A stretch of DNA of 59,974 nt, taken from an uncultured Dehalococcoidales bacterium. Its GTDB lineage: Bacteria > Chloroflexota > Dehalococcoidia > Dehalococcoidales > Fen-1064. This document shows positions 1-59,974 of the stretch, in pieces. How positions within the stretch are numbered: position 1 is the stretch's first letter; each line of letters starts with the position of its first letter. The stretch covers positions 3,053-63,026 of the forward strand of contig CAZTBG010000002.1 in NCBI GenBank assembly GCA_964611805.1, given 5' to 3'. The notes under the pieces are model-generated. The model did not search any database and had not been told where the DNA came from. It saw only the letters and a program-made list of their open reading frames with translations. The position numbers and the translations under genes are program-made.

Positions 1-197
1 AACTCAGTTTGAGAGCGCGGACTGTAGTCCATCCCAGGCTCAATCTGAGAGTGCTTACTATGGTCCATGTGGGCTCAATCTGAGAGTGCGAACTGGTGGA
101 TCACCGCAGGCTTAATCTGAGAGTGTTTACTATGGTCCACGTGGGCTTAATCTGAGAGTGCTTACTTCGGTCCACGTTGGCTCAATCTGAGAGTGCT
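1..197. repeat. Tandem repeat array, 35-37 bp unit, at least 5.5 copies, truncated by window start
   Basis: Units begin at 37, 72, 109, 144, 179 with GGCT(C/T)AATCTGAGAGTG; degenerate unit at 1-36; no ORF in any frame. Confidence 0.85.
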
Positions 198-681
198 GAA
201 GAGGACAATCTCACAGCACCGGCGAGGGTGCAGCATTTCTAACTGAATTAGCGCAAGGGAGGTTAATCGAAAACGGGGTAAGTGACTACACAAAACGATG
301 AATTGTGTAATGAACCAGTTACCGTAGCACGTTCCGGACGTTCTTCATCAGAATGAACGACGGAAGTAGCGGAAGTAATGACGGAATGGGTGGATGCAAG
401 GAACAGCGGAACGAACGGATGGAACGGATGAACGAAGGAACAACACCGGAACCAAACAGAAGTCGTGATACCCTTTAGTCCCAGCACAAACCTCGCTTCA
501 GTTTAATCCAATAAGGCCAACAAAAAATCATAAGGTAAAATTCTAAGAATTAGCTCGTTTATCACCCCACAAGGCAAAATATGACGAGGGAAGATAAATA
601 AAACCGACAAAAGTGCTATCCTTGCTCTCCGAATTTTAGGGAAGTATAATCTGTCAGCAGAGGTATAGAGGCAGCTCAAGT

Positions 682-710
682 TTGACATCTGCCGGTTCAC
701 TCTATATTAT
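682..710 (+). promoter_or_regulatory. Candidate sigma70-type promoter upstream of the first gene of the long plus-strand string
   Basis: TTGACA 682-687, 17-nt spacer, TATTAT 705-710, 45 nt before ATG at 756. Confidence 0.4.
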
Positions 711-755
711 TCTATTAGATATACCTAGAGTACCTATGCACAGAATTATTTTACT

Positions 756-1922
756 ATGGATTACTTAAATACTCGTAGCACTGAATCACTAAATCTTGAA
801 GAGTTCCGTGCGGTCAATGGCACCTTCCCCAAAACCAAAGAAATTCTGGATTTAAAGCAACAGGGTAATAAAGTCTTTGGCTGGCTCTGCACTTACGTTC
901 CCGAAGAGGTTATGCATGCCGCTGGCATCCTTCCTGTGCGCATTACTGGTTATTCCCAAGAGACCGAACTAGAGGACGGCAACGCCTATCTTTACATCAA
1001 TAACTGTTCTTTCTCGCGGAGCTGTCTCCAGATGGGGCTGCGGGGAGAATATGACTATCTTGATGGAGTTGTTGCCGGTTCAACCTGCGACGGAGCACGC
1101 CGCTTGTTTGATTTGTGGCAGCACTATATCAAAGTGCCCTTTCAACATATTCTTACAGTACCCCGAAAATACACTGAGCGAGCACATTGCCTTTATTACG
1201 AACAGGCAGTGAAGTTTAAAGAGCACCTGGAGCGGCACCTTGATTTTGAGATAACCGATGAAGCACTGCTGAAGTCAATCTCCTTGTTCAATGAATCGCG
1301 GGAACTGCTAAAAGAGCTCTACCAGCTAAGAAAGCTCGACAGGCCGCCCATTACCGGCAGCGAGACGATGGAAGTACTTAACGCTAGTTTTCGTATGCCG
1401 AAGGAACTGTTTAATCATTACCTGCGTCAGTTACTTGATGAACTGGCAGTATCAAAAATCGAGCACCAAAATCAGGCGCGGTTGATGGTCACCGGCAGTG
1501 TCATGAACAACCCGGAATTTATCCATTCCATTGAAGAACTGGGTGGTCTGGTGGTCACCGACGAGCTGTGTACCAGTACCCGCTACTGGTCCGACCCGGT
1601 AGTCCTGAATGGCCGTTCTCCCCTGGAAGCAATCTCGCGGCGTTATCTCAGCAACTTTCCCTGCGCGCGGATGGTGCCTTCGGAAGAGCGGTTTGACCGC
1701 ATCCTACAGCTGGTCCGTGATTATAAGGTTGATGGAGTTATCAGCCAGATTATCCGTTACTGTGTGCCCTATGCACATGATTTGCCACTTCTTACCGAAA
1801 GGCTGAAGGCAGCCGGTATACCAACCCTGGCGCTGGACGTTGAGTATGGCACCCCCGGCTCGGGGCAAATCCGTACCAGGGTGCAGGCTTTCATGGAAAT
1901 GCTGGAAACGAGGAAGAGATGA
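756..1922 (+). CDS. 2-hydroxyacyl-CoA dehydratase / benzoyl-CoA reductase family subunit (BcrC/BadD/HgdB-like)
   Basis: 388-aa ORF; family-typical FGWLCTYVPEEVMHAAGILPVRITG segment; overlaps next gene by 4 nt. Confidence 0.8.
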   Translation: MDYLNTRSTESLNLEEFRAVNGTFPKTKEILDLKQQGNKVFGWLCTYVPEEVMHAAGILPVRITGYSQETELEDGNAYLYINNCSFSRSCLQMGLRGEYDYLDGVVAGSTCDGARRLFDLWQHYIKVPFQHILTVPRKYTERAHCLYYEQAVKFKEHLERHLDFEITDEALLKSISLFNESRELLKELYQLRKLDRPPITGSETMEVLNASFRMPKELFNHYLRQLLDELAVSKIEHQNQARLMVTGSVMNNPEFIHSIEELGGLVVTDELCTSTRYWSDPVVLNGRSPLEAISRRYLSNFPCARMVPSEERFDRILQLVRDYKVDGVISQIIRYCVPYAHDLPLLTERLKAAGIPTLALDVEYGTPGSGQIRTRVQAFMEMLETRKR

Positions 1923-3187
1923 CAACTGCCGAGAGCAGGAGCGAGATAGATATACTCATTCGAACCTATCGACTGCTGGCCAGGATGAATCGAGCCCAGA
2001 ACAAAGGGGGTTCGAGCCATACCCTTTACTTCCAGCTGCTTGCTGACTATTATACCCGTGTCCGCAATGCCCATGAAGAAGGAAAACTACTGGCTGCCCA
2101 TACCGTTTTTTTCCCTACCGAAGTCCTCTATGCCATGGATATTGTACCCATGCACACTGAAATGACAACATGGCTCTCTGCCCTGTTCCTGCGGGAACAG
2201 GCAGGACTGCTAGCAAAAGGTGCCGAACTGGGCCTAGCCCCGGAAATCTGCTCCCCGCATCGAGGTGTCGCCGGTATCTTTGCCCTGAACGCCATCCCGC
2301 GACCAGACATCATCCTCTGGTCCAACCTCATTTGTGACAACACCGCCAAATCCGGTGAACTGATGATGGAACTGAGTGATAGTCCCGGCTTTTTCCTGGA
2401 CAATCCCTTCCAGAATTCCTCCGGCGAAATGGATTACCTGGTCGGTGAGCTGGAAGACATGGTGCACTTCCTTGAAGAAAGGTCCGGCAGGAAGATGGAC
2501 TGGGACAGGTTATCGGAAATGGTAGCTCGTACGAACGACGAGATTGACCTCTACCGGGAGATAGGTGAGCTGCGTAAGGCAGTACCCTCACCGATGTCAG
2601 TCATGGATGACCTAGAATTGCTTTCTGCAGACTACATGTTTCCCGGCCAGCCGGAAGCAATCCAGTACCTGACACATCTGCGGGACGAGTTAAAGGGGAT
2701 GGTGCAGGAAGGTAAGGGAGCCGTCACCAACGAGCGTTTCCGACTGATGACACTGTTCATCCCGCCCATGTACCTGATGAGTTACTTGGAACAGTTGTTC
2801 GAAGAGTACGGTGCGGTAAGCGTGGTGGAACCACTCTTCACCCTCTGGTCGGAAGGCTGGCTGGACCCCGCCCATCCACTGGAGAGCGTGGCCAAGAAGT
2901 CGTTTCTGATTCCCGAGAGAAGAAGCATGTACGGACCACTCGGTGAACAGGCCCTGCAGGATATTATTGATTGTGCCGAGCAATACAAGGTTGACGGAGC
3001 GATTTACTGGGCATTCATGGGCTGTCGTCATACCTGCGCTACTATCAAGGTCATCAAGGAAACACTGAGTGAAGTAGATGTCCCGATGCTTACCATCGAC
3101 TGCGATATTGTCGACCCGACCATTAACTCTGAGGAAGAAGTCCGAGAAAAGTTGGAGCAGTTTTTTGAGATGCTGGAGGACCGCTAG
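1919..3187 (+). CDS. 2-hydroxyacyl-CoA dehydratase / benzoyl-CoA reductase family, second subunit (BcrB/HgdA-like)
   Basis: 422-aa ORF; paralogous segment AAHTVFFPTEVLYAMDIVPMHTE; translationally coupled to previous gene. Confidence 0.75.
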   Translation: MTTAESRSEIDILIRTYRLLARMNRAQNKGGSSHTLYFQLLADYYTRVRNAHEEGKLLAAHTVFFPTEVLYAMDIVPMHTEMTTWLSALFLREQAGLLAKGAELGLAPEICSPHRGVAGIFALNAIPRPDIILWSNLICDNTAKSGELMMELSDSPGFFLDNPFQNSSGEMDYLVGELEDMVHFLEERSGRKMDWDRLSEMVARTNDEIDLYREIGELRKAVPSPMSVMDDLELLSADYMFPGQPEAIQYLTHLRDELKGMVQEGKGAVTNERFRLMTLFIPPMYLMSYLEQLFEEYGAVSVVEPLFTLWSEGWLDPAHPLESVAKKSFLIPERRSMYGPLGEQALQDIIDCAEQYKVDGAIYWAFMGCRHTCATIKVIKETLSEVDVPMLTIDCDIVDPTINSEEEVREKLEQFFEMLEDR

Positions 3188-3190
3188 TCT

Positions 3191-3982
3191 ATGCAGACGC
3201 TGGGCATTGACATTGGTAGTTTGAATATCAAGGCTGTAGTCCTCGACGAGGAAGGCCCCATCGGCACCAGTATCATGCCTCTGGGTGACGAGGTCGGAGA
3301 CAGTGTGCACGCCGCACTGGAAAAGGCAACGACGGAGGCCGGTCTGAGCCTGGATAGCTTGCCTGTTGTGGCTACCGGCGTCGGGGCAAAGACGATTTCT
3401 TTTGTTCCGCAACAGAAATCGATTACCACCTGCCTGGCCCGGGGTATCCAGTACCTCTTTCCATCGGCGCGCATGGCGATTGACATGGGAGCTGAAAGCA
3501 CCACCGTCATCAAGCTTAATGAGCGGGGCAGACTTACCGACTGGGCCAACCACGACAAATGCGCCTCGGGGACGGGGCTGTTTTTACAGCAGATGGCCAA
3601 GCTTATGGGCCTACCTCTGGACGAGATGGCACGTCTCTCACTGCAGGCTCGCGCACGTGCCGATATCACCAACACCTGCGCCGTTTTTGCTGAGTCAGAG
3701 GTGATTTCCCACGTGCACCGTGACCCTCCTACCCCAAAAGAAGATATCATCGCCGGCATTTACTATTCAGTGGTGAGCCGCATCATGTCCATGTGCAAAC
3801 GCGTCGGCATTACCCGGGAGGTTGCGGTCACTGGTGGTGCTGCCTTAAATGACGGCTTGGTAAATATCCTCGAACAAGAACTTGGCTTTGAGGTGCTGAA
3901 GCCTGCATCACCCCAGATTGTTGCGGCACTGGGCGCGGCGATTGTTGCCCGCGAAAACTCGGAGAAGGGGACCAAAAAATGA
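3191..3982 (+). CDS. BcrA/BcrD/HgdC-family ATPase (activase / ATP-binding electron-transfer subunit)
   Basis: N-terminal LGIDIGSLNIKAVV (ASKHA fold); cluster-bridging Cys motifs HDKCASGTGLFL and NTCAVFAESE. Confidence 0.85.
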   Translation: MQTLGIDIGSLNIKAVVLDEEGPIGTSIMPLGDEVGDSVHAALEKATTEAGLSLDSLPVVATGVGAKTISFVPQQKSITTCLARGIQYLFPSARMAIDMGAESTTVIKLNERGRLTDWANHDKCASGTGLFLQQMAKLMGLPLDEMARLSLQARARADITNTCAVFAESEVISHVHRDPPTPKEDIIAGIYYSVVSRIMSMCKRVGITREVAVTGGAALNDGLVNILEQELGFEVLKPASPQIVAALGAAIVARENSEKGTKK

Positions 3983-5046
3983 TTACTGCCGGCATAGATA
4001 TCGGCTCCCGTGCTGCCAAAGCGATTATTCTTAAAGACGGTGCTATTATTGCCTCCACCATTTGTGATACAGGACCAGAGAGCGTAAAGACCGCCTACGC
4101 GACAATAGACTCAGCTATGGAAGGCACTGGGCTTGCTCTTGATGATATTGACTACATTGTCGCCACTGGGTACGGGCGTGTCCTTGTCCCCTTTGCCAGA
4201 GAGAATGTCTCCGAGATTAGCTGTCATGCCCTCGGCATTAACTGGTATTACCCGTCGGTGAGGACCGTTCTGGATATGGGGGGACAGGACTGCAAGGCAA
4301 TCAGCGTCGATGCCGAAGGTCGTGTTACGAACTTCGTGATGAACGACAAATGCGCCGGCGGTACCGGCCGTTTCCTGGAAATGATAGCCGATGTACTGGG
4401 AACAACGCTCGGGGAAATCGGTGACCTGGCATTACAATCAAGACAGGAAATCCCCTTCAACACTATCTGTGCTGTCTTTGCCAAAACAGAGGCTATTGCC
4501 TACCTCCGGCAGGGCATCAGCCGCAGCGACATCCTGGCCGGGCTGAATGAAGCCATTGCTATCCGCTGCCTCAATCTGCTCAAGAAGGTGTCCATTGAGA
4601 AGGATTTCACTATTACGGGTGGCATCGCTAAAAATAAGGGCATGGTATCGAAAATTAGCGAGAAGGTCGGCCTGGAGCCACTGCTGGCCGAAGATCCGCA
4701 GCTCATCGGAGCACTCGGTGCCGCTCTCTTCGCCCAGCGAAAGTATGCAGGCAAAGAGTCTGTAAAAGAGGCCAGGATACAGTACGGCTATAACGACGGT
4801 ACCGGCGACTATTTCATTACCATTGACTTGGAGAAGTGCGATGGGTGTGGCGAATGTGTGTCTGCCTGCCCGGCATCTATCTTTGAGGTAGTCCACGAGG
4901 ACTCTCGTCAGTCCAAAGCCAGGGTAGCGGAAGAAGCCCGAAAACGCCTGTCAATACTATGCCCCGGTTATGACTTGTGCCACCGTACTCATGATAATAA
5001 CTGTCAGGTTGCTTGCCAGAAGGGTGCTATCAGCCTCAGCTGGTAA
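3979..5046 (+). CDS. Second BcrAD/HgdC-family ATPase fused to a C-terminal 4Fe-4S ferredoxin-type domain
   Basis: AGIDIGSRAAKAII, NDKCAGGTGRFLE, TICAVFAKTE; C-terminal CDGCGECVSACP plus a non-canonical second Cys group (CPGYDLC..C..C). Confidence 0.8.
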   Translation: MITAGIDIGSRAAKAIILKDGAIIASTICDTGPESVKTAYATIDSAMEGTGLALDDIDYIVATGYGRVLVPFARENVSEISCHALGINWYYPSVRTVLDMGGQDCKAISVDAEGRVTNFVMNDKCAGGTGRFLEMIADVLGTTLGEIGDLALQSRQEIPFNTICAVFAKTEAIAYLRQGISRSDILAGLNEAIAIRCLNLLKKVSIEKDFTITGGIAKNKGMVSKISEKVGLEPLLAEDPQLIGALGAALFAQRKYAGKESVKEARIQYGYNDGTGDYFITIDLEKCDGCGECVSACPASIFEVVHEDSRQSKARVAEEARKRLSILCPGYDLCHRTHDNNCQVACQKGAISLSW

Positions 5047-5069
5047 GTAAATCAGGGATTCGGAGATAT

Positions 5070-5477
5070 ATGACACAGGCGAGAATAGAGTACGAAAAGC
5101 TCACCGCCGGATATGAGTTCACGCCAGCCGAATTCCAGTTGGATGAAGAAAAGGTGGCGGCGTACCTCCAGGCGGTCGATGATAATACCCGTATTTATGA
5201 GGAAAACAAGGTTGTCCCGCCGATGGCGGTTGCCGCACTGGCTATGGCGGCGCTATCTACCGGCCTTGTATTACCGGACGGTACGATTCATGTCTCGCAA
5301 GACCTGGAATTCAATGAAATGGCCGTCACCGGAGAAAGGCTTACCAGCCATGCCAGGGTCAACCGTAAAGTGGAGCGGGGCAAGTTCCACATGCTGACTA
5401 TTGAAATCAACGTAACCAATCAGAAGAATAAGAAGGTAATAACTGGAGAGACGAGCTTCATATTACCACTATCATGA
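5070..5477 (+). CDS. MaoC-like hot-dog fold protein without hydratase motif (HadA-like partner subunit)
   Basis: ATG 5070 preceded by GGAG; the ORF-track start at 5013 would overlap the upstream gene; no GDxNPxH motif. Confidence 0.6.
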   Translation: MTQARIEYEKLTAGYEFTPAEFQLDEEKVAAYLQAVDDNTRIYEENKVVPPMAVAALAMAALSTGLVLPDGTIHVSQDLEFNEMAVTGERLTSHARVNRKVERGKFHMLTIEINVTNQKNKKVITGETSFILPLS

Positions 5478-5490
5478 TGGGGATATTGTA

Positions 5491-5928
5491 GTGGCAATAA
5501 ACCTTAATAAGCTCAGTGCTGACACGAGCCTGCCGGAGTTAAAGCGGCAGGTTACCCAGGAACACATCAACCTTTACGCCACCGCCAGCGGGGACTTCAA
5601 CCCCGTGCATATTGACCCGGAATTCGCCAAGCAAACCCCTCTGGGAGGCACGATTGCTCACGGAATGCTTGTCCTGGCTTACGTTTCCGAATTCATGACA
5701 ACCAGCTTCGGACAGGCTTGGCTGACCGGAGGTAGTCTCAGCGCTAGATTTAAAGCCCCGGCTCGCCCGGACGACACGATAACAGTTAACGGAAAGGTAA
5801 CAAATCTGCAAAAAAAAGGCGGAGTTGTCTCAGTCAGTTGCGACATCCTCTGCGTGAACCAGCAGGGTGAGCCGGTAATAGTCTGCGAGACGAAAGTGAG
5901 GGTGAAAACTAATGAAGATATCAGTTGA
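5491..5928 (+). CDS. MaoC-like (R)-specific hydroxyacyl dehydratase/hydratase (HadB-like catalytic subunit)
   Basis: Hydratase-2-type motif YATASGDFNPVHIDPEFA. Confidence 0.75.
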   Translation: MAINLNKLSADTSLPELKRQVTQEHINLYATASGDFNPVHIDPEFAKQTPLGGTIAHGMLVLAYVSEFMTTSFGQAWLTGGSLSARFKAPARPDDTITVNGKVTNLQKKGGVVSVSCDILCVNQQGEPVIVCETKVRVKTNEDIS

Positions 5929-6925
5929 TGCCATGGGCGGCGATTTCGCCCCCGAAGAAATCATCAAGGGGTCGGTTGCAGGAGCCCGGGAGCACGGTGT
6001 TGGTATTATCCTGGTCGGGCCGCAGGAGCTCATCCAGACCGAGTTGAAAAAATACGACACTTCCGGACTCGACGTCGAGATAGAGCATACCGACGAGTAT
6101 CTGCTCGAAGGGGAGCATCCCGCCTACGCCATGCGTAGAAAGAGAAATGCCTCAATAATGGTCGCCGCCAGGCTGGTTGGAGAGGGGAAAGCGGCTGCAG
6201 CAGTTGGCGCCGGACCGACAGGGGGTGTTTTTGCCGCTGCTGTTCAGGCGCTGGGCATTATGGAAGGTCTGGCCCGTCCCGTTATCGGGGGGCAGTTCCT
6301 AGGATTTACTCCCGAGACAATTATGATTGACCTGGGCGGCAATGTCGACTCTCGCCCGGACCAGCTCCTAGATTTCGGCATCATCGGTATGGTCTACGCC
6401 CGTAAATGGATGAATATCCCCGACCCCACGATTGCTCTGGCCAGCAACGGAGTTGAGGAAGGAAAAGGAAATGAGGTGGTTCGTGAAACCTACGAACTTT
6501 TCAAAAACTCCGGCCTTAACTTCATAGGAAATGTGGAGGGTAATGACATTGCCAATGGTAAGGCTAATGTTATTGTCTGCGACGGTTTTGTGGGTAACCT
6601 GGTCGCCAAGTTCTGCGAAGGGCTGGGTGAAGTTACCTCGCGGTGGCTCAGCGATAGGTTACAGGACAAGCTGCCGGGGAGTGAAATAGGAGAGCTAATC
6701 GCCGACCTGAAAAGGGCGATGATTCCCGCTGATGCCGTGGGTGGCGGCCCGCTGTGGGGGATAAATGGCGTTGTATGCAAGGCGCACGGCCGCAGTAAAG
6801 CCCCCGAGGTCGCCAGCACAATAGGTACGGCCAAGAGGGCAATCGAAATAGACCTGGTGGGTACCTTCAAAACGGAGTTAGCTGCTGTGAAAAGCACTAT
6901 GAATATACCGGACCCGAACGCTTAG
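5912..6925 (+). CDS. plsX: Phosphate acyltransferase PlsX
   Basis: MKISVDAMGGDFAPEEIIKG N-terminus typical of PlsX; position upstream of acpP. Confidence 0.9.
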   Translation: MKISVDAMGGDFAPEEIIKGSVAGAREHGVGIILVGPQELIQTELKKYDTSGLDVEIEHTDEYLLEGEHPAYAMRRKRNASIMVAARLVGEGKAAAAVGAGPTGGVFAAAVQALGIMEGLARPVIGGQFLGFTPETIMIDLGGNVDSRPDQLLDFGIIGMVYARKWMNIPDPTIALASNGVEEGKGNEVVRETYELFKNSGLNFIGNVEGNDIANGKANVIVCDGFVGNLVAKFCEGLGEVTSRWLSDRLQDKLPGSEIGELIADLKRAMIPADAVGGGPLWGINGVVCKAHGRSKAPEVASTIGTAKRAIEIDLVGTFKTELAAVKSTMNIPDPNA

Positions 6926-6940
6926 TTGGAGGAGTGTAAG

Positions 6941-7195
6941 ATGACTGTTAGTCCTTCAGTTGAAGAAACCGTTAAAAAGATAGTGACCAGAATCGTGCGT
7001 AAGCAGGAAGGGGAATTCAAACCAAACGCAACGTTTAAGGACTTAAAGGCAGATTCCCTGGACGTTGTGCAAATACTGGTGGCTGTGGAAGACACCTACG
7101 ATATTGAAATCCCCGATGATGAGCTGCAGAATGTCTCGGATATGGAGAGCTTCGTCGCCTGTATCGAGCGGATAATCGCCAATAAAAACACTTAA
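6941..7195 (+). CDS. acpP: Acyl carrier protein
   Basis: DSLD phosphopantetheine-attachment motif (LKADSLDVVQILV); ATG 6941 preceded by GGAGGAG. Confidence 0.85.
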   Translation: MTVSPSVEETVKKIVTRIVRKQEGEFKPNATFKDLKADSLDVVQILVAVEDTYDIEIPDDELQNVSDMESFVACIERIIANKNT

Positions 7196-7208
7196 CTGGG
7201 AATGGTAA

Positions 7209-8006
7209 ATGTCGCTAGAGGGAAAGGTTGCCCTGATAACGGGTGGTTCCAGAGGTATCGGCCGGGCGATAACGCTCAGACTGGCTTCGGAAGGGGCCGA
7301 TGTCGTTATTAACTTCTTCCGCAAGCGAGACACCGCCAAAGATACTGCCGAGGCTGCACATAGTAGTGGTGTAACCGCTCACATCATTAAGGCCAACCTG
7401 GCCGAGCCGGAAAAGATTGACCGCATGTTCACCGAAATCGAAGAGAGGTTCGGACGACTGGATATCCTGGTCAATAACGCTGCTTCCGGTGTGGCCCGCT
7501 CCGCCATGGAACTGAACTCCGATGCCTGGGATTGGACGATGAACGTTAATGCCCGCGCTGCCCTGCTCTGCTCCCAGCGGGCAGCTGCACTAATGAAAGA
7601 CGGCGGCGTCATCGTTAATATCTCAAGCCTCGGTTCCCGGCTGGTTATGCCAATTTATACTGCAGTGGGCGTTTCCAAGGCTGCCCTGGAAGCCCTCACC
7701 CGCTATCTTGCTATCGAACTGGCGCCGCAAGGGATAAGAGTCAACGCGGTTTCAGCAGCTGCAGTAGAGACGGAAGCCATGAGGCTGTATACATCTGACC
7801 CCAATATACCCCGGTCGATGGTCACCAGCACCCCGGCAGGCCGGATGGTACAGCCGGAAGATATAGCTGGCGCCGTAGTCTTTCTATGCAGTGATGAGGC
7901 CGCCCTGATAAGGGGTCAGGTAATTATCATTGATGGCGGTCTGTCCCTGACCCCGCTTAGTTATACTTCGCCTGGAGACAGAGGAGTTCAAAATGCCTCA
8001 GCGTAG
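7209..8006 (+). CDS. fabL: Enoyl-ACP reductase, FabL type (SDR)
   Basis: GGSRGIGRA Rossmann motif; WDWTMNVNA and YTAVGVSKAALEALTRYLA segments recalled as near-identical to Bacillus subtilis FabL. Confidence 0.75.
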   Translation: MSLEGKVALITGGSRGIGRAITLRLASEGADVVINFFRKRDTAKDTAEAAHSSGVTAHIIKANLAEPEKIDRMFTEIEERFGRLDILVNNAASGVARSAMELNSDAWDWTMNVNARAALLCSQRAAALMKDGGVIVNISSLGSRLVMPIYTAVGVSKAALEALTRYLAIELAPQGIRVNAVSAAAVETEAMRLYTSDPNIPRSMVTSTPAGRMVQPEDIAGAVVFLCSDEAALIRGQVIIIDGGLSLTPLSYTSPGDRGVQNASA

Positions 8007-9222
8007 GGTAGTGGTTACGGGAATCGGTGCTATCACCCCTCTGGGATTAACCCTGGACGAATACTGGAATGGGCTGGTCAGCGGTCGGTCAGCTATCGGC
8101 CCCATAACTAAGTTTGATGTCAGCAAATATCCGGTCAAGGTAGCGGCTGAAGTAAAGGGATTTGAGCCTACGAATTATATGGACATCAAGCGCGTTGACC
8201 GCACTGCTCTTTGTACCCAATATGCTATCGCCGCCACCGGGATGGCACTCGTCGCAGCCCAACTGGACATGGCCAGGGAAAAACCGGAAAGAGTAGGCAT
8301 GGTAATTGCCACAAGTGGTGCCATGGATCTGTTAATTGACCAGGGTGAGGTTCTGAGAAACCGGGGCCCGATGCGAATCAACCCGTTATTACTCAGTAAG
8401 GTGGCCCCGAGCATGGTATCGGCCATAACCGCGCTTGAGTTCGGTCTGAAGGGACCGAATTCCAGTCTGAACAGTGCCTGTGCCAGCGGCAATGATGCCC
8501 TGGGTACCGCCTTGAACCTGCTGCGCCTGGGGCATGCCGACGTCATGGTGGCGGGCGGCACCGAAAGTCAGGTGAACCCGATAGCTATCGCCATTACTGG
8601 GCGCGTCGGTGCCCTCAGCCGCGAACCTGACCCGGAGAAGGCCTGCCGCCCCTTTGACCTTAACCGCGACGGCATGGTCTATGGAGAGGGGGCCGCCATG
8701 CTGGTGTTGGAGACTCTGGAGCATGCTCAGCAGCGGGGGGCACCGGTGGTTGCTGAACTGGCCGGCGCCGGCTGGTCATTCGATGCCTTCAACGAGACCG
8801 CACCTGACCCCAACCAAGAGGTTATTGCCATGAAAATGGCACTTACCGATGCTGGTATTTCTGCGCAGGATATTGACTACGTCAACGCCCACGGCACAAG
8901 TACTAAGTTTAATGATGCCGCCGAAACCATGGCTCTAAAGTTGCTCCTCGGTGAGCAAGCCTATAAAGTGCCGGTCAGCTCGAACAAGTCGATGATAGGA
9001 CACCTAGCGTGTGCTGCCGGTGCCATTGAGGCTGCCGCAGCTGTGATGACTGTGAGAGAGGGCATAATCCCGCCAACAATCCATTACGAGACGCCTGACC
9101 CTGAATGCGACCTTGATTACGTACCGAATGTCTCCCGCCGGCAGATAGTGGATGTCTGCCTGTCAAATTCCTTTGGAATGGGCGGGCAGAACTGCTGTGT
9201 CGTTATAAAAAAGTTCTCCTGA
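7993..9222 (+). CDS. fabF: 3-oxoacyl-ACP synthase II
   Basis: Active-site NSACASGNDALG, HGTST, GHLACAAG motifs. Confidence 0.9.
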   Translation: MPQRRVVVTGIGAITPLGLTLDEYWNGLVSGRSAIGPITKFDVSKYPVKVAAEVKGFEPTNYMDIKRVDRTALCTQYAIAATGMALVAAQLDMAREKPERVGMVIATSGAMDLLIDQGEVLRNRGPMRINPLLLSKVAPSMVSAITALEFGLKGPNSSLNSACASGNDALGTALNLLRLGHADVMVAGGTESQVNPIAIAITGRVGALSREPDPEKACRPFDLNRDGMVYGEGAAMLVLETLEHAQQRGAPVVAELAGAGWSFDAFNETAPDPNQEVIAMKMALTDAGISAQDIDYVNAHGTSTKFNDAAETMALKLLLGEQAYKVPVSSNKSMIGHLACAAGAIEAAAAVMTVREGIIPPTIHYETPDPECDLDYVPNVSRRQIVDVCLSNSFGMGGQNCCVVIKKFS

Positions 9223-9980
9223 TGAAGAAAATGGATATAGAGAGTCTGGATACAAAAGTAGCCCTGGTGACGGGCGCATCTCGTGGTCTGGGGAGAGCAG
9301 TTGCTATCAGGCTGGCAACCTGCGGCGCCAAAGTAGCGGTAAACTATCTTTCCAGTAGCCAACAAGCGAATAAAGTAAGCGAGGAAATTGAAGGCCTGGG
9401 AGGCCAGGCAATACTATGCAGGGCGGACGTGTCTGATGACCGAGCCGTCCATGAGATGACCCGGCAAGTTGTTTCACAATGGGGCAAGATTGATATCCTG
9501 GTCAACAATGCTGGTATTGTCAGAGACACTCTCCTCTTGCGGATGCCGAATGAAGCCTGGGATGAGGTGTTGAACACCAACCTGCGCGGTGCCTATTTAT
9601 GCACCAAGTATGCGCTGCGCTCGATGATGGAACAGGACTGGGGCAGGATCATCAATATAGCCTCGCTAGCCGGACTGGTGGGCAATGCGGGACAAACGAA
9701 CTACTCGGCAGCTAAGGGCGGTCTTATTGCTTTTACTAAGAGTGTCGCTCGTGAGGTCGGCCCGCGTAACATTACCGTAAATGCTATCGCTCCCGGTTTT
9801 ATTGTTACCGAGATGACGGATAAACTGCCGAAGGAAACTAAGGACGCCATTCTGGCACGTATCCCGCTCGGGCGTTTTGGTGTGGCGGACGATGTAGCCG
9901 GACTGGCAGCCTTTCTGGCCAGCGAGCAAGCCAGTTACATCACGGCACAGGTTATATGCGTCGATGGTGGCGTGATATAA
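9222..9980 (+). CDS. fabG: 3-oxoacyl-ACP reductase
   Basis: VTGASRGLGRAVA, NNAGI, YSAAKGG motifs; position after fabF. Confidence 0.85.
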   Translation: MKKMDIESLDTKVALVTGASRGLGRAVAIRLATCGAKVAVNYLSSSQQANKVSEEIEGLGGQAILCRADVSDDRAVHEMTRQVVSQWGKIDILVNNAGIVRDTLLLRMPNEAWDEVLNTNLRGAYLCTKYALRSMMEQDWGRIINIASLAGLVGNAGQTNYSAAKGGLIAFTKSVAREVGPRNITVNAIAPGFIVTEMTDKLPKETKDAILARIPLGRFGVADDVAGLAAFLASEQASYITAQVICVDGGVI

Positions 9981-9990
9981 GGAGGTCAAA

Positions 9991-10842
9991 ATGGCTAAAG
10001 TAGGTATTGTCACGGATACTATTGCCTGTTTGCCCCCGGAGATAATCCAGAGATACGATATCAGGATTTTACCCGTCCCCCTCAATATTAACGGTAAGCC
10101 TCATCGCGATGGGGTAGACATCAATCCGGACGGTTTCTGGGAAATATTCAAGGACATCAGGGAATTCACCACCGGTGCACCGGCTATCACCGAGTATACT
10201 GATATTCTGAAAGACCTGAGCAAAACAACTGATAATATCGTCTGCATTTTTGTGTCCAAAGGCCTGAGTGCCATTAATGAAGCAGGAGTCCAGGCATGCG
10301 ACCTGTTTAAGAAAGAGAACCCGGGAGTCAATATAGAGGTTATTGATAGCCGGACCGCCGCCGGAGCGGAGGGATTCATCGTAGAGGAAATGGCCCGGGC
10401 GGCAAATGATGGCAAGAGCCTGGCCGAAGTCGTTCAGGTGGCTAACGATACTATCCCCAGGGTGAAGTTTGTAACGGTAATGGAGACCCTGAAGTATCTT
10501 ATCAAGAGCGGAAGGGCTCCCAAGACAGCCTATATGGGAGAACTATTTCAGGTAAAGCCGATAATCGGTATGGTCAACAATACCGGACTGGTCGAGAACC
10601 TGGGGCGAGCCAGAGGTAAGGAAAAGGCCCTGGCAAGGTTGCTCAAGTTAATGGAAGAACACGTTGATGTCAGCCAGCCGATACGGGTCAATGTTCATTA
10701 CACTAACTCCATTAAAGACGGTGAACAACTGAAAGAACTGGTCACAAATAGATTCAATTGTATGGAAACCTATTTCACTCCCTACACACCGGTGATGTCC
10801 GGCCATACAGGTCCGGTAGTCGCGGTCTCCTTCTATGCCTGA
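9991..10842 (+). CDS. DegV family fatty-acid-binding protein (FakB-like)
   Basis: 283-aa ORF with DegV-like N-terminus (VGIVTDTIACLPPE); adjacent to DAK2 protein. Confidence 0.8.
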   Translation: MAKVGIVTDTIACLPPEIIQRYDIRILPVPLNINGKPHRDGVDINPDGFWEIFKDIREFTTGAPAITEYTDILKDLSKTTDNIVCIFVSKGLSAINEAGVQACDLFKKENPGVNIEVIDSRTAAGAEGFIVEEMARAANDGKSLAEVVQVANDTIPRVKFVTVMETLKYLIKSGRAPKTAYMGELFQVKPIIGMVNNTGLVENLGRARGKEKALARLLKLMEEHVDVSQPIRVNVHYTNSIKDGEQLKELVTNRFNCMETYFTPYTPVMSGHTGPVVAVSFYA

Positions 10843-10894
10843 GATAGAATAGCAATTGAGTTCGTGGTGTTACCTGACCGAAGGTTTATATGTG

Positions 10895-12520
10895 ATGAGA
10901 CAAAGGACAACTCTCAGTGGTCATGACCTAAGGGCGATGCTCACCGCCGGTACTAACTGGTTGGAAAGGATTGTCCCGGACATCAATGCCCTGAACGTCT
11001 ATCCGGTGCCAGATGGAGATTGCGGTACTAATATGCTGCTCACCATGCGTGCCAGCCTGACTGAAGCCACTAGACTTGCCGACGGCACTGGCATATCCGC
11101 CATGGCCGAAGCTATAGCCAGAGGAGCTCTGATGGGTGCCCGCGGCAATAGCGGGGTTATCCTTTCACAGATATGGCGTGGACTCTTCGAAGGGCTGAAA
11201 GATAGAGAAGCGGTCAATTCCCAGGAACTGGCACAGGCTTTAAAAGAAGCCTCATTGGTAGCTTATCGCGCATTGAGTAATCCGGTTGAAGGTACTATTT
11301 TGACCGTGATAAAAGATGCGGCTTCGGCCGCTGGGCGGGAAGCATCTGTTGACGGGGCCAGGCCGGTATCGACCCTTAAAGCAGCAGTCCAGGCTGCCAG
11401 GTCGTCTGTGAAGAATACCCCGAACCTCCTCTCGGTACTGAAGGATGCCGGGGTGGTCGATGCCGGCGGGCACGGACTGTACACATTACTGGAAGGGGCT
11501 TTACTTTATCTGGAAGGTAACACAGATAATCGGTCCCCCGAGTTGCTGACAAGCGGACTGTCGCCGTTGGCGCAGCCTTCACTGACTCCTGGCGAAGGGG
11601 ACTCCTATGGTTTTTGCACACAATTCATGGTGAAAGAAGGAAAGTTCCCTACCACTAAAATCAGGGACGCCCTGGGAAGTATGGGGAATTCGCTGATGGT
11701 GGTAGGCGATTCATCGGCAATCAGGGTACACATTCACACTCAGGACCCGGATGCGGTCATTGAGGTCGCTTCCTCCTTTGGCAACTTGGTCGACATCGAC
11801 ATCCATGACATGGACGAACAGCACATAGAATTCCTGTTACTGCACCAGGAGAAGATGACAAAACTGGACACCGCTATTATTGCCGTGGTCAATGGCGACG
11901 GGATGATTGATGTATTTTCCGACCTAGGAGTATCTGCCATCATTCCCGGGGGGCAGACAATGAATCCCAGCACCATCGACATGCTCCAGACGATTATAGA
12001 GGTAACATCGGATAATATTATCTTTTTACCAAACAACAAGAACGTAATTCCCGCAGCTCTCCTGGCTCAATCTCTGACCGAAAAGAACCTTCGGTTAATC
12101 CCTACGGAGACGATTCCCCAGGGAATTGCAGCCCTCATTGCTTTCGTCCCTGAAGCTGATTTCGAAACGAATGTGGAGCAGATGACTGAAGCCATAACCG
12201 CCGTGAAGACAATCGAGATAACGCACGCCACCCGCACCACCAGGTCAAATAATGTGAACATTAAAGAAGGTGAGATTATCGGTCTTCTTGACGGTGAATT
12301 GCTGGCTGTTGGAGATACAACCGAGAACGTCATATTTCAGCTGTTCAGCCGAATTGATTTGGGACAGGCTGGCATAGTTACGCTCTACCACGGCAAAGAC
12401 ACCGATGAGATTGAAGCAAAGCAAATAGGTGCCAAGATTTGCGAGCAATATCCCGGGCTTGAAGTCGGAGTGGTGGGTGGCGGTCAACCTAATTATAGGT
12501 ATATTATCTCCGTGGAATAA
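10895..12520 (+). CDS. DAK2/DhaL-domain protein, FakA/YloV-like fatty acid kinase subunit
   Basis: DGDCGTNM Dak2 motif; ATG 10895 preferred over the TTG at 10856. Confidence 0.8.
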   Translation: MRQRTTLSGHDLRAMLTAGTNWLERIVPDINALNVYPVPDGDCGTNMLLTMRASLTEATRLADGTGISAMAEAIARGALMGARGNSGVILSQIWRGLFEGLKDREAVNSQELAQALKEASLVAYRALSNPVEGTILTVIKDAASAAGREASVDGARPVSTLKAAVQAARSSVKNTPNLLSVLKDAGVVDAGGHGLYTLLEGALLYLEGNTDNRSPELLTSGLSPLAQPSLTPGEGDSYGFCTQFMVKEGKFPTTKIRDALGSMGNSLMVVGDSSAIRVHIHTQDPDAVIEVASSFGNLVDIDIHDMDEQHIEFLLLHQEKMTKLDTAIIAVVNGDGMIDVFSDLGVSAIIPGGQTMNPSTIDMLQTIIEVTSDNIIFLPNNKNVIPAALLAQSLTEKNLRLIPTETIPQGIAALIAFVPEADFETNVEQMTEAITAVKTIEITHATRTTRSNNVNIKEGEIIGLLDGELLAVGDTTENVIFQLFSRIDLGQAGIVTLYHGKDTDEIEAKQIGAKICEQYPGLEVGVVGGGQPNYRYIISVE

Positions 12521-12561
12521 CTTTCCGGCAAGTACTGGATACAGGGAGGGGCGGTAGCTGT

Positions 12562-13368
12562 TTGGTGCAGGAAAATACACCGCTGGAAGAGCTGATTAAA
12601 CTTGGCGGTAAAGGTGCAATTGTTACCGGCGGAGCCAGGGGTATTGGGTTCGCCATTGCCCGCAGGCTAGCCGAAGCCGGGGCTACAGTATGTCTAGCTG
12701 ATATCAACGCTGGAGAAGCTGAAAAAGCATCCGGTGAACTCACATCCCAGGGGTATAATGTGCTATTCCTGAAGTGCGATGTGACTGATGAAGCGGATGT
12801 GCGGGATATGGTAGCCGGTGCCGTAACAAAACTGGGCAGCATTGATATACTGGTCAATAATGCTGGTATTTATCCCCGAAAACCACTCGGTGAAATGACC
12901 GGTGATGATTTCGAGCGCGTGATATCGGTAAACCTGAAAGGGACATTTCTCTGCAGTCGATATGCCATCCCGGAGATGATAAAGAATCAGCGGGGCGGCT
13001 CCATTATAAACATTGCTTCAATCGAGGCTGTCCACCCTTCGTCCACAGGGATGTCTGCCTATGATGCTTCGAAGGGTGGTGTGTTAATGCTCACCAAAAG
13101 TATGGCACGCGAACTCGGACAACATGGCATTCGTGTGAATGCTATTGCCCCAGGGGCTATTAAGACTCAGGGTATCCTGTCACACACCAAAATATCACCA
13201 GACAGGAGTCAGATAAAAGAACTGAAGTCCTTTGTATCGCGTATGGCTCTAGGGCGAATGGGCGACGCAGATGATATTGCCAGAGTGGCCTTATTCCTGG
13301 CGTCAGACCTATCCAGTTACATCACTGGCGATTTGATTGTGGTCGACGGTGGTTATTTAGTGTCCTAA
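12562..13368 (+). CDS. SDR family oxidoreductase
   Basis: TGGARGIGFAIA, NNAGI, YDASKGG motifs. Confidence 0.8.
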   Translation: MVQENTPLEELIKLGGKGAIVTGGARGIGFAIARRLAEAGATVCLADINAGEAEKASGELTSQGYNVLFLKCDVTDEADVRDMVAGAVTKLGSIDILVNNAGIYPRKPLGEMTGDDFERVISVNLKGTFLCSRYAIPEMIKNQRGGSIINIASIEAVHPSSTGMSAYDASKGGVLMLTKSMARELGQHGIRVNAIAPGAIKTQGILSHTKISPDRSQIKELKSFVSRMALGRMGDADDIARVALFLASDLSSYITGDLIVVDGGYLVS

Positions 13369-13589
13369 CGAGCCGAGACATCATCTCTTCCCCATTCACT
13401 GTTAGACAAGAATACAGATACTAACCATTCAAGAGCTATTACACGGTAAGAAAGTGGATTACCCACAACATGCAACAGTAGCCACATTCAAGAAAGCACA
13501 GCGAGTACGTAAGGCTAAAGGTGAGGAACAAAACCGATTGCTGTAACTGTAACTCTGCGAACTTTTTTCATACGTACTTTTCGATAACC

Positions 13590-14192
13590 TTATACACCAG
13601 GTTTGATTTGAGTTAATGCTTCCTTATTTACTTCCCTGATATAGAATATCGCTTGCAAGTATGTGGCTATTGCATACACAAACTCATTCTCCAATACTGG
13701 GAACAACACTGGATTGGCAAGCCAACTATCATATACAGCCTTTTTCTCTTTATTCGCATGAGCTAGACCGCCATATAAAAAGACTTCAAATACATGCCTA
13801 TAATTTATGTTGGCCTTACCAATTTTTATAGGAGCTGGCTTGTCAAGAAATTCATTCGTCTTGTTACGTGCTTCATTGAACTTCTGAACCAAATCAGCAC
13901 TAACTGATAACTTATCATAAATATCTGCCATGTTTCTAAACGATGTGGTTTCATTATCTTGGACGAAAAATCGTAATGTGAATAAGAATGCATCAATAGA
14001 TTCATCATCGGGGCCAAAACGTTCAGCTTTGATAAATTGCCCCTCTTCTCCATAGATTCTAAACCCACTTTTCTGATTAAAGACTGTTTTCGTAAAGCTA
14101 AGACCTTCTAGCTTAATTGCCTTCTCGTTAAATAATTCTAGAGCATAAACTGCACATTCACTTTTGGCTAACTTTCGTTTTTGCTTTTTCAT
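13590..14192 (-). CDS. Hypothetical protein (200 aa), no domain recognised, in AT-rich islet
   Basis: Only long ORF in an AT-rich segment; opposite orientation to flanking genes. Confidence 0.5.
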   Translation of the reverse strand: MKKQKRKLAKSECAVYALELFNEKAIKLEGLSFTKTVFNQKSGFRIYGEEGQFIKAERFGPDDESIDAFLFTLRFFVQDNETTSFRNMADIYDKLSVSADLVQKFNEARNKTNEFLDKPAPIKIGKANINYRHVFEVFLYGGLAHANKEKKAVYDSWLANPVLFPVLENEFVYAIATYLQAIFYIREVNKEALTQIKPGV

Positions 14193-14270
14193 TACGCAAA
14201 AACTTTATCCCCACCGCGTATTTTTGTCAATAACAGTTAGACTTAAACATTGTTTTGCTGGAATCTTCAG

Positions 14271-14293
14271 TTTTTGCTAACATTTTTGCTAAC
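14271..14293. repeat. Two tandem copies of TTTTTGCTAAC (12-bp period) upstream of the 13590..14192 gene
   Basis: TTTTTGCTAAC at 14271-14281 and 14283-14293. Confidence 0.6.
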
Positions 14294-14757
14294 GAACTTT
14301 TTAGCACCATAAAAAACCAAGAGTTACTTAGCGGTACAAATCAAAGCTAAATCGAATGTAAAGAGGCACTAGGATTTACTTGCTTCCACGCTCAGGTACA
14401 AACCTCCTGTATCTTGCTAGAACACCCGATCCAACAAATTCACGAATATCTTGTGAACTGATTTTGACTTTGTACGAACTGAGCTTGTTTATGTTCCTGC
14501 CGAATACGAGAAACAATATGTTGAATTCATACTCACGAATCATCTCAATCCAGGTGGTAAATTGCTGGTAGCTAATTACGGGAAGGCATGAGTAATCAAG
14601 AAGGATGTCTTCCCGAGGGAGCGCATGCGACCGACAACATCGTTCAGCATCTCAGTGAACTTGGTATAAAGGCTGTTCAATATCAAGATGGCTATGACCG
14701 AATCAAGAACAGGAAAACAAGAGTCGCCATCTTGACATCCGAGGCAATAAGGTAAAA

Positions 14758-15282
14758 ATGAAAGTATATTTCGTAACTCACGCAACTACTGAAGACAATG
14801 AAGCCGGGATTGCCTCCGGCTGGAATGATACAAGGTTATCCCAGATGGGCATTCAGCAGGCGGAAGGTCGAAGAGAGACCTTTCGGGACATTAAGATAGA
14901 TCTGGTTTACTCCTCTGACCTACGCCGGGCTATTGATACCGCCAGAATAGCATTTAATGAAAAAATATCTGTTATCACTGACCGCAGGCCCAGGGAAATC
15001 AATTACGGCGACTTGAACGGTAAACCAGTTGATTTGGTTGATCCAACGAATAAAAAGTGGATAGATGAATCTTTCTCCAATGGGGAGAACTATCAACAGG
15101 CTCTGGCAAGAATTCAGAATTTTTGCTTGCAATTAAAAAGGAATCACCCAGAGAAGACAATTCTCATTATTGGCCATCGCGCCACTCAATTCGGACTGGA
15201 CACATTTACTGACAAAAGAACGATAGAAGAGTGTCTAAGCGTACCTTTTGTGTGGAAACCATATTGGGAATATAATCTATAA
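14758..15282 (+). CDS. Histidine phosphatase (phosphoglycerate mutase-like) family protein with atypical first motif
   Basis: Family layout (SSDLRRAIDTA, IIGHRATQ), but the N-terminal motif reads THA instead of RHG. Confidence 0.7.
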   Translation: MKVYFVTHATTEDNEAGIASGWNDTRLSQMGIQQAEGRRETFRDIKIDLVYSSDLRRAIDTARIAFNEKISVITDRRPREINYGDLNGKPVDLVDPTNKKWIDESFSNGENYQQALARIQNFCLQLKRNHPEKTILIIGHRATQFGLDTFTDKRTIEECLSVPFVWKPYWEYNL

Positions 15283-15496
15283 TATTTCTGATAGCTTTCT
15301 ATACATCGCATAATTGGGTGTTTTGTGACCATGTAATCTAATTCGACCCACGGCGGAATTTCTCCAACCTTTTCCGCTATTCTGCTACAGCTTCGTTTTC
15401 CGTCGAGATGAAGTAACGTGATTTACTAGGTGAAAACAACGGGCGATTCACCAACCAACTACCTCCACTACCGTGCGCGGAATAAGATTATAGATA

Positions 15497-15525
15497 TTGA
15501 CAGTAGGAGGGTTCAGCACTATAAT
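15497..15525 (+). promoter_or_regulatory. Consensus sigma70 promoter TTGACA-17-TATAAT
   Basis: TTGACA 15497-15502, exact 17-nt spacer, TATAAT 15520-15525; about 125-nt leader to GTG 15657. Confidence 0.55.
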
Positions 15526-15656
15526 AGCGCATCGACTTTTGCACGCCCAGGTACCTCATGGTAGCCACCAGGTATGGTACAAGTTTCGAAGTAGGCGAAC
15601 CACCTCAATCCACATGCTTGATGCGCTGATAAAGTATTGGTAGCGAGAGTGTTTGA

Positions 15657-16436
15657 GTGAAGCGACTTACTGCCATAAGTGCTGCCTTTTTTCAGGAATG
15701 GAAGACAACGGCGGGCCTGGCTAACTATATGGCTCAGCTAGCTGGAATTTTAGTCAGGAGCGCCGCACTTGCCTGGATTGTACACCAGAGTGGAGACCGG
15801 GCATTGATGACCTATGTTTATGTGGGTATACCCCTGATATCAATCTGGTTCTGGGTCGTATTTCAGGTTGGTTGGTCTCTTTCCAACGAGTTAGTCGGCC
15901 GGACGCTGGATTTCAACATCATCTCTCGCACGCCGGTAATCTTCGTGATGCTAGGCAAAACACTAACGCACGTCGCATTCTGGATACCGGCCGGAATCAT
16001 CTCATTTATCACGGTGCTCCTGGTGTCCGGTCAATTGCCCGAAATGGCTAATATCGAAACATTACCACTCTCATTGTTGTTGGTTATCGCTGGACTCGTT
16101 GCAACCAGCTTGTTCTTTGCCCCATTGGTGGTCCTTGTTGGGGGAGCTGGAGGATTCTTTAATGCCATTATGCCTATAGGTGCTGCACTGGGTGGGTTCA
16201 TATTGCCGGTAGACCGGCTGCCGTTCGGACTGGAGGTTGTGGCACGTTGTTTCCCTACATCGTGGGCGATGGAGAGTATCTGGTCAGGCATTGAGGGCCC
16301 CGGCTTCTGGGAACTAGCTATGCGTGGTTGGGCTGTTTCAATCGTTTTATCAGTAGTATGGCTCATCATAGATTATCTGATGTGCAATGCCGTTGAGAAG
16401 CGGATCCGCGTTACCGGTACTCTTGGTATCTACTAG
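15657..16436 (+). CDS. ABC-2 type transporter permease
   Basis: 259-aa polytopic hydrophobic ORF next to a second permease and an ABC ATPase. Confidence 0.65.
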   Translation: MKRLTAISAAFFQEWKTTAGLANYMAQLAGILVRSAALAWIVHQSGDRALMTYVYVGIPLISIWFWVVFQVGWSLSNELVGRTLDFNIISRTPVIFVMLGKTLTHVAFWIPAGIISFITVLLVSGQLPEMANIETLPLSLLLVIAGLVATSLFFAPLVVLVGGAGGFFNAIMPIGAALGGFILPVDRLPFGLEVVARCFPTSWAMESIWSGIEGPGFWELAMRGWAVSIVLSVVWLIIDYLMCNAVEKRIRVTGTLGIY

Positions 16437-16458
16437 GGAACCATTGACGAGAAGTATC

Positions 16459-17244
16459 ATGTATAACTTTTTGGTGCAATCATATTCAACCTACAAGGGG
16501 CTATTCTACTGGCTTCAGTGGATGAGCTATGTCTCTAACGTGGTCCTCTACCCGATTGCCTACATTTTGATGTACTCATTCCTGGGCAGGTTTTCTCGCG
16601 ACCCGGAAGCATCTCAGTACTACGCACTTGGCATAGCCGGCTACGCGATGGCCTTCATCGTCGTCGGTGGTATCACGCAGTCATATACGCGTGACAGGCA
16701 GTTGGGGACCATCTCGTTTCTTTTTGCCTCTCCGGCCAACAGGCTGGCGAACTACTTAAGCAGGGGTGTACTACACTATCCGAATGCCCTGCTGAATTTT
16801 GGATTTGCTATGCTTGGGGCGTGGCTCATCGTAGACCTGAACTTTGGGTCAGTAAGCTGGACGGGCTTTGCCATCGCTGTCCTGGTCATCGCTTTTTCAC
16901 TGATGGCATATGCCCAGTTTATGGGCGTATTCGCAATTGTGTCCCGTAATTGGATCGGTGTGATGTCAGTAGGCAACGCTGTTTTATTCATACTGTGTGG
17001 AGCGATTATTCCGATAACAGTATTCCCGGCTTATATCGGAGAACTCGCCAAGATTCTACCCATGACAAATGGACTGTTCGCCTTGAGAGAGGCTTTTGCC
17101 GGTGCCCCGCTATCGCAGGTCTCTGGCAACATTTTGCGTGAATTTCTCACTGGCCTGGGATATCTTACCCTCGGCTTTCTGGGGTTCGTAATGTTTGAGC
17201 GGGTGGCCAAGCGAAGAGGGACACTGGAACTGGAGGCATTGTAG
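16459..17244 (+). CDS. ABC-2 type transporter permease (second)
   Basis: Polytopic ORF; ATG 16459 avoids the 50-nt overlap implied by the ORF-track start at 16387. Confidence 0.65.
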   Translation: MYNFLVQSYSTYKGLFYWLQWMSYVSNVVLYPIAYILMYSFLGRFSRDPEASQYYALGIAGYAMAFIVVGGITQSYTRDRQLGTISFLFASPANRLANYLSRGVLHYPNALLNFGFAMLGAWLIVDLNFGSVSWTGFAIAVLVIAFSLMAYAQFMGVFAIVSRNWIGVMSVGNAVLFILCGAIIPITVFPAYIGELAKILPMTNGLFALREAFAGAPLSQVSGNILREFLTGLGYLTLGFLGFVMFERVAKRRGTLELEAL

Positions 17245-17274
17245 CCGACTTTACGATACGGAGAAAGACCAAAA

Positions 17275-18240
17275 ATGGATGCTATCATTGAATGTCAGGA
17301 TGTCGTGAGAGTCTTCATTTCGCGTGCCCTTGCCGGGGCTGGGAAGAAGAGGGAAGTAGTTGCTCTCGACGGGCTCAGTTTTACTGTGCCCCGTGGTATT
17401 ATTTTCGGCCTGCTTGGTCCTAATGGTGCAGGCAAGACAACTACAATCAGGATACTGACGACACTGCTAACACCTACTTCGGGTCAGGCACGGGTGAAGG
17501 GTTTTGATGTTGTCAGAGAAGCCTCCAAAGTAAGACAGCAGTTCGGGTTGATACTTGGAGGGGAGCGGGGGCTTTACGGTCGGCTGACTGGCGCCGAGAA
17601 TCTGAGGTACTTCGCTGCCGTTAACCATATGAGCCGTGAGTTGGCCAAGGAACGTGTGAAGGAGCTACTCCAGATGGTTGGGCTTGATACGGCCAGTGAT
17701 AGACCGGTCGAGCAGTACTCGAGGGGCATGAGACAGCGACTTCACGTTGCCCGAGGCCTCCTGACCGACCCGGAAATATTATTTATGGACGAGCCAACTA
17801 TTGGGCTTGATCCGGCTGGGGCGCAAGAGCTTCGCCAGTTAATACCAGAGTTTGCACATCAGGGTAAGACTATCCTGCTGACGACACACTATATGCTCGA
17901 GGCCGATGAGCTGTGCAACCAAGTGGCTATCATCAATAAGGGGCAAATTGTCGCATCGGGGACACCTTCAGAAATTAAGCGGCGGTTCAGTAAAGTCTCC
18001 GTAATTGAAGTGATTATGCGGCAAAGTCAGCCTGGTGCTACTGAGAACCTGAAGCCTGTCCAGGGCATTGAACGTGTTATCTCGAGCTCAGATGGACCGC
18101 TTCAAAAGCTGACTATTCATGTTTTGCCCGGCATAGAAGTCAAAGATGAGATTACGCAAGTCCTTGGTCAGAGCAATATTGAATCGCTCGTGATGAGAGA
18201 CCCGACTTTGGAAGAAGCGTATCTCAGTATCCTCAAGTGA
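17275..18240 (+). CDS. ABC transporter ATP-binding protein (DrrA/ABC-2 type)
   Basis: Walker A GPNGAGKTT, signature YSRGMRQRL, Walker B ILFMDEPT. Confidence 0.9.
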   Translation: MDAIIECQDVVRVFISRALAGAGKKREVVALDGLSFTVPRGIIFGLLGPNGAGKTTTIRILTTLLTPTSGQARVKGFDVVREASKVRQQFGLILGGERGLYGRLTGAENLRYFAAVNHMSRELAKERVKELLQMVGLDTASDRPVEQYSRGMRQRLHVARGLLTDPEILFMDEPTIGLDPAGAQELRQLIPEFAHQGKTILLTTHYMLEADELCNQVAIINKGQIVASGTPSEIKRRFSKVSVIEVIMRQSQPGATENLKPVQGIERVISSSDGPLQKLTIHVLPGIEVKDEITQVLGQSNIESLVMRDPTLEEAYLSILK

Positions 18241-18316
18241 TCGACAAACCTTTTCTGGCAGACTTTGCACAATAGGGCATTTTGTTCAGACTGCTTCACA
18301 CTTCAAATAGCTGATT

Positions 18317-19351
18317 ATGATGAACGAACATCACAAACTAGATGAATTAAAAACCAGAGAGACTTGGTTTGACAAAGTGCCAAAGGTGGAACTACACATA
18401 CACCTTGAAGGAGCTATTCCACATTATGCCTTGTGGGAGCTCATCCAGAAGTATGGCGGAAAGTCGTCTGTCCCCAGTATCGAGGTTCTTAGAAGCAGGT
18501 TTCAGTATCGTGATTTTCCTCACTTTATTGAGACTTGGGTTTGGAAAAACCAGTTCTTACGGGAATACGAAGATTTCACTTTCATTGCTGAGGCAGTAGC
18601 TAGAGACCTCACAAGCCAGAATGTTCTTTATGCTGAGACTATTTTTGCTCCTTCAGAATTCACCGTACATGGATTGGAAACGCAGAAACTAGCCGAAGGT
18701 ATCCGCATTGGTCTTTCTAAGGTGCCAGAAATAGAAGTTGCATTGATAGCTGACCTGGTTCGCGACCGCGAATTGGATAATGCAGCTAAAAACCTGGCAG
18801 AAATCAATGAGGTAAGAGAACTCGGAATCATCGGTGTCACGATCGGTGGTTCGGAACAGGATTACCCTCCTGAACCTTTCGCTGATATTTACGAAAGAGC
18901 CAGGCAGATGGGCTTTCATACCAGCGCGCATGCCGGGGAAGCTGCCGGCCCAGAGAGCGTGTGGGGAGCGATCAGGAGCCTCAAAGTAGAAAGAATCGGG
19001 CATGGTACAAGGGCCATCGAAGACCAGTCCCTGGTTGACTATATTGCCGAGCACCAAATTCCCATTGAAATCTGCCTTATATCCAATTTGAGGACTGGCA
19101 CAGTTGATAATATCGAGAATCATCCTGTACGGCACTTCTTCGATAAAGGAATCCCTATCTCAATCAACACTGATGACCCAAAGATGTTCGGTACTTCATT
19201 GGCTGAAGAGTATCATGTACTCGAAACAAAACTTGGCTTTTCTCGTGAGGAGACACGGACAATTATTCTCCAAGGTATAGGGGCATCCTGGCTTCCGGAG
19301 GATAGGAAACGCCAGTTGGTTCAAAGGTTTCGTAGCGAACCAGTATGGTAA
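18317..19351 (+). CDS. add: Adenosine deaminase
   Basis: VELHIHLEGAI, SAHAGE, RIGHG, SINTDDP metal/active-site motifs. Confidence 0.85.
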   Translation: MMNEHHKLDELKTRETWFDKVPKVELHIHLEGAIPHYALWELIQKYGGKSSVPSIEVLRSRFQYRDFPHFIETWVWKNQFLREYEDFTFIAEAVARDLTSQNVLYAETIFAPSEFTVHGLETQKLAEGIRIGLSKVPEIEVALIADLVRDRELDNAAKNLAEINEVRELGIIGVTIGGSEQDYPPEPFADIYERARQMGFHTSAHAGEAAGPESVWGAIRSLKVERIGHGTRAIEDQSLVDYIAEHQIPIEICLISNLRTGTVDNIENHPVRHFFDKGIPISINTDDPKMFGTSLAEEYHVLETKLGFSREETRTIILQGIGASWLPEDRKRQLVQRFRSEPVW

Positions 19352-19423
19352 ACCACAGACCTAGAACAAGGTCACATGTTGGCATATTGTAAGAAATAGT
19401 GGGAGTGGCTATATTATTGCATT

Positions 19424-20236
19424 ATGGAAAAAGGCATAATACACCCCGCAATTGTCTATGGTACCGTAAGGTCAAAAAGGGTACCCGGGAACTCTTTAGG
19501 ACTAAATATTTTGCCACAGGAGTACAAGATATGCTCCTTTAACTGCGTTTATTGTGAGCGTGGTCGTACCAAGGTATTCGCTGATGACTTAGCAAACAGA
19601 AAAGCAGATCTTCCCTCACCGGATGATTTTGAGCGAGCATTAGAATCGGCACTACGACAAAGCAAACATATTGATGCCTTAACATTCTCTGGTAACGGGG
19701 AACCCACACTTCATCCACAATTTGAGGAAATAGTTGATATCGCATTGCGACTAAGGAATAAATTCATTCCGCAAGCAAAGGTAGGCATCCTCTCTAACTC
19801 ATCAACCTTAGAAATTGACGGCGTGCTCCGGGGATTGTCCAAACTGGATTATAGGATGATGAAACTTGATGTCGGTGACGTCGAAACGTTCAACAAAGTC
19901 AACCGCCCTCAACCAGGAGTAGAATTCCAAGCGATAGTGGAAAGGTTAAAGACGCTTGAGAATATCATTATCCAAACCATGTTCATAAACGGAAACACAC
20001 AGAATATAGATGACCAAGGAATAAGGGCATGGACTAGCCGTATAGGCGAAATATCGCCAGATAATGTTCAAATCTATTCCCTCCACAGGCCTCCTGCTGA
20101 ACCGTCAATCAGGGAAGTGCCCGCAGAAAGACTCGAACAGATCGCTGCCTCGGTAACGAAACATACAGGAGTCCCGGTAGAGGTAATTGTACGCGATTCC
20201 CCCTATCGCGATAGGAAACGAGAATACTGGAAATAG
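19424..20236 (+). CDS. Radical SAM protein, function unknown
   Basis: CSFNCVYC (CxxxCxxC) cluster motif near the N-terminus. Confidence 0.75.
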   Translation: MEKGIIHPAIVYGTVRSKRVPGNSLGLNILPQEYKICSFNCVYCERGRTKVFADDLANRKADLPSPDDFERALESALRQSKHIDALTFSGNGEPTLHPQFEEIVDIALRLRNKFIPQAKVGILSNSSTLEIDGVLRGLSKLDYRMMKLDVGDVETFNKVNRPQPGVEFQAIVERLKTLENIIIQTMFINGNTQNIDDQGIRAWTSRIGEISPDNVQIYSLHRPPAEPSIREVPAERLEQIAASVTKHTGVPVEVIVRDSPYRDRKREYWK

Positions 20237-20360
20237 AAGGCCACAGTCGTTCTTATTGAGATTTTACAATTGGGCGCTTTATTACATTAAGCAGCCATCA
20301 CGGGAAGCCCATTGACATTATCATTTTCACTACTGTATTATTCAACAAATTAGAATATGT

Positions 20361-20443
20361 ACTAGGGGAGCTGAAAGGCTGAGAGGTCCCGTGTGGGGCG
20401 ACCCTTATTACCTGATCTCGGTAATGCGAGCGTAGGGAAGTGA
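20361..20443 (+). promoter_or_regulatory. TPP (THI-box) riboswitch aptamer
   Basis: CUAGGGGAGC..GGCUGAGA..ACCCUUAUUACCUGAUCUCGGUAAUGCGAGCGUAGGGAAG is colinear with the E. coli thiM aptamer as recalled. Confidence 0.9.
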
Positions 20444-20452
20444 AAAACCTGA

Positions 20453-20495
20453 AACCAGAAGACTGATCACATCCCAGCTTCTGGTTTTTCTTTTC
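20453..20495 (+). terminator. Intrinsic terminator serving as the riboswitch expression platform
   Basis: AACCAGAAG (20453-20461) pairs with CTTCTGGTT (20478-20486), followed by TTTCTTTTC. Confidence 0.8.
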
Positions 20496-20531
20496 ACCAC
20501 TCGAACTGGCATTTGGCGAAGGAAACCGTAG

Positions 20532-21326
20532 ATGAGCGCAAGAACGGGCGATGGTTCTATTGATTATGACCAGGTCAGCCAGGTTTATGATACTAGCAGG
20601 GTGGCCAATGCCGAAACAGTTGGGAAATTCATCCGACTGCTTCAAATCTCCGGTGATTCAGTAGTTCTCGACATGGGATGTGGCACCAGCAACTATACCG
20701 ATGCGCTAAGGCGAGTAGCTAAAAGCATTGTAGGGATAGACTCGTCCGTAGGCATGCTTGAGCAAGCACGGGCCAAGTTTACTGACTTACTACTCATCTC
20801 AGGTGATATCACGAGCATGCCCTTCAAGCCAGAGGTCTTCGATGCTTCGTTTGCCGTTCAAGTGCTGCACCATGTCAAAGAGAAGGAGCGGTTTCTAAAG
20901 GAAGCCTGTCGCGTGCTGCGAAAAGGGGCATACATTGCAATACATTCCTGTTCTCACCGACAAATGCGGGTATTCTGGTCCTATCACTACTTCCCAAAGG
21001 GGCTTCAGGTAGACTTGGCGCGAATGCCCGACTCAAAAGAGATTGTATTGTTACTTACCAGAGCCGGATTCTCAAACATTGGCGTTGAGACGTGCTATCA
21101 CGATGTTGTTATTGCAAATGAGGCACCAGAACGCTATCTGGATAAGAACTACCGTGACAGCATTTCTACTTTTGCCTTCCTTAGTGAGGAAGACATAGAA
21201 TTAGGCTGTGAGAAGATACGGGAAGACATTGCTTCTGGTGCTGTTGAGAACGTTGTTCGAGAGTCTGAGGTGAAAGTCACGAACAATGTTGGCGGTTCGT
21301 GCATTATCTATGGACGGAAAACCTAG
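20532..21326 (+). CDS. Class I SAM-dependent methyltransferase
   Basis: Motif I VLDMGCGTSNY; first gene after the riboswitch terminator. Confidence 0.85.
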   Translation: MSARTGDGSIDYDQVSQVYDTSRVANAETVGKFIRLLQISGDSVVLDMGCGTSNYTDALRRVAKSIVGIDSSVGMLEQARAKFTDLLLISGDITSMPFKPEVFDASFAVQVLHHVKEKERFLKEACRVLRKGAYIAIHSCSHRQMRVFWSYHYFPKGLQVDLARMPDSKEIVLLLTRAGFSNIGVETCYHDVVIANEAPERYLDKNYRDSISTFAFLSEEDIELGCEKIREDIASGAVENVVRESEVKVTNNVGGSCIIYGRKT

Positions 21327-22615
21327 CCGGCATACTCCGTACGGAGGAACGAAAAGCCGTGGAAATTTCTGACCCGCAGTATGAAGTGGAAATAAGGTGT
21401 CATTTCGCAGACCAAAATGAAGCGTACCAAAGGCTCCCATTCTTTCGCGAAAGCGTCTATAGCGAAGCCACGTGGAGCAGTGGGATCTATGGCCTGTCAC
21501 TGTTCAAATCAGGCGAGTTACTTCGAGTAGGCGAGGTTCATATCAGTGGCGAAACCAGAATCTTTCTCCGTTGGAAGAGTCGGGATACCGGCACATTTGC
21601 CAATATTCGTATTGAGATCGGCGACGAGATCACTAACGGTATCAGGGATAGCCTTGTCTTGCGCCGGCTAGGGGGTCAGTCTGGTTTTCTGACAGCCCAA
21701 CAGGTGATAGAGGAATTGGAGCGGCTTGGACATCACCGCTTCATGGGATTTGAGGGGCACGACTGGTACGGGAAATATGAGCCGCTGAACGTCGAGATAA
21801 AGATGATGCGCTGTCCCGTTCTGGAGTGGCCTCTCATGGTCGAGTTCGAGAAGATTGCACGCACTGAAGAAGAGGCGCGCCAATTTGAGAAAGACCTCTA
21901 CGAGTTGAGCCGCCAGCTTAGGCTTGAGAACTGTCTGATGAAAGAGGAACCCCCGACCCAGTTGTACGCAACGGTTTTCGGTCGGGAAGGGTTGATACAA
22001 TCACCAAACGCATGGAACAGTGTCTACAAGCAACAAGGGAGGGTTTTCACTGAACCCCACGAAGACATGCCCAGTATAGTCCAATTGTTGAAGGATGGAG
22101 GGGCAAGCACTGTCCTAGACTTAGGAAGCGGCACCGGTCGACACGTGATATATCTAGCCAGAAACGGCTTTTCTGTCTTCGGGTTAGACAACTCCCCGGC
22201 GGGGATTGAACTGACTCGCCGATGGCTGGCCGATGAGGGTTTGACCGCTGACTTGCGATTGCAGAGCATGGCTGAGAAGCTACCCTATGAAGACGCGTTC
22301 TTTGACGCCATTATCTCGGTGCAGGTGATCCATCACGCAGATAGCGCGACGATAAGGAAGATTGTTCAAGAGCTAACCCGAGTTCTTAAAGAGGGCGGAT
22401 TTCTTTTCGTCACTGTGCCCAAGCTGAAGAACCAAGGAGTGCATTTTGAACAACTCGAACCCAATACCTTCATTCCTTTGGATGGACCTGAAAAGGGGTT
22501 ACCCCACCATTACTTCAGCCCAGAGGAGTTACGAGAGGTATTTGGTCACTTTGATGTAGCGGATATTCATCTTGACACGGTCAATCACTACTGCCTATCA
22601 GCCGTTAAGCTGTAG
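21299..22615 (+). CDS. CYTH-like (triphosphate tunnel) domain fused to a class I SAM-dependent methyltransferase
   Basis: N-terminal YEVEIRCHF (ExExK-type), later LLRV / RIFLRWK / IRIEIGDE / LMVEFEKI strands; C-terminal VLDLGSGTGRH. Alternative GTG start at 21359 follows GGAGG. Confidence 0.65.
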   Translation: MHYLWTENLAGILRTEERKAVEISDPQYEVEIRCHFADQNEAYQRLPFFRESVYSEATWSSGIYGLSLFKSGELLRVGEVHISGETRIFLRWKSRDTGTFANIRIEIGDEITNGIRDSLVLRRLGGQSGFLTAQQVIEELERLGHHRFMGFEGHDWYGKYEPLNVEIKMMRCPVLEWPLMVEFEKIARTEEEARQFEKDLYELSRQLRLENCLMKEEPPTQLYATVFGREGLIQSPNAWNSVYKQQGRVFTEPHEDMPSIVQLLKDGGASTVLDLGSGTGRHVIYLARNGFSVFGLDNSPAGIELTRRWLADEGLTADLRLQSMAEKLPYEDAFFDAIISVQVIHHADSATIRKIVQELTRVLKEGGFLFVTVPKLKNQGVHFEQLEPNTFIPLDGPEKGLPHHYFSPEELREVFGHFDVADIHLDTVNHYCLSAVKL

Positions 22616-22616
22616 A

Positions 22617-22796
22617 CAACGGCAAGGCAATGAAGTTACCAGACTACACAAGAAGAATGGGGACTTCACGACTCTTGAAGAAGCAAGGGTCTTGATAGAG
22701 CAATGGCGAAGGGAATATAATCAGGCACGCCTGTAGAATTCTCTCGTATACCAACCTCGAGCTCCTGAGGCTGTCTTAACCAAGATAATGACCTAA
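22617..22796 (+). pseudogene. 3' relic of an IS3/IS481-type DDE transposase (integrase-core C-terminus)
   Basis: Single frame reads ..FTTLEEARVLIEQWRREYNQARL*NSLVYQPRAPEAV.., matching the ..WRxxYNxxRPHSSLGYxxPAPEA tail; in-frame TAG at 22734; no N-terminal part. Confidence 0.7.
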
Positions 22797-22837
22797 GGAG
22801 TGGTATCGCTACCGGGGGTAGGCCACAAGTTCCAATA

Positions 22838-23635
22838 TTGATTAACCTATATTTTGAAAAGATGGACAAATTCAGTCCTAATATGTTCAAGGCAGAACTG
22901 GCAAAGTATTACGATGTCATGCATCAGTACCGTAATTACGACAAGGAATGCAGCTTTGCCAATAATCTCATTAAAAGAAAGGTTCCCGAAGCGAGAAGGG
23001 TCTTGGATATCTGCTGCGGAACTGGTGAACACGCTACTAGGATGGCTCATTTGGGCTATGAAGTAACAGGAGTTGACCAATCTCAAGATATGCTGGATAT
23101 TGCTGTGGATAAAGTAGTAGCGTCAGGTCTTTCGATTGATTTCATTTGTGCGGATGTATTTGAATTGGGAATTAAAGAGGAGTTCGAGGTTGCTTACTGT
23201 CTTGGTTACACGTTTCTTTATATGACGACATACCCAGATGTCAGGAGGTTCCTTAAGGCTGTAAAGAACGCTTTATTGCCAAGGGGACTATTTATAGTTG
23301 ATTTTATAAATGGACCTTCACTAATCAAAGATTTCAATAAAGACGAATTTATCTACCGTCACAAGAGCGTAACGATTAGACAGCATGACCGGTGGTCCTT
23401 GGATAACAGAAGAGGAGTGAAACATTTAGACTTCGCGTACGAGATTATTGATGACGACGGCAGAGTTCAGAAGATATCTGCAGAAGAAGATTTGAGAATA
23501 TTTTATGATGATGAAGTTCAGACTTTGTTATCCAGTTGCGGCTTTAGCGATGTTGAGTCATTTGGCGATTATAATTTAGAACGAAATAGAGCCGATAACC
23601 CGTATATATTGATTGTTTCAGGGAAGAAAGCTTAA
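22838..23635 (+). CDS. Class I SAM-dependent methyltransferase
   Basis: Motif I VLDICCGTGEH; AT-richer than neighbours; ATG 22862 is an alternative start. Confidence 0.8.
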   Translation: MINLYFEKMDKFSPNMFKAELAKYYDVMHQYRNYDKECSFANNLIKRKVPEARRVLDICCGTGEHATRMAHLGYEVTGVDQSQDMLDIAVDKVVASGLSIDFICADVFELGIKEEFEVAYCLGYTFLYMTTYPDVRRFLKAVKNALLPRGLFIVDFINGPSLIKDFNKDEFIYRHKSVTIRQHDRWSLDNRRGVKHLDFAYEIIDDDGRVQKISAEEDLRIFYDDEVQTLLSSCGFSDVESFGDYNLERNRADNPYILIVSGKKA

Positions 23636-23640
23636 CATTT

Positions 23641-23668
23641 GGGCGTTTTGTTGAGCGCCCCCATTTTT
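23641..23668 (+). terminator. Weak intrinsic terminator candidate
   Basis: GGGCG (23641-23645) pairs with CGCCC (23656-23660), then CCATTTTT. Confidence 0.35.
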
Positions 23669-23737
23669 GATATGATTGATGGCTAAACCGTACCGGAAGA
23701 GGACTGATGACGACTACCGCCATCTAATAGTTTTATA

Positions 23738-24403
23738 ATGGAAGAGACTATGTCTTGGGATAATGAGTATAGACATCATAAACGCGTTTGGGGAGAGGGA
23801 CCAAGCGCATTGGCCTCTTTTGCCGTGGATTACCTGCAGGAATTACAGTTATACCAGAAGACCCTTAGCATCTTGGACATCGGATGCGGTTACGGCCGTG
23901 ACGCGGTTTATCTATGCCAACATACCGATTGCACCATAGTAGGTATCGACAATTCACAAGGAGCCATTGAGATGGCCAGGGGTACTCGCCCCAAGGAATA
24001 TATTGGCAGAATAGACTTTAAGTTCCTCGATTTTACTCGGCTTCCTGTAAACGATAGATACGACGTGGTTTTCGCATCCAATCTCTATCAATTACTGAGG
24101 CCAGAAGAGAGGGCTGCATTTAGGAAGATATCAAGAAGGGTTCTAAGTCCGAATGGACTGTTGTTTCTGAGTACATTATCTACGAGTGATCCTGAGCATT
24201 ATGGTAAGGGTACCGCCGCTGTGGGTGATATTAACTCATTCGTGGATGAGAAGTATCTGCACTTATGCACGTGCGGAGAACTAGAGCGGGAATTTAGTTT
24301 TCTGAACATCAAGGAACTGAAAGAGCACGAATATTATGAGCCTCGTGCTACCGGTAGAACTCATCACCATATCTCATGGCTGTTGGTAGGACATAAAGAG
24401 TGA
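23738..24403 (+). CDS. Class I SAM-dependent methyltransferase
   Basis: Motif I ILDIGCGYGRD. Confidence 0.8.
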   Translation: MEETMSWDNEYRHHKRVWGEGPSALASFAVDYLQELQLYQKTLSILDIGCGYGRDAVYLCQHTDCTIVGIDNSQGAIEMARGTRPKEYIGRIDFKFLDFTRLPVNDRYDVVFASNLYQLLRPEERAAFRKISRRVLSPNGLLFLSTLSTSDPEHYGKGTAAVGDINSFVDEKYLHLCTCGELEREFSFLNIKELKEHEYYEPRATGRTHHHISWLLVGHKE

Positions 24404-24770
24404 GCACCTATGTTACAGAGTCAGCCTTGCAGCCACTCTCTCTAGCATAAACTGACGGTATTAACCAGGTACCTGAACAATCGTCCAGAATGTGCTGTCT
24501 AGGTCAAAATTGCTTGTAAAGGTCAATTGCTTAGCACAGCTTCACGTATAACACTACTTACGCGCAAGAGTTGAACTTACTTTTATGACCTAATAGTCGA
24601 GACTATTTAAGCCGTCTCGTTTCGGTGCCACAATATACTAAAAAGTTACTCCTGATTTCACGCTCAATGGCTATATGCAAGACTGAGCCTTACAAGGAAC
24701 GTTGTTACACAGTCTAATAAAGAGGCTAGGGACTATTGTATATCCGTTTATTTATTTCTGCTTATTTGCC

Positions 24771-25268
24771 TTAGTCAGATGAGGATTTTTCACTCTTGAC
24801 AGTAAAGCAATTTGCTAGTGTCTTTTCGACGTCTCTTAGCCGTGACCCAATTATGTGTGACAGGCTCTGAAAGACAATATAGCCGATGCGGTTGTCCTCA
24901 TCAAGGAGACCCATAAGCTCGGCACCATTGATAGTCACAACCTCGGTAGTTTTTGTACAGATTGCTGACATGACATAGAAATGGGGCCTCACCAAGGCAG
25001 ACCATCCAAAGCAACCACCAGTGGTGACTGTATCAACCAACAAGTTTTCTCTCACTGGCCGGTATTCAGAAGGAAAATCTGCTACCAGGTCTACTTGTCC
25101 TCTGACGAGCACATACAGGTATTTTGCTCTCACCCCAAACTTAAAAATAATCTCGCCCGCCAAAAATAGTTCTTTGTGGGATGAGGGTAACTCAGCTATC
25201 TTCAACAGGGCAGCGTCGTCCAGCCCGAGGAATAACTCGGCCCTTTTTAGGGTTGTCTCAATTCCCAT
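24771..25268 (-). CDS. Cyclic-nucleotide-binding domain protein without DNA-binding domain
   Basis: cNMP-binding layout (LFLGLDDAALLKIA, YLYVLVRGQVDLV, GGCFGWSALV); the 165 aa leave no room for an HTH. Confidence 0.75.
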   Translation of the reverse strand: MGIETTLKRAELFLGLDDAALLKIAELPSSHKELFLAGEIIFKFGVRAKYLYVLVRGQVDLVADFPSEYRPVRENLLVDTVTTGGCFGWSALVRPHFYVMSAICTKTTEVVTINGAELMGLLDEDNRIGYIVFQSLSHIIGSRLRDVEKTLANCFTVKSEKSSSD

Positions 25269-25455
25269 ATCTTATTTTCCTGCGATACGGCCCCCTGCTC
25301 TTCTCACAACAGGTATTGTACCCCGTATCCTATTATCCATCGGTGGTGCCTCGGAGTCAAACCAGTTACTTTATACAGTGTGTCGGCAATACCGCCATTG
25401 AGGTGTGATATTGGCACGTCTGGGATACTTGACAATGATGGTGAAGAGGCGTAAT

Positions 25456-26145
25456 ATGCCGTGCATCATGGTCGACATCGCTGTCACAATCAACGGCGCT
25501 CCGGTAACCGGACGGGAAGGAGCTACTATTCTGGAGGTCGCTCGGGAGAACGGGATTGATATCCCCACGCTATGTTACCGACCAGAATTCACCCCGATTG
25601 GTGCTTGCCGTTTATGTGTTGTGGAAGTGGAAGGTTCCAGAACTCTGGTGGGCTCCTGCCACACACCAATCACCGAGGGGATGGTAGTTCATACCCACTC
25701 CCCCAAGGTGCTGGAGACTCGCCGTACAATAGTGGAGCTATTGCTGGCCAGTCACAGTGGCACCTGCTACATGTGTGACAAGGCTAATGTGTGCGAGTTG
25801 CGTGCCATTGCCGCCGACCTGGACGTTGGGCTTCCTCAGTTTCAGGTCAGAAAACGCTATTACTCGATTGAGGACAGCAGCCCATATATTGTCCGCGACC
25901 TGACCAAGTGTGTCCTGTGTCGTCGATGTGTATGGGCGTGCAAAGAGGTGGCCAAGAAGGATGTATTCGCCATTGGCTACCGGGGTTTTGACTCAAAGAT
26001 TGTGGTCGACTTTGACCAGCCACTTGACAAAGAAGTCTGTAAGGATTGTGGTATCTGCATCCCCTTTTGCCCAACTGGGGCATTGAGCACACCACGAAGA
26101 ATCGCGGAAGAGAAGGAAGGTAAGCTACTAATAATAAAAGGTTGA
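25456..26145 (+). CDS. HoxU / NuoG-N-terminal-like iron-sulfur protein (2Fe-2S, His-ligated 4Fe-4S, two 4Fe-4S)
   Basis: TLCY..GACRLCVVEVEG..GSCHTP; HSGTCYMCDKANVCELR; CVLCRRCVWAC; CKDCGICIPFCP. ATG 25456 follows AAGAGG; the ORF-track start is 25405. Confidence 0.8.
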   Translation: MPCIMVDIAVTINGAPVTGREGATILEVARENGIDIPTLCYRPEFTPIGACRLCVVEVEGSRTLVGSCHTPITEGMVVHTHSPKVLETRRTIVELLLASHSGTCYMCDKANVCELRAIAADLDVGLPQFQVRKRYYSIEDSSPYIVRDLTKCVLCRRCVWACKEVAKKDVFAIGYRGFDSKIVVDFDQPLDKEVCKDCGICIPFCPTGALSTPRRIAEEKEGKLLIIKG

Positions 26146-26173
26146 TTGACTGAGGAGAGGTGGGGGAAGGAAG

Positions 26174-26620
26174 ATGAACAATCATCCTCAGCGACCTTCT
26201 AATCAAAGTGAGGACAGGCAGAACCTGCTCTTGCTGCTGAAAGAGACGCAGCGTAGGTATGGCTACCTGTCTAAACAACTCATGTGCGAGCTAGCCGAGT
26301 CACTCGGCATCTCGACCAGTGAGGTGTATGGTGTCGCGACCTTCTATTCGTTCCTCTCCACCCAACCAAAGGGAAGGAACATCATCCGTGTGTGTAAGGG
26401 GCTTCCCTGCTGTCTCAAGGACTACCACCTGATAGTCAGCTCCATCGAAGACGTCATAGACATAAGCCCCGGAGAGACCACTCTCGATGGCAGGTTCTCT
26501 TTCGAGCTTGTAAATTGTATCGGTGCCTGTGATAGTGCGCCCGCAATGCTGGTGAATAATGATTTGCACGCTGGCCTGACCCCTCGCAAAATCTCTCAAA
26601 TTTTGAAGGAGTACGAGTAG
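26174..26620 (+). CDS. NuoE/HoxE-like thioredoxin-fold 2Fe-2S protein
   Basis: CKGLPC and CIGACDSAP cysteine motifs. Confidence 0.85.
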   Translation: MNNHPQRPSNQSEDRQNLLLLLKETQRRYGYLSKQLMCELAESLGISTSEVYGVATFYSFLSTQPKGRNIIRVCKGLPCCLKDYHLIVSSIEDVIDISPGETTLDGRFSFELVNCIGACDSAPAMLVNNDLHAGLTPRKISQILKEYE

Positions 26621-26653
26621 GCCACCACCAAGGATGAATAAGGACTATGGCAG

Positions 26654-27850
26654 ATGCCTGAGCAACGAGTTGTCCTGAAGAACTGTGGGATTATTGACCC
26701 TACACAGATAGCTACGTATTTAGCATCGGATGGTTTTGAAGCCCTGAAGAAAGCTCGTAATATTACGCCCGAACAGGTTATTCAGGAAGTTAAGGATTCG
26801 GGACTACGGGGGCGGGGGGGTGCTGGTTTTCCCTGCGGCCTTAAGTGGGAGCTGGCGAGGAATGCCCTTGGGGATGATAAATACGTGATATGTAACGCTG
26901 ACGAGGGCGAGATAGGGACGTTCAAGGACAGGTTCATCCTGGCCAATGACCCTTTTACTCTGATTGAAGGGATTGCTATCGCTGGTTATGCCATTGGCGC
27001 CCGGAGTGGCTATATCTACCTGCGCGCCGAGTACCACTACCTCTACGACCTGCTAGTGAAATCCGTCAATAAGGTCCGGGAGGCAGGATTCCTTGACGGC
27101 TTTAGCATTACTATCTGTGAGGGTGCAGGTGCCTACGTATGCGGTGAGGAATCAGCGCTGATGGACTCGATTGAAGGCAAGCGTGGAGAAGTACGCTACC
27201 GGCCTCCTTTCCCCCCGACTAGGGGGCTGTGGGGAGAGCCGACTGTTATAAACAACGTGGAAACACTGATGAACATCCCCCGAATATTACTCAATGGCGC
27301 GGACTGGTTCAGCGGGATAGGTACGGAGCGGAGTAAGGGTACTAAGGTATTCTCAGTTAGTGGAGACGTAAGTAAGCCCGGCGTTTATGAAATGGTTCTG
27401 GGCAGCAAGCTGACGGAGCTGGTCGAGGGTCTTGCGGCAGCGAAGAAAGTAAAGGCGGTACAAGTAGGTGGTGCCACCGGTAGAATCATACCATATCACA
27501 TGATGGACACAGAACTGTCTTTTGAGACTGTTCTTGGTGCTGGTGCCATCACCGTTTATAACGATAGTCGGGATATGTTAGACATCGTCCATAAGACTTT
27601 GCAGTTCCTCGCTGAGGAGAGTTGTGGCAAGTGCAGTCCGTGTCGGGAGGGTACTGAGGTGATGGTTGAAATTCTTGGGAGGTTTACTCGGGGCGAGGGC
27701 AGTGCACGTGACATCGCAGCCATGGAGAGGCTATCACAAGCGATGATGCTTTCCGCACTGTGCGGCCTGGGGCAAGCAGCCCCCAACCCGGTACTGGACA
27801 GTTTGCAGTACTTCCGTGGTGAGTATGAGCGCCGGTTCAGAGGAAAGTGA
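26654..27850 (+). CDS. NuoF/HoxF-like NAD(H)- and FMN-binding flavoprotein
   Basis: GRGGAGFPCGLKW, GEESALMDSIEG, ESCGKCSPCREG motifs. Confidence 0.9.
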   Translation: MPEQRVVLKNCGIIDPTQIATYLASDGFEALKKARNITPEQVIQEVKDSGLRGRGGAGFPCGLKWELARNALGDDKYVICNADEGEIGTFKDRFILANDPFTLIEGIAIAGYAIGARSGYIYLRAEYHYLYDLLVKSVNKVREAGFLDGFSITICEGAGAYVCGEESALMDSIEGKRGEVRYRPPFPPTRGLWGEPTVINNVETLMNIPRILLNGADWFSGIGTERSKGTKVFSVSGDVSKPGVYEMVLGSKLTELVEGLAAAKKVKAVQVGGATGRIIPYHMMDTELSFETVLGAGAITVYNDSRDMLDIVHKTLQFLAEESCGKCSPCREGTEVMVEILGRFTRGEGSARDIAAMERLSQAMMLSALCGLGQAAPNPVLDSLQYFRGEYERRFRGK

Positions 27851-28530
27851 GGTGGTATGAGGAAATGATAACGATTACCGAGCAGAAGCCGTCACAAGAG
27901 ATACTGCAGTCGCTTGAGGGAAGTAAGTCCGTATATATTATCGGCTGCGGCGCCTGTGCCACTATGCTACACACCGGCGGAAAATCTGAAGTCCTGGCCA
28001 TGAAAGAGAAACTGGAGGAAGCCGGGAAAAAGGTCACCGGCTGGATGGTTATACCTACGGTCTGTGACCAGCTCACCGAGGTTGCACTTACAGAGACCGC
28101 AGAGGCAATTCGAGCCGCCGATGTCATACTGGTAATGTCCTGTGCCTTTGGTGTGCAGACTGTAGGTTTTTATGCGGACTTGCCGGTGTTCCCGGCACTT
28201 AATACGCTCTTCGTGGGTAAGGAGGAGACACCGGGACACTTTGTTGACGTCTGCATGCAATGTGGTAACTGTGTCCTGGCGCGTACGGCCGGTATCTGCC
28301 CCCTGGTGCGGTGTTCAAAGAGCCTGCTCAATGGGCCGTGTGGGGGTTCTGTAGAAGGCAGGTGTGAAGTTGATTCCAGTATACCCTGTGTCTGGCAGAC
28401 AATCTATGACCGCCTAGCTGCCCAGGGGCGACTTGCTGAGCTGGACGAGATAGAGCCAATTAAAGACTGGAGCACCAGCTCTTCGAGTGTACCAAGACGA
28501 TTTGACGCGATTAACTCAGATGAACAGTAA
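27847..28530 (+). CDS. metV: Methylenetetrahydrofolate reductase C-terminal-domain protein (MetV)
   Basis: IIGCGACATMLHTGG and CMQCGNCVL..CPLVRCSKSLLNGPCGG motifs; GTG 27847 overlaps the upstream stop, ATG 27865 is an alternative. Confidence 0.8.
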   Translation: MRWYEEMITITEQKPSQEILQSLEGSKSVYIIGCGACATMLHTGGKSEVLAMKEKLEEAGKKVTGWMVIPTVCDQLTEVALTETAEAIRAADVILVMSCAFGVQTVGFYADLPVFPALNTLFVGKEETPGHFVDVCMQCGNCVLARTAGICPLVRCSKSLLNGPCGGSVEGRCEVDSSIPCVWQTIYDRLAAQGRLAELDEIEPIKDWSTSSSSVPRRFDAINSDEQ

Positions 28531-29962
28531 TTTCTCGATAGAGAGTGTGGCATCAAGCTACAGTCCGGAAGAAGCAGCCCTGCTGATGCGTCTCAGGGTA
28601 TTCGTTACCATGAGGTGGATAGCTATTCTCGGGATGCTTGCTGCTACTCTTGTCACATCCCTGATACTTGACATCAAATTCCCTACTTTACCGGTTTACC
28701 TCATCTGTCTGTTAATAGCCCTGTATAATATTGTGTTCTATTTTCAACTCCGGACTCTAGGTGGAGGGCAGCCGGGTACGATAGTCCATAAAGCCCGGAT
28801 ATATGGCAATGTGCACATTTTTCTTGACCTGCTTGCGCTAACCGTACTCCTACATTTCACCGGCGGGATAGAGAATCCTCTGGTATTTTTCTACGTTTTC
28901 CACATAGTCTTGGCAAGTATCGCCCTAAACTTCAGGGTGGTATATATAGTAGCCACGGGTGCTCTAATGATGGTGGGGCTTCTTGTTGGTCTGGAGTACG
29001 CCAAAGTAATACCTCATGTTAACTTGGAAGGATTTGCTGACCCCACGCTCTATCAGGACGGAGTTTATATCTGGGCCATTTTGCTTGCCCTGGCAGCAAT
29101 TCTGTACGGTACTACCTACATGGCGACTGCTATTTCCGGTGAGTTGAGGAAGAGGCAACGGCAGGTGGTGCAACTGGGCGAGCAGCTCCTCGAAGAGAAG
29201 AAGGACGAACTGGAACAGGTTTCCAGAGAGAAGGCCGAGCTTGCTGAGGAAAAAGAACGCTTCCTCCAGTTCCTCAGTATCGCCGCTCATGACCTGAAAG
29301 CACCCCTTACTGCTATCCAGGGATTTCTGTGGGTGATGGTGGGCGGGTATGCCGGCGAGTTGACAGACAAACAGAGAAACATGCTTGAAAGAAGTAGCAG
29401 GCGGATTACCGAACTGCTAAATCTAATCAGCGACCTGCTGGATATCCCGCGCATTGAGACCGGGCAAATCATCCCGGAGATGAAAGACATTTCCCTGCGA
29501 CAGGTACTCAGGAACTGTCTTCAGGAACAGCGCAAGGTAGCTAAAGAAAAGGGGTTGAGACTCGTGGTTGAGCTACCGGACAAACTCGATAGAATTCGCG
29601 GCTCAAGCCCTCGCTTACAACAGGTAGTCGCGAACCTGATAGGAAATGCGATACAGTATACTGATGACGGCACAATAACCGTTAGCGTAAAAGATCTAGG
29701 TGACGACATACAGGTTGAAATTAAAGATACGGGGATTGGTATTCCAGAAGATGATATGCCACGATTATTCGAAGACTTTTTCCGGGCGAGTAATGTGGAA
29801 GTAAAGGGAACTGGTCTGGGACTCTCTATTGCCAAGAGGATAGTAGAGGCACACAACGGCAAGATATGGTGTGAGAGTCCCTGCCCAGAGACCAACCAGG
29901 GGAGCAGGTTCACTTTTACCTTACCCAAAATGAGGAAACATTCACGGAGGCAAAAGCGATGA
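28520..29962 (+). CDS. Membrane sensor histidine kinase
   Basis: Polytopic N-terminal domain with FTGGIENPLVFFYVFH, coiled-coil, H-box FLSIAAHDLKAPL, N-box NLIGNAIQYT, G-boxes DTGIGI and GTGLGLSI. Overlaps the metV stop and the metF start. Confidence 0.85.
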   Translation: MNSNFSIESVASSYSPEEAALLMRLRVFVTMRWIAILGMLAATLVTSLILDIKFPTLPVYLICLLIALYNIVFYFQLRTLGGGQPGTIVHKARIYGNVHIFLDLLALTVLLHFTGGIENPLVFFYVFHIVLASIALNFRVVYIVATGALMMVGLLVGLEYAKVIPHVNLEGFADPTLYQDGVYIWAILLALAAILYGTTYMATAISGELRKRQRQVVQLGEQLLEEKKDELEQVSREKAELAEEKERFLQFLSIAAHDLKAPLTAIQGFLWVMVGGYAGELTDKQRNMLERSSRRITELLNLISDLLDIPRIETGQIIPEMKDISLRQVLRNCLQEQRKVAKEKGLRLVVELPDKLDRIRGSSPRLQQVVANLIGNAIQYTDDGTITVSVKDLGDDIQVEIKDTGIGIPEDDMPRLFEDFFRASNVEVKGTGLGLSIAKRIVEAHNGKIWCESPCPETNQGSRFTFTLPKMRKHSRRQKR

Positions 29963-30876
29963 AGGCAGGTACCAACTTGGAGAAGGTCTTAGAAAGCGGT
30001 AGATTTGCCGTCACTGCCGAGGTCGGCCCGCCGAAAGGGCCCAGTGCAGCCGTAATTCGCCGGAGGGGGGGAATTGTCCGGGACTATGTTGACGCCGTTA
30101 ATGTCACCGACAATCAAACTGCGGTAGTCCGTATGTCAAGCCTGGCTGGCTGTGTAATCCTGAAAACACTCGATGTCGACCCGGTGATGCAGATTGTCTG
30201 CCGGGACAGGAACAGAATAGCTATTCAAAGTGATGTGCTCGGTGCTGTTGCCCTAGGTATCGGCAACATACTCTGTCTTTCCGGCGACCATCAGAAATTC
30301 GGTAACCACCCGAGCGCGAAGGGCGTATTTGATATTGACTCTATGCAGCTGATCCAGACGCTGAAAAATATGAGGGATGAGAAGAAATTCATCTGTGACG
30401 AGGACATTACCGGGGAGGTACCCATCTATATCGGCGCTGCGGCAAACCCGTTTGCCGACCCCTTTGAGTTCCGCGTAACAAGGCTTGCCAAGAAGGTCAA
30501 GGCCGGGGCTGATTTCATTCAGACTCAGGCGGTGTACGATGTTCCAAAGTTTCGCCGTTGGATGGAAATGGTCTGTGAGCGAGGGCTGGACCGGCAGGTG
30601 CACATCTTAGCAGGGATTATACCGATAAGGTCGATAGGTATGGCCCGCTACATGCGAGATTACGTTGCTGGTGTGTCAGTGCCCGATGAGATTGTTACCA
30701 GGTTAGAAAAGGCAGAAAATGCCCGGGAAGAAGGGGTGAAAATTCCACTGGAGATTATCGAACAGCTCAAGGAGATTCCGGGCATCCACGGCATACACAT
30801 CATGGCAGTAGGCTGGGAGGAAATTGTCCCTGATATCGTAGAAAAGGCTGGATTGTTGCCGAGACCTGTGTTATGA
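29959..30876 (+). CDS. metF: Methylenetetrahydrofolate reductase (MetF)
   Basis: MTHFR family layout (VNVTDNQTAVVRMSS.., CRDRNRIAIQSDVLGA.., LCLSGDH). Confidence 0.85.
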   Translation: MKAGTNLEKVLESGRFAVTAEVGPPKGPSAAVIRRRGGIVRDYVDAVNVTDNQTAVVRMSSLAGCVILKTLDVDPVMQIVCRDRNRIAIQSDVLGAVALGIGNILCLSGDHQKFGNHPSAKGVFDIDSMQLIQTLKNMRDEKKFICDEDITGEVPIYIGAAANPFADPFEFRVTRLAKKVKAGADFIQTQAVYDVPKFRRWMEMVCERGLDRQVHILAGIIPIRSIGMARYMRDYVAGVSVPDEIVTRLEKAENAREEGVKIPLEIIEQLKEIPGIHGIHIMAVGWEEIVPDIVEKAGLLPRPVL

Positions 30877-30894
30877 TTCTGCAGGAGGTTTGAT

Positions 30895-31302
30895 ATGGCG
30901 GAGAAGATTCTCATAGTCGATGATGACCCCGACATCTTGGATGCCCTGACAATGATTCTTGAATCGCAGAACTACGAAGTTGTAACCGCACGAGACGGTG
31001 TTGAAGGTCTGGCAAACCTCAAAGCCGAAGAACCTGACCTCATGATACTCGACTTATTAATGCCGAAGATGGACGGCTTTAGCGTTTTAAAAGAACTTCA
31101 GGATCCGAGATGGTCCAAATATAAGAGCATACCGATTCTAATTCTGACCTCAGTGAGAGAAGAAGCCAGCCGGCGCCGCTATGAACTGGAAACGGGCCTG
31201 GAGTTGGGTGTTGATGATTACGTGGAAAAACCGATGCTCCCGGAGGTTTTACTTGAGCGGGTTGGGAAGCTTATTAGAAAAAAGAAGAAAGGGCGTACCT
31301 AG
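30895..31302 (+). CDS. Stand-alone receiver-domain response regulator (CheY-like)
   Basis: ILIVDDDPD, phospho-acceptor context LMILDLLMPKMDG; the 135 aa include no output domain. Confidence 0.9.
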   Translation: MAEKILIVDDDPDILDALTMILESQNYEVVTARDGVEGLANLKAEEPDLMILDLLMPKMDGFSVLKELQDPRWSKYKSIPILILTSVREEASRRRYELETGLELGVDDYVEKPMLPEVLLERVGKLIRKKKKGRT

Positions 31303-31335
31303 AGTCTATTTTAAAGCTTCAGTACGGAAGGGAGA

Positions 31336-31740
31336 ATGAGGATGCAAGACAAGGCTAAAATACTGATTGTTGACGATGATGTTGACTTCGCAGAATCCGT
31401 TAAGACTATCCTTGAGGCTAAGCCTTATAATGTAATTGTTGCCACTCAGGGGGACGAGGGACTGCAAAAGGCAAGGAATGAGAATCCGGACCTTATTCTA
31501 CTGGATGTGATAATGCCAGTGAAGGACGGATTTACAGCTGCCGAGCAGCTCAAGAAAGACCCCGAACTTTCCAAGATACCCGTAATAATGCTCACGGCTT
31601 TTTCGGCCAAAGGTGGGGAGACTTCAATTCCAAGAAGTCGGGGGTACACTCTTGAGACCGAAGATTATATTGAGAAACCGGTACGTCCTCAGGACCTGTT
31701 GGCAGCGGTGGAAAAAGCACTGCGAATAGCCTCTTCATGA
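31336..31740 (+). CDS. Stand-alone receiver-domain response regulator (CheY-like)
   Basis: ILIVDDDVD, LILLDVIMPVKDG; the 134 aa include no output domain. Confidence 0.9.
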   Translation: MRMQDKAKILIVDDDVDFAESVKTILEAKPYNVIVATQGDEGLQKARNENPDLILLDVIMPVKDGFTAAEQLKKDPELSKIPVIMLTAFSAKGGETSIPRSRGYTLETEDYIEKPVRPQDLLAAVEKALRIASS

Positions 31741-31947
31741 TCGAGAACCGTTCTTAACTGCATAAACACAGCTATATAAGTCTACCTGTGGAGACTGTAC
31801 CACAGACTGTGGCTAGTACGCCATAGGCGAGACGTGTAAAGAATGGACACCAAGTTTTTCAGTGGTATAAGCTAATAGAAATTTGGAGCATTTTCCTACT
31901 AAGTAAACATTGTTTAAGTAGTCCCGAATAATTATCCGGCAATATAT

Positions 31948-31980
31948 AAAAGGCATCCCTGCCGCTGGGATGCTTTTTAT
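31948..31980 (+). terminator. Intrinsic terminator
   Basis: GCATCCC (31953-31959) pairs with GGGATGC (31967-31973), followed by TTTTTAT; A-tract upstream. Confidence 0.6.
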
Positions 31981-31999
31981 TACCCTTTTCTTTCATTCT
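31981..31999. repeat. Left copy of an 18/19-bp direct repeat (TACCCTTTTCTTTCATTCT)
   Basis: Matches 32651-32668 with one single-base indel; lies directly after the terminator. Confidence 0.6.
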
Positions 32000-32265
32000 C
32001 TTTTGGCGGATTACCCACATACTAGCTAGCCCTTGAAATTTGACCTTATGACTTATTGTTATGGACCCCTATGGTGAATTAGGTCGGTTATTTGATATAT
32101 GGGAATATGCGTATAACATGGATTATACGTGGTGAGTTGAGGTAAGGTCAGGTGTGCGCTGACAATTATGGGTAAGCCAACTCTTGCTAGGATCGCTATT
32201 TATACAGAAGAGACTATCTTAAGTAGCTATAGTATAACTAAAATCTTAGTAAAACATTAGGTTCA

Positions 32266-32385
32266 TTGAATCTATCAACGGCAATAATAGACCAACAGCT
32301 CGACCGGGTTTTACCTATTAGCCAACAATTGGAAGCTCAAATGTGTGAAATTGGGTTCGTAAATACACATTCCGATGCTTTGTAG
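32266..32385 (+). pseudogene. Truncated third member of the small-ORF family found at 32844 and 33153
   Basis: TTG-initiated 39 codons LNLSTAIIDQQLDRVLPISQQLEAQMCEI.., paralogous to MKSTVAIHEELDRVLTQVELED..QAMEIY of the 32844 ORF; shared DNA string GACCGGGTTTTA. Confidence 0.35.
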
Positions 32386-32650
32386 TCTGGATTATTACCA
32401 CAACCGCGTACTTCTTCCAGAGATGGACGATTACCTCATCGTCTTGGAAGGTAAAAGCAGGACATTGGGATAATCAACTAGCCTCACATGCACTTGATTG
32501 TCACAATTTAGTATCATGTGGACTATCATTCACCCCGACTTTCGGTGTTACCAAAGTGTAATTTGAAACATTCCTGACCCTCGGATTCAAATGTTTAGGC
32601 ATTTCAGGCAAGTCAGATTTAACCACGTAGTCACCAAACCTAAGTCAGTA

Positions 32651-32668
32651 TACCCTTTTTTTCATTCT
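32651..32668. repeat. Right copy of the 18/19-bp direct repeat (TACCCTTTTTTTCATTCT)
   Basis: See 31981-31999. ATTACCCAC follows the left copy and its near inverse GTGGGATAAT follows the right copy. Confidence 0.6.
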
Positions 32669-32843
32669 GGCCACGTGGGATAATCTCAGATAGTTAACCT
32701 TACTAAAGTACCATTACTTTACTATCATACAGGGTATATACGTAAGTACTGCTTTTAAAGATTAGGACTAATCTGAATACGATTCATATACACACCTTCT
32801 GATACAAAACAATGAGAATTTCTATTTACAGGGAGAGATTATC

Positions 32844-33101
32844 GTGACAAGAGACGGAATGAAATCCACTGTAGCAATTCATGAAGAACTAGACCGGGTT
32901 TTAACCCAGGTAGAGCTGGAGGACTACCTTTCAATGGCATCCCAGGCTATGGAGATATACGAGATGTTTGATAAGGCTGATGCCATCGGCTCGGATTACG
33001 GCCAGGGTTATCAGGATGGATTCTGGACAGGACATAAGCTCGACGCGAAATATCAACTGGCCAAAATGGAGTCTATTGAAGAGAAGCTCTCGATTTTTTA
33101 G
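32844..33101 (+). CDS. Small hypothetical protein (85 aa), member of a local paralogous family
   Basis: GTG start preceded by GGGAGAG; C-terminal SDYGQGYQDGFWTGHKL motif recurs in the next ORF. Confidence 0.5.
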   Translation: MTRDGMKSTVAIHEELDRVLTQVELEDYLSMASQAMEIYEMFDKADAIGSDYGQGYQDGFWTGHKLDAKYQLAKMESIEEKLSIF

Positions 33102-33152
33102 AGCAATGCGGATACTGGATGTTATCTATGTAGTGCTACATGAGATACCACA

Positions 33153-33371
33153 ATGTTGATAAGTAGGGGGAAATACCATAGCGATATCAATGCCGCTTAT
33201 ACAAGAGGGCTTGAGCAGGGCTTCGAACTATCACGAAAGCTAAAACGAATTCGTGAGGGAAAAAACCAGGAGTCTTCTTCCCCACTTGATATGAATAAAT
33301 CGGAAGAATCGTCACTATTACTGCAGCAACTGATTGATATCGCTGAACGTAAAGTGATCAAATTGAGATGA
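33153..33371 (+). CDS. Small hypothetical protein (72 aa), shares the G(Y/L)(Q/E)(D/Q)GF motif with the 32844 ORF
   Basis: SDINAAYTRGLEQGFELSRKL parallels SDYGQGYQDGFWTGHKL; no clear RBS. Confidence 0.4.
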   Translation: MLISRGKYHSDINAAYTRGLEQGFELSRKLKRIREGKNQESSSPLDMNKSEESSLLLQQLIDIAERKVIKLR

Positions 33372-33479
33372 ACTATTATTCAACGTTCAAGGAATATGCG
33401 ATAGGCGAGTACCAGATTACGGCATGCGCACTAGGAAGCGTGACTGCTTCATTACAGCCTCAGCATTAGGAGAGTTTAT

Positions 33480-34187
33480 ATGGCAAAACTGTCGAAGTAT
33501 ACCGGTCTAATATCTACTGGAAATGATGAGCTTGACAAGAAAATGGGGGGAGGGATACCACCTAACTCTCTCAGTCTGATAGAGGGACAGCCGGATTCGG
33601 GGAAATCTGTCCTGTCACAGCAGATGATATGGGGTTCTCTCAGAAACGGATGCAAGGTAGCCATCTTCACCACGGAGAACTCTGTGAGGAGCCTCATCAC
33701 ACAAATGAAGAGCCTGAATCTTAGCATCCTGGATTATTACCTACTCTCCAGACTATATATCTATCCTATAGATGCTAAAAAATCAGCGGGCGGCATGAAT
33801 ACCGGACTAATTCCCATGATTCAAAATTGTGCCTTGGAAGGTTTTAACTTGGTGGTTGTTGACTCTATTACTTACTATGCTACTCATGTCACTATTACTG
33901 AGCTGATTACCTTTTTCGAGGACATGAAAGCTCTAACCAGTAAAGGACTGAGTATCATTTGCAGCGTTCACCCCTATGCCTTTGATGAGAGTACACTTAT
34001 CAGAGTAGGAGCCATGTGTGACGCTCACCTGAGGCTACGCATTGAGACCATGGGGACTAAGTTGGCAAAAATTCTGGAGGTAGCCAAGATACGCGGCGCT
34101 GCCCAGAAGACAGGCAACGTAATCACGTTTGACGTCGAACCAAATTGGGGCATCAAGGTTATACCATATGCCAAGGCGAGGGCCTAG
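33480..34187 (+). CDS. KaiC/RecA-superfamily ATPase, archaellum ArlH (FlaH)-like
   Basis: ISTGNDELDKKMGGGIPPNSLSLIEGQPDSGKSVL (Walker A), LVVVDS (Walker B without the following Glu), VHPYAFDES, ITFDVEPNWGIKVIPYAKARA. Colinear with archaeal FlaH as recalled; AGGAGAG RBS. Confidence 0.8.
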   Translation: MAKLSKYTGLISTGNDELDKKMGGGIPPNSLSLIEGQPDSGKSVLSQQMIWGSLRNGCKVAIFTTENSVRSLITQMKSLNLSILDYYLLSRLYIYPIDAKKSAGGMNTGLIPMIQNCALEGFNLVVVDSITYYATHVTITELITFFEDMKALTSKGLSIICSVHPYAFDESTLIRVGAMCDAHLRLRIETMGTKLAKILEVAKIRGAAQKTGNVITFDVEPNWGIKVIPYAKARA

Positions 34188-34194
34188 AAGCAGC

Positions 34195-34329
34195 CACGCT
34201 TCCCTAATGCTTAGACAGGGTATTCACCCTTAGATAGTGTATGAATGGTTAAGCCATGCCATTATCCAAATCACTCTTTAAACATATAGTCACGTTGCCC
34301 CGAGATCCGCTCCAACTGTTCTCATTAAT
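34195..34329 (+). pseudogene. 3' relic of a tyrosine recombinase/integrase
   Basis: One frame reads HASLMLRQGIHP*IVYEWLSHAIIQITL*TYSHVAP, colinear with the HxxAxxLLxxGvxxxxIqexLGHssIqtTxxYtHv box II; in-frame TAG 34231 and TAA 34279. Confidence 0.7.
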
Positions 34330-34404
34330 ACGTATAATTGCACTTATACGCGTGGATTCAGGCATTTTGCCAGTCATCTTTTAGACTCTCGCCTCACACA
34401 AAGC

Positions 34405-34938
34405 CTACGGTAACGTTGAAACCGCGATCTTGAACAACTCATCCCTTGAGAACTGATTGCTGGAATAGAGCCGCAAGGTAGAACTCGGGAACTGGTCAGT
34501 ACCGTACTCCCACCACAGCACGTATTTACCGTCCTTATCTTCGAGCCGACCGCCCACCTCTGGGACGGATTGTGCCCAAGGCATCTTGAGGCCAAGGCCA
34601 AGCTCATGCCAGCCAATGTTCAGTACGAGGCGGCAGGTAAACTGTTTGCCTTGCCATCGTACCGCCTGGTCGGAGATCAACAACCAAATTTGAGTCACCT
34701 GAGGACTGCTGTTCGGCGATTCATAGTAATACACTTCTCTTACCTCGTAGCCCAGCGGTAGATAAGCTGGCATTGGTAATTTGGTACTTAATAAGAATCC
34801 AAGCTTTGGAATGGTGGTCTTCTGCCAGCCGCTCTCAAGCTGGTCAGACAAAGAAGGGCCAGAATAAACAGGCTTTTCCTGAGAGGTTGTGCACCCGGTG
34901 GTGAGTACCAACAGCATAGGAATCATGGTTGAACACAA
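34405..34938 (-). CDS. Lipoprotein, DUF4367-like
   Basis: Signal peptide with lipobox LTTGC; PAYLPLGYEV segment typical of DUF4367 as recalled. Confidence 0.6.
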   Translation of the reverse strand: MCSTMIPMLLVLTTGCTTSQEKPVYSGPSLSDQLESGWQKTTIPKLGFLLSTKLPMPAYLPLGYEVREVYYYESPNSSPQVTQIWLLISDQAVRWQGKQFTCRLVLNIGWHELGLGLKMPWAQSVPEVGGRLEDKDGKYVLWWEYGTDQFPSSTLRLYSSNQFSRDELFKIAVSTLP

Positions 34939-35240
34939 TCTTTAGAATCTTCATGGTTTTCCCCTAGGCTTGGTTCTCTATTATACTCTATATATTTATA
35001 ATATATACTCTTGCTTTCAGACCTCGAATAATCTGATGTTCTCTGTGTTGCTCTACATTTCATTACACGAAATAGCGTAGTGTGCGGCACTACTTTTAAG
35101 CTAGAGAGTCACTCGTTCGGGCGTGTAATTGCAGTTAAACGCTAATCCAAATTGCACAAACCTCGGTTTTAGTATATCGATGCATTACGAGCATACCAGA
35201 TAGGGGTGCAGACACTCTAAGGGAGATACCAATATATTCT

Positions 35241-35269
35241 TTGACAGATGGACTAACTACTGCTACAAT
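35241..35269 (+). promoter_or_regulatory. Candidate sigma70 promoter TTGACA-17-TACAAT
   Basis: TTGACA 35241-35246, 17-nt spacer, TACAAT 35264-35269; upstream of the 35356 gene. Confidence 0.45.
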
Positions 35270-35355
35270 CTGGACGGATACGTTACAGTAAAGAAATTTA
35301 AAGAAAGGCCTCGAATCAATACCTTGACTGAGAATCGCTGAATCGGGATAAAGAG

Positions 35356-36129
35356 ATGGGCATGAGATGGCTATCTTTGTCGGTCCTTCTATTATTAGCT
35401 ACACTCGCCTTCCCCATGGGTGGATGCAGTAAGCAGGATGAAACGACTGAGACATCTCCAGGTAACGCAGCGCCATCTACAAGCGGGATGACATGGGAAG
35501 AACTTGAAGTACGGATTGCCAGTGGAAGAGCAATAGCAGAAGAAATAATAAACCTGATACCCGAGAATAGGGTCTGGCTACCACCCGTGCCTCCGGTAGG
35601 CGGAGAAAAGGTGCGCCTATTGACAGCCGAAGAAAAGAATAGAATCCTCCAGATAGCCATGTCTTTTGCTCCGGTACTTGAAGCCCAGGGATACACAGAT
35701 GTATCAAGTGTGGACGAACGCGATTATTTCTGGAAGTCATATGGTAATGAGGAAGCTGTAGATGTTAGTAATACATATATGGAAAAACGGGGTATAAGCC
35801 AGAAGCTCGATGAATACATGGGGGATAAATGCTACCCCGGAGTTTTTCTTCTATTCCGTACTCAATATGAAAACTATGCCTACGCGGCAATGTATATCAC
35901 CGTCAACCCAGAGCAGGAGAGCGTGATATATGTTGATGGATTCGTCGAAGCTATTGATTTACCGCCAGGGTATGAATCATCTGGCATAAACCCGAAATCA
36001 TTTACCTTAGATGGGAATAACCTCCTCAGTCCTCTAAATCCAAATTATGACCCCAGCGGGATTTGGGGTGGTGAAGGGACTCGCTTTGGCCCTCCCTGGG
36101 ACTACAGTAATACTGTCCCTGGGGAATAG
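35356..36129 (+). CDS. Hypothetical lipoprotein
   Basis: Signal peptide LLLLATLAFPMGGC followed by polar mature protein. Confidence 0.6.
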   Translation: MGMRWLSLSVLLLLATLAFPMGGCSKQDETTETSPGNAAPSTSGMTWEELEVRIASGRAIAEEIINLIPENRVWLPPVPPVGGEKVRLLTAEEKNRILQIAMSFAPVLEAQGYTDVSSVDERDYFWKSYGNEEAVDVSNTYMEKRGISQKLDEYMGDKCYPGVFLLFRTQYENYAYAAMYITVNPEQESVIYVDGFVEAIDLPPGYESSGINPKSFTLDGNNLLSPLNPNYDPSGIWGGEGTRFGPPWDYSNTVPGE

Positions 36130-36295
36130 AGTCATCTTTACAAGAAGACCACTGATGCTGTGTTGTATTTACATATCCCTGCCGTTGTCAGTCACAATCA
36201 CTCAGCATGTTAATTATCTGGCAGGTACCAATTAAAAATACCTGAGTAAGAATGACTATTTACACTCCCTCTAGTTTTACTTTGGAATGTGAGAA

Positions 36296-36427
36296 GTGAA
36301 ACAGCAATTGAGATTCTACGTAATAGTTCTAGTCGTCATCCTGTCGACGAGTGCCATATTCATCGCTGGCTGTAGCTGTCTGCACCAAGCTGGCCAGCCA
36401 TATGATCTGAAGTACCCGGCCACCTGA
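36296..36427 (+). CDS. Small putative lipoprotein (43 aa), below the ORF-track cutoff
   Basis: GTG start; VKQQLRFYVIVLVVILSTSAIFIAGCSC.. has charged N-region, hydrophobic core and lipobox IAGC; TGA at 36425. Confidence 0.35.
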   Translation: MKQQLRFYVIVLVVILSTSAIFIAGCSCLHQAGQPYDLKYPAT

Positions 36428-36456
36428 TCCAACATGTACAAGAGGAGAAAACGGAT

Positions 36457-36960
36457 GTGAAGCTGTCTGTTACTCAGATAGTATTAGGAATTCTTATCGT
36501 ACTAGCTGCCTGCTATATCGTCTGGTGGATGATATTCGGCGTAACGGAGCTACTAAACTTGAAAATACTCAACGAAAGCGGTGCGATGGTAGCAGATTAT
36601 ACTCCCGAATATGAAGCTCTTTTCCCTATTGCTAGATATGCTTCCTGCCTGTTATTGGGGCTTGGATTGGTGGTGCTGGTCAATGGGGTTTTATGGAAGA
36701 AAGTTGAAAATAAAACGAAACAAGCCATTGTTCAGATTGCTGCTGGTGCCTTAACATTTGCTTTATCCGCTTTTATTTTGATATGTGGGTATTCATTTGA
36801 TTATATCGTAGCCATAGAGGGTGGCCCCATATTAGACTTAGGCTGTGCAAGGGTATGCACCTTTCTTACTTCTCTACTAGGGCTGGCAGCGTTCGGAGTA
36901 GGCATAGCCCAATTTAATTTATTAGTGCGAGGAAAAAGACACTCCATGAAATCAATTTAG
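36457..36960 (+). CDS. Integral membrane protein, four predicted TM segments
   Basis: 167-aa ORF with four long hydrophobic stretches. Confidence 0.6.
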   Translation: MKLSVTQIVLGILIVLAACYIVWWMIFGVTELLNLKILNESGAMVADYTPEYEALFPIARYASCLLLGLGLVVLVNGVLWKKVENKTKQAIVQIAAGALTFALSAFILICGYSFDYIVAIEGGPILDLGCARVCTFLTSLLGLAAFGVGIAQFNLLVRGKRHSMKSI

Positions 36961-37204
36961 AGAAAGAGTCGTATTACCCCATCTCCACAGGCTATTCTTC
37001 GTCCTCGCCCAGCAGATAGATGCCGCCGGCAATATGCTATGGCCGGTCAACGGAGTGCTATTTGCGACAGGTGGGGCAAATTCCATCGCCTGTGATGGAT
37101 ACGGCGGCATCGTTGTCGCCTGGGGCGAATAGCGAAGGTCATATGTCCAAAGAATAAATACTGAAGATAATTTACTATGGGGGAACAAAAGGAATCAGGC
37201 TTAA
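36950..37204 (+). pseudogene. Start-less relic of a YAQxIDxxGxxLW-repeat protein, paralogous to the anti-sigma ectodomain (42275..43576)
   Basis: One frame reads ..FVLAQQIDAAGNMLWPVNGVLFATGGANSIACDGYGGIVVAWGE*RRSYVQRINTEDNLLWGN..; compare GIYAQHIDAEGNLLWGDG..DGGGGAVIYW in the anti-sigma factor; in-frame TAG 37130. Confidence 0.45.
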
Positions 37205-37224
37205 TCCATAAACGTGAGGGTGAA

Positions 37225-38628
37225 ATGAAAAATAGAAAAGTATTTTACCTGGCCATGATTATATTGATAGCAGCTACAATTAGTTTGCCAGTTGGTTGCA
37301 GTAAAGAAACTGATAGAATTGTCGAAATTGATTGGGTTGATTTCATTAAGTTTAACGACATCACTTATCTTCGTACCGTCCAATCATTACCTTACTCCGA
37401 AGAAGAACTGGAATATTTTGACGAAATTCGGTTCAGAGTGGAGGGTAACATCAACACCCCGGATTACGAGAGTAAAAATGGTGACGCCGCCTACCTCGAT
37501 GAAGGAACTCGAATCTATTCTATAAGGGGCTACTCACCTGATTTCCGTCTGGTGGCCGAAACAGGGACGGAATTACTCCTTTTTGAAGCCGATACCAATC
37601 CCGCTGCCGAAACAGGGGCGGACCTGCTGGATATCGGAGGAAAGGTCGAATACATCGGGATTAACGACCCGGTTGACGGGAAAACCGAACTGGCTTCGAT
37701 TACAGAGCCGGACCTGGTTTCCAGTCTGGTCGAGATGGTACTCGAAGCGGCGGTTGACCAGACTGTCCGCTCAAGTGGAACCCAGATTTTTATCGAATTT
37801 CATCTCAGGGATGGTACTAAGGTAAACCGCAGTTTCTGGGCTGGCACCGGAGAACTGCATAGAGGGATAATGCTTCCAGATGATTTCTGGGAGACAATAA
37901 AACCGCTCATTCCCGCCGCTCCCGGGCTTGACGGCACTCAATGGTCGCTGATTGAAATCAATGGAAAAGAAATCATTGAAGGTTCCTATATCAGCCTGTA
38001 CTTCCGTAACGGGTCCGTGCAGGGCTTTGCCGGCTGCAACACCTATGGAGCAGGCTACTCCACTGAAGAACCCGGTATACTGGAAATTCAGATGCTCACT
38101 ATGACTGCAATGGCCTGTTATTTCCCTCTAGGGGTGCTCGAACAGGAGGAGGAATATGTCGAGACCCTCAGTAATGGCGCCCACTATAGCATTACCTACA
38201 ATGAACTGGAGATTTACGGTCCCGGTAATGAAAAACTGCTGGCATTTGAAAAGATACCGGAATACTCTATGAACCCTGCCGACCTTGTCGGCACGAGCTG
38301 GAAGCTTGTCTCAATGAACGGAGACCATGTTATCGAAGGCCTGTCCATCACTCTCACCTTCGAAAGCGATAGTGAGGCCTCCGGGCGTGCCGGTTGTTTC
38401 GACTATGTGCTTCACTACACAGCCAGCGGTGATGATATCGGATGGGGAATGACTACCAGAAGGGATGGCGAGCTTCCCCAGGAACTCGAGAGACAGGCCC
38501 TTAGGTATACCGATAGCGTAATGTGGGTCGCCAACTATCGCCTTACCTCAGACAGGCTGGAATTGCACACCTCAAAGGGAGATACACTGGTCTACGAACC
38601 TCTTGAAAATTCTGACGGAGTTGAATAA
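37225..38628 (+). CDS. Lipoprotein with two META (HslJ-like) domains
   Basis: ATG 37225 after GAGGGTG; lipobox LPVGC; LDGTQWSLIEINGKEI..GFAGCNTYGAGY and LVGTSWKLVSMNGDHV..GRAGCFDY. Confidence 0.75.
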   Translation: MKNRKVFYLAMIILIAATISLPVGCSKETDRIVEIDWVDFIKFNDITYLRTVQSLPYSEEELEYFDEIRFRVEGNINTPDYESKNGDAAYLDEGTRIYSIRGYSPDFRLVAETGTELLLFEADTNPAAETGADLLDIGGKVEYIGINDPVDGKTELASITEPDLVSSLVEMVLEAAVDQTVRSSGTQIFIEFHLRDGTKVNRSFWAGTGELHRGIMLPDDFWETIKPLIPAAPGLDGTQWSLIEINGKEIIEGSYISLYFRNGSVQGFAGCNTYGAGYSTEEPGILEIQMLTMTAMACYFPLGVLEQEEEYVETLSNGAHYSITYNELEIYGPGNEKLLAFEKIPEYSMNPADLVGTSWKLVSMNGDHVIEGLSITLTFESDSEASGRAGCFDYVLHYTASGDDIGWGMTTRRDGELPQELERQALRYTDSVMWVANYRLTSDRLELHTSKGDTLVYEPLENSDGVE

Positions 38629-38651
38629 AAATCCACAACAGGAGGTGAAAA

Positions 38652-39782
38652 ATGAAAAAACTAATCTCCATTATCATGCTGGCCCTGATGTTAGCAACTA
38701 CTCTTATATCGCAAACAGGCTGTGGAAAAGAGGCAGAAGACTCAACGTCCGAATCAAACCGCTTCCTGGAGCTCTTGAGCATAGTACCGGTCAATGATAA
38801 TACGCTCAAAGTAGTATATCTTAACGACAGAGAGTATTTTACGGCGAAAAAGGAGCAATATCCACAGATTCCGCTTGAGTATGCCATAGGTAAGGCTCAA
38901 CTATTGACCGGAGGTCACTCTTACGATGCGGAAGAGTGGAAAGAGACGCTCACATTCACCCTCGAAGACGTCAAGCAGAGCATATATGCCGGTATCACTC
39001 CTTCTAATTATTACGAGGCGGTACGCGCAGATTTCAGTCGGGAAGAAGTTGATAATGCGATGAAAACCGGCCCGTTAAACGACATACTCGAGATAATGTC
39101 CTATCAAGGACATGAATTCTACAGCTGGGGCGGCGACAACGAAATGGACTTTTCAAGGCACAGCAACGTGCGCTGGTTAGGACAGGGCCATAGACTGGCA
39201 CTACTGGATGATTTCCTCTTCTGGGTTACCTGGACTGATGGCTTAAAGGAAATGATAGACAGCTACGACGATAGAATCGACTCGCTGGCCGACGTCGAAG
39301 AATACAAGCTGCTGGCAGACGGGCTTATAGAGCTCGATGTATGCAACGCGTTTTTCTCCACCCAGTCTCAATCACACAGCAGCATCACAGAATGGCTGCA
39401 GCAGGACCCCTCCTTTAATTATGAACAACCTGAGGTATACCAGCGTTTTCTTGAATCAATTGAGGAAACGGTCCGCCTGGAGCCTTACCAGGCGTTCGCC
39501 ACCGGAGGCGGCCTCGATGAGCACGGCTTCTATATGGCGATAGTGCTGGTGAACCCTGACGACGAGGTTGCCCGGAGCAACGCAACTCTGCTTGAGCAAC
39601 GAATCAATCAAACAGAGAGTGTATGGCGGGGCCTTCAATGGTCAGACCTTATTGAGAGCATGGAGATTCAGAGTGAAGGTCGACTTACTCTGGCCAGGCT
39701 TTACGGCCCTATTTGCGAGTACTGGACCTGGTTTAATATGTATGGTGAGAGTGGATATGAACCCCTACTCGTGTGGGAATAA
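38652..39782 (+). CDS. Hypothetical lipoprotein
   Basis: Signal peptide with lipobox SQTGC; GGAGG RBS upstream. Confidence 0.65.
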   Translation: MKKLISIIMLALMLATTLISQTGCGKEAEDSTSESNRFLELLSIVPVNDNTLKVVYLNDREYFTAKKEQYPQIPLEYAIGKAQLLTGGHSYDAEEWKETLTFTLEDVKQSIYAGITPSNYYEAVRADFSREEVDNAMKTGPLNDILEIMSYQGHEFYSWGGDNEMDFSRHSNVRWLGQGHRLALLDDFLFWVTWTDGLKEMIDSYDDRIDSLADVEEYKLLADGLIELDVCNAFFSTQSQSHSSITEWLQQDPSFNYEQPEVYQRFLESIEETVRLEPYQAFATGGGLDEHGFYMAIVLVNPDDEVARSNATLLEQRINQTESVWRGLQWSDLIESMEIQSEGRLTLARLYGPICEYWTWFNMYGESGYEPLLVWE

Positions 39783-39848
39783 CAATCACAAGATGTTAGG
39801 TCAAGAGAAAACTATAAGTCAGCTCTCCTCGTCAAGACAATAGCTGAT

Positions 39849-39869
39849 GGGCCAAGGAGGCCTTGGCCC
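39849..39869 (+). terminator. Perfect 9-bp stem hairpin, terminator-like but without U-tract
   Basis: GGGCCAAGG-agg-CCTTGGCCC between the 38652 and 39893 genes. Confidence 0.3.
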
Positions 39870-39892
39870 CCTGATACTCCTATAAAAAGGAG

Positions 39893-41239
39893 ATGGCGGT
39901 GTCGCATTCTAAATCCAGGTCTATTGTAATAATAGGCTTGATTTTAGCAATTAGCTTGGTATTAATTCAGGTAGCCGGATGTTCTAAAGCACCTCCTCCT
40001 GTTTACTTCATACAGGTCTTTAAAGCAAGACCAGTACTACCACCCAGTTTTGCTGAGGGTATCTGGATTATGCCACCAAACCCTAATCCAGAGCATGTAC
40101 AGGAAGTATTAAATCCGGGGGATAAAATATACATCGGTCTCGTTATCAACAGAGAGAACAAAGAGAATATAACATTTTCCAAGTATACAATCTTTGGGAG
40201 AGATACCGGCCAAGAGATTGAAGTCGGGGTTCCTGGTGAACTAGGGCCATTTGAACCGGGGCGAATCGCAGAAGTCGCTTTTGACAATCCATGGGCTGTC
40301 CCCGAACAACTGGGAATCTATGAATTGCGTGTATACATGGGTGACGAGGTAGTGGCTTCAGCAGTATTTGAGGTGAAAAAGCATGACCCGATAGACTCCA
40401 TCGGGGTATCTAGAGCAAGGCCGGGTGACCCTCCAAGCCTCGGTCAGATTGAACCGAAAACCCCTCACCCGGACTTTGTGCAAGAAGTACTCAGCCCTGG
40501 GGACAAAATATATCTCGGACTTGTAATAAACGATGAGAACAAAGAGGCAATTACATTCTCTAAATATACGTTCTACGAAAAGGCAACTGGTCGGGAACTA
40601 GTACTGGAAACCACCGACGATTTAGGACCATTTCAGCCAGGACAAATAACCCTGATTGCTTTTGACCATCCCTGGCCGGTGCCTGAACAACCGGGTATCT
40701 ATGAAGTAAGAATTTACATGGGTAACGATATTGTAGCCTCAGCCCTCTTTTTAGTCACCTGTAATAGATTCTACTCAGACAAATATGATATAGAAGTCCA
40801 GTTGCCATCCGGTTGGGCAGCCGTAGAGGGACCGGAGAACCTGGTTCTCCCACGTTATGAAGGGCTGGTAGCTTTTAATAGCTGGGGGCAGGATGACTTC
40901 TGGGCTCGTGGGGTAAATTATGATACCGATACACACTCTATCATATACAGCCCGTATGTAGTAGCAGCCCAGGTACCAAACGGTGGAGCCTACGTGGCTC
41001 TAGTGGAAATCAGTGGTCCGCCATACATTAATCACCCACCACCTGAATACGAATTAGGCGACCTGAGTGGACTATATCAACCGCATGATTGGCGAGAAGT
41101 TGGCGCATCTGCTTGCTTCAAGACGTTTTATAGAAATGGGATACAATTGCAATTGGAGATTTATTGCCATCCAGATGCATCGGATGAGACCGTCACGGAG
41201 CTCAATGATTTGCTACGAAGCTGGAGGTTCGTCCGGTAA
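39893..41239 (+). CDS. Lipoprotein with an internally duplicated module of about 125 aa
   Basis: Lipobox QVAGC; VQEVLNPGDKIYIGLVINRENKENITFSKYT..GIYELRVYMGDEVVASAVFEV repeats as VQEVLSPGDKIYLGLVINDENKEAITFSKYT..GIYEVRIYMGNDIVASALFLV. Confidence 0.7.
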   Translation: MAVSHSKSRSIVIIGLILAISLVLIQVAGCSKAPPPVYFIQVFKARPVLPPSFAEGIWIMPPNPNPEHVQEVLNPGDKIYIGLVINRENKENITFSKYTIFGRDTGQEIEVGVPGELGPFEPGRIAEVAFDNPWAVPEQLGIYELRVYMGDEVVASAVFEVKKHDPIDSIGVSRARPGDPPSLGQIEPKTPHPDFVQEVLSPGDKIYLGLVINDENKEAITFSKYTFYEKATGRELVLETTDDLGPFQPGQITLIAFDHPWPVPEQPGIYEVRIYMGNDIVASALFLVTCNRFYSDKYDIEVQLPSGWAAVEGPENLVLPRYEGLVAFNSWGQDDFWARGVNYDTDTHSIIYSPYVVAAQVPNGGAYVALVEISGPPYINHPPPEYELGDLSGLYQPHDWREVGASACFKTFYRNGIQLQLEIYCHPDASDETVTELNDLLRSWRFVR

Positions 41240-41254
41240 ATACAGGAGGCATAG

Positions 41255-41683
41255 ATGAGAGGTCTGGTGTGGGCTATTGTGCAGGTGATTTCCGGAGCAA
41301 TGGTCATATTATTTTCCTCGATATTGGCACAAGCCAAGGCAAGCCTGTTCACGCCACTACCCGGAAGCCTTTACTATCCACCCCCGGATTTCATTTTAGA
41401 GTTCGTGCTGGCGTTCCTCGGTCCTGTAATTGTCACCATTGGCTACCTGCAACGTAGAATGCGTGCAAAGTTTGCCGGTCTACAGGTGATTTTTGGGCTG
41501 GTAATTACCATTATCTCCATGCCTCTGGGAACAAGAGCGGTCACACTGGGGCATGGTGGGTATTCTGCGATTTATTATGTTGTATACCTGCTTCTGATTC
41601 CCGGTCTTGCGGTATCGTTACTCGGGATTGTCCAACTTGTGATGGTGGTTATCTATCGGTCAACAATTAATTCATCGAAGTGA
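41255..41683 (+). CDS. Integral membrane protein
   Basis: 142-aa ORF with four hydrophobic segments. Confidence 0.6.
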   Translation: MRGLVWAIVQVISGAMVILFSSILAQAKASLFTPLPGSLYYPPPDFILEFVLAFLGPVIVTIGYLQRRMRAKFAGLQVIFGLVITIISMPLGTRAVTLGHGGYSAIYYVVYLLLIPGLAVSLLGIVQLVMVVIYRSTINSSK

Positions 41684-41726
41684 ACCTTTTCCTCTCTGCA
41701 GGACTATCATTATTTAAGAGAGCATT

Positions 41727-42278
41727 ATGCAGGACTTGATTAGGGAATGGCAGTCTGGTGATACTGAAGCTTTCGCCTCGCTATTCCGCCAGTATGAGAA
41801 GATGGTCTATAGAACAGCCTATCTCATTACTGGTGACAGTGAGGCTGCGAAAGACGTCTTGCAGGAGGTATTCCTGTCCGTATGGAAGTCTCGACGCAGC
41901 TTTAACCCTGAGTTAGCCAAATTTACCACCTGGCTTCACCGCATCACGGTTAACAAGTGTTCCAGAATCCGCAGGAAGAAAAACATATCCTTTCTCTCTC
42001 TAGAGGAAGTGAAGGGAAAAAATCTGCAACCGAATGAGAACCCTGCCTCCGTTGAAGAGGCAATGATAAGCAGGGTGGAATATGATAACTTTTTACACGC
42101 CTTGAATGAACTGGACAGCAAGCACCGCACGGTGGTGGTGCTGCGTTACTTTAACGATTTGTCCTGTAACGAGGTCGCCAGTATTACCGGTATTCCCCTG
42201 GGAACGGTTAAATCCAGACTGCACTATGCTCTGAAATCCCTACGTCAAACCCTTTTTGCTGAAGAAGGTGGCTCATGA
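41727..42278 (+). CDS. ECF (RpoE-like) sigma-70 family sigma factor
   Basis: Region 2 (WLHRITVNKCSRIRR) and region 4 (VVVLRYFNDLSCNEVASITGIPLGTVKSRL). Confidence 0.9.
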   Translation: MQDLIREWQSGDTEAFASLFRQYEKMVYRTAYLITGDSEAAKDVLQEVFLSVWKSRRSFNPELAKFTTWLHRITVNKCSRIRRKKNISFLSLEEVKGKNLQPNENPASVEEAMISRVEYDNFLHALNELDSKHRTVVVLRYFNDLSCNEVASITGIPLGTVKSRLHYALKSLRQTLFAEEGGS

Positions 42279-43576
42279 ACTGCGATGATATAGAAGAATT
42301 ACTAATGGCATACCTTGATGGCAACGTTACGTCCGAAGAGCAGGCGGAGGTTATCAACCACCTGAATTCCTGCCCGCACTGCCGCAGGGAAATCGAGTTA
42401 TTAAGAATAACGAAGAAAAGCCTCGGCAATGCCATGAAGCTTGCGGCATCGCGGGTCGACCCCCCTTCCGGGTCATGGCAAATAATAGCTGAAAAGGCAG
42501 GCATTAAAGCCAGAGACAAGCAGGCATTTTACCCCAGACACGGCCTGGCATGGCCAGTAGTACCCCTTTCTATCCTGATAGTGGCCGTCCTTACAATTAG
42601 TCTCTTTATCATCCCAGGTCTTGGTTTCGGAGCGCGGAAAGTAGATCCCCCCTCAATTATTAGCGATAGTTACGGCGGGGCTATACTGGCCTGGATAGAT
42701 GAACTATACGGCAGGGGGATTTATGCCCAGCATATAGATGCAGAGGGCAATTTGCTCTGGGGTGACGGTACACTGATACGCTGTGATATAGATGGACTTC
42801 CGTACATAGCCAACGATGGGGGAGGCGGAGCCGTCATATACTGGCAATACAGGCATGCATACTATGCCCAGCATATAGGCTCCTCTGGCGATATTCTGTG
42901 GGATAAGGGTGGCATGCCTTTAGATGATGTTCCCCCTGAGTATGCTTCGATTCCAACCAGCTCCGGCTGGCAATTAAGCCATGATGTAAAAGCCATATCT
43001 GTCTCCGGAGCACGGGTAGTCGTCATCTATAAAAACCCGTCCTTTGATACCTTGGGCTATTCCCGTGCCATTGATGATGGCACGGGCGGGGTAATCGTGG
43101 CTTCAAGAGCCGGCGAGGGTAGGAGCTTGGCGCAGACGTATTCGGTTTATGCCCAGCGAATAGATGCCACAGGCAAGCGCTTGTGGGGAGAAGGAGGCTT
43201 AGAAGTACAATATATTGGTTCATCTCCCCTATTATTGATAATAGCTGCCCTGGTAATTATATTTACTTCACTAATAATCTTCGGCTTTTACCGGGGAAGC
43301 GAACTGGCGCGGACGTTAACCGCCATAAGTGCGGTACTAATCAGTAGCACGGCTCTTTTCGGTTGTGAGTTGATATTTTTTCCCCTAAACCATCCCTGGT
43401 TCTATATTACAAATGTACCTGTGAACACAGTGGCAACATCTGCTATTGCTATAGTAGGGCTCATCCTCGCCACATTTGGTTTTCTTAAAAAAACCAGCAG
43501 CAGATGGGCAACGACTCCCATCATGCTCTACTGTCTGTTGGTAGTGGCTTTGGTTGTGTTCTTATTCTTTTCGTGA
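42275..43576 (+). CDS. Anti-sigma factor (zf-HC2) with repeat ectodomain and C-terminal polytopic membrane region
   Basis: HLNSCPHC zinc motif; TM segment; three YAQxIDxxGxxLW repeats; four C-terminal hydrophobic segments; 4-nt overlap with the sigma gene. Confidence 0.8.
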   Translation: MNCDDIEELLMAYLDGNVTSEEQAEVINHLNSCPHCRREIELLRITKKSLGNAMKLAASRVDPPSGSWQIIAEKAGIKARDKQAFYPRHGLAWPVVPLSILIVAVLTISLFIIPGLGFGARKVDPPSIISDSYGGAILAWIDELYGRGIYAQHIDAEGNLLWGDGTLIRCDIDGLPYIANDGGGGAVIYWQYRHAYYAQHIGSSGDILWDKGGMPLDDVPPEYASIPTSSGWQLSHDVKAISVSGARVVVIYKNPSFDTLGYSRAIDDGTGGVIVASRAGEGRSLAQTYSVYAQRIDATGKRLWGEGGLEVQYIGSSPLLLIIAALVIIFTSLIIFGFYRGSELARTLTAISAVLISSTALFGCELIFFPLNHPWFYITNVPVNTVATSAIAIVGLILATFGFLKKTSSRWATTPIMLYCLLVVALVVFLFFS

Positions 43577-43646
43577 ATTCCAGCAATTTAATTAATACCC
43601 ACTATGCTCATCCAATAAAGACAGAAGAGAGTAAAATGGCTGAAGA

Positions 43647-44081
43647 ATGAGGAGATTGATAATGAGAAGACTAGGCGTATATCTAATAATTTGCTCTCTT
43701 ATTATCCTTGGTGGCTGTAATAATAGCACTACGCCACAAGATGCTAACTCAGTGTTAATACCGCCTTGGCCGGATGCCGAGGTGTTTTATGACGAAACTA
43801 CAGTAATAAACATTAACCTTCGGGATGAATTCATTATCAGATATGATTACTACCACAATCTTTTTCCGATTTTTGAAGAGACTTACGACCCAAACAGTGT
43901 TAGGCTTCTGAAAAAATCGTGGGAAAGCACATCAGGACCGACAGATGGGAATGGGATTAAGTGGTACTTGTTTCAAGCAATAAAAGAAGGCGATACCGAG
44001 ATAACAATAAAACTATTCACTCATCAAAGCGATGTAGTACAGGATCAAAAGACGTTCAAGGTCAAGATTGTTCAACCCTAA
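43647..44081 (+). CDS. Small hypothetical lipoprotein
   Basis: Signal peptide with lipobox ILGGC. Confidence 0.6.
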   Translation: MRRLIMRRLGVYLIICSLIILGGCNNSTTPQDANSVLIPPWPDAEVFYDETTVININLRDEFIIRYDYYHNLFPIFEETYDPNSVRLLKKSWESTSGPTDGNGIKWYLFQAIKEGDTEITIKLFTHQSDVVQDQKTFKVKIVQP

Positions 44082-44132
44082 TACCACTTGCTTAACGCCA
44101 TTATTGTGTACCTTAGGCTGGTGAGGTCATAT

Positions 44133-45110
44133 ATGAGATTTAATAGGTTCAGAGCTATATTATTTTTGCTTATACTCATGGCACCATGTTTGTTGTATAG
44201 CAGCTGTGAAACTACCCCTTTATCACTGGATATAAATGACCCTACAGACGGTAGTATTCTGAAAACAAACCTTATTAGGGTAACTGGTACCGTCTCAAAT
44301 CCAGAGGCAACGGTTATGATAAATGAACAGGAAGCTCACGTGGCTAATGATGGCTCTTTTTACGCGTATGTAGAATTATCAGAAGGAGATAATACTGTCG
44401 AAGCAGTCGCCAGACTGGGGAGAGAATCAGTTGAGACATCTGTAAACGTGATATTCTATCCATCATTGGCGGTTTATTTGCGTCTTCCTGAATCCTCAGA
44501 ATACGATAAACCATTCCTGGAAGTTCCCATAACCGTCACTGGCTATGTCTTTCCGCCTAATGCATCGGTCAGGGTGGGTGAGAATCAAGTACAGGTCGAT
44601 GAAGATGGGAGCTTCTCTTCTCAAGTGCAACTGCAAGAGGGCAATAATATTGTTAGAGTGGAAGCCGTGCTGGATGACGAGGATGACACCTATCGTTATA
44701 TAATCGGGGTTGAAGAAGGAGACATATTATTCCCACCGGGACAAGGACTGGAATATACATCAAGATTCTCTTATGAGCATGCAGTTGTAATTGAAGCAGG
44801 TGAGACAGAAATTATAATAGATGTATCTGCAGACATCAGAAAGGATATTGCTGAGCCAGGAGAATTAAGTTGTGATATTTACATGGTGGAAGCAGAATAT
44901 AGCGAGGAAGAAGTCCCTATGCCGGTGGGCCTGGAGGTCAGTATTGAGCCTTCTTGCTTTACCGTATATCCCAATACTACATATCACATAACGATAAGCA
45001 TAACAACAACTCCAGAACTTACTCCCGGTGAGTATTTCCTTCGTTTTGAGCAGAATTTTGAAAGCAGATTCTGGTCTGGAGGATGGATTCGAGTCACTAT
45101 TGAGCCATAG
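44133..45110 (+). CDS. Secreted/lipoprotein with two tandem Ig-like beta-sandwich repeats
   Basis: ATG 44133, lipobox LYSSC; VTGTVSNPEATVMINEQEAHVANDGSFYAYVELSEGDNTVEAVA repeats as VTGYVFPPNASVRVGENQVQVDEDGSFSSQVQLQEGNNIVRVEA. Confidence 0.6.
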   Translation: MRFNRFRAILFLLILMAPCLLYSSCETTPLSLDINDPTDGSILKTNLIRVTGTVSNPEATVMINEQEAHVANDGSFYAYVELSEGDNTVEAVARLGRESVETSVNVIFYPSLAVYLRLPESSEYDKPFLEVPITVTGYVFPPNASVRVGENQVQVDEDGSFSSQVQLQEGNNIVRVEAVLDDEDDTYRYIIGVEEGDILFPPGQGLEYTSRFSYEHAVVIEAGETEIIIDVSADIRKDIAEPGELSCDIYMVEAEYSEEEVPMPVGLEVSIEPSCFTVYPNTTYHITISITTTPELTPGEYFLRFEQNFESRFWSGGWIRVTIEP

Positions 45111-45255
45111 TGAACTATGGCTGCAGATAGTATCGTGATGTTGAACTTCCTCGTTGACGGAACAATAATGTTGTGTGAGATAATATACGGCTTTACCAAC
45201 ATCGGATGCATCCGCTGCGCACCTATCCAATATAGAACATAGAATGTGGTGAAAA

Positions 45256-46356
45256 ATGAAAGGTATAACATTACTAGTATTATTATCAGTGGTCCTGTTC
45301 ATAGGATCCTGCACTAATAAGACGGAGGAGACCATGGTGCAGGTATGGCGACCGTCACCGACGACCGGAGAACCGGCGACGCTGGTGGCGTTCGGGGTGT
45401 CCGTAGGCGATGGCAGCCAGGTGTTGACCGTATTGAACTACGAAGACTACACGCCCGGTAATCTGGAGGTAGTTCTGCCCGGATACGGTCGATTCAATGC
45501 CTCGGTACAGGCCATTGACCCCAGGACCAGCGCCACCCTGCTCAAACTCGAGGGAGCCAATTTGCCGGTGGCCACTATAGGTGATACCAGCGCAATAAAA
45601 CCGGGCCAGCGTGTGTTTATCCAGGGCTGGTCCGGTCCCGAGCACACTTTCAAGAAGATACCGGCGATAGTTTCAAGTGAGTGTACCATACCGCTCTGCT
45701 TCAATGTGTATATAACTTGGGAGGAACTGGAGAGTGGTGGATGGATTAGTGAGCAAGGGGCCTTAGTCACCGACAATAAAGGCAGAGTCCTTGGATTAGT
45801 AGGCACCTCCTACAGTAAGCTAATTCCGGTGCTTGGTTTTCCTGGTTGGGTACCACCTGTAGTCAGGATTGACGGTGCCCTTGAATTGCTTTCACCAGAT
45901 TTCGCTCAACAGCCGTGGGCCAATGGTCCGGTAATATCTACTATCACTGACAGGGACGGTGCGCGTGGTTATGCCTCTGGCGTATTATCATCATTATCCA
46001 GAGGTGTATTATCATCATTATCCAGTTATGAGAAGATGACTTTGGCTATCCAGGAGTTGTTGGGAACAATGGGTGAGCCGCTGGCAGATGATGACCTGCC
46101 GCAGAATTACCGCAGTCTTGCCTGGCCCATGCCAGGTTCTGCAGATGGTACCTTACTAACTGTAGTCTACGTGCGACCAATTGAGCTACGGAATACGGAC
46201 GGCGAGTTGCTAGCTCAGGCAAAGTGGGTAGGTATTCAATGGGGCATGAGTGAAGGAAAACCCAATCGCCTGTTTTATGGTCAGGAAACCTACACCGTTG
46301 ACGGTGGTTTTGTTTTACTTGGTGACGTAACCAGCCTGGAAAACTCATTACGCTGA
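45256..46356 (+). CDS. Lipoprotein with an HtrA/S1 trypsin-like fold in which all three catalytic-triad positions appear substituted
   Basis: Lipobox FIGSC; VQAIDPRTSATLLKLEGANLPVATIGDTSAIKPGQRVFIQGW is colinear with HtrA. LTVLNY replaces LTNxHV, SATLLK replaces DLAxLK, ISEQGALV replaces GNSGGPLV. Confidence 0.65.
   Translation: MKGITLLVLLSVVLFIGSCTNKTEETMVQVWRPSPTTGEPATLVAFGVSVGDGSQVLTVLNYEDYTPGNLEVVLPGYGRFNASVQAIDPRTSATLLKLEGANLPVATIGDTSAIKPGQRVFIQGWSGPEHTFKKIPAIVSSECTIPLCFNVYITWEELESGGWISEQGALVTDNKGRVLGLVGTSYSKLIPVLGFPGWVPPVVRIDGALELLSPDFAQQPWANGPVISTITDRDGARGYASGVLSSLSRGVLSSLSSYEKMTLAIQELLGTMGEPLADDDLPQNYRSLAWPMPGSADGTLLTVVYVRPIELRNTDGELLAQAKWVGIQWGMSEGKPNRLFYGQETYTVDGGFVLLGDVTSLENSLR
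45982..46029 (+). repeat. 24-bp tandem duplication inside the 45256 CDS
   Basis: GTATTATCATCATTATCCAG at 45982-46001 and 46006-46025, encoding GVLSSLSR GVLSSLSS. Confidence 0.85.
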
Positions 46357-46369
46357 CACACAAATAGAA

Positions 46370-46564
46370 ATGACAAGTTTCTACTATTTACCCTTTGGCA
46401 CTGTCAAGCGGCTTTGTCGGGAGCATAGGTTGTTAGCACACAAGGTCCACAATGGATGGCTTATCCATATCGATGAAATTCGGTCATTCGCCCAGAAATA
46501 TGAAGGGCATAGAGGAAGACCTTCGAATAGAATCACCAAGGAGAAGACACAACATCGGGTCTAA
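46370..46564 (+). CDS. Excisionase/MerR-like helix-turn-helix fragment protein
   Basis: VKRLCREHRLLAHKVHNGWLIHIDEIRSF resembles the recognition helix and wing of excisionase-family HTH proteins; the first helix seems missing. Confidence 0.45.
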   Translation: MTSFYYLPFGTVKRLCREHRLLAHKVHNGWLIHIDEIRSFAQKYEGHRGRPSNRITKEKTQHRV

Positions 46565-46585
46565 AGAGATCACTCTATGTGAATA

Positions 46586-46700
46586 GTGATGGGTACGTTA
46601 GAAGAGATAACAGAAGGCGTGACAATTGAAGGGGTTATTGCAGACAGCCCGGTGACTGTGGTGCACGTTAAGTGGTTTGGTGGTCATGCCATATCCCTAG
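46586..46700 (+). pseudogene. Possible N-terminal stub of a large helicase gene
   Basis: ITEGVTIEGVIADSPVTVVHVKWFGGHAISL resembles, from memory only, N-termini of SNF2/DEAD defence-island helicases; the frame then runs into the convergent usp gene. Confidence 0.25.
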
Positions 46701-46704
46701 ATGC

Positions 46705-47187
46705 TCATTTCCTTGTCGGACGAATGAGTAAAATTGGCACTCTAGATTCACGGGTTAACTTGTCCGCAACACTTCCCGCTATCGCCCTTTTTAATCTACC
46801 CTTACCATGGCTGGACATGACTACTAAATCAACACCTTCATTATGGCACAATGACATAATAGACTCAGTCGGATCACCTATCGTCACTTTGTAAGAGCAT
46901 TTCAGTCCTTTGCTTGTTGTCTCACGAAATTTACGTTGAAGGTAGCGTTTGGCCTTTGAGACATTCTCCCTGTCTGTTAAGCGTGTTGCTTCAGCAGCCA
47001 GATTCGCAGCAGTTGAACTTATGGTTCCTATTGGAGTAATAGGAGTAGCTACATATGGAGTGGCTGGTGTGACAGCTTGCATGAAGATAATATCTGCTTT
47101 GAAGTGTTTAGAAACCTCCACAGCATATTTCACCGCGGAACTACTAAAGCGTGAGCCGTCAAGAGGAACAAGAATTCGTTTAAACAT
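46705..47187 (-). CDS. Universal stress protein UspA family
   Basis: ILVPLDGS.., VMSSHGKGRLKRAIAGSVADKLTRES.. motifs. Confidence 0.9.
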   Translation of the reverse strand: MFKRILVPLDGSRFSSSAVKYAVEVSKHFKADIIFMQAVTPATPYVATPITPIGTISSTAANLAAEATRLTDRENVSKAKRYLQRKFRETTSKGLKCSYKVTIGDPTESIMSLCHNEGVDLVVMSSHGKGRLKRAIAGSVADKLTRESRVPILLIRPTRK

Positions 47188-47361
47188 AATGCTCGGCCTC
47201 CTCTTGTTGATATTATCGATTCGTGTGTGAACTTAGCTTTCCTAAGCTAGTTTGTTTTGTAGTCAAGAACTGTCGTTGATAAGTTCAAAATAAAGCATTC
47301 TTATATTTTGGTGGCATACTACACAACCAATATATATATAGAGCAGGTCACGGCATCGACA

Positions 47362-48879
47362 TTAGAGAGATATCCACTGTCCGACGGTTGCCACGGCATG
47401 GTCTGTCCCAAAGTGCCCGGTGAAGACCTTAAAATAATAGAGTTCTTCCTTGCTGCGGATTATGGGATATCTGTCCTCTGCTTCGGTTAATTCCTGGTCG
47501 GAGAACTGTTTTTCAAAGTGTGCTGGCAGGACACCGGCAGAGCCCGAGCCCTGGGAGAATTCCTGCTTGCCCCGCCATACGATGGATTCGGGCAGCAACT
47601 TCTCGTAGGCTTTGCGGAAAATCCATTTCTCCACCTTCCCGCTTCCTTCAGGCTTCTGCTTGTACTGGGGAGGTATTGCCATGGCGTACTGCAGCAGCTC
47701 TCCCGATATCAAGGGGGCAACCACGCGGACAGAGTTGCACATATTCATGCGATCCAGCCGCAGTGAAGCGTTGTTGTGCAGGAAACCGATGCATTCCATC
47801 TGCTTGGCAAACAGTTCATCGGTGGGGCAGTGTTCCAGGTACTTATAGCCGCAGAATATCTCGTCACCGCCCTCTCCGGATAGAAGTATCTGGATACCCT
47901 GGTGCCTGGCATATCGTGAGATAAGGTAGTTGGAAGCGGCGCTTCTGACCAGCGACGGGTCGAAACTCTCCAGGTAGTAGATTACCTCCGGAAGGACGTC
48001 CAATATCTGCTCAAGGTCGACAAGGAATTCGTGGTGCTCTGAATCTATCTGTTCGGCCATGATGCGGGCAGACAGGATGTCGCTACTCTCTCCGACGCCG
48101 AGGGCAAATGTCTTGAGTCTGGCTGCCTGGCCATACTTCTCTTTGTAAGCCTTGCTACCAAGATAATTGATGACACTGCTGTCCATGCCTCCACTGAGCA
48201 GCCCGCCGGTGGGCACTGAGAAATCAATTCGGTTTCGAAAGCTGCACTCAATGATTTCACGGATGTCGACCGTCATCTTCTTGACGTCGTAGTTCCATGG
48301 TTTAGGCGGGCTTTGTGGTAGCTCAACGAACCGGGTAAACTGTCCGCTCTGGTCCATGTAGTGCCCGTTGGGGAATTCGTAGACTTCGTCGGTTACAGCT
48401 AATATTGCCTTAAGTTCCGAGGCAAGGTACAGGGTATCATCTTTACGGCCATAGAACAGGGTCTTTATGCCAAGCAGGTCACGAGCGGCAAATAGGTCTT
48501 TTCCATCGTAGATAACAAAGGCAAAGATGGCATCGCTCAGATGGCGGAGCATTTCCCGACCGTGTTTTTCATAAAGGGCCAGCAGTAATCGCTCCTCTTT
48601 ATAAGCTCCATCTGGTATGCCATAGCGGCGGGCCAGTTCGGGCCAGTTGCCAATTTGGCCATCGTAACAGATTGCGAGGTCGGGATTACTACTGCTCCGG
48701 ACGGGGACATTGCTACCATCAGCAGTGGTACCGTCCGCCTCGAGGTAATTCTGGGCCATGATAATGCGGCCGTTTTCGTATGCCCCTGAGACATACGGAC
48801 CTCGGTGGGCAATCTTTTGCATGATAGAATCTATTTCATTCAGGTTTGAATCGCCAAAGGCAACAGCTAGTCCGCTCAT
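47362..48879 (-). CDS. Asparagine synthetase B family protein with degenerate glutaminase site
   Basis: PP-loop SGGMDSS present. N-terminus is MSGLAV (Ser where Ntn amidotransferases have Cys) and DGQIGN replaces NGEIYN; AAGGAGGG RBS confirms the start. Confidence 0.85.
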   Translation of the reverse strand: MSGLAVAFGDSNLNEIDSIMQKIAHRGPYVSGAYENGRIIMAQNYLEADGTTADGSNVPVRSSSNPDLAICYDGQIGNWPELARRYGIPDGAYKEERLLLALYEKHGREMLRHLSDAIFAFVIYDGKDLFAARDLLGIKTLFYGRKDDTLYLASELKAILAVTDEVYEFPNGHYMDQSGQFTRFVELPQSPPKPWNYDVKKMTVDIREIIECSFRNRIDFSVPTGGLLSGGMDSSVINYLGSKAYKEKYGQAARLKTFALGVGESSDILSARIMAEQIDSEHHEFLVDLEQILDVLPEVIYYLESFDPSLVRSAASNYLISRYARHQGIQILLSGEGGDEIFCGYKYLEHCPTDELFAKQMECIGFLHNNASLRLDRMNMCNSVRVVAPLISGELLQYAMAIPPQYKQKPEGSGKVEKWIFRKAYEKLLPESIVWRGKQEFSQGSGSAGVLPAHFEKQFSDQELTEAEDRYPIIRSKEELYYFKVFTGHFGTDHAVATVGQWISL

Positions 48880-48917
48880 CTAGTGGAGCCCTCCTTGAGT
48901 GTAGGTTAGTGCAGAAC

Positions 48918-50147
48918 CTATTTAACAATCTCGAAGATGGCCACCAGCCCGTGCCCGCAGCCGAGTCCCTTTTGTAGCCCTATCTCAAGCTCTCTGAGAC
49001 AGTAGCCAAACTGCGGCTCGATCAGGCTGCTCCTTGGGTTGCCAATTTTGATTCTGCCAGCACTTCTAATTGTTTTCTTCATGGCGCTGAGGGCCCTGGT
49101 GACAACACCGGGCATCCTTGCCGGGGCTCCCGGGGTAGCCCTTTTCTCCAGTAGTGCCTTGGTGCAGGCTATAAGGTAGTTCCACCACGTGGTGAGTTCA
49201 CGGTGGTAGGCGTTTACTTCATCAAAGCCTTCCATAGGAACATAGTTTATTGCTAATTCGCCCAGGTTGGTGGACACGTTGGGTTCGAAGAGCGAGTTTA
49301 CCAACCCGCGCAGTGGTTGGGCATGTGGATTATATTGGGCCGTGTCCATGTGCCGACCGACAAACGAAGAGCGGTCGGCCAGCTTGCGTAAAGTGAGAGC
49401 ACCCCCTGCTTTCTTTTTCGCCTGATGGTAGATATACTGCACCTCTGCCCGCCCGACTATTCTTAAAGGAAAGGCGGTCAGGTCTTGTGTCTCCCTCTCG
49501 TCTTCAGCATAGATGTAAGAGATGACATAGTTCATCCACTGGTTGTTCTTCATGTCGCTGGTCCACAGTGTCTGCCACTCGTATGAGTAGCGTCCCAACC
49601 AGTCGATAGCGATGATGGAACCGTTATCGGAGTGTCTGGCAAGTTTACTCAGAATTTCTATCGTTTGTTCGTCTGTGTTGTGGGAAAAGGTGCCGTAGTT
49701 GGCAAGGTATACATCATAGGATGGTCCTTCAGTAAACGGGTACTCATTAAAGTCCGAGACAACGAATTCCATGCTATCCCGGTTCCCGTATACTTCTTGT
49801 GCTTGCCTTACTAGCCCCTCATTGATGTCAATCCCTGTATAGCGCTCCAAGATGGACGGCAGGATGAGTCGACTGGCATGCTGGGATATCGGGGCCTGGC
49901 TTTTATTGATGCTTGTTATAAACTCAAATCCGTCACCACTGCCGCAACCGATATCCATGATGCGTAGCTTTTTCTGGCGGCTCTGTTTCCGGGTTACCAC
50001 CCGTTCCAGGTAAGGGCGTAAGTAAAGGCCGAGTTGCTCGTCCTCCCAGAAACGGCGAACGTTGTCGTATTTCCCCATGAGGCCGCCGGGCTTCTCATAC
50101 TGGCCACTACTCAGTGCCTCATTATATGCGTCTATTTCCTGAGCCAT
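48918..50147 (-). CDS. Class I SAM-dependent methyltransferase (409 aa) with large C-terminal extension
   Basis: Motif I IMDIGCGSGDG; its ATG overlaps the TAA of the corrinoid-protein gene (TAATG at 50145-50149). Confidence 0.8.
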   Translation of the reverse strand: MAQEIDAYNEALSSGQYEKPGGLMGKYDNVRRFWEDEQLGLYLRPYLERVVTRKQSRQKKLRIMDIGCGSGDGFEFITSINKSQAPISQHASRLILPSILERYTGIDINEGLVRQAQEVYGNRDSMEFVVSDFNEYPFTEGPSYDVYLANYGTFSHNTDEQTIEILSKLARHSDNGSIIAIDWLGRYSYEWQTLWTSDMKNNQWMNYVISYIYAEDERETQDLTAFPLRIVGRAEVQYIYHQAKKKAGGALTLRKLADRSSFVGRHMDTAQYNPHAQPLRGLVNSLFEPNVSTNLGELAINYVPMEGFDEVNAYHRELTTWWNYLIACTKALLEKRATPGAPARMPGVVTRALSAMKKTIRSAGRIKIGNPRSSLIEPQFGYCLRELEIGLQKGLGCGHGLVAIFEIVK

Positions 50148-50845
50148 TAGCTATTCCCACCCCCGCTCGAGGCCAGAGATTCAACGATGGCTACTGCCTG
50201 AAATCCGTCGGCACCGTAGCCGTCAGCACCAATGCTCTGGGCAAACTCTTCCGAGACCGGAGCCCCGCCGATGATTACTTTCACCTTGTCTCTCAGTCCA
50301 CTGTCCTTGAGGGCCTGTATCGTCTCGCCCATATTTACCATGGTACTGGTAAGTAGCGCTGAGAGGCCCACGAACTGTGGATTTTCTTTTTTCACCGCCT
50401 CCACAATAGCCTGAGGCTCAACATCGTTCCCGAGGTCCTTTACTATGTAACCGGAACCCCGAAGTAGTATCGACACGATATTCTTGCCAATATCGTGTAG
50501 GTCACCTTTGACGGTGGCCACAACAATTTTGGCTTTGGCTTCGATACCGCTCTTGCTCAGGTGTGGCTCTAATATTTCCATGGCGCTGCCCACTGCCTCT
50601 GCCGAAGCGAGCATATCGGGAATAAAGTACTCTTTGGCCTCGAATTTCTCACCGACCACGCTCATGCCCTCGGTAAGGCCCTTGTTGATAATATCCGCCA
50701 CGTTGACATTCTCGGCAAGGGCGCGTTCCACCAGCTCGGTAACTCCCGGTTTACCTACCCATCCTTCGTCCATGCCTTCGTCATCCGCCGTTACCCTTCC
50801 TTGGATAACGTTTTCCTTGATTAGTTGGATAATATCTTCACTCAT
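50147..50845 (-). CDS. Corrinoid (B12-binding) methyl-carrier protein
   Basis: DxHxxG motif GDLHDIGKNIV. Start at 50845 (MSEDIIQLIK) avoids the overlap with the upstream MttB gene implied by the ORF-track start at 50947. Confidence 0.85.
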   Translation of the reverse strand: MSEDIIQLIKENVIQGRVTADDEGMDEGWVGKPGVTELVERALAENVNVADIINKGLTEGMSVVGEKFEAKEYFIPDMLASAEAVGSAMEILEPHLSKSGIEAKAKIVVATVKGDLHDIGKNIVSILLRGSGYIVKDLGNDVEPQAIVEAVKKENPQFVGLSALLTSTMVNMGETIQALKDSGLRDKVKVIIGGAPVSEEFAQSIGADGYGADGFQAVAIVESLASSGGGNS

Positions 50846-50871
50846 TTCGCTTTTCCTCTCTGGTTGGTTCC

Positions 50872-52389
50872 TTAGCCACGCAGCCTGGGCAAGAGGCCAG
50901 GCACTTGCTGATATATGATGTCCACCGTTGCTTTGTCTATGTGGCATGGTGGCAACGATAGTATTTCGTCCATCCGTTCCCTGGCACGAAGTAGAGTCTC
51001 GTCTGTCATACCCTTACTTTCGAAGGGATACGGGGGGGCTATCTCGCCGGAGCGCAGGGCCTTACGGACAAAGCGCATGTAAAGCTTGTGTGACGTACCC
51101 ATGACTCTTCTTACTTGCTCCAGGCATTCCGTGATTGAATCGTCTGTAAAATCTGCCTTCTGAACAAATCTCTTGACCATTTCTATGTGTGTATTGTCGA
51201 GTATGGCTTGCACTGGGCAAAAGGTATTGGTCCGTTCTAGCAGACCAAAGGCATAGTGGATGTATTGTGCTCCTGACAGCGCCACCAGGATATGTGAGAA
51301 TAGCCTCTCTACTAGGGCCTGTACGCCGGGCACCTCCACATCAGAAACACCGGCGGTAGAATAGCATGGCAGGCCATAGTAACGGGCCATTTGAACACAA
51401 TCTATGTTGTACTGACTGAACTCGGGGACTCCGTAGGAGTCATTAAGGTCATCTAGGCGGGTTCTAACAGGCACGCTACCATATAGCACCGGTGCCCCTT
51501 TGCTTACCAGCTGGGCCAGAGCTATTCCCACCAGAATTTCGGCGTTTATCTGGGATACCATACCCTCTTCCGTAATCGGAGCAGTCGAGCCACCCTGCGG
51601 GGAACTCGAAATTACCAGCGGAATCTTTCTCCTGGCTATTTCTATGGCTTTCTGAGAAGTATCGTCCACAAGCTGAAGAGGACTCTTAATTGTACAGGTG
51701 ATAAAAGAAATAATGGGATTTTCGCTTAGCTTTTCCTGCCCCCCGGCAATAATCTCTGCCATCTTGAGGACGTTTTCGAGCTGACTGAGCTCGGTAAGAC
51801 CGGACATCACATGTTTGGTAGTGTTGTTCAGGGAGGCAAAGAACTTGTTGACATCCTTGTTGGTGTCGTTAATATCGTCATCCTGAATATTTACTGTGCG
51901 TAGGAAGCTGTCCCATGAGTCGAGGTGCTCACAGAGATGTGCTGCCTGTGCCAGTCTGGCCACGGTACCTTTCTGGATGGTGAACGTAGGAAAAAGCATT
52001 TCCTTACTGGAATCTCGTTTGCTGATAAAAGGCTCTATATCCAGGTCGAGCCAGTTATTGGCCTCGGAGCCAGAAGCAAAGTGTATCCTGGGCTCACTCC
52101 CGTCAAGGACGAGGCAGTTTTCTTCGTCGCGGGCTCCCAGTTTCACTACCTTCGGTGTTGCTGATACCGCTCCTGATACTATTTTTTCGGGTATCCTGAC
52201 TAGCCAGCTGTCTTCCTGAGCGCCTGGCTCAACCTCAGCGCCGTTATCGCCAAAGACCTGAGCCGCATCTCTGTTAAAACAGATAATACCCGGGTCAAGC
52301 AGGATGCTCAGCGAAGCCTGATGTATCTTCTCTATCTGCTCTTCAGTCAGGCGTCGGTATGGTTCTACAAGCACGCCATTTCTAGCCAT
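50872..52389 (-). CDS. MttB-superfamily methyltransferase, non-pyrrolysine
   Basis: 505-aa uninterrupted ORF with MttB-family N-terminus (LTEEQIEKIHQASLSILLDPGI); corrinoid operon context. Confidence 0.85.
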   Translation of the reverse strand: MARNGVLVEPYRRLTEEQIEKIHQASLSILLDPGIICFNRDAAQVFGDNGAEVEPGAQEDSWLVRIPEKIVSGAVSATPKVVKLGARDEENCLVLDGSEPRIHFASGSEANNWLDLDIEPFISKRDSSKEMLFPTFTIQKGTVARLAQAAHLCEHLDSWDSFLRTVNIQDDDINDTNKDVNKFFASLNNTTKHVMSGLTELSQLENVLKMAEIIAGGQEKLSENPIISFITCTIKSPLQLVDDTSQKAIEIARRKIPLVISSSPQGGSTAPITEEGMVSQINAEILVGIALAQLVSKGAPVLYGSVPVRTRLDDLNDSYGVPEFSQYNIDCVQMARYYGLPCYSTAGVSDVEVPGVQALVERLFSHILVALSGAQYIHYAFGLLERTNTFCPVQAILDNTHIEMVKRFVQKADFTDDSITECLEQVRRVMGTSHKLYMRFVRKALRSGEIAPPYPFESKGMTDETLLRARERMDEILSLPPCHIDKATVDIIYQQVPGLLPRLRG

Positions 52390-52398
52390 AATTCTCTC

Positions 52399-53208
52399 CT
52401 AAGTTATCAGAGTACCTTGCCGGTAGGCCCTGATGTACCGCCGGCATTGCGGGTCCTTTTCAGTGAGAATGTCGGCAGCTTTAATAAGGCTCATTGCTCT
52501 GGTATCGAGCGGGTCGAGGATAACAGCATCCAGCCCGGCATAGGCTGCCATTAGCAAAAATGCCCGGTTTACCAGCTTTCTGCCGGGTAATCCATAGGAA
52601 ATATTGCTCAGGCCCATCACCGTTTTTGCTTTTGGATACTGTGACTTAATCCGCTCAATGGTCTTCAGTGTTGTTAATGCCTGTCCGGAATCAACACCTA
52701 CGGGAAGCACCAGCGGGTCGAAATAGACCTGCTCTTCATTGATGCCGAACCGCGCCAGGTGTGTCATTATTACCTCGCAGGCAGCCAGTCTCGCTTCCAC
52801 GCCGCGGGGTATTCCTTCGGCACTCATCGCCAGTGCCACCAGCCGTACCTGATGCCCGATTTTAAGGTGGCCTATTGCCTCCAGCTTTTCTGGTTCGGCA
52901 TTGACGGAGTTAATTACCAGTTCTTCCTTGCCATACTTTTGCATGCCTGCTTCTATGACTTCAGGGATATCACTGTCAATTGCCAGTGGCTTGTCGGTGG
53001 CTGCTTGGACAGTTTCTACCGCCCATTCCATGGTTGCCATTTGTTCCTGTCTAGTCTGTTTGGCCGTGCCAACATTCACGTCAATGAAGTCAGCACCGGC
53101 GTCAGCCTGGGCCTTTGCCAATCCCGTGATGTACCCTTCGTTCCTGCCTATGATAGCTTCAGCAACGGGCTTGCTGGAAGCGTTAATTTTTTCTCCGATT
53201 ACCAGCAT
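52399..53208 (-). CDS. Methyltetrahydrofolate:corrinoid methyltransferase (pterin-binding domain)
   Basis: MLVIGEKINASS.., ADFIDVNVG, LAIDS, GLSNISYGLP pterin-binding barrel motifs. Confidence 0.8.
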   Translation of the reverse strand: MLVIGEKINASSKPVAEAIIGRNEGYITGLAKAQADAGADFIDVNVGTAKQTRQEQMATMEWAVETVQAATDKPLAIDSDIPEVIEAGMQKYGKEELVINSVNAEPEKLEAIGHLKIGHQVRLVALAMSAEGIPRGVEARLAACEVIMTHLARFGINEEQVYFDPLVLPVGVDSGQALTTLKTIERIKSQYPKAKTVMGLSNISYGLPGRKLVNRAFLLMAAYAGLDAVILDPLDTRAMSLIKAADILTEKDPQCRRYIRAYRQGTLIT

Positions 53209-53213
53209 ATATT

Positions 53214-54659
53214 TCAGTCCACTATGCCTTTTATTTCCGTGAGTATCTGCTGCCTGACTGTCTCTGGAAGGTGGTGGTTACTCTCAGCTATAAGCTGCCG
53301 TGCAATTTCTCCTGCTCTCTGCCAGGTAATCTTACTTCCCTTACTTTCCCAGTCTGCCCGGCTGTCTCTATCACTCAGGGTAGGCAGATAGTGCTCAGTG
53401 CGCATGAAACGCCTGGTGTGCTTGGCGGTGGCAAAATTACCCCCTGGCCCCACCTCTTTGATGAGGTCGAATGCCAGCGTCTCGTCATCTACCCTGATAC
53501 CTTCGACTGCCCTCATCACCATACCCAGTATCTCATTATCGATAACGAGCTTCTCGTAACATACTGTCATAGCGAACTCCATGAGCCCGGCGGCATCATG
53601 GATGAAGTTGGACCCTGCCAGTGCACAGAGCAAACCGGTCAGGGCTGATTCGTAACCGCTCTGGGCATCCAGTACCTTGGAGTCTGTCATACCGCCGGTG
53701 GCATAGAATGGGAGCTTATAGAATTGCGCCATCTGGGCCCCGGCGGCATTAATCAAGCCCATCTCAATCGAACCGGCCAGATAGCCAAGGTTAGATAAGT
53801 CCGTGCTGGTGGCCACTGAGCCGAAGATAACCGGTGTCCCCGGGTTTACTATCTGAGCGAGCATAACACCCATCAGTGAGTCGACTGTCTGTATTACCAG
53901 ATTCCCGCCCAGCGTAACCGGTGAAGTGGCCCCACATAGAGGCTCGGCAGGACACACCAGCGGGATACCGCTCTCGGCAATAATAACCACCAGGTCTCCG
54001 TAGTGAGCGTCCAGCTTCATGGGGCTCATGCTACAGGCTATCATGGAGATAATTGGTCGTTCTCTGAGAGCTACCGCGGAGCCAGCCACAATCTCGGCCA
54101 TGCGTATCACCTGTTTCACCCCCTCGGCCGTGTAGACGCCACCCATGATGTGTTTGGTGCTGTTGTCCAGCCCGGCAAAGAAGCGGTTTACATCCACCTG
54201 CTCCACAGGCAGTTCGTTGGGATAGGTGGAAAGCATCAATAGATGGATATTATCTAGGCGGTCAACCAGTTTGGCGATTTGCCTCACGTCTTCTAGGATG
54301 GCGAGACGTCTTTGGTCGGTATCTGGTTCATAGATGTTGAGGGCGGTTCCACCGGTGCCGGCATATACGCGACTCCCTCCGAGGAGAATGTCATGCTTGT
54401 CTTCCTGCCCACAAAGCCGGACCTCGGAGGGGGCCATATTTATCAGTTCTATTGCTTTCTCACGAGGTAGATGTACCAGCCGCCTTTCCCTGTCCACCTG
54501 GCCTCCGGCTTTCTGAAAAAGCCCCAAGGCTGTCTCTGAGTTTACCTGAAAGCCTACTTCCTCAATCAACCGCATGGCGGTTTCATGGACTTTTTTTACT
54601 GACTCTTCGGAAAGCGGTTTGTAGCTACCTCCAATAACGCCTTTACGAATATGTTTCAT
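53214..54659 (-). CDS. MttB-superfamily methyltransferase, non-pyrrolysine
   Basis: 481-aa uninterrupted ORF; LSEESVKKVHETAMRLIEEVGF N-terminus; paralogue of 50872..52389. Confidence 0.85.
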   Translation of the reverse strand: MKHIRKGVIGGSYKPLSEESVKKVHETAMRLIEEVGFQVNSETALGLFQKAGGQVDRERRLVHLPREKAIELINMAPSEVRLCGQEDKHDILLGGSRVYAGTGGTALNIYEPDTDQRRLAILEDVRQIAKLVDRLDNIHLLMLSTYPNELPVEQVDVNRFFAGLDNSTKHIMGGVYTAEGVKQVIRMAEIVAGSAVALRERPIISMIACSMSPMKLDAHYGDLVVIIAESGIPLVCPAEPLCGATSPVTLGGNLVIQTVDSLMGVMLAQIVNPGTPVIFGSVATSTDLSNLGYLAGSIEMGLINAAGAQMAQFYKLPFYATGGMTDSKVLDAQSGYESALTGLLCALAGSNFIHDAAGLMEFAMTVCYEKLVIDNEILGMVMRAVEGIRVDDETLAFDLIKEVGPGGNFATAKHTRRFMRTEHYLPTLSDRDSRADWESKGSKITWQRAGEIARQLIAESNHHLPETVRQQILTEIKGIVD

Positions 54660-54665
54660 TAATAT

Positions 54666-55343
54666 CTATCTCCTGCCGGGGCAATTATGCTCTTGGCAGG
54701 ATGCGCAAGGATTGTAGTTCTCTATTTCGCTTTTGCAGGTTCCAATACCAATTACACCTGATATTGATTTACGAGGTACCATCAGGTTATCGTCAGTCAA
54801 TTGGATACTGCTGTTACTCCCATTCATAGCGTGGAAAAGCATCTGCTGTTGACTCACTTCCCAGTCACAATAACCCGGGCTGAATCGCCGACTGATATAC
54901 AACCCTCGAGCCCCCACCATCTGTTTGATTATATCCTGCACATGGTCAGCCACCTGCTCAACTGCATGCGAGCCGATGGCATCGAGCACCCTGGCCTGTA
55001 CGATGAGCCCGTCCTCGGCAAGTTGAGCCACTGTTTCCTCAAGATAACTATCTATAGTCAGGGCAAATACAGCCACTTTCTCGCACTTTTTCAGTAGCTC
55101 AGAAATTACTCGACTTTGAAAAATAACTCCGCCTTCAATAAAAACACTTGAGTTAATAATGAAGTCGACATCTTTGATGACGTATGAAAAAGCGGGATTG
55201 ATTAATTGGTTTACGTTCTCTGCATAGTCATGGGTTAGTGCTGTTACGCGAGCTGGTGGTTTACAAGTACTACAGTAACCAATATCACGCCAGACCTGTC
55301 TCTCGTTTATGTTTATGGGAATCTGATTACTTAAAGTTGTCAT
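54666..55343 (-). CDS. Methionine-synthase activation-domain-like protein (corrinoid reactivation) with C-terminal Cys cluster
   Basis: RRFSPGYCDWEVSQQQMLF and PRKSISGVIGIG motifs; C-terminal CASCQEHNC. Confidence 0.75.
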   Translation of the reverse strand: MTTLSNQIPININERQVWRDIGYCSTCKPPARVTALTHDYAENVNQLINPAFSYVIKDVDFIINSSVFIEGGVIFQSRVISELLKKCEKVAVFALTIDSYLEETVAQLAEDGLIVQARVLDAIGSHAVEQVADHVQDIIKQMVGARGLYISRRFSPGYCDWEVSQQQMLFHAMNGSNSSIQLTDDNLMVPRKSISGVIGIGTCKSEIENYNPCASCQEHNCPGRR

Positions 55344-56565
55344 ACTACTTCTACTTCTTCCTTCGCTCCAGACTCATATTCATATGTGCTATTGTTTTTA
55401 ACAAGAAATTCCGCTCCACATACGTCTACGTCGACGTTTTGTCGGTCACTTGGAATGAGCTAGGTCTCGAAGTATCTGCCAGATTTATTGGGGAAAAAGC
55501 ATGAAAAGAGCTATGGAATGTACATGACAGGTGTCTGCGCGCTTAGTCAGGGGGTAGATTCCAGCGGAAGATACTTCCTGGCTAGCTCCGATGGTCGTGA
55601 GTGGGTTCACTCACTCAAATATTGAATGATATATGAAAAATGTTAGGCGCGGGAAATATTCGCCCCACTTTGTAATTCTATTCGTCATGGCTAAGCCTCC
55701 TCTTAGAATTACTATGTGTAGATTACCATGTTGAGCCCCTTTTGTCTAATACCGAACCATATACCCGCCTCTATTATGGGGGTTAATGGTCTTTGTCACT
55801 GAACCCTTGCTGTCCCATATAATCCCTCCTCAACCAGCGAGAACAGACCGCCAGCGGTTTTTCAGGCTGGATGGCATAGAAAAAAGGGGGAAATAGTACT
55901 TTTAATGTATATGTCTCGTTTTAAAAATCAGCTAAAATATAACTTCTACCAAATAACTTCAAGTACAATGTGAGATTAGAAATTGTTGAATAGCTGGAAT
56001 CAACTGTTTCTTCTCAAGCAGGAGTTCGGGAACTGTCGCATGTAGTGTAGCTAAGGGGACTCGAACCAAACGAATAATCAGACTTATAAACAGATTATGA
56101 GAAGCTGCTGCAAATTTGGAATCAATTCCTTTTTCCCGAAGAAAAGTTCGGAATGATTCCAATGCGACGTACAATCTCGGGAGAGTCATCGTTCCATTAC
56201 TCCACTGTTGTCTTGCCTATTCCTAAGAATGGCTCCGTTGCTGTATAATAAGAGTTAGAATATCAAACTTTGAAGTCTAATGTATTCCGTTTTGAGATAT
56301 TATCACCTTCACCGCTTCCGAACAGGGGCCATCTACTAGTCAGGCTCATGGTGCTTCAGTAGCCGACGACTGGAGGTATTCCCGTCAAATTTGGCCTGTG
56401 ATTCCAGCTAACCGAAGCGGAGCAAAACAGACCGCGTGTCTTCATTCACCACACCAGTTTCTTTGATTACGTTTGCCCTTTGCAGATATAGCGAGGCCAG
56501 TATTGTGGGTCCTGATGTAATAACGACGGCAAGTATGAACAAATGATGGTTAGGCATAACCGTAT

Positions 56566-58410
56566 ATGAATTACCGCAACGACATTAGAAATATCGCCAT
56601 TGTTGCCCACGTCGATCACGGCAAGACCACGCTGGTGGATGCTATGCTTAAGCAGAGCAGGATTTTCCGGGACAACCAAGAAGTGGGCGAACTGATTATG
56701 GATAGTAACACCCTGGAGCGGGAAAAGGGCATCACCATCATGGCTAAGAATACGGCTGTAGTTTACCGGGGTGTCAAAATCAATATCATCGATACGCCAG
56801 GCCATGCCGATTTCAGTGGAGAGGTGGAGCGCGTTATCAACATGGCTGACGGCTGCCTGCTGCTGGTGGATGCCGTTGAAGGACCTATGCCACAGACCAG
56901 GTTTGTGCTGCGTCATGCTCTGCAAAGGGGACTGAAAACTATCGTGACTATCAACAAGATAGACCGGCTGAATACACGGATACCCGAGGTCGTCAGGCTC
57001 ACCCAGGACCTCTTCCTGGACCTGGCTGTCAATGATGACCAGCTTGATTTCCCCATACTGTACGCCAGCGCCAAGGATGGTATTGCCATCACCGAACTGG
57101 GCGAGAGAGGCACGGATATCTCACCCATCTTCGAATGCATTCTGAAAAACGTGCCGCCTCCGCAGATTGAAAACGGGCCGTTCCAGATGCTGGTTTCCAA
57201 CCTGGATTATGACAGCCACAAGGGCAGAATCGCTATCGGTCGCATCTGGCGTGGCAAGGTCGCCTCTCATGATACCGTCGTTACTGTGCGCGCCGACGGA
57301 AATGCAGAAGAACATGAAGTGGCCGAGGTCTTTACCTATCTTGGTCTCAAACGTCTCAAGGTTGAAGAGGCCGAGGCGGGAGATATCGTTGCGGTGACTG
57401 GTATCGAAAGGGTCAGCATCGGGGATACCTTAGCCAGCCCGGATATGCCCCAAGCCCTGCCGCGTATCCAAATCGGTGAACCGACGGTTGAAATGACCAT
57501 GGGTGTCAACACCTCACCTTTTGCCGGCCGCGAGGGACGGTTCAGCACCACGCGCCAGTTGCGGGAACGCCTTGACAAGGAGCTGGACACCAATCTCAGC
57601 CTACGGGTGCAGGATACCGAAAGCCCGGACACCTTTCTGCTCAGGGGGAGGGGCGAGTTGCACCTGGCTATCCTAATTGAAACCATGCGTCGTGATGGCT
57701 ATGAATTCGAAATATCCCGACCGGAGGCGATTACCAAGGTCATCAACGGCAAACTCATGGAGCCTGTAGAGGTTCTTACTATTGATACCAAGAACAAGTA
57801 CATCGGCGTCTTGACCGAGATGCTGAGCAAACGGCAGGGCAAGATGATGGATATGCGTAACTATGAGGATAATGTGCGCCTGGTATTTTATATCCCCACC
57901 AAGGGTCTGCTCGGTTTCCGCAGCTCCTTTCTCTCGTCCACCCGTGGAGAGGGCATCATGAATACCATGTTTCTCAGCTACGAACCCTGTCTGGGGGAAA
58001 TCGTCTCGACGCGCGATGGGGTGCTGGTAGCTTCGGAGCAGGGCGTGGCCATTACCTACGGTCTCAACAATGCCCAGGAGCGGGGCCTTACCTTCATCGA
58101 GCCCGGCACCCAGGTCTACGAGGGGATGATTGTAGGGTTGAATTCGCGGTCGCAGGACATACCGGTTAACGTCTGCAAGGAAAAGAAGAAAACCAATATC
58201 CGTTCGTCTACCTCCGACGTTGCCATCAAGCTGACGCCACCACTGAAGATGAGCCTGGAGCAGGCAATGGATTTTATCAATAGGGACGAACTACTGGAAG
58301 TGACACCCAAGAGTATCCGCCTGAGGAAGAGACTCCTCACCTATTCACAACGATTAAGGAACATCTCGGTGGTTAAAGCAGTGCCCCCCGAAAAAGTCGG
58401 GCGCAGGTGA
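56566..58410 (+). CDS. typA: Translational GTPase TypA/BipA
   Basis: [32 protein letters not shown]-motifs; 614 aa. Confidence 0.95.
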
Positions 58411-58858
58411 GTGTGAAACTGCTCTAATTGGGCAACAGGGGCAGGGGCCTTATGCTTCATTCGGATAGTAGCGGTCGAGAGCAGCCATCGTTTTGGTAGT
58501 CTGTGTCACCGGCAGAGTCTTTCTAGGTGAACGAGGAGTTTACATGGCTTTAGATACCAAAGCGCATGGTGTGCTCTCATTTTCAACTCGGGCGTAACAA
58601 AACATCTGATTGTTTAGTCGCAATCTACTTGAATGTTACCCGATTACCGACAAACGTCATATTGTTTATCCGTGTAGCAATACAATCAAGTGCATCAGAC
58701 ATTAAAACTACTCTTCTTCATCCTCGGCCCAGCAAACAGTATTCTCCGAGCGTTCTATAACGCTGATCAAGCCTAGTAAGGACTACAAGCTTACCCTATG
58801 TTAGAGGTATAATGAAATCAAGAAATGTGCGTGTCTAAGTCATCAGGGGAGGTGTGAC

Positions 58859-59230
58859 ATGGCTGACAATGGGGGACAGTCGGAACGGGAAGAGTTCCGT
58901 GGAGCTCAAATCCAAATCTTGGGCACTAATCCGGCGTCTCCAGAGAACGGAAGGATATTCGTCTGGACCAAAATGGGTTGGTTCGAGCGTTTAGAGGGGC
59001 CATCGGGAAACATAGCTTTTACTCCTGTAGCTGACTCGGAAGAAGAATTGCGGGAATTTATCTCAAGGGATAATCCCGGAGCGGATCTAAGTGAACTAGG
59101 TGGTGTTTATAGAGAAGAGGTCTCTGTGGAATTCATACAGCAATCCCGATCCTATTCAGATTCTCCTGAAGATTCTAGCGAAGAGCCCTCTGGTGAGGAT
59201 GATCAAGAATACCACCAGCATGGCCACTAG
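58859..59230 (+). CDS. Hypothetical acidic protein (123 aa)
   Basis: ORF preceded by GGGGAGG; acidic Ser/Glu-rich C-terminus; no domain recognised. Confidence 0.45.
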   Translation: MADNGGQSEREEFRGAQIQILGTNPASPENGRIFVWTKMGWFERLEGPSGNIAFTPVADSEEELREFISRDNPGADLSELGGVYREEVSVEFIQQSRSYSDSPEDSSEEPSGEDDQEYHQHGH

Positions 59231-59974
59231 GAGGAACACAATTCGTAAACTTATGTAATAAAAAGCGGTAGTACCCCTATTTTGTAAAGTGTGATTTGAT
59301 TTCAGCAGGGCGGCACATCACTTTCTGACTTTTTGTTGGATGAAGTAGGGTTTCATAGAAGTCGGTTTTGTTAAGTCACGAAATGTCACTAAAAGCCAGA
59401 AGGTGAATTCACATTTGTCAGTTTTGGGTTCAACACACAACAATCCATCGTTTTGTACAGGCGTTGTATTCACCCCTAATTTACGTTTGTTTAAGTGAGT
59501 TAATTTAGATACAACACGGCTCCACTTATGCCGTGAGATTATCTCCGCAGAAATACTTCTGTAAGCATGAGACGATTCACCTTGGATACAATTCAGGAAT
59601 GATTGAAGGTAATAAACTCTCTGCAGTCTCAAAGATTCTAATTGTTGAAGGTAAAAACCGTATTATCTAAAAGGGGTTCCGATGAAACATCTCTGCAGGT
59701 AACGCCTTCTTCATCTCTCTAATTACCCCTGCAGAGTGACCGCTTCAAGGTCTCCTCAAATATCTTTGTAAAAACTGCTGTAGACATCTACAGTTGTTAT
59801 CAAAATGGCTACAACAGAGATAACTACAGTAGCTTTACAACGAGCTTCGACGAAAATTGTGCTCAACACCTTCGAAACGGCTTCACCAGAAGACTCTACA
59901 GCTGCTCTCGAAAGGCTGTCCCAGAGACTTCCCCGGCGGATTCCCTGGAGATCTACCCAGGGAAGACTCTCCTA

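Follow-up and report, generated by a model that had tools for sequence, protein, structure and literature searches.

Few elements in bacterial genomes point to gene function as reliably as TPP riboswitches; time and again, the genes behind them have proved to encode a missing thiamine transporter or an enzyme of salvage or damage control. To our knowledge, described thiamine pathways contain no methyltransferase apart from that of bacimethrin synthesis, and bacterial members of the CYTH/triphosphate-tunnel (TTM) group are largely without known roles. The bacimethrin enzyme, BcmC, is an O-methyltransferase whose product is a toxic HMP analogue. A survey of TPP regulons reported 20 orthologue groups for biosynthesis and 19 for transporters, and methyltransferases go unmentioned in its main text (PMC3766115). 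For genes of unknown function downstream of TPP riboswitches, a role in salvage or detoxification has been argued (PMC11223231). The sole described case that we found of a SAM methyltransferase accompanied by Nudix and HAD genes behind a putative TPP riboswitch is the bacimethrin/thiaminase I operon of Paenibacillus and Clostridium botulinum, with the order thiM-thiD-thiE-glycosyltransferase-thymidylate synthase-methyltransferase-Nudix YzgD-thiaminase I-HAD (PMC5627462).

In this study, a 59,974-nt stretch of a contig from an uncultured Dehalococcoidales bacterium (hereafter the window) was analyzed. It contains a predicted unit of about 2.4 kb, read as a promoter, a riboswitch with its terminator, and two genes (Table 1). 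Judged from these sequence features, a non-canonical gene set is indeed placed under TPP-riboswitch control.

Table 1 Features of the predicted riboswitch-controlled module in the window
Feature	Position	Strand	Evidence or description
Sigma-70-like promoter (predicted)	20312..20341	+	TTGACA 20312-20317, 18-nt spacer, TATTAT 20336-20341
TPP riboswitch aptamer (THI element)	20354..20455	+	RF00059, 67.9 bits, E 3e-11
Putative intrinsic terminator (expression platform)	20452..20494	+	10-bp stem 20452-20461 / 20478-20487, 16-nt loop, U-tract 20485-20494
Gene 1, predicted class I SAM-dependent methyltransferase	20532..21326	+	264 aa; Methyltransf_11, E 8e-24
Gene 2, whole, predicted TTM-methyltransferase fusion	21359-22615	+	418 aa
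Gene 2 N-terminal domain, predicted divergent CYTH/triphosphate-tunnel (TTM)	21359..21988	+	Family profile and structure model
Gene 2 C-terminal domain, predicted TehB/MduS-like class I SAM methyltransferase	22007..22615	+	Methyltransf_25/11, E ~1e-21; TehB, 3e-9
End of conserved module, then fossil C-terminus of IS3-family transposase	22644..22735	+	Window/L001 homology break; peptide match

Riboswitch and the adjoining methyltransferase gene

The preliminary description of this DNA had recognised a THI-box aptamer at 20361-20443. A scan with RF00059 bore this out, yielding a slightly longer match that covered model positions 1-105 end to end with a score well above the gathering score of 54.3. 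In the alignment to the RF00059 consensus, the CUGAGA pyrimidine-sensor core and the pyrophosphate-sensor core (ACCUGAUC..UAAU..GCGUAGGGA) were both intact, and by score and cores the aptamer was confirmed as a genuine member of the family. Aptamers were also present upstream of gene-1 orthologues at loci L001, L019, L021, L023, L102, L111/112 and L113/114, and helices P1-P5 were preserved in seven aligned homologues. In an RNAalifold count, the helix that follows CUGAGA showed compensatory changes (35:45, CG/AU), and changes in P1 were visible by eye in the aligned aptamers. The putative promoter matched the sigma-70-like consensus at 11 of 12 positions; both hexamers were unchanged in L001, while the sequence further upstream was unrelated between L001 and the window. 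TPP would be expected to bind this RNA and to switch expression off.

The hairpin and U-tract that the preliminary description had placed 37 nt before gene 1 were recovered at that distance from the ATG, with a stem of 10 bp and not the 9 bp given there. Its arms were read from the sequence as AAACCAGAAG pairing with CTTCTGGTTT, followed by TTTTTCTTTT up to 20494. The hairpin was present in the minimum free energy (MFE) fold, and it overlapped the aptamer match at the 3' end; a simple terminator scanner overlooked it because of its 16-nt loop. In each of the seven further sequences examined, the aptamer was followed by an equivalent hairpin. Across the eight sequences the arms covaried between two types, CCAGAAG/CTTCTGG and CCAAGGG/CCCTTGG, and a run of at least four U residues followed the hairpin in every sequence except L102, where the tract was broken (GGUCUUAUU). 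By these features the hairpin is predicted to serve as an aptamer-coupled expression platform. When truncated transcripts were folded for their MFE structures, no antiterminator pairing was consistent across riboswitch subtypes; pairing of 20435-20443 (GGGAAGUGA) with 20468-20476 (UCACAUCCC) may be put forward as a speculative candidate in the window.

The gene following the riboswitch was identified, as had been proposed, as a class I SAM methyltransferase. Its Pfam score of 84.6 bits was above the cut-off, and it carried the glycine-rich SAM-binding loop LDMGCGTS. The closest solved structures were 3ege and phosphoethanolamine N-methyltransferases. More than 179 homologues were found, the best 120 of which were 59-100% identical to it. 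A metagenome scan added true orthologues only at L021-L023; the remaining hits were mostly generic methyltransferases, since one search pattern was the SAM-binding loop itself. Both the window and L112 have an adenosine deaminase gene in the neighbourhood of gene 1.

Domain architecture of gene 2 and limits of the module

The start of gene 2 is most likely the GTG at 21359 rather than 21299. This GTG stands 9 nt after GGAGGA and 32 nt past the gene-1 stop, and it fits the 418-aa length of the called homologues P0001 and P0003, the close homologue P0002 having been called nine residues longer. With this start the two genes, previously described as overlapping, probably do not overlap.

The N-terminal part of gene 2 had been assigned to the CYTH family on its EVEIR motif, which is located at 21383-21397 (residues 9-13 of the 418-aa protein). 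The motif stood, but the Pfam CYTH profile failed: the window domain gave no Pfam matches even at E<=10, and a phmmer search of the PDB returned only a hint of 2een (E 0.6) and nothing at the sequence level to thiamine triphosphatase (ThTPase). A profile built from 32 sequences of the TTM family reached the CYTH protein PH1819 (2een) at E 4.6e-4 with motif residues aligned, and two of the 32 members reached PF01928 at 9e-5. The family is small, with about 84 representatives in 1.8 billion proteins. An AlphaFold model of the domain based on the 32-sequence alignment reached a pLDDT of 93.8 and a pTM of 0.88, compared with a pLDDT of 38.6 for the full 418-aa protein with five sequences. In a Foldseek search with the domain model, the top 24 matches were all CYTH/TTM proteins, led by 2een (E 3e-11, TM 0.81 on the target) and with SaTTM, AtTTM3, ThTPase and class IV adenylate cyclase among the other best matches; Mediator Med18/Med20 chains were among the weaker ones. 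The ThTPases (3tvl, 5a64) ranked 16th and lower, behind archaeal TTMs, at E ~5e-7 and 15-19% identity. Residues E9, R13, R56, K73, E86, K148 and E162 were invariant in the family alignment, and R84 and E164 invariant or nearly so. The ExExK motif reads E9-x-E11-x-R13, with the lysine replaced by an invariant arginine, and most of the conserved acidic and basic residues were aligned with counterparts in PH1819. By way of the family profile and the structure model only, a triphosphate-tunnel fold is confidently predicted for this domain.

The second methyltransferase domain that the preliminary description saw fused in gene 2 was confirmed. Residues ~250-370 matched Methyltransf_25/11 with 76.6 bits, above the cut-off, and contained the SAM-binding loop LDLGSGTG. 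A standalone orthologue, 76.5% identical to this domain, adjoined the gene-1 orthologue in L108, and in P0011 the same type of methyltransferase was fused to an inorganic pyrophosphatase domain.

Homology between the window and L001 ended about 28 nt past the gene-2 stop, beyond which the peptide FTTLEEARVLIEQWRREYNQARL* matched annotated IS3 family transposases. The promoter and terminator were kept in L001, and both flanks differed between the two loci. Close relatives of the module were absent from the plasmid collection, so it does not correspond to any known plasmid module. We rejected an origin in phages or defence systems, as PHROGs gave generic domain matches only and PADLOC gave no specific defence-protein match beyond the domain level (the methyltransferase domain to mad2, NUDIX to PDC-S07).

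The riboswitch-methyltransferase linkage recurs with variable partners

Both the recurrence and the variability of the gene linkage were shown by comparing 15 distinct contexts of gene-1 orthologues. An RF00059 element was found in 8 of them, the window included, and was located directly upstream of the orthologue except in L023, where it preceded a NUDIX-MT-gene1 array. No thi-family Pfam domains were recorded among the called genes of the loci with gene calls, no known thi gene could be made out among the ORFs listed for L019, L021 and L023, and neither a thi gene nor a thiamine transporter occurred near the window operon to anchor its function. The riboswitch, found in 8 of 15 contexts with no thi gene, is therefore not regarded as linked to the methyltransferase by accident. 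The preliminary description had allowed that relatives might carry, behind the riboswitch, a thi gene deleted here; none was seen, and the same methyltransferase family was present in all eight contexts. Most riboswitch-bearing orthologues belonged to one clade with the two covarying terminator types, so these related loci do not represent eight independent events.

In the other seven contexts, among them L106 (72% identity) and L108 (68% identity), a TPP aptamer was missing even at E<=1. These contexts were unrelated, comprising toxin-antitoxin islands and positions downstream of a RACo gene or of radical SAM genes, which argues that the gene-1 protein has a role not always needing TPP control.

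A TTM partner was present in five contexts (window, L001, L113/114, L019 and L101) and a NUDIX partner in four (L023, L102, L106/107 and L111/112), and the two were never found together in one of the 15 contexts. The order was methyltransferase followed by NUDIX in L102, L106/107 and L111/112. Further partners included HAD proteins in L019 and L102, His_Phos_1 in L101 and the gene-2-type methyltransferase in L108; in L103, a nucleoside 2-deoxyribosyltransferase-family gene and a HAD gene lay 2-5 kb upstream. The best NCBIfam names, all generic and below cut-off, were MutT-like for the NUDIX partners and PhnX-like or ribazole-phosphatase-like for others. Standalone members of the TTM family lacked the riboswitch at 18 of 19 genomic loci; they adjoined NUDIX, P-loop kinase or CyaB-like genes and had no conserved neighbours beyond close relatives. 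Given these varying partners, the module is centred on the methyltransferase, and the CYTH domain is a predicted phosphohydrolase that other families can replace. The earlier interpretation is thereby upheld for a TPP-controlled set of non-thi genes and revised in two respects: the CYTH domain, taken as the centrepiece, is accessory, with NUDIX in its place in other contexts and mostly no riboswitch in its standalone family, and the proposed tie to thiamine triphosphatase holds at the superfamily level only.

Proposed function and relation to known systems

On balance, we lean towards the operon being a TPP-repressed module whose target is a phosphorylated thiamine-related compound and whose purpose is salvage or detoxification. 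With ample TPP, the aptamer would fold, the terminator would form and transcription would halt ahead of gene 1; when TPP is scarce, read-through would allow expression of both genes, the first encoding a class I methyltransferase of the small-molecule type and the second a predicted triphosphate-tunnel phosphohydrolase joined to a TehB-like methyltransferase. Their most likely job would be to strip the di- or triphosphate from such a compound and to methylate it, either salvaging a degradation product or neutralising a toxic TPP analogue at a time when low TPP leaves the cell at its most vulnerable. These enzyme activities and this substrate class are what we infer from the sequences. A bolder version, to which we give little weight, is a new branch of thiamine metabolism, in which a TTM or NUDIX protein and the methyltransferase, both repressed by TPP, would act on a thiamine nucleotide or analogue, recovering the vitamin or disarming the analogue by methylation; candidates may include thiamine triphosphate (ThTP), adenosine thiamine triphosphate (AThTP), thiamine-capped RNA, and the diphosphate of an oxy-, oxo- or thiothiazolone-thiamine antivitamin. 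If true, this would be the first thiamine-linked physiological role for bacterial CYTH proteins.

Here, the riboswitch points to a conserved methyltransferase accompanied by predicted TTM or NUDIX phosphohydrolases that replace one another. Should the link be biochemical, it would reveal a new step, whether of salvage, detoxification or antivitamin chemistry, in uncultivated bacteria whose closest named relatives are Chloroflexota MAGs, and would offer a divergent CYTH/TTM subfamily a class of physiological substrates that can be tested. As the candidates are short soluble proteins and an RNA of roughly 150 nt, the hypothesis is directly testable in vitro.

A role unrelated to thiamine is unlikely but deserves some weight: by analogy with TTM RNA triphosphatases and the NUDIX protein RppH, which are paired with methyltransferases, the module might serve nucleotide sanitation or the processing of RNA 5' triphosphate ends, with TPP as a mere read-out of metabolic state. 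The MutT-like NUDIX partners, the genes adjoining standalone TTM members, the adenosine deaminase genes near gene 1 in the window and L112, and the many gene-1 orthologues without a riboswitch would all fit. Against this, the TPP riboswitch regulons described so far, to judge by the survey's main text, are made up of genes for thiamine biosynthesis and transport (PMC3766115), and maintenance of the aptamer across the clade by compensatory changes favours a specific thiamine link.

Hydrolysis of ThTP or AThTP to TPP under TPP scarcity, by the TTM domain here and by NUDIX proteins elsewhere, is quite unlikely. Both folds could in principle cleave such compounds, mammalian thiamine triphosphatases do appear among the structural matches, and OFF-switch logic suits a TPP-replenishing activity; yet the archaeal TTMs PH1819 and SaTTM are the better matches, the riboswitch link is mostly absent in the standalone TTM family, and the conserved methyltransferase at the core of the module would be left unexplained.

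Antivitamin production, with gene 1 as a functional analogue of BcmC, phosphohydrolases trimming a nucleotide precursor and expression at low TPP suppressing competitors, is also suggested by analogy and appears very unlikely. A methyltransferase, Nudix and HAD lie beside the bacimethrin genes in Paenibacillus, and reportedly in C. botulinum, in an operon thought to be TPP-riboswitch-controlled (PMC5627462); the methyltransferase-then-NUDIX order of three contexts and the upstream genes of L103 would be in keeping with this. But genes for BcmB (thymidylate-synthase-like), BcmA (glycosidase), ThiD and thiaminase I adjoin none of the riboswitch-positive loci, and gene 1, 57-65% identical between phyla and set in contexts of a housekeeping kind, would be an unusual enzyme of secondary metabolism. 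Lastly, the idea that the riboswitch was orphaned when a thi gene was deleted or rearranged, for which the IS3 fossil abutting the 3' end and the differing flanks of the window and L001 might speak, is effectively refuted by the recurrence of the junction in eight contexts and two diverged riboswitch subtypes without a thi gene, the fossil itself lying downstream of gene 2 and not between riboswitch and gene 1.

Set beside canonical TPP operons (thiC, thiM, thiT/ykoEDC) with transcription-terminator platforms, the window shares the RF00059 aptamer and the series of promoter, aptamer, intrinsic terminator and controlled genes, presumably as an OFF switch. In contrast, its class I methyltransferase and TTM-methyltransferase fusion are of no described thi biosynthesis, salvage or transport type. 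Compared with the bacimethrin operon, the module has no BcmA, BcmB, ThiD or thiaminase I genes, whereas that operon has no TTM domain. The predicted gene-2 domain matches the beta-barrel tunnel of PH1819 (2een), SaTTM (7ns9, Sulfolobus), AtTTM3, CyaB and mammalian ThTPase, and most of the acidic and basic residues on its strands align with the CYTH motifs; it differs in falling below the Pfam threshold, in the invariant arginine at the ExExK lysine, in an additional conserved C-terminal EEPPTLLY helix and in its fusion to a methyltransferase. The oarX-fmnO genes and the Nudix enzymes of thiamin damage are likewise accessory, found in some genomes only and TPP-riboswitch-linked, with an unknown or damage-control role (PMC11223231). 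OarX, however, belongs to the short-chain dehydrogenases and its gene clusters with known thi genes, whereas the module of the window stands alone and is built from other enzyme families.

The TPP riboswitch leader and its operon

On sequence and comparative criteria, a leader of promoter, TPP aptamer and terminator was shown to precede a two-gene operon. The RNA was as the preliminary description had it: the aptamer scored 67.9 bits (gathering score 54.3), its ligand-contacting cores CUGAGA and ACCUGAUC..UAAU..GCGUAGGGA were intact, and the terminator hairpin, which overlaps the aptamer match at its 3' end, was followed by TTTTTCTTTT and, after 37 nt, by the ATG of gene 1. A simple terminator scanner made no call at this hairpin because of its 16-nt loop, and no antiterminator pairing could be defined with confidence when one was sought. 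If the leader works as terminator-type TPP riboswitches are known to, bound TPP would stabilise P1 and let the terminator form, and the operon would be on only at low TPP.

Gene 1 matched no NCBIfam model at or above its cut-off, and its closest solved relatives were 3ege and the phosphoethanolamine N-methyltransferases. The latter act on a phosphorylated amine, a kinship that may give a weak hint of the substrate type. If gene 2 is taken as its longest ORF, from GTG 21299, it overlaps gene 1, as first proposed. Two of three close homologues (P0001 and P0003) are called at 418 aa, matching GTG 21359, while the third (P0002) is called 9 residues longer; these calls, and GGAGGA 9 nt 5' of GTG 21359, make a 32-nt gap between the genes most likely instead. 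The second methyltransferase domain attributed to gene 2 was recovered as a TehB/MduS-like C-terminal half.

Coordinates of features in the window and in related loci (L numbers) from other genomes or metagenomes
Locus	Feature	Position	Strand	Remarks
Window	His_Phos_1 gene	14758-15282
Window	Adenosine deaminase/radical SAM neighbours	18317-19351, 19424-20236
Window	Promoter	20312-20341		TTGACA-18-TATTAT, near-consensus; twelve bases 5' of aptamer match
Window	TPP aptamer	20354-20455	+	RF00059 (Rfam), whole model, E 3e-11
Window	Terminator hairpin	20452-20461/20478-20487		AAACCAGAAG paired with CTTCTGGTTT; tract to 20494
Window	Gene 1	20532-21326		264 aa, class I SAM methyltransferase, Methyltransf_11 E 8e-24
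Window	Gene 2 (most likely)	21359-22615
Window	IS3-family transposase fossil	22644-22740		C-terminus, FTTLEEARVLIEQWRREYNQARL then stop
Window	Promoter-like site	22692-22721		TTGATA-18-TATAAT, inside fossil
Window	Class I SAM methyltransferases	22838-23635, 23738-24403	+
Window	Terminator-like hairpin	23641-23660
Window	Second MttB paralogue	50872-52389
Window	Pterin-binding protein	52399-53208
Window	MttB-family ORF	53214-54659	-	481 aa, PF06253 E 1e-105
Window	PYLIS_3 (Rfam)	53591-53690	-	60.9 bits
Window	B12-dependent methionine synthase activation domain protein	54666-55343
L003	CyaB-like CYTH gene/TTM-like gene	3464-3982/3983-4627
L005	Group II intron D1-D4 (RF02003)	1273-1412, 4694-4833, 5967-6106		about 100 bits each
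L019	TTM-like gene	3866-4287		frameshifted
L102	HAD gene	5798-6497		frameshifted
L106	Radical SAM neighbour	3804-4964
L109	RACo-type gene/gene-1 orthologue	3394-4977/5001-5801
L112	Adenosine deaminase	2546-3322

Recurrence of the riboswitch-gene linkage

A contig from another assembly (L001) carries the promoter, aptamer, terminator and both genes as in the window, with 83-89% amino-acid identity. The homology starts roughly 60 nt 5' of the promoter and stops about 28 nt past the gene-2 stop, the flanks beyond are unrelated, and in the window the IS3-family fossil begins exactly at its 3' end; the riboswitch and the two genes thus form a module with distinct borders, about 2.4 kb long. Searches gave no support for a defence-system, phage or plasmid origin of this module.

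Gene-1 orthologues with obtainable DNA represented 15 distinct contexts, the window included. RF00059 lay directly 5' of the orthologue in the window, L001, L113/114, L021, L019, L111/112 and L102, and 5' of a NUDIX-methyltransferase-gene 1 operon in L023, whereas the aptamer was absent, even at E<=1, from the other seven (L022, L101, L103, L104/105, L106, L108 and L109/110). The positive loci fell mostly in one clade of the gene-1 protein tree; because they are related by descent, these eight contexts are not eight independent acquisitions. Two riboswitch subtypes were distinguished, with compensatory changes between their terminator arms (CCAGAAG/CTTCTGG versus CCAAGGG/CCCTTGG); covariation was also seen in P1 and in the helix that follows CUGAGA. 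Among the positive loci, those with gene calls had no thi-family Pfam domain on record, and the ORF lists of those without gene calls contained no recognisable known thi gene. The check proposed earlier, whether relatives keep behind the riboswitch a thi gene that was deleted here, thus came out negative. The linkage is not accidental and has been kept by selection.

Several other features of these neighbourhoods were observed. The two methyltransferases just 3' of the module, one glycine/sarcosine-N-methyltransferase-like and the other TPMT/TehB/MduS-like, probably escape riboswitch control because they lie outside the unit shared with L001; counted with genes 1 and 2, they bring the window to four methyltransferase domains in 4 kb. 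An adenosine deaminase occurs near gene-1 orthologues in two loci (window versus L112, 66.5% identical), and radical SAM genes, with no mutual relatedness detected, adjoin gene 1 in the window, L104 and L106; either functional linkage or synteny would account for these neighbours. Among riboswitch-negative loci, the orthologues of L101 and L103 lie within islands where toxin-antitoxin genes abound (HicAB, HigB/HTH, PIN). In L109 and L110, the orthologue follows by only 24 nt a gene of the type of RACo, the reductive activator of corrinoid proteins, a hint that this methyltransferase family also works in another functional context. Elsewhere in the window, PYLIS_3, the pyrrolysine insertion element of mttB, was matched inside an uninterrupted MttB-family ORF; the match probably picks up conserved coding sequence of an mttB whose product lacks pyrrolysine. 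The flanking genes are tabulated.

The CYTH domain and the partners of gene 1

The N-terminal 210 residues of gene 2 gave no Pfam match, even at E<=10, and so did not pass the CYTH-profile check proposed beforehand; the CYTH assignment made earlier therefore stands through its relatives and its fold, not through a direct Pfam hit. An exhaustive HMMER search yielded a small family of 84 representatives, mostly standalone and about 210 aa long, two divergent members of which matched PF01928; a 32-member profile reached PH1819 (2een), a CYTH protein, at E 4.6e-4, in an alignment that matched up most of the motif residues. The AlphaFold model from the 32-member alignment was confident (pLDDT 93.8, pTM 0.88), and its top 24 Foldseek matches were all CYTH/TTM (triphosphate-tunnel) proteins, including PH1819 (3e-11), Sulfolobus SaTTM, AtTTM3, class IV adenylate cyclases and mammalian thiamine triphosphatase; only the weaker matches included Mediator chains (Med18/Med20). 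Charged tunnel residues are kept in the family (E9, E11, R13, R56, K73, R84, E86, K148, E162 and E164), with the ExExK lysine replaced by an invariant arginine. Profile, PF01928 matches, modelled fold and tunnel residues together mark it as a divergent TTM domain, probably an active phosphohydrolase. The idea of a thiamine triphosphatase would draw on superfamily membership only.

The partners of gene 1 varied. The TTM domain is fused to the second methyltransferase in the window and L001, standalone in L113/114 (78% identical), frameshifted in L019, and standalone beside a histidine phosphatase, without a riboswitch, in L101. Further partners are a NUDIX hydrolase (L023, L102, L106/107, L111/112), a HAD hydrolase (L019, L102) and a standalone orthologue of the gene-2 methyltransferase domain (L108, 76.5%). 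TTM and NUDIX occurred together in none of these contexts, a pattern that non-orthologous displacement of one activity, di- or triphosphate cleavage, would produce. The frameshifts in L019 and L102 are either a sign that these accessory genes are decaying or errors of assembly. In the homologue P0011 (320 aa), a gene-2-type TehB-like methyltransferase domain (63% identical) is fused to an inorganic pyrophosphatase domain, so that this methyltransferase has two phosphohydrolase-type N-terminal partners; in P0012 it is recorded with an SCP2 domain.

Across 19 genomes (Dehalococcoidales, "Chloroflexia" MAGs, Latescibacterota, Bacillota and Desnuesiella massiliensis), the standalone TTM family almost never has a riboswitch, L019 being the sole exception, and its neighbours vary among NUDIX, P-loop kinase and canonical CyaB-like CYTH genes. 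In L003, a Chloroflexia MAG, a CyaB-like gene (TIGR00318 at E 3e-11, below cut-off) lies directly 5' of the divergent TTM-like gene, and three adjacent genes of the P0014 contig encode a standalone TTM-like protein, a short methyltransferase and a CYTH protein of PF01928, so that CYTH-type proteins of two kinds occur as a pair. In L005, a Latescibacterota MAG, three group II intron matches surround the TTM-like gene within 5 kb. Given the varied partners and the near absence of riboswitches from the standalone family, the gene-1 methyltransferase is the core of the riboswitch-controlled module and the CYTH domain a predicted accessory phosphohydrolase. The interpretation first offered is thus partly supported: a non-canonical module under TPP control exists and recurs in relatives, but the CYTH domain does not define it.

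Proposed role and comparison with known systems

The domain families and the genes found together suggest that the operon products act on a phosphorylated small molecule, which they would both dephosphorylate and methylate. To our knowledge, every step of canonical thiamine biosynthesis has a known enzyme. It has been argued that unidentified genes behind TPP riboswitches should be salvage or detoxification genes (PMC11223231). On these two grounds we favour a role in salvaging a thiamine degradation product or disarming a toxic TPP analogue, which offers a directly testable lead for thiamine-metabolism specialists and CYTH enzymology.

One precedent was found for a methyltransferase behind a TPP riboswitch. 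In the bacimethrin/thiaminase I operon, a putative TPP riboswitch precedes genes for a methyltransferase (BcmC), a Nudix protein (YzgD) and a HAD hydrolase (PMC5627462), and a role of that type for the module is a minority alternative; however, the operon also includes thiM, thiD, thiE, a glycosyltransferase and a thymidylate-synthase homologue (PMC5627462), all missing here. A 2013 survey of TPP regulons reported thiamine biosynthesis and transporter groups only, the word "methyltransferase" being absent from its main text (PMC3766115). Set beside these systems, the module does not amount to a new class; what is new is the regulon of a classical riboswitch, together with a divergent CYTH subfamily.

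What the first reader, a model, noticed from the sequence alone, without database searches (positions are those of the whole stretch)
25456..30876. HoxU/HoxE/HoxF-like diaphorase module encoded in one operon with MetV and MetF
The operon runs as follows: a roughly 230-aa NuoG-N-terminal/HoxU-type FeS protein, a NuoE/HoxE-type 2Fe-2S protein, a NuoF/HoxF-type FMN/NAD(H) protein, MetV, an interposed kinase, then MetF. Gaps are at most about 33 nt or the genes overlap. MTHFR architectures described for acetogens are MetF alone, MetFV, MetFV-RnfC2 and MetFV-HdrABC-MvhD. A complete three-subunit HoxEFU/NuoEFG-type module without a hydrogenase or formate-dehydrogenase catalytic subunit would be a further type. 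It could be NAD(H)-linked and, because NuoEF-like pairs form bifurcating modules elsewhere, possibly electron-bifurcating.
Basis: partly seen in the sequence, partly recalled or inferred. Interest (0 to 1): 0.65.

Follow-up and report, generated by a model that had tools for sequence, protein, structure and literature searches.

The report
NADH-linked MetVF reductase operon
An uncultured Dehalococcoidia bacterium encodes the folate enzyme MetVF in one tight operon with a small NADH-oxidising iron-sulfur module and its own sensor kinase; the arrangement is real and conserved, but a 2021 paper had already noted it, and the sequence points to a plain NADH-driven enzyme, not an energy-saving bifurcating one.

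Summary
Eight co-directional, tightly packed genes (25456-31740) encode a HoxU/NuoG-N-terminal-like Fe-S protein, NuoE-like, a short NuoF-like flavoprotein, MetV, a membrane histidine kinase, MetF and two receiver-only response regulators. A strong terminator follows.

The linkage is not chance. MetV follows the NuoF orthologue directly in 35 of 74 informative species-representative loci, nearly all Dehalococcoidia. MetV phylogeny also tracks the electron-input module.

The claim of a further MTHFR type is not new. Yi et al. 2021 (PMC8515935) described NuoEFG-homologue genes upstream of metFV, "widely in Desulfobacterales and Chloroflexi", as an unstudied "X type". This scan has also reported the same arrangement on other DNA several times.

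Bifurcation is unlikely. The 398-aa NuoF lacks the N- and C-terminal cluster domains (B2-B5) that Bfu-type bifurcation requires. It has complex-I-like GTFKDR where the genome's five long paralogues have PGAFMDR or a close variant.

The best reading is a non-bifurcating NADH:methylene-THF oxidoreductase, analogous to Acetobacterium woodii MetFV-RnfC2, under local two-component control.

The genome holds five MetVF sets, one of them fused to a [NiFe] hydrogenase operon.

The parts
24771..25268 (-). Stand-alone cyclic-nucleotide-binding protein (165 aa), transcribed divergently from the operon. It is a probable accessory of the regulatory cassette.
   Evidence: A paralogue is fused to a kinase as cNMP_binding-HisKA-HATPase_c-REC at a second MetVF locus of the same genome (C11). 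Homologues flank the operon in relatives L028, L030, L031, L040 and L062. They are fused to the kinase in hydrogenase-MetVF operons L168-L171.
25456..26145 (+). HoxU / NuoG-N-terminal-like Fe-S subunit (229 aa). It is predicted to bind one [2Fe-2S] and three [4Fe-4S] clusters, one of them His-ligated. It has no catalytic domain.
   Evidence: Pfam Fer2_4, NADH-G_4Fe-4S_3 and Fer4_Nqo3. NCBIfam HoxU 198.7 bits, below the cut-off of 333. Cys/His pattern C40/C51/C54/C68; H100/C104/C107/C113; C152/155/158/162; C195/198/201/205. SD-like GAAGAGG lies before the ATG at 25456.
26174..26620 (+). NuoE-like thioredoxin-fold [2Fe-2S] subunit (148 aa).
   Evidence: Pfam PF01257, 157 bits. NCBIfam NuoE NF005722 145.6 bits, above the cut-off of 141; HoxE 111.8 bits, below 224. 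Cluster ligands C74, C79, C115, C119.
26654..27850 (+). Short NuoF-like FMN/NADH subunit (398 aa) with a single [4Fe-4S] cluster. It lacks the N-terminal thioredoxin-like domain and the C-terminal 2x[4Fe-4S] domain of Bfu-type subunits.
   Evidence: Pfam Complex1_51K residues 46-210, SLBB, NADH_4Fe-4S residues 310-393. Motifs GRGGAGFP at 53-60, GEESALMDSIEG, and C324/C327/C330/C370. It has GTFKDR like E. coli NuoF (GTYKDR); the five long paralogues have PGAFMDR or a close variant.
27865..28530 (+). MetV, the Fe-S (zinc) electron-transfer subunit of MetVF-type MTHFR. The alternative GTG start at 27847 overlaps the nuoF stop codon.
   Evidence: Pfam PF12225, 119.6 bits. NGPCGG motif at 162-167 and Cys clusters. 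In the MetV tree only one change separates Nuo-linked from NiFe-linked forms.
28520..29962 (+). Membrane histidine kinase inserted between metV and metF. It has about 5-6 transmembrane segments, a GGIENP motif, HisKA and HATPase_c. The alternative GTG start is at 28487.
   Evidence: Pfam HisKA and HATPase_c. Hydropathy analysis and motif. The kinase sits at the same position in 16 of 35 Nuo-MetV loci and in 4 hydrogenase-MetVF loci.
29959..30876 (+). MetF, the flavin-binding catalytic subunit of methylene-THF reductase. Its start overlaps the kinase stop codon as ATGA.
   Evidence: Pfam PF02219, 137.6 bits. The residues equivalent to E. coli Glu28, Asp120 and Gln183 are conserved. Junction read.
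30895..31302 (+). Response regulator 1. It is a receiver domain only (135 aa) with no output domain.
   Evidence: Pfam Response_reg only. Orthologues of 68-94% identity follow metF in relatives. A paralogue lies at own-genome locus C11.
31336..31740 (+). Response regulator 2. It is a receiver domain only (134 aa).
   Evidence: Pfam Response_reg only. It is conserved after RR1 in relatives.
31946..31981 (+). Intrinsic terminator hairpin followed by a T-run. It marks the end of the transcription unit.
   Evidence: The scan finds a 7-bp GC-rich stem. RNAfold gives a 14-bp stem at -19.5 kcal/mol, followed by TTTTTATT.

Best explanation
The operon encodes a soluble five-subunit NADH:methylene-tetrahydrofolate oxidoreductase with its own regulatory cassette.

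Proposed mechanism:
1. NADH gives a hydride to the FMN of the short NuoF-like subunit.
2. Electrons leave one at a time through the NuoF [4Fe-4S] cluster. The NuoE [2Fe-2S] is a side cluster, as in the complex I N-module.
3. They run along the [2Fe-2S]/[4Fe-4S] chain of the HoxU-like subunit into the Fe-S clusters of MetV.
4. They reach the flavin of MetF, which reduces 5,10-methylene-THF to 5-methyl-THF. In reverse, the enzyme oxidises methyl-THF.

The reaction is not coupled to ferredoxin, so it is non-bifurcating. Functionally it is the analogue of the NADH-dependent MetFV-RnfC2 enzyme of Acetobacterium woodii.

MetV is the adaptor that docks the input module. The membrane kinase, the two receiver-only regulators and the neighbouring cNMP-binding protein adjust the system to a membrane or redox or second-messenger signal.

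Shown: gene content, cofactor motifs, conserved synteny, and co-variation of MetV with the input module. Inferred: complex formation, the electron path, NADH specificity, the physiological direction, and what the two-component system controls.
For: 1. Domain content and intact cofactor motifs of all five enzyme subunits. MetF keeps the residues equivalent to E. coli Glu28, Asp120 and Gln183.
2. Tight packing with overlapping stops and starts, one terminator after the eighth gene, and internal promoter-like hits at chance level (13 found against 8.4 +/- 2.9 expected).
3. MetV lies directly downstream of the NuoF orthologue in 35 of 74 informative species-representative loci. It does so in 10 of the 13 genomes that carry the orthologue in an even sample of 300 Dehalococcoidia.
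4. On a 63-row MetV tree the Nuo-linked versus NiFe-linked label changes only once. On the MetF tree it changes three times. This is as expected if MetV is the contact subunit of the input module.
5. The same short-NuoF clade (SH-aLRT 96) serves a second soluble enzyme, an XDH-family molybdoenzyme, in 38 loci. It therefore behaves as a portable NADH input module.
6. Evidence against bifurcation:
- The NuoF has only the B1-equivalent cluster and lacks the extensions that carry B2-B5.
- It has T and K where Bfu enzymes have A202 and M204.
- The five long paralogues in the same genome carry the Bfu-type extensions and a PGAFMDR-type motif.
- The published criteria are in Schut 2022 (PMC9304861) and Li 2025 (PMC11829005). 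Non-bifurcating homologues lack B2-B5, and deleting B3/B4 abolishes bifurcation.
7. The genome has acetyl-CoA synthase and formyl-THF synthetase, so it has a Wood-Ljungdahl methyl branch that needs an MTHFR.
Against: - No biochemical or transcript evidence exists.
- By sequence the NuoF core is nearer to Bfu-type HydB/NfnB cores (428-412 bits) than to FdsB or Nqo1 (about 340 bits). It may therefore descend from a bifurcating ancestor and keep unknown properties.
- The minimal bifurcation site proposed in 2025, [B1-FMN-C1], is present here.
- The genome has five MetF and five MetV copies, so this set need not be the main Wood-Ljungdahl MTHFR.
- The operon is not next to the acs/fhs cluster on C28.
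- The direction of catalysis is unknown.
- No Rnf was detected by tblastn, so the A. woodii bioenergetic scheme does not transfer directly.
Confidence: 0.62

Rival explanations
1. The complex is electron-bifurcating or confurcating. For example, 2 NADH would reduce methylene-THF and ferredoxin together. This is what the first reader and Yi et al. 2021 speculated for the X type.
For: - NADH to methylene-THF is exergonic by about 23 kJ/mol (established potentials, -320 and -200 mV), so coupling would pay.
- The NuoF core is most similar to Bfu HydB/NfnB cores.
- The minimal 'flavobicluster' B1-FMN-C1 is present.
- A preprint listed (title and abstract only seen) proposes electron confurcation by the cyanobacterial HoxEFUYH hydrogenase.
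Against: - The NuoF lacks the B2-B5 sites and the ferredoxin-binding C-terminal domain.
- Deleting B3/B4 abolishes bifurcation in T. kivui HydABC.
- The Bfu-specific A202 and M204 are replaced by the complex-I-type T and K in the window protein. The same GTFKDR (once GAFKDR) is found in the 63 of 80 related loci where the motif search hit.
- The genome keeps five true Bfu-type paralogues for other partners.
Confidence: 0.12
2. The three Nuo-like proteins are, or also serve as, the missing NADH-input (N) module of the 11-subunit Nuo complex encoded elsewhere. MetVF is only a neighbour.
For: - The genome has a NuoCD homologue on contig C1, but no NuoE, NuoF or NuoG homologue lies on that contig.
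- The window NuoF is the only paralogue with the complex-I-type GTFKDR motif.
- Sewell 2017 notes that 11-subunit Nuo complexes in Chloroflexi may use a module encoded elsewhere.
Against: - The HoxU-like subunit lacks the whole C-terminal NuoG domain that anchors the N-module to complex I.
- Synteny with MetV is conserved and translationally tight.
- MetV co-varies with the module.
- The sister clade is attached to another soluble enzyme, an XDH-family one.
Confidence: 0.07
3. The same complex works mainly in the oxidative direction (methyl-THF + NAD+ gives methylene-THF + NADH). It would feed methyl groups from demethylation or acetate oxidation into the methyl branch. This is a rival about the role, not about the architecture.
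For: - Several SAM or corrinoid-type methyltransferase genes lie just upstream in the window.
- The genome holds a separate hydrogenase-MetVF operon that is better suited to reduction.
- The A. woodii NADH-dependent enzyme is known to run in both directions (established knowledge).
Against: - Oxidising methyl-THF with NAD+ is endergonic under standard conditions.
- Nothing in the sequence fixes a direction.
- No corrinoid or THF methyltransferase gene is inside the operon.
Confidence: 0.3

Closest known systems
'X-type' (group III) MetFV methylene-THF reductase predicted by Yi et al. 2021 (Microbiol Spectr, PMC8515935), with Dethiosulfatarculus sandiegensis as exemplar
   Same: NuoEFG-homologue genes lie directly upstream of metV-metF. 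The paper states that the arrangement is widespread in Chloroflexi and Desulfobacterales and has not been characterised biochemically.
   Different: The paper speculated that the enzyme bifurcates; the subunit composition here argues against that. Here a kinase and two receiver genes are embedded in the operon. Whether the D. sandiegensis exemplar has this short NuoF or another NuoF form was not tested. Three Desulfobacterota genomes checked had no Nuo-MetV adjacency.
MetFV-RnfC2 ('3S type') NADH-dependent MTHFR of Acetobacterium woodii
   Same: A MetVF core is combined with one extra flavin/NADH-binding, Fe-S-containing input unit. The reaction is NADH-dependent and non-bifurcating (described in PMC8515935).
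   Different: The input unit there is a single RnfC-like subunit with a MetV-like N-terminus. Here it is three separate subunits of NuoE, NuoF and NuoG-N-terminal type. The window NuoF matches RnfC models only weakly (35 bits).
MetFV-HdrABC-MvhD ('6S type') MTHFR of Moorella thermoacetica, and its marine Chloroflexi version with phoR/phoB around metF (Sewell et al. 2017, PMC5736913)
   Same: A MetVF core is combined with a multi-subunit NADH-linked input module. In Chloroflexi DscP3, metF_1 is separated from metV and flanked by putative two-component (phoBR) genes, as metF is here.
   Different: The input module there is HdrABC-MvhD with an FAD-containing HdrA. There are no Hdr or MvhD genes in this operon.
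N-module of respiratory complex I (NuoE/NuoF/NuoG) and the HoxEFU diaphorase of NAD-linked [NiFe] hydrogenases
   Same: The cofactor set is the same: FMN, N3-type [4Fe-4S], N1a-type [2Fe-2S], and the N1b/N4/N5-type clusters of the NuoG N-terminus or HoxU. NuoF has the GTFKDR-type motif.
   Different: The module is not in a nuo or hox operon. The HoxU-like protein lacks the NuoG C-terminal domain. The HoxE, HoxU and NuoF equivalog cut-offs are not reached. By my recollection (not checked here), HoxF of NAD-linked hydrogenases carries an extra N-terminal domain; the window NuoF has none.
Bfu (HydABC-type) family of electron-bifurcating enzymes (Schut et al. 2022; Li et al. 2025)
   Same: The three-subunit A/B/C layout is homologous. 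The NuoF core is most similar in sequence to solved BfuB cores (7t2r_B 428 bits).
   Different: The module lacks the B2-B5 sites and the Bfu-specific A202/M204 residues. The same genome has five true Bfu-type BfuB paralogues attached to other partners (FDH, POR and others).

Membership tests
MetFV-type methylene-THF reductase | A MetF subunit with the MTHFR TIM-barrel domain and catalytic residues (E. coli Glu28, Asp120, Gln183). | tested here: met
   PF02219, 137.6 bits. E, D and Q are conserved in the alignment with E. coli MetF.
MetFV-type methylene-THF reductase | A MetV subunit with the MTHFR C-terminal-like domain, the NGPCGG motif and Cys motifs for Fe-S clusters, encoded upstream of metF. 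| tested here: met
   PF12225, 119.6 bits. NGPCGG at 162-167 and 12 Cys. metV is upstream of metF but is separated from it by the kinase gene.
'X-type' MTHFR (Yi et al. 2021) | Genes for NuoE, NuoF and NuoG homologues lie immediately upstream of metV-metF in one cluster. | tested here: met
   The arrangement is conserved in 35 related loci.
'X-type' MTHFR (Yi et al. 2021) | MetFV sequences fall in group III of the authors' MetFV tree, with D. sandiegensis. | not tested
   The reference sequences could not be fetched.
'X-type' MTHFR (Yi et al. 2021) | A physical five-subunit complex with NADH-dependent activity. | not testable with these tools
   This needs purification and assay.
Bfu (HydABC-type) bifurcating family | BfuB carries the B2-B5 sites: an N-terminal thioredoxin-like domain and a C-terminal 2x[4Fe-4S] ferredoxin domain. 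| tested here: not met
   The protein is 398 aa. The FMN domain starts at residue 46 and the NADH_4Fe-4S domain ends at 393, and there is no Fer4 or 2Fe-2S_thioredx hit. The paralogues in the same genome do carry these extensions.
Bfu (HydABC-type) bifurcating family | The Bfu-specific residues A202 and M204 (A. mobile numbering) in the FMN/NADH domain. | tested here: not met
   The window has T and K (DEGEIGTFKDR), A. mobile has DEGDPGAFMDR and E. coli NuoF has DEMEPGTYKDR.
Bfu (HydABC-type) bifurcating family | The core flavobicluster: FMN plus B1 [4Fe-4S] plus C1 [2Fe-2S]. | tested here: met
   GRGGAGFP motif; C324/327/330/370 in NuoF; C74/79/115/119 in NuoE. Non-bifurcating homologues share this core.
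HoxEFU diaphorase of bidirectional [NiFe] hydrogenase | Equivalog-level matches to HoxE and HoxU, and co-encoding with HoxYH. | tested here: not met
   HoxU 198.7 bits against a cut-off of 333; HoxE 111.8 against 224. There is no hydrogenase gene in the operon. The genome's two [NiFe] hydrogenases lie on other contigs. The one examined is group-1-like, not HoxYH.
Complex I N-module (NuoEFG) | Full-length NuoG with its C-terminal molybdopterin-like domain, a NuoF equivalog score, and location in a nuo operon. | tested here: not met
   The HoxU-like protein matches only NuoG positions 1-199 of 606. NuoF TIGR01959 scores 432.7 against a cut-off of 558.65. Only NuoE passes (145.6 against 141). The nuoCD homologue is on another contig.

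The most novel reading that the evidence does not exclude
The complex does conserve energy, but by a mechanism outside the Bfu rules. The minimal B1-FMN-C1 site of a stripped-down NuoEF pair would bifurcate NADH electrons between methylene-THF (via HoxU-like and MetV) and a low-potential acceptor that docks on the HoxU-like or MetV clusters. The embedded kinase and receiver-only regulators would gate the complex post-translationally.
Probability: 0.08. Interest if true: 0.8.

Novelty: new member of a known kind. Interest (0 to 1): 0.36.

Why it matters
The electron donor of MetVF-type methylene-THF reductases, and whether this most exergonic step of the Wood-Ljungdahl pathway is energy-coupled, is a long-standing open point in the bioenergetics of acetogens and related anaerobes.

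This operon is a clean, compact candidate for a directly NADH-driven MetVF enzyme in Dehalococcoidia, an abundant and mostly uncultured subsurface group. All cofactor motifs are intact, so it is suitable for heterologous expression.

- Sequence criteria predict no bifurcation.
- MetV co-varies with the input module (NuoEFG-like or [NiFe] hydrogenase), whereas MetF and the kinase/receiver cassette are exchanged between modules. This points to MetV as the docking adaptor.

Because the arrangement itself is published and has been reported repeatedly by this scan, the finding is useful but not surprising.

Tried and rejected
- **Known RNA elements.** An Rfam search of 24000-33500 at E <= 1 found no riboswitch or leader.
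- **Promoters.** The sigma-70-type scan gives hits at chance level. The best hit overlaps the start codon, so it was not used.
- **Solved structures.** No solved structure matches MetV by sequence.
- **X type in Desulfobacterota.** The MetV copies of three genomes (G001-G003) have no NuoF within 1.5 kb.
- **A hydrogenase or FDH as the true partner.** This was rejected. There is no [FeFe] hydrogenase. The Sec-FDH on C5 has its own long NuoE/NuoF pair. The [NiFe] hydrogenase on C51 is group-1-like and is itself fused to another MetVF set.
- **Literature.** Searches for a biochemical characterisation of a NuoEFG-MetVF enzyme found none.

Full report
**Observation.**
- Pfam and NCBIfam identify, in order:
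  - a 229-aa Fe-S protein with Fer2_4, NADH-G_4Fe-4S_3 and Fer4_Nqo3 domains (HoxU / NuoG N-terminus / HydA N-terminus type);
  - a 148-aa NuoE-type thioredoxin-like [2Fe-2S] protein;
  - a 398-aa NuoF-type protein (Complex1_51K, SLBB, NADH_4Fe-4S);
  - MetV (PF12225);
  - a HisKA/HATPase_c kinase;
  - MetF (PF02219).
- The unit runs further than the finding's end. Two receiver-only response regulators (30895-31302, 31336-31740) follow, then a strong hairpin terminator at about 31946-31981.
- The junctions read directly from the sequence are 28, 33 and 14 nt (or a GTGA overlap), an 11-nt overlap, an ATGA overlap, then 18 and 33 nt.
- Shine-Dalgarno-like runs precede most starts.
- Promoter-like hits inside the unit are at chance level.
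- No Rfam family matches the region.
- All cofactor motifs are intact:
  - The HoxU-like protein has ligands for one [2Fe-2S], one His-ligated [4Fe-4S] and two further [4Fe-4S] clusters.
  - NuoE has C74/C79/C115/C119.
  - NuoF has GRGGAGFP, GEESALMDSIEG and C324/C327/C330/C370.
  - MetV has NGPCGG.
- MetF keeps the residues equivalent to E. coli Glu28, Asp120 and Gln183.

**Organism and genome.** The window is contig C2 of a 2.09-Mb, 99-contig, about 97% complete genome.
- The closest NuoF relatives are Dehalococcoidia/Dehalococcoidales MAGs, with 82% identity and the same eight-gene order in L028.
- The genome has acetyl-CoA synthase and formyl-THF synthetase on contig C28.
- It has no [FeFe] hydrogenase, two [NiFe] hydrogenases and three molybdopterin enzymes, two of which have an in-frame TGA.
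- It has a NuoCD homologue on C1, with no NuoE, NuoF or NuoG on that contig, and no Rnf detectable by tblastn.
- It holds six NuoF-type genes and five copies each of MetF and MetV.

**Is the linkage real?** I took the 80 best species-representative loci holding a NuoF orthologue of 60-82% identity.
- In 74 of them the downstream DNA is present.
- In 35, MetV follows NuoF directly. In 16 of these a kinase lies between metV and metF as here. In 5 the MetF belongs to a different MetF lineage.
- These 35 are almost all Chloroflexota. Twenty-seven are labelled Dehalococcoidia, and one is the NPL-UPA2 MAG Unc8.
- In 38 loci the same three-gene module is instead followed by the three subunits of a xanthine-dehydrogenase-family molybdoenzyme (Fer2_2, MoCoBD and FAD_binding_5). 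These come from Desulfobacterota, Acidobacteriota, Anaerolineae, Bathyarchaeia and some Dehalococcoidia.
- On a NuoF tree the short proteins form one clade (SH-aLRT 96), apart from the long paralogues of the window's own genome. The XDH-linked ones form one subclade.
- In an even sample of 300 Dehalococcoidia genomes, 13 have the short-NuoF orthologue. In 10 of them a MetV gene starts 27-69 nt after it (coordinates cross-read).
- The module therefore behaves as a portable NADH-input unit for soluble enzymes, and MetVF is its regular partner in Dehalococcoidia.

**MetV as adaptor.** The same genome has a second MetVF set on contig C51, directly after the small and large subunits of a [NiFe] hydrogenase.
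- In the 29 best loci holding orthologues of that MetV, the hydrogenase large subunit lies upstream in 26. The other three are cut by contig ends.
- Four of these hydrogenase operons carry a kinase between metV and metF. I re-fetched them as longer stretches, L168-L171.
- In L168-L171 the MetF is 74-76% identical to the window's MetF and the two receivers are 68-72% and 53-62% identical to the window's. The MetV, by contrast, is of the hydrogenase-linked kind.
- On a 63-row MetV tree the Nuo-linked versus NiFe-linked label changes once. On the MetF tree it changes three times, and all kinase-bearing operons fall in one MetF clade.
- Related sequences share labels through common descent, so these counts are descriptive. 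Even so, the pattern is what one expects if MetV is the subunit that contacts the input module and MetF, with its regulatory cassette, is exchangeable.

**Bifurcation.**
- The published criteria are explicit:
  - Non-bifurcating homologues (complex I, NAD-dependent FDH, NAD-dependent [NiFe] hydrogenase) have FMN, B1 and C1 but lack the B2-B5 sites of BfuB.
  - Deleting B3/B4 abolishes bifurcation.
  - Bfu enzymes have conserved residues such as A202 and M204 of the A. mobile enzyme (PMC9304861, PMC11829005).
- The window NuoF is 398 aa. Its FMN domain starts at residue 46 and its last domain ends at 393, so it has neither the N-terminal thioredoxin-like domain nor the C-terminal ferredoxin domain.
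- Aligned to A. mobile HydB, it has T and K at positions 202 and 204 (GTFKDR). This matches E. coli NuoF (GTYKDR) and not the Bfu state (PGAFMDR).
- GTFKDR (once GAFKDR) was found in the 63 of 80 related loci where the motif search hit; no short-clade orthologue showed the Bfu state.
- The five other NuoF paralogues of the genome are 559-651 aa and all carry an N-terminal extension of about 175 aa. At least two score a C-terminal Fer4 domain. Their motifs are PGAFMDR, PGAFQDR or PGAYMDR.
- Two of them sit beside identified catalytic partners: a Sec-FDH (C5) and pyruvate:ferredoxin oxidoreductase subunits (C75).
- One caveat remains. Over the shared core, the window NuoF scores higher against solved Bfu HydB/NfnB chains (428-412 bits) than against FdsB or Nqo1 (about 340 bits). 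It may therefore be a stripped-down descendant of that lineage.

**Literature.** The arrangement is not new.
- Yi et al. [quoted passage not shown] - Sewell et al. 2017 (PMC5736913) noted that in the marine Chloroflexi genome DscP3, putative two-component genes (phoBR) flank metF_1, which is therefore separated from metV, in an Hdr-type cluster.
- I found no paper that characterises the NuoEFG-linked enzyme.
- This scan has also reported the same five-gene arrangement on other DNA, with the same reading (e1-5141639, e1-2197571, e1-2973633). It has likewise reported the hydrogenase-MetVF operon (e1-3336293) and the XDH-linked module (e1-3237733). My results were obtained independently and agree with them.

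**Regulatory cassette.**
- The kinase has about five or six hydrophobic segments in its first 220 residues and a GGIENP motif. It therefore looks like a membrane-embedded sensor.
- Both regulators are receiver-only.
- A stand-alone cNMP-binding protein is divergently transcribed at 24771-25268.
- A second locus in the genome (C11) has cNMP_binding-HisKA-HATPase_c-REC in one protein, a second receiver, a MetF-MetV fusion and another MetF.
- In L168-L171 the cNMP domain is fused to the kinase.
- The cassette is thus tied to MetF across three kinds of input module: NuoEFG-like, [NiFe] hydrogenase and, from the literature, Hdr.
- What it controls is unknown. Receiver-only regulators suggest protein-protein control or a phosphorelay, not direct DNA binding. 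This is inference.

**Verdict.**
- The best reading is a non-bifurcating NADH:methylene-THF oxidoreductase of the predicted X type, analogous in function to A. woodii MetFV-RnfC2, with an embedded two-component cassette (confidence about 0.6).
- The rivals are bifurcation by an unorthodox route (about 0.1) and use of the module as the missing N-module of the 11-subunit Nuo complex (below 0.1). An open question of direction remains.
Transcript evidence and a wider co-occurrence count are therefore missing.

Noticed in passing
Own genome contig C51 (locus L024) 5625-9657, minus strand; outside the window: A [NiFe] hydrogenase small subunit (294 aa), large subunit (519 aa), MetV and MetF lie in one contiguous string, with hyp maturation genes next to it. 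The small subunit aligns from profile position 38-49, so it appears to lack a Tat signal. The hydrogenase is group-1-like and probably cytoplasmic. The hydrogenase-MetV adjacency holds in 26 of 29 Dehalococcoidia loci, which suggests an H2-dependent MTHFR. An earlier scan note (e1-3336293) reports the same.
   Followed up: partly
Own genome contig C11 (locus L026) 7968-14647: This is a third MetVF locus. It holds a 664-aa MetF-MetV fusion, a 298-aa MetF paralogue with Tyr in place of the catalytic Asp120, a GNAT gene, a receiver, a cNMP_binding-HisKA-HATPase_c-REC hybrid kinase and a divergent MetV. The kinase and receivers are paralogues of the window's.
   Followed up: partly
Loci L051, L053-L055, L059, L065-L069, L072-L076, L079-L084, L087-L102 and L105 (for example L066 9240-13291): The closest non-MetV relatives of the three-gene module are followed by the 2Fe-2S, MoCo (about 816 aa) and FAD (about 324 aa) subunits of a xanthine-dehydrogenase-family enzyme. 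They come from Desulfobacterota, Acidobacteriota, Anaerolineae, Bathyarchaeia and some Dehalococcoidia. This is an uncharacterised NADH-linked molybdoenzyme.
   Followed up: partly
Own genome contig C75 (locus L021) 2611-7872: Pyruvate:ferredoxin oxidoreductase alpha and beta genes are followed directly by NuoE-like, long NuoF-like (617 aa, with both Bfu extensions) and HoxU-like genes. This is a Por-Bfu-type cluster as predicted by Schut et al. 2022. The contig ends just after it.
   Followed up: no
Own genome contig C26 (locus L025) about 3385-8297: This is a fourth metV-metF pair. It lies downstream of a multihaem cytochrome c7-like protein and a Fer4_11 protein, which may be yet another electron-input context.
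   Followed up: no
Locus L062 5219-13062: In one Dehalococcoidia MAG a metV-metF pair whose MetF is of the hydrogenase-linked type ends 37 nt before the hoxU-nuoE-nuoF-metV-kinase-metF-RR-RR operon. Two MTHFR gene sets are therefore arranged in tandem.
   Followed up: no
Loci L035-L038 and L061, about 600-4800: In several relatives a Bfu-type NuoE / long NuoF (PGAFMDR or PGAFQDR) / HoxU-like set lies about 2 kb upstream of the short module. In L036 another MetF lies before it.
   Followed up: no
Own genome contig C1 14840-16372: A NuoCD homologue is present, but no NuoE, NuoF or NuoG lies on the same contig, and no Rnf (RsxA/D/E) was detectable in the genome by tblastn. This suggests an 11-subunit Nuo complex as the main membrane coupling site.
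   Followed up: partly
window 25429-25457: The best sigma-70-like match (TTGACA, 17 nt, TAATAT) overlaps the hoxU-like start codon at 25456. Either it is spurious or the true start is the in-frame ATG at 25468, which would give a nearly leaderless mRNA.
   Followed up: no

What the first reader, a model, noticed from the sequence alone, without database searches (positions are those of the whole stretch)
33480..34187. Orphan archaellum ArlH/FlaH-like ATPase in a bacterial context
The 235-aa protein is colinear with archaeal FlaH/ArlH as recalled. It shares ISTGNDELDxxxGGGIP, Walker A GxxxSGKS, Walker B hhhhDS lacking the catalytic Glu, and the C-terminal FDVxPxxGIKVxP. No archaellin, ArlI or ArlJ genes are visible in the window. 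The gene sits in AT-rich DNA and ends 8 nt before an integrase relic, which suggests horizontal acquisition. Archaellum-like loci have been reported in a few Chloroflexota, but a solitary ArlH with small partner ORFs would be a different, uncharacterised use of this KaiC-like module.
Basis: partly seen in the sequence, partly recalled or inferred. Interest (0 to 1): 0.65.

Follow-up and report, generated by a model that had tools for sequence, protein, structure and literature searches.

The report
Second ArlH copy of a bacterial archaellum
The gene is a real archaellum ArlH-type ATPase in a Dehalococcoidia bacterium, but it is not an orphan: the genome has a complete archaellum operon elsewhere, and this is a conserved second copy that relatives keep next to a spare pair of filament genes.

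Summary
The 235-aa ORF at 33480-34187(+) exists as described. It is a genuine FlaH/ArlH-family protein (NCBIfam NF004723, 254.6 bits against a cut-off of 194) and keeps every residue known to be needed for ATP binding and autophosphorylation.

The genome is bacterial (Dehalococcoidia). It is not archaellum-less. Contig C14 carries a complete arl2-type operon (HTH-arlB-arlB-257aa-arlG-arlF-arlH-arlI-arlJ), and its ArlH is 81% identical to the window copy.

The window gene (ArlH2) is a lineage-specific paralogue and the sister of the operon ArlH in the tree. Orthologues at 88-89% identity occur in two relatives, one with a closed chromosome. There ArlH2 sits beside a second HTH-arlB'-arlB' set. 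In this genome that set lies on contig C25.

ArlH2 is under purifying selection (omega 0.16, CI 0.10-0.26), though more relaxed than ArlH1 (0.04). The integrase relic is real and shared by all three genomes. The two small 'partner' ORFs belong to an independent repeated module.

Most likely ArlH2 is an alternative regulatory subunit for the single ArlI/ArlJ motor, inherited together with spare archaellins. Archaella in Dehalococcoidia were published in 2025, so interest is modest.

The parts
33480..34187 (+). arlH2: second, extra-operon copy of the archaellum KaiC-like ATP-binding protein ArlH/FlaH (235 aa)
   Evidence: NF004723 scores 254.6 bits, above the cut-off. It is 81% identical to the operon ArlH on C14. 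K42, T64, T65, E66 and D128 are conserved. Omega is 0.16.
33373..33479 (+). 107-nt leader of arlH2, shared with the W156 orthologue. It contains the AGGAG ribosome-binding site at 33468-33472. Its last 31 nt are still alignable with the 3' end of arlF in the operon.
   Evidence: blastn aligns window 33373-34358 with L009 6561-7546, and window 33449-34186 with L008 11744-11004..
34189..34329 (+). C-terminal relic of a tyrosine recombinase (box II, ...LGH..I..T...YSHV) with two in-frame stops. The same junction is present in both relatives.
   Evidence: Pfam PF00589 positions 135-170 of 172, E 0.03-0.08. DNA homology with L009 extends to 34358.
32844..33101 (+). s85: 85-aa ORF of a small unannotated family. 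It belongs to an independent repeated module and is not an ArlH-specific partner.
33153..33371 (+). s72: 72-aa ORF, always paired with s85. Its stop codon abuts the start of the arlH2 cassette.
32556..32742 (+). About 190-nt conserved non-coding element (inverted repeat TTTGAA-N16-TTCAAA, GTAGGATAAT box). It is also found upstream of the satellite HTH-arlB'-arlB' unit on C25 and of the s85-s72-zn unit on C4.
   Evidence: nhmmer finds three copies in the genome, E 1e-54 to 5e-56.

Best explanation
The gene is arlH2, a lineage-specific duplicate of the archaellum gene arlH in a Dehalococcoidia bacterium that has one complete arl2-type archaellum operon elsewhere (contig C14).

Shown: the family assignment, the complete operon, the sister relationship of ArlH2 to the operon ArlH, and conservation of ArlH2 in three genomes under purifying selection. 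Also shown are its physical linkage in relatives (W156, bin10 and metagenome contig L032) to a spare set of archaellin genes, in W156 and bin10 preceded by an HTH_17 gene, and the fact that arlI, arlJ, arlF and arlG are single-copy.

Inferred: ArlH2 binds ATP, autophosphorylates and forms the ring under the single ArlI hexamer, as ArlH does in archaea. It would either replace ArlH1 or mix with it. It would be used together with the satellite archaellins ArlB'x/ArlB'y as an alternative filament-plus-regulator set, analogous to archaellin ecoparalogs.

The satellite set looks like a partial copy of the operon (HTH-arlB-arlB...arlH) that landed next to or inside an integrase gene. In this genome it was later split between C2 and C25.
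For: FlaH subfamily model above cut-off, and full-length match to solved FlaH structures. Residues needed for ATP binding and autophosphorylation in SaArlH (K33, T55, T56, E57, D122; bioRxiv 10.1101/2021.03.19.436134) are all conserved here. Full operon on C14, syntenic in both relatives. ArlH2 and ArlH1 are 81% identical. The ArlH2 clade is sister to the operon clade inside Dehalococcoidia. Orthologues at 88-89% identity exist in W156 and in the closed chromosome CP070842.1, each alongside the operon copy. ArlH2 lies next to HTH-arlB'-arlB' in L009 and L024, and next to an archaellin in L032. G000 has the same HTH-arlB'-arlB' on C25. HTH_17 precedes both the operon and the satellite archaellins. 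Omega is 0.16 (CI 0.10-0.26) for ArlH2 and 0.12-0.19 for arlB'. Only arlH, arlB and the HTH gene are duplicated. A shared ~190-nt upstream element sits before the arlH2-containing unit and the arlB' unit. No N-gap lies near the locus.
Against: In this genome arlH2 is physically separated from arlB' and lies behind unrelated small ORFs. The shared upstream element also precedes an s85-s72-zn unit that has no arl gene (C4), so co-regulation is only suggested. Omega is four times higher than for ArlH1, which would also fit a relaxed or changing function. The ArlH equivalog model is missed by 22 bits, although the operon copy misses it by the same margin.
Confidence: 0.7

Rival explanations
1. ArlH2 is a functionless leftover of a partial operon duplication carried by a now-dead integrative element, and it is slowly decaying.
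For: An integrase relic lies directly after the stop codon. The setting is AT-rich and GC3 is lower than in ArlH1. Omega is four times that of ArlH1. The flanks are not syntenic with relatives.
Against: The reading frame is intact in three genomes plus P0020. Omega is 0.16 with an upper confidence limit of 0.26, far below 1. All catalytic and binding residues are retained. A good ribosome-binding site is present. The integrase beside it has decayed while arlH2 has not.
Confidence: 0.1
2. One reading: ArlH2 has been recruited, together with the small ORFs s85 and s72, to a non-motility function, with the KaiC-like module acting as a stand-alone switch.
For: In this genome and in bin10, arlH2 follows s85-s72 on the same strand. 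The gap is 108 nt here and no terminator is predicted in it. 15 of the 22 fixed ArlH1/ArlH2 differences cluster in residues 82-134, a window chosen after seeing the data. A second, independent clade of lone ArlH genes exists in other Dehalococcoidia, in metabolic neighbourhoods.
Against: s85-s72 occurs at two other sites in this genome and in 7 of 7 sampled contigs without ArlH. W156 has ArlH2 without these ORFs. In three of the four known contexts ArlH2 is adjacent to archaellin genes.
Confidence: 0.12
3. Binning or assembly artefact: the window contig comes from a different, related organism, and the 'second copy' is simply that organism's ArlH.
For: The genome is a 99-contig MAG with 3.8% estimated contamination. 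C2 has a GC of 0.484 against 0.526 overall.
Against: A closed chromosome (CP070842.1) and MAG W156 each carry both copies, with the same orthology pattern. The window copy lacks arlF and arlI flanks, so it is not an operon copy from another strain. No N-gap lies near the locus.
Confidence: 0.03

Closest known systems
ArlH/FlaH of the archaellum motor (S. acidocaldarius 4YDS, M. jannaschii 4WIA, P. furiosus ArlH)
   Same: Single KaiC/RecA-like domain of about 230 aa. Walker A lysine, RecA-type Walker B (D-S), the TTE motif with the catalytic Glu, and a conserved C-terminus. Full-length alignment at E 1.9e-37.
   Different: Encoded outside the arl operon, in a bacterium, as a second copy. It is not flanked by arlF/G or arlI. 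Its biochemistry is untested.
Archaellum loci of Chloroflexota (Dehalococcoidia/Anaerolineae; Litorilinea aerophila), Nat Microbiol 2025, PMC12488501
   Same: The host genome has the same arl2-type cluster with arlG before arlF, multiple arlB genes and arlHIJ.
   Different: That paper states that all arl genes remain within one locus. Here arlH and two arlB genes also exist as a satellite set outside the locus.
Archaellin ecoparalogs of Haloarcula marismortui (arlB on the chromosome, arlA2 on a plasmid), reviewed in PMC10117864
   Same: A spare archaellin set is encoded away from the accessory genes and presumably uses the single motor.
   Different: The satellite here also includes a copy of the motor-associated ArlH and an HTH_17 gene. 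Environmental switching is not shown.
Multiple ArlH homologues (arCOG04148) in Prometheoarchaeati (Asgard) genomes with scattered archaellum genes, PMC13705601
   Same: More than one ArlH homologue per genome, with arl genes not all in one locus.
   Different: Those are archaea, and their paralogues have not been characterised. Here the duplicate is recent (81% identity) and tied to archaellins.
KaiC (circadian clock) and archaeal single-domain KaiC-like proteins
   Same: Same fold and the same autophosphorylation chemistry.
   Different: KaiC has two domains and about 500 aa. The KaiC models score only 65 bits against a cut-off of 408, and 52 against 248.

Membership tests
ArlH/FlaH (NCBIfam NF004723 FlaH subfamily) | Whole-protein score above the curated cut-off | tested here: met
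   254.6 bits against a cut-off of 194, covering model positions 11-243 of 243. The operon copy scores 255.3.
ArlH (NCBIfam NF052589 equivalog) | Whole-protein score above the equivalog cut-off | tested here: not met
   193 bits against 215. The bona fide operon ArlH of the same genome also falls short at 191.9. The shortfall is therefore a property of the Chloroflexota clade and is not specific to this copy.
ArlH/FlaH | Single KaiC/RecA-like domain with Walker A Lys, RecA-type Walker B Asp-Ser/Thr and the TTE motif (catalytic Glu) | tested here: met
   K42, D128-S129 and T64-T65-E66 align with SaArlH K33, D122, T55, T56 and E57. PF06745 covers residues 12-229.
ArlH/FlaH | Encoded in the arl cluster next to arlI and arlJ | tested here: not met
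   The window has no arlI, arlJ, arlF or arlG. The paralogue on C14 does meet this feature.
ArlH/FlaH | Phylogenetic placement with operon-encoded ArlH rather than with KaiC, RadA or Sms | tested here: met
   Sister to the operon ArlH clade of the same genomes, with 97-99% support. KaiC, RadA and Sms models score 18-65 bits, far below their cut-offs. No archaeal outgroup was included in the trees.
ArlH/FlaH | ATP binding, autophosphorylation and nucleotide-dependent binding to ArlI | not testable with these tools
   Needs biochemistry.
Archaellum system (arl2 type) in the host genome | arlB, arlG, arlF, arlH, arlI and arlJ in one locus, with arlG before arlF | tested here: met
   C14 operon. 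ArlI (NF058587) scores 665 bits against a cut-off of 550. The ArlJ, ArlF, ArlG and archaellin models match below their equivalog cut-offs, but the Pfam domains score above theirs.
Archaellum system | [quoted passage not shown] | tested here: inconclusive
   The 257-aa ORF at the ArlCDE/X position has no family hit.
KaiC circadian clock protein | Two tandem KaiC domains, about 500 aa, score above cut-off | tested here: not met
   235 aa, one domain. NF006799 scores 65 bits against 408, and TIGR02655 18 against 546.
Tyrosine recombinase (Phage_integrase PF00589), for the downstream relic | Catalytic domain match above the gathering score | tested here: not met
   Only the last 35 model positions match, at 13-15 bits against 27.1, with in-frame stops. 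This is consistent with a relic, not a gene.

The most novel reading that the evidence does not exclude
Some Dehalococcoidia carry a swappable 'filament plus regulator' cassette: two alternative archaellins, an HTH_17 regulator and a dedicated ArlH variant. The cassette would re-tune the single ArlI/ArlJ motor when the alternative filament is made. More broadly, extra-operon ArlH genes arose at least twice in this class (clade A here; clade B in L016, L018, L019 and L023). Some of them may have become stand-alone KaiC-like switches that no longer depend on motility.
Probability: 0.3. Interest if true: 0.55.

Novelty: new variant of a known kind. Interest (0 to 1): 0.33.

Why it matters
Bacterial archaella were only recently shown to exist and to work, and they were described as single-locus systems. 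A conserved satellite set that duplicates only the filament subunits and the KaiC-like ArlH would be a natural experiment on the role of ArlH, which is still poorly understood. If ArlH2 pairs with particular archaellins, that would link the cytoplasmic regulator to filament identity. It would also show that the transferred machinery went on evolving by partial duplication inside Bacteria. For genome annotation, the practical message is that a lone FlaH/ArlH gene in Chloroflexota should prompt a genome-wide search before it is called an orphan.

Tried and rejected
1. Recent lateral transfer of arlH2, inferred from low synonymous divergence. ArlH2 dS (0.29-0.40) is half that of ArlH1 (0.59-0.80), but arlJ, arlB1 and the satellite arlB' genes give 0.25-0.53. 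The ranges overlap, so I rejected this.

2. Topological conflict between the ArlH2 and ArlH1 subtrees as evidence for transfer. The internal order of the ArlH2 clade changed between and had weak support, so I rejected this.

3. s85 and s72 as ArlH partners: rejected. Pfam, NCBIfam and PHROGs gave no annotation for s85, s72, the zinc-ribbon ORF or the 194-aa gene.

4. Archaeal host: rejected. No rRNA gene is assembled.

5. Promoter and terminator scans around arlH2 gave nothing above chance.

6. The two FlaH hits in MAG MFD04408 turned out to be two 98%-identical full operons, not a satellite.

7. The PYLIS hit is not a pyrrolysine site.

Copy number across the order, the peptidase search and expression evidence could therefore not be obtained.

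Full report
**Observation**

The window holds an ATG-initiated ORF at 33480-34187 (+) of 235 aa, preceded by AGGAG at 33468-33472. Pfam assigns a single KaiC/ATPase domain (PF06745, 69 bits, residues 12-229).

NCBIfam places the protein above the curated cut-off of the FlaH subfamily model NF004723 (254.6 bits against 194). It falls just below the ArlH equivalog NF052589 (193 against 215). KaiC, RadA/Sms, RecA and DnaB models score 12-65 bits, far below their cut-offs.

The best solved relatives are FlaH of Sulfolobus acidocaldarius (4yds, E 1.9e-37, full length) and of Methanocaldococcus jannaschii (4wia). In that alignment K42, T64, T65, E66 and D128 correspond to SaArlH K33, T55, T56, E57 and D122. 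These are the residues shown to matter for ATP binding, autophosphorylation and motility (bioRxiv 10.1101/2021.03.19.436134).

**Host**

The genome (2.09 Mb, 99 contigs, 97% complete, 3.8% contamination) has five sigma-70 region-2 hits and no TBP. Its tRNA-Tyr is 87 nt, the bacterial class-II form. No rRNA gene is assembled. All close homologues come from Dehalococcoidia/Chloroflexota MAGs. The 'bacterial context' is correct.

**Not an orphan**

A genome-wide search with the FlaH model found a second gene on contig C14, 81% identical over 230 aa. It lies in a co-linear minus-strand operon:

- an HTH_17 gene
- two archaellins (PF01917, with the class III signal-peptide domain)
- a 257-aa ORF with no family assignment, at the ArlCDE/X position
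- arlG and arlF
- arlH
- arlI (NF058587, 665 bits against 550)
- arlJ

The arlG-before-arlF order is the arl2 type reported for Chloroflexota (PMC12488501).

**Origin and conservation**

Two relatives each carry both copies. They are MAG W156 (DUEV01) and the closed chromosome CP070842.1 (Dehalococcoidales bin10). One copy is 88-89% identical to the window gene and the other 79%. This rules out a binning artefact.

In maximum-likelihood trees the three window-type copies form a clade (100/99). Together with metagenome protein P0020, that clade is sister to the operon copies of the same genomes (97-99% support), deep inside Dehalococcoidia FlaH. The gene therefore arose by duplication in this lineage, not by a new transfer from archaea.

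The operon region is syntenic over at least 13 kb in all three genomes. The flanks of the window copy are not shared.

**What it is linked to**

- In W156 the order is HTH_17 - arlB'(200 aa) - arlB'(224 aa) - arlH2 - integrase relic.
- In bin10 it is s85 - s72 - zinc-ribbon ORF - arlH2 - relic - HTH_17 - arlB' - arlB'.
- On the P0020 contig, ArlH is followed directly by an archaellin and a response regulator.
- This genome also has HTH_17 - arlB' - arlB', but on contig C25. These are 88-91% identical to the W156 satellite genes and 75-79% identical to its own operon archaellins.

Only arlH, arlB and the HTH gene have second copies. arlI, arlJ, arlF, arlG and the 257-aa gene are single-copy.

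The satellite set therefore mirrors the 5' end of the operon plus arlH. DNA similarity between arlH2 and the operon starts 31 nt before the ATG, inside the 3' end of arlF, and stops at the stop codon.

**Selection**

Nei-Gojobori estimates among the three orthologues give omega 0.16 for ArlH2 (bootstrap 95% CI 0.10-0.26) and 0.04 for ArlH1 (0.02-0.06). The difference is significant. The satellite archaellins have omega 0.12-0.19, like the operon archaellins.

ArlH2 is therefore maintained by selection, but under looser or shifted constraint. There are 22 fixed ArlH1/ArlH2 differences, and 15 of them fall in residues 82-134. That window was chosen after seeing the data, so its P value should not be taken literally.

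**Surroundings in the window**

The sequence after the stop codon reads as the box-II end of a tyrosine recombinase with two in-frame stops. In W156 the same stretch is still open for about 52 codons. Pfam matches only the last 35 model positions, at E 0.03-0.08. The identical junction in three genomes shows it is an old relic.

The two small upstream ORFs (s85 and s72) have no family assignment. They occur three times in this genome (C2, C4, C46). At C4 and C46 they come with a zinc-ribbon ORF and a 194-aa gene on the opposite strand. In 7 of 7 sampled metagenome contigs they occur without any ArlH. W156 lacks them next to arlH2. They are not ArlH partners.

A ~190-nt non-coding element, with an inverted repeat TTTGAA-N16-TTCAAA and a GTAGGATAAT box, occurs exactly three times in the genome. 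It lies before s85-s72-arlH2 (window 32556-32742), before HTH-arlB'-arlB' (C25) and before s85-s72-zn (C4). This hints at common regulation but does not prove it.

**Mechanism proposed**

Established knowledge of ArlH: it binds ATP, autophosphorylates slowly, forms a ring beneath ArlI, and loses oligomerisation and ArlI affinity when phosphorylated. From this, ArlH2 most likely acts on the single ArlI/ArlJ motor as an alternative or mixed-ring subunit. It would be used together with the satellite archaellins, comparable to the archaellin ecoparalogs of Haloarcula (PMC10117864). These steps are inferred.

**Rivals**

- A decaying remnant: disfavoured by omega well below 1 and by intact motifs.
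- A new non-motility role with s85 and s72: disfavoured by the independence of that module and by the archaellin linkage.
- A binning artefact: excluded by the closed relative.

**Ideas dropped**

The lower dS of ArlH2 as a sign of recent transfer: other arl genes overlap that range. Subtree incongruence: it was unstable.

**Comparison with what is known**

Archaellum clusters in Dehalococcoidia and Anaerolineae, and a working archaellum in Litorilinea, are published. That paper states that all arl genes stay in one locus. Multiple ArlH homologues have been noted in Asgard archaea.

What is new here is modest. It is a conserved satellite set containing arlH2 and two archaellins outside the locus. 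There is also evidence that extra-operon ArlH genes arose twice in Dehalococcoidia. The second clade (L016, L018, L019, L023; 100/100 support) sits in metabolic neighbourhoods with no arl gene within 10 kb on a 1.75-Mb contig.

**Verdict**

The 'orphan with a novel use' interpretation is largely refuted. The gene is a paralogue within a known system, with an undescribed satellite arrangement. Interest 0.33.

Noticed in passing
window 32556-32742; also G000 C25:7087-7272 and C4:11476-11662; L024 about 8920-9110 and 11000-11190; L009 about 4570-4760: A conserved ~190-nt non-coding element with an inverted repeat TTTGAA-N16-TTCAAA and a GTAGGATAAT box. It occurs exactly three times in the genome: upstream of s85-s72-arlH2, of HTH_17-arlB'-arlB' and of s85-s72-zn. 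It may be an operator/promoter or a leader RNA.
   Followed up: partly
window 32844-33371; G000 C4:10695-12504; C46:12776-14145: A repeated small-gene module (s85, s72, a zinc-ribbon ORF of about 64-73 aa, and a 194-aa gene on the opposite strand). It has no family assignment and forms a small family of 57 protein clusters seen only in metagenomes and MAGs. There are three copies in this genome, and the 194-aa gene has further paralogues on C11 and C19.
   Followed up: partly
L023 9953-10699; L018 3686-4396; L019 about 9962-10678; L016 about 335-1042: A second, independent clade (100/100 support) of ArlH genes outside any arl operon in other Dehalococcoidia MAGs. The neighbours are an acyl-CoA dehydrogenase and a methyltransferase/FeeM-like gene. 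Whether these genomes have an archaellum operon could not be checked.
   Followed up: partly
G000 C14:25155-33237 (L008 7153-15271, minus strand): A complete arl2-type archaellum operon. It includes a 257-aa ORF with no family hit at the ArlCDE/X position and a conserved 229-aa ORF after arlJ (60% identical in relatives), neither of which has a family match.
   Followed up: partly
window 53591-53690 (-), inside ORF 53214-55343: An Rfam PYLIS_3 hit (60.9 bits) lies inside an MttB-family methyltransferase gene that has no in-frame TAG at that position. The only TAG is at the boundary with the upstream ORF. No tRNA-Pyl was found by ARAGORN. It is probably a non-pyrrolysine MttB homologue, and a second MttB-like gene lies at about 50872-52400.
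   Followed up: partly
window 31741-32555: About 0.8 kb of AT-rich sequence (GC about 0.39) with no ORF, between the two single-domain response-regulator genes (30895-31740) and the conserved element. No repeats or relics were identified in it.
   Followed up: no
window 20354-20455 (+): TPP riboswitch (RF00059, 67.9 bits).
   Followed up: no
L012 and L014 (MAG MFD04408.bin.2.112): Two full arl operons on separate contigs, 98% identical over 6.4 kb. These are either strain-variant contigs or a true operon duplication.
   Followed up: no
window 34405-39782: A run of predicted lipoprotein genes (signal peptide followed by Cys) downstream of arlH2, on both strands, with no family hits. One has a weak DUF4367 match.
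   Followed up: no
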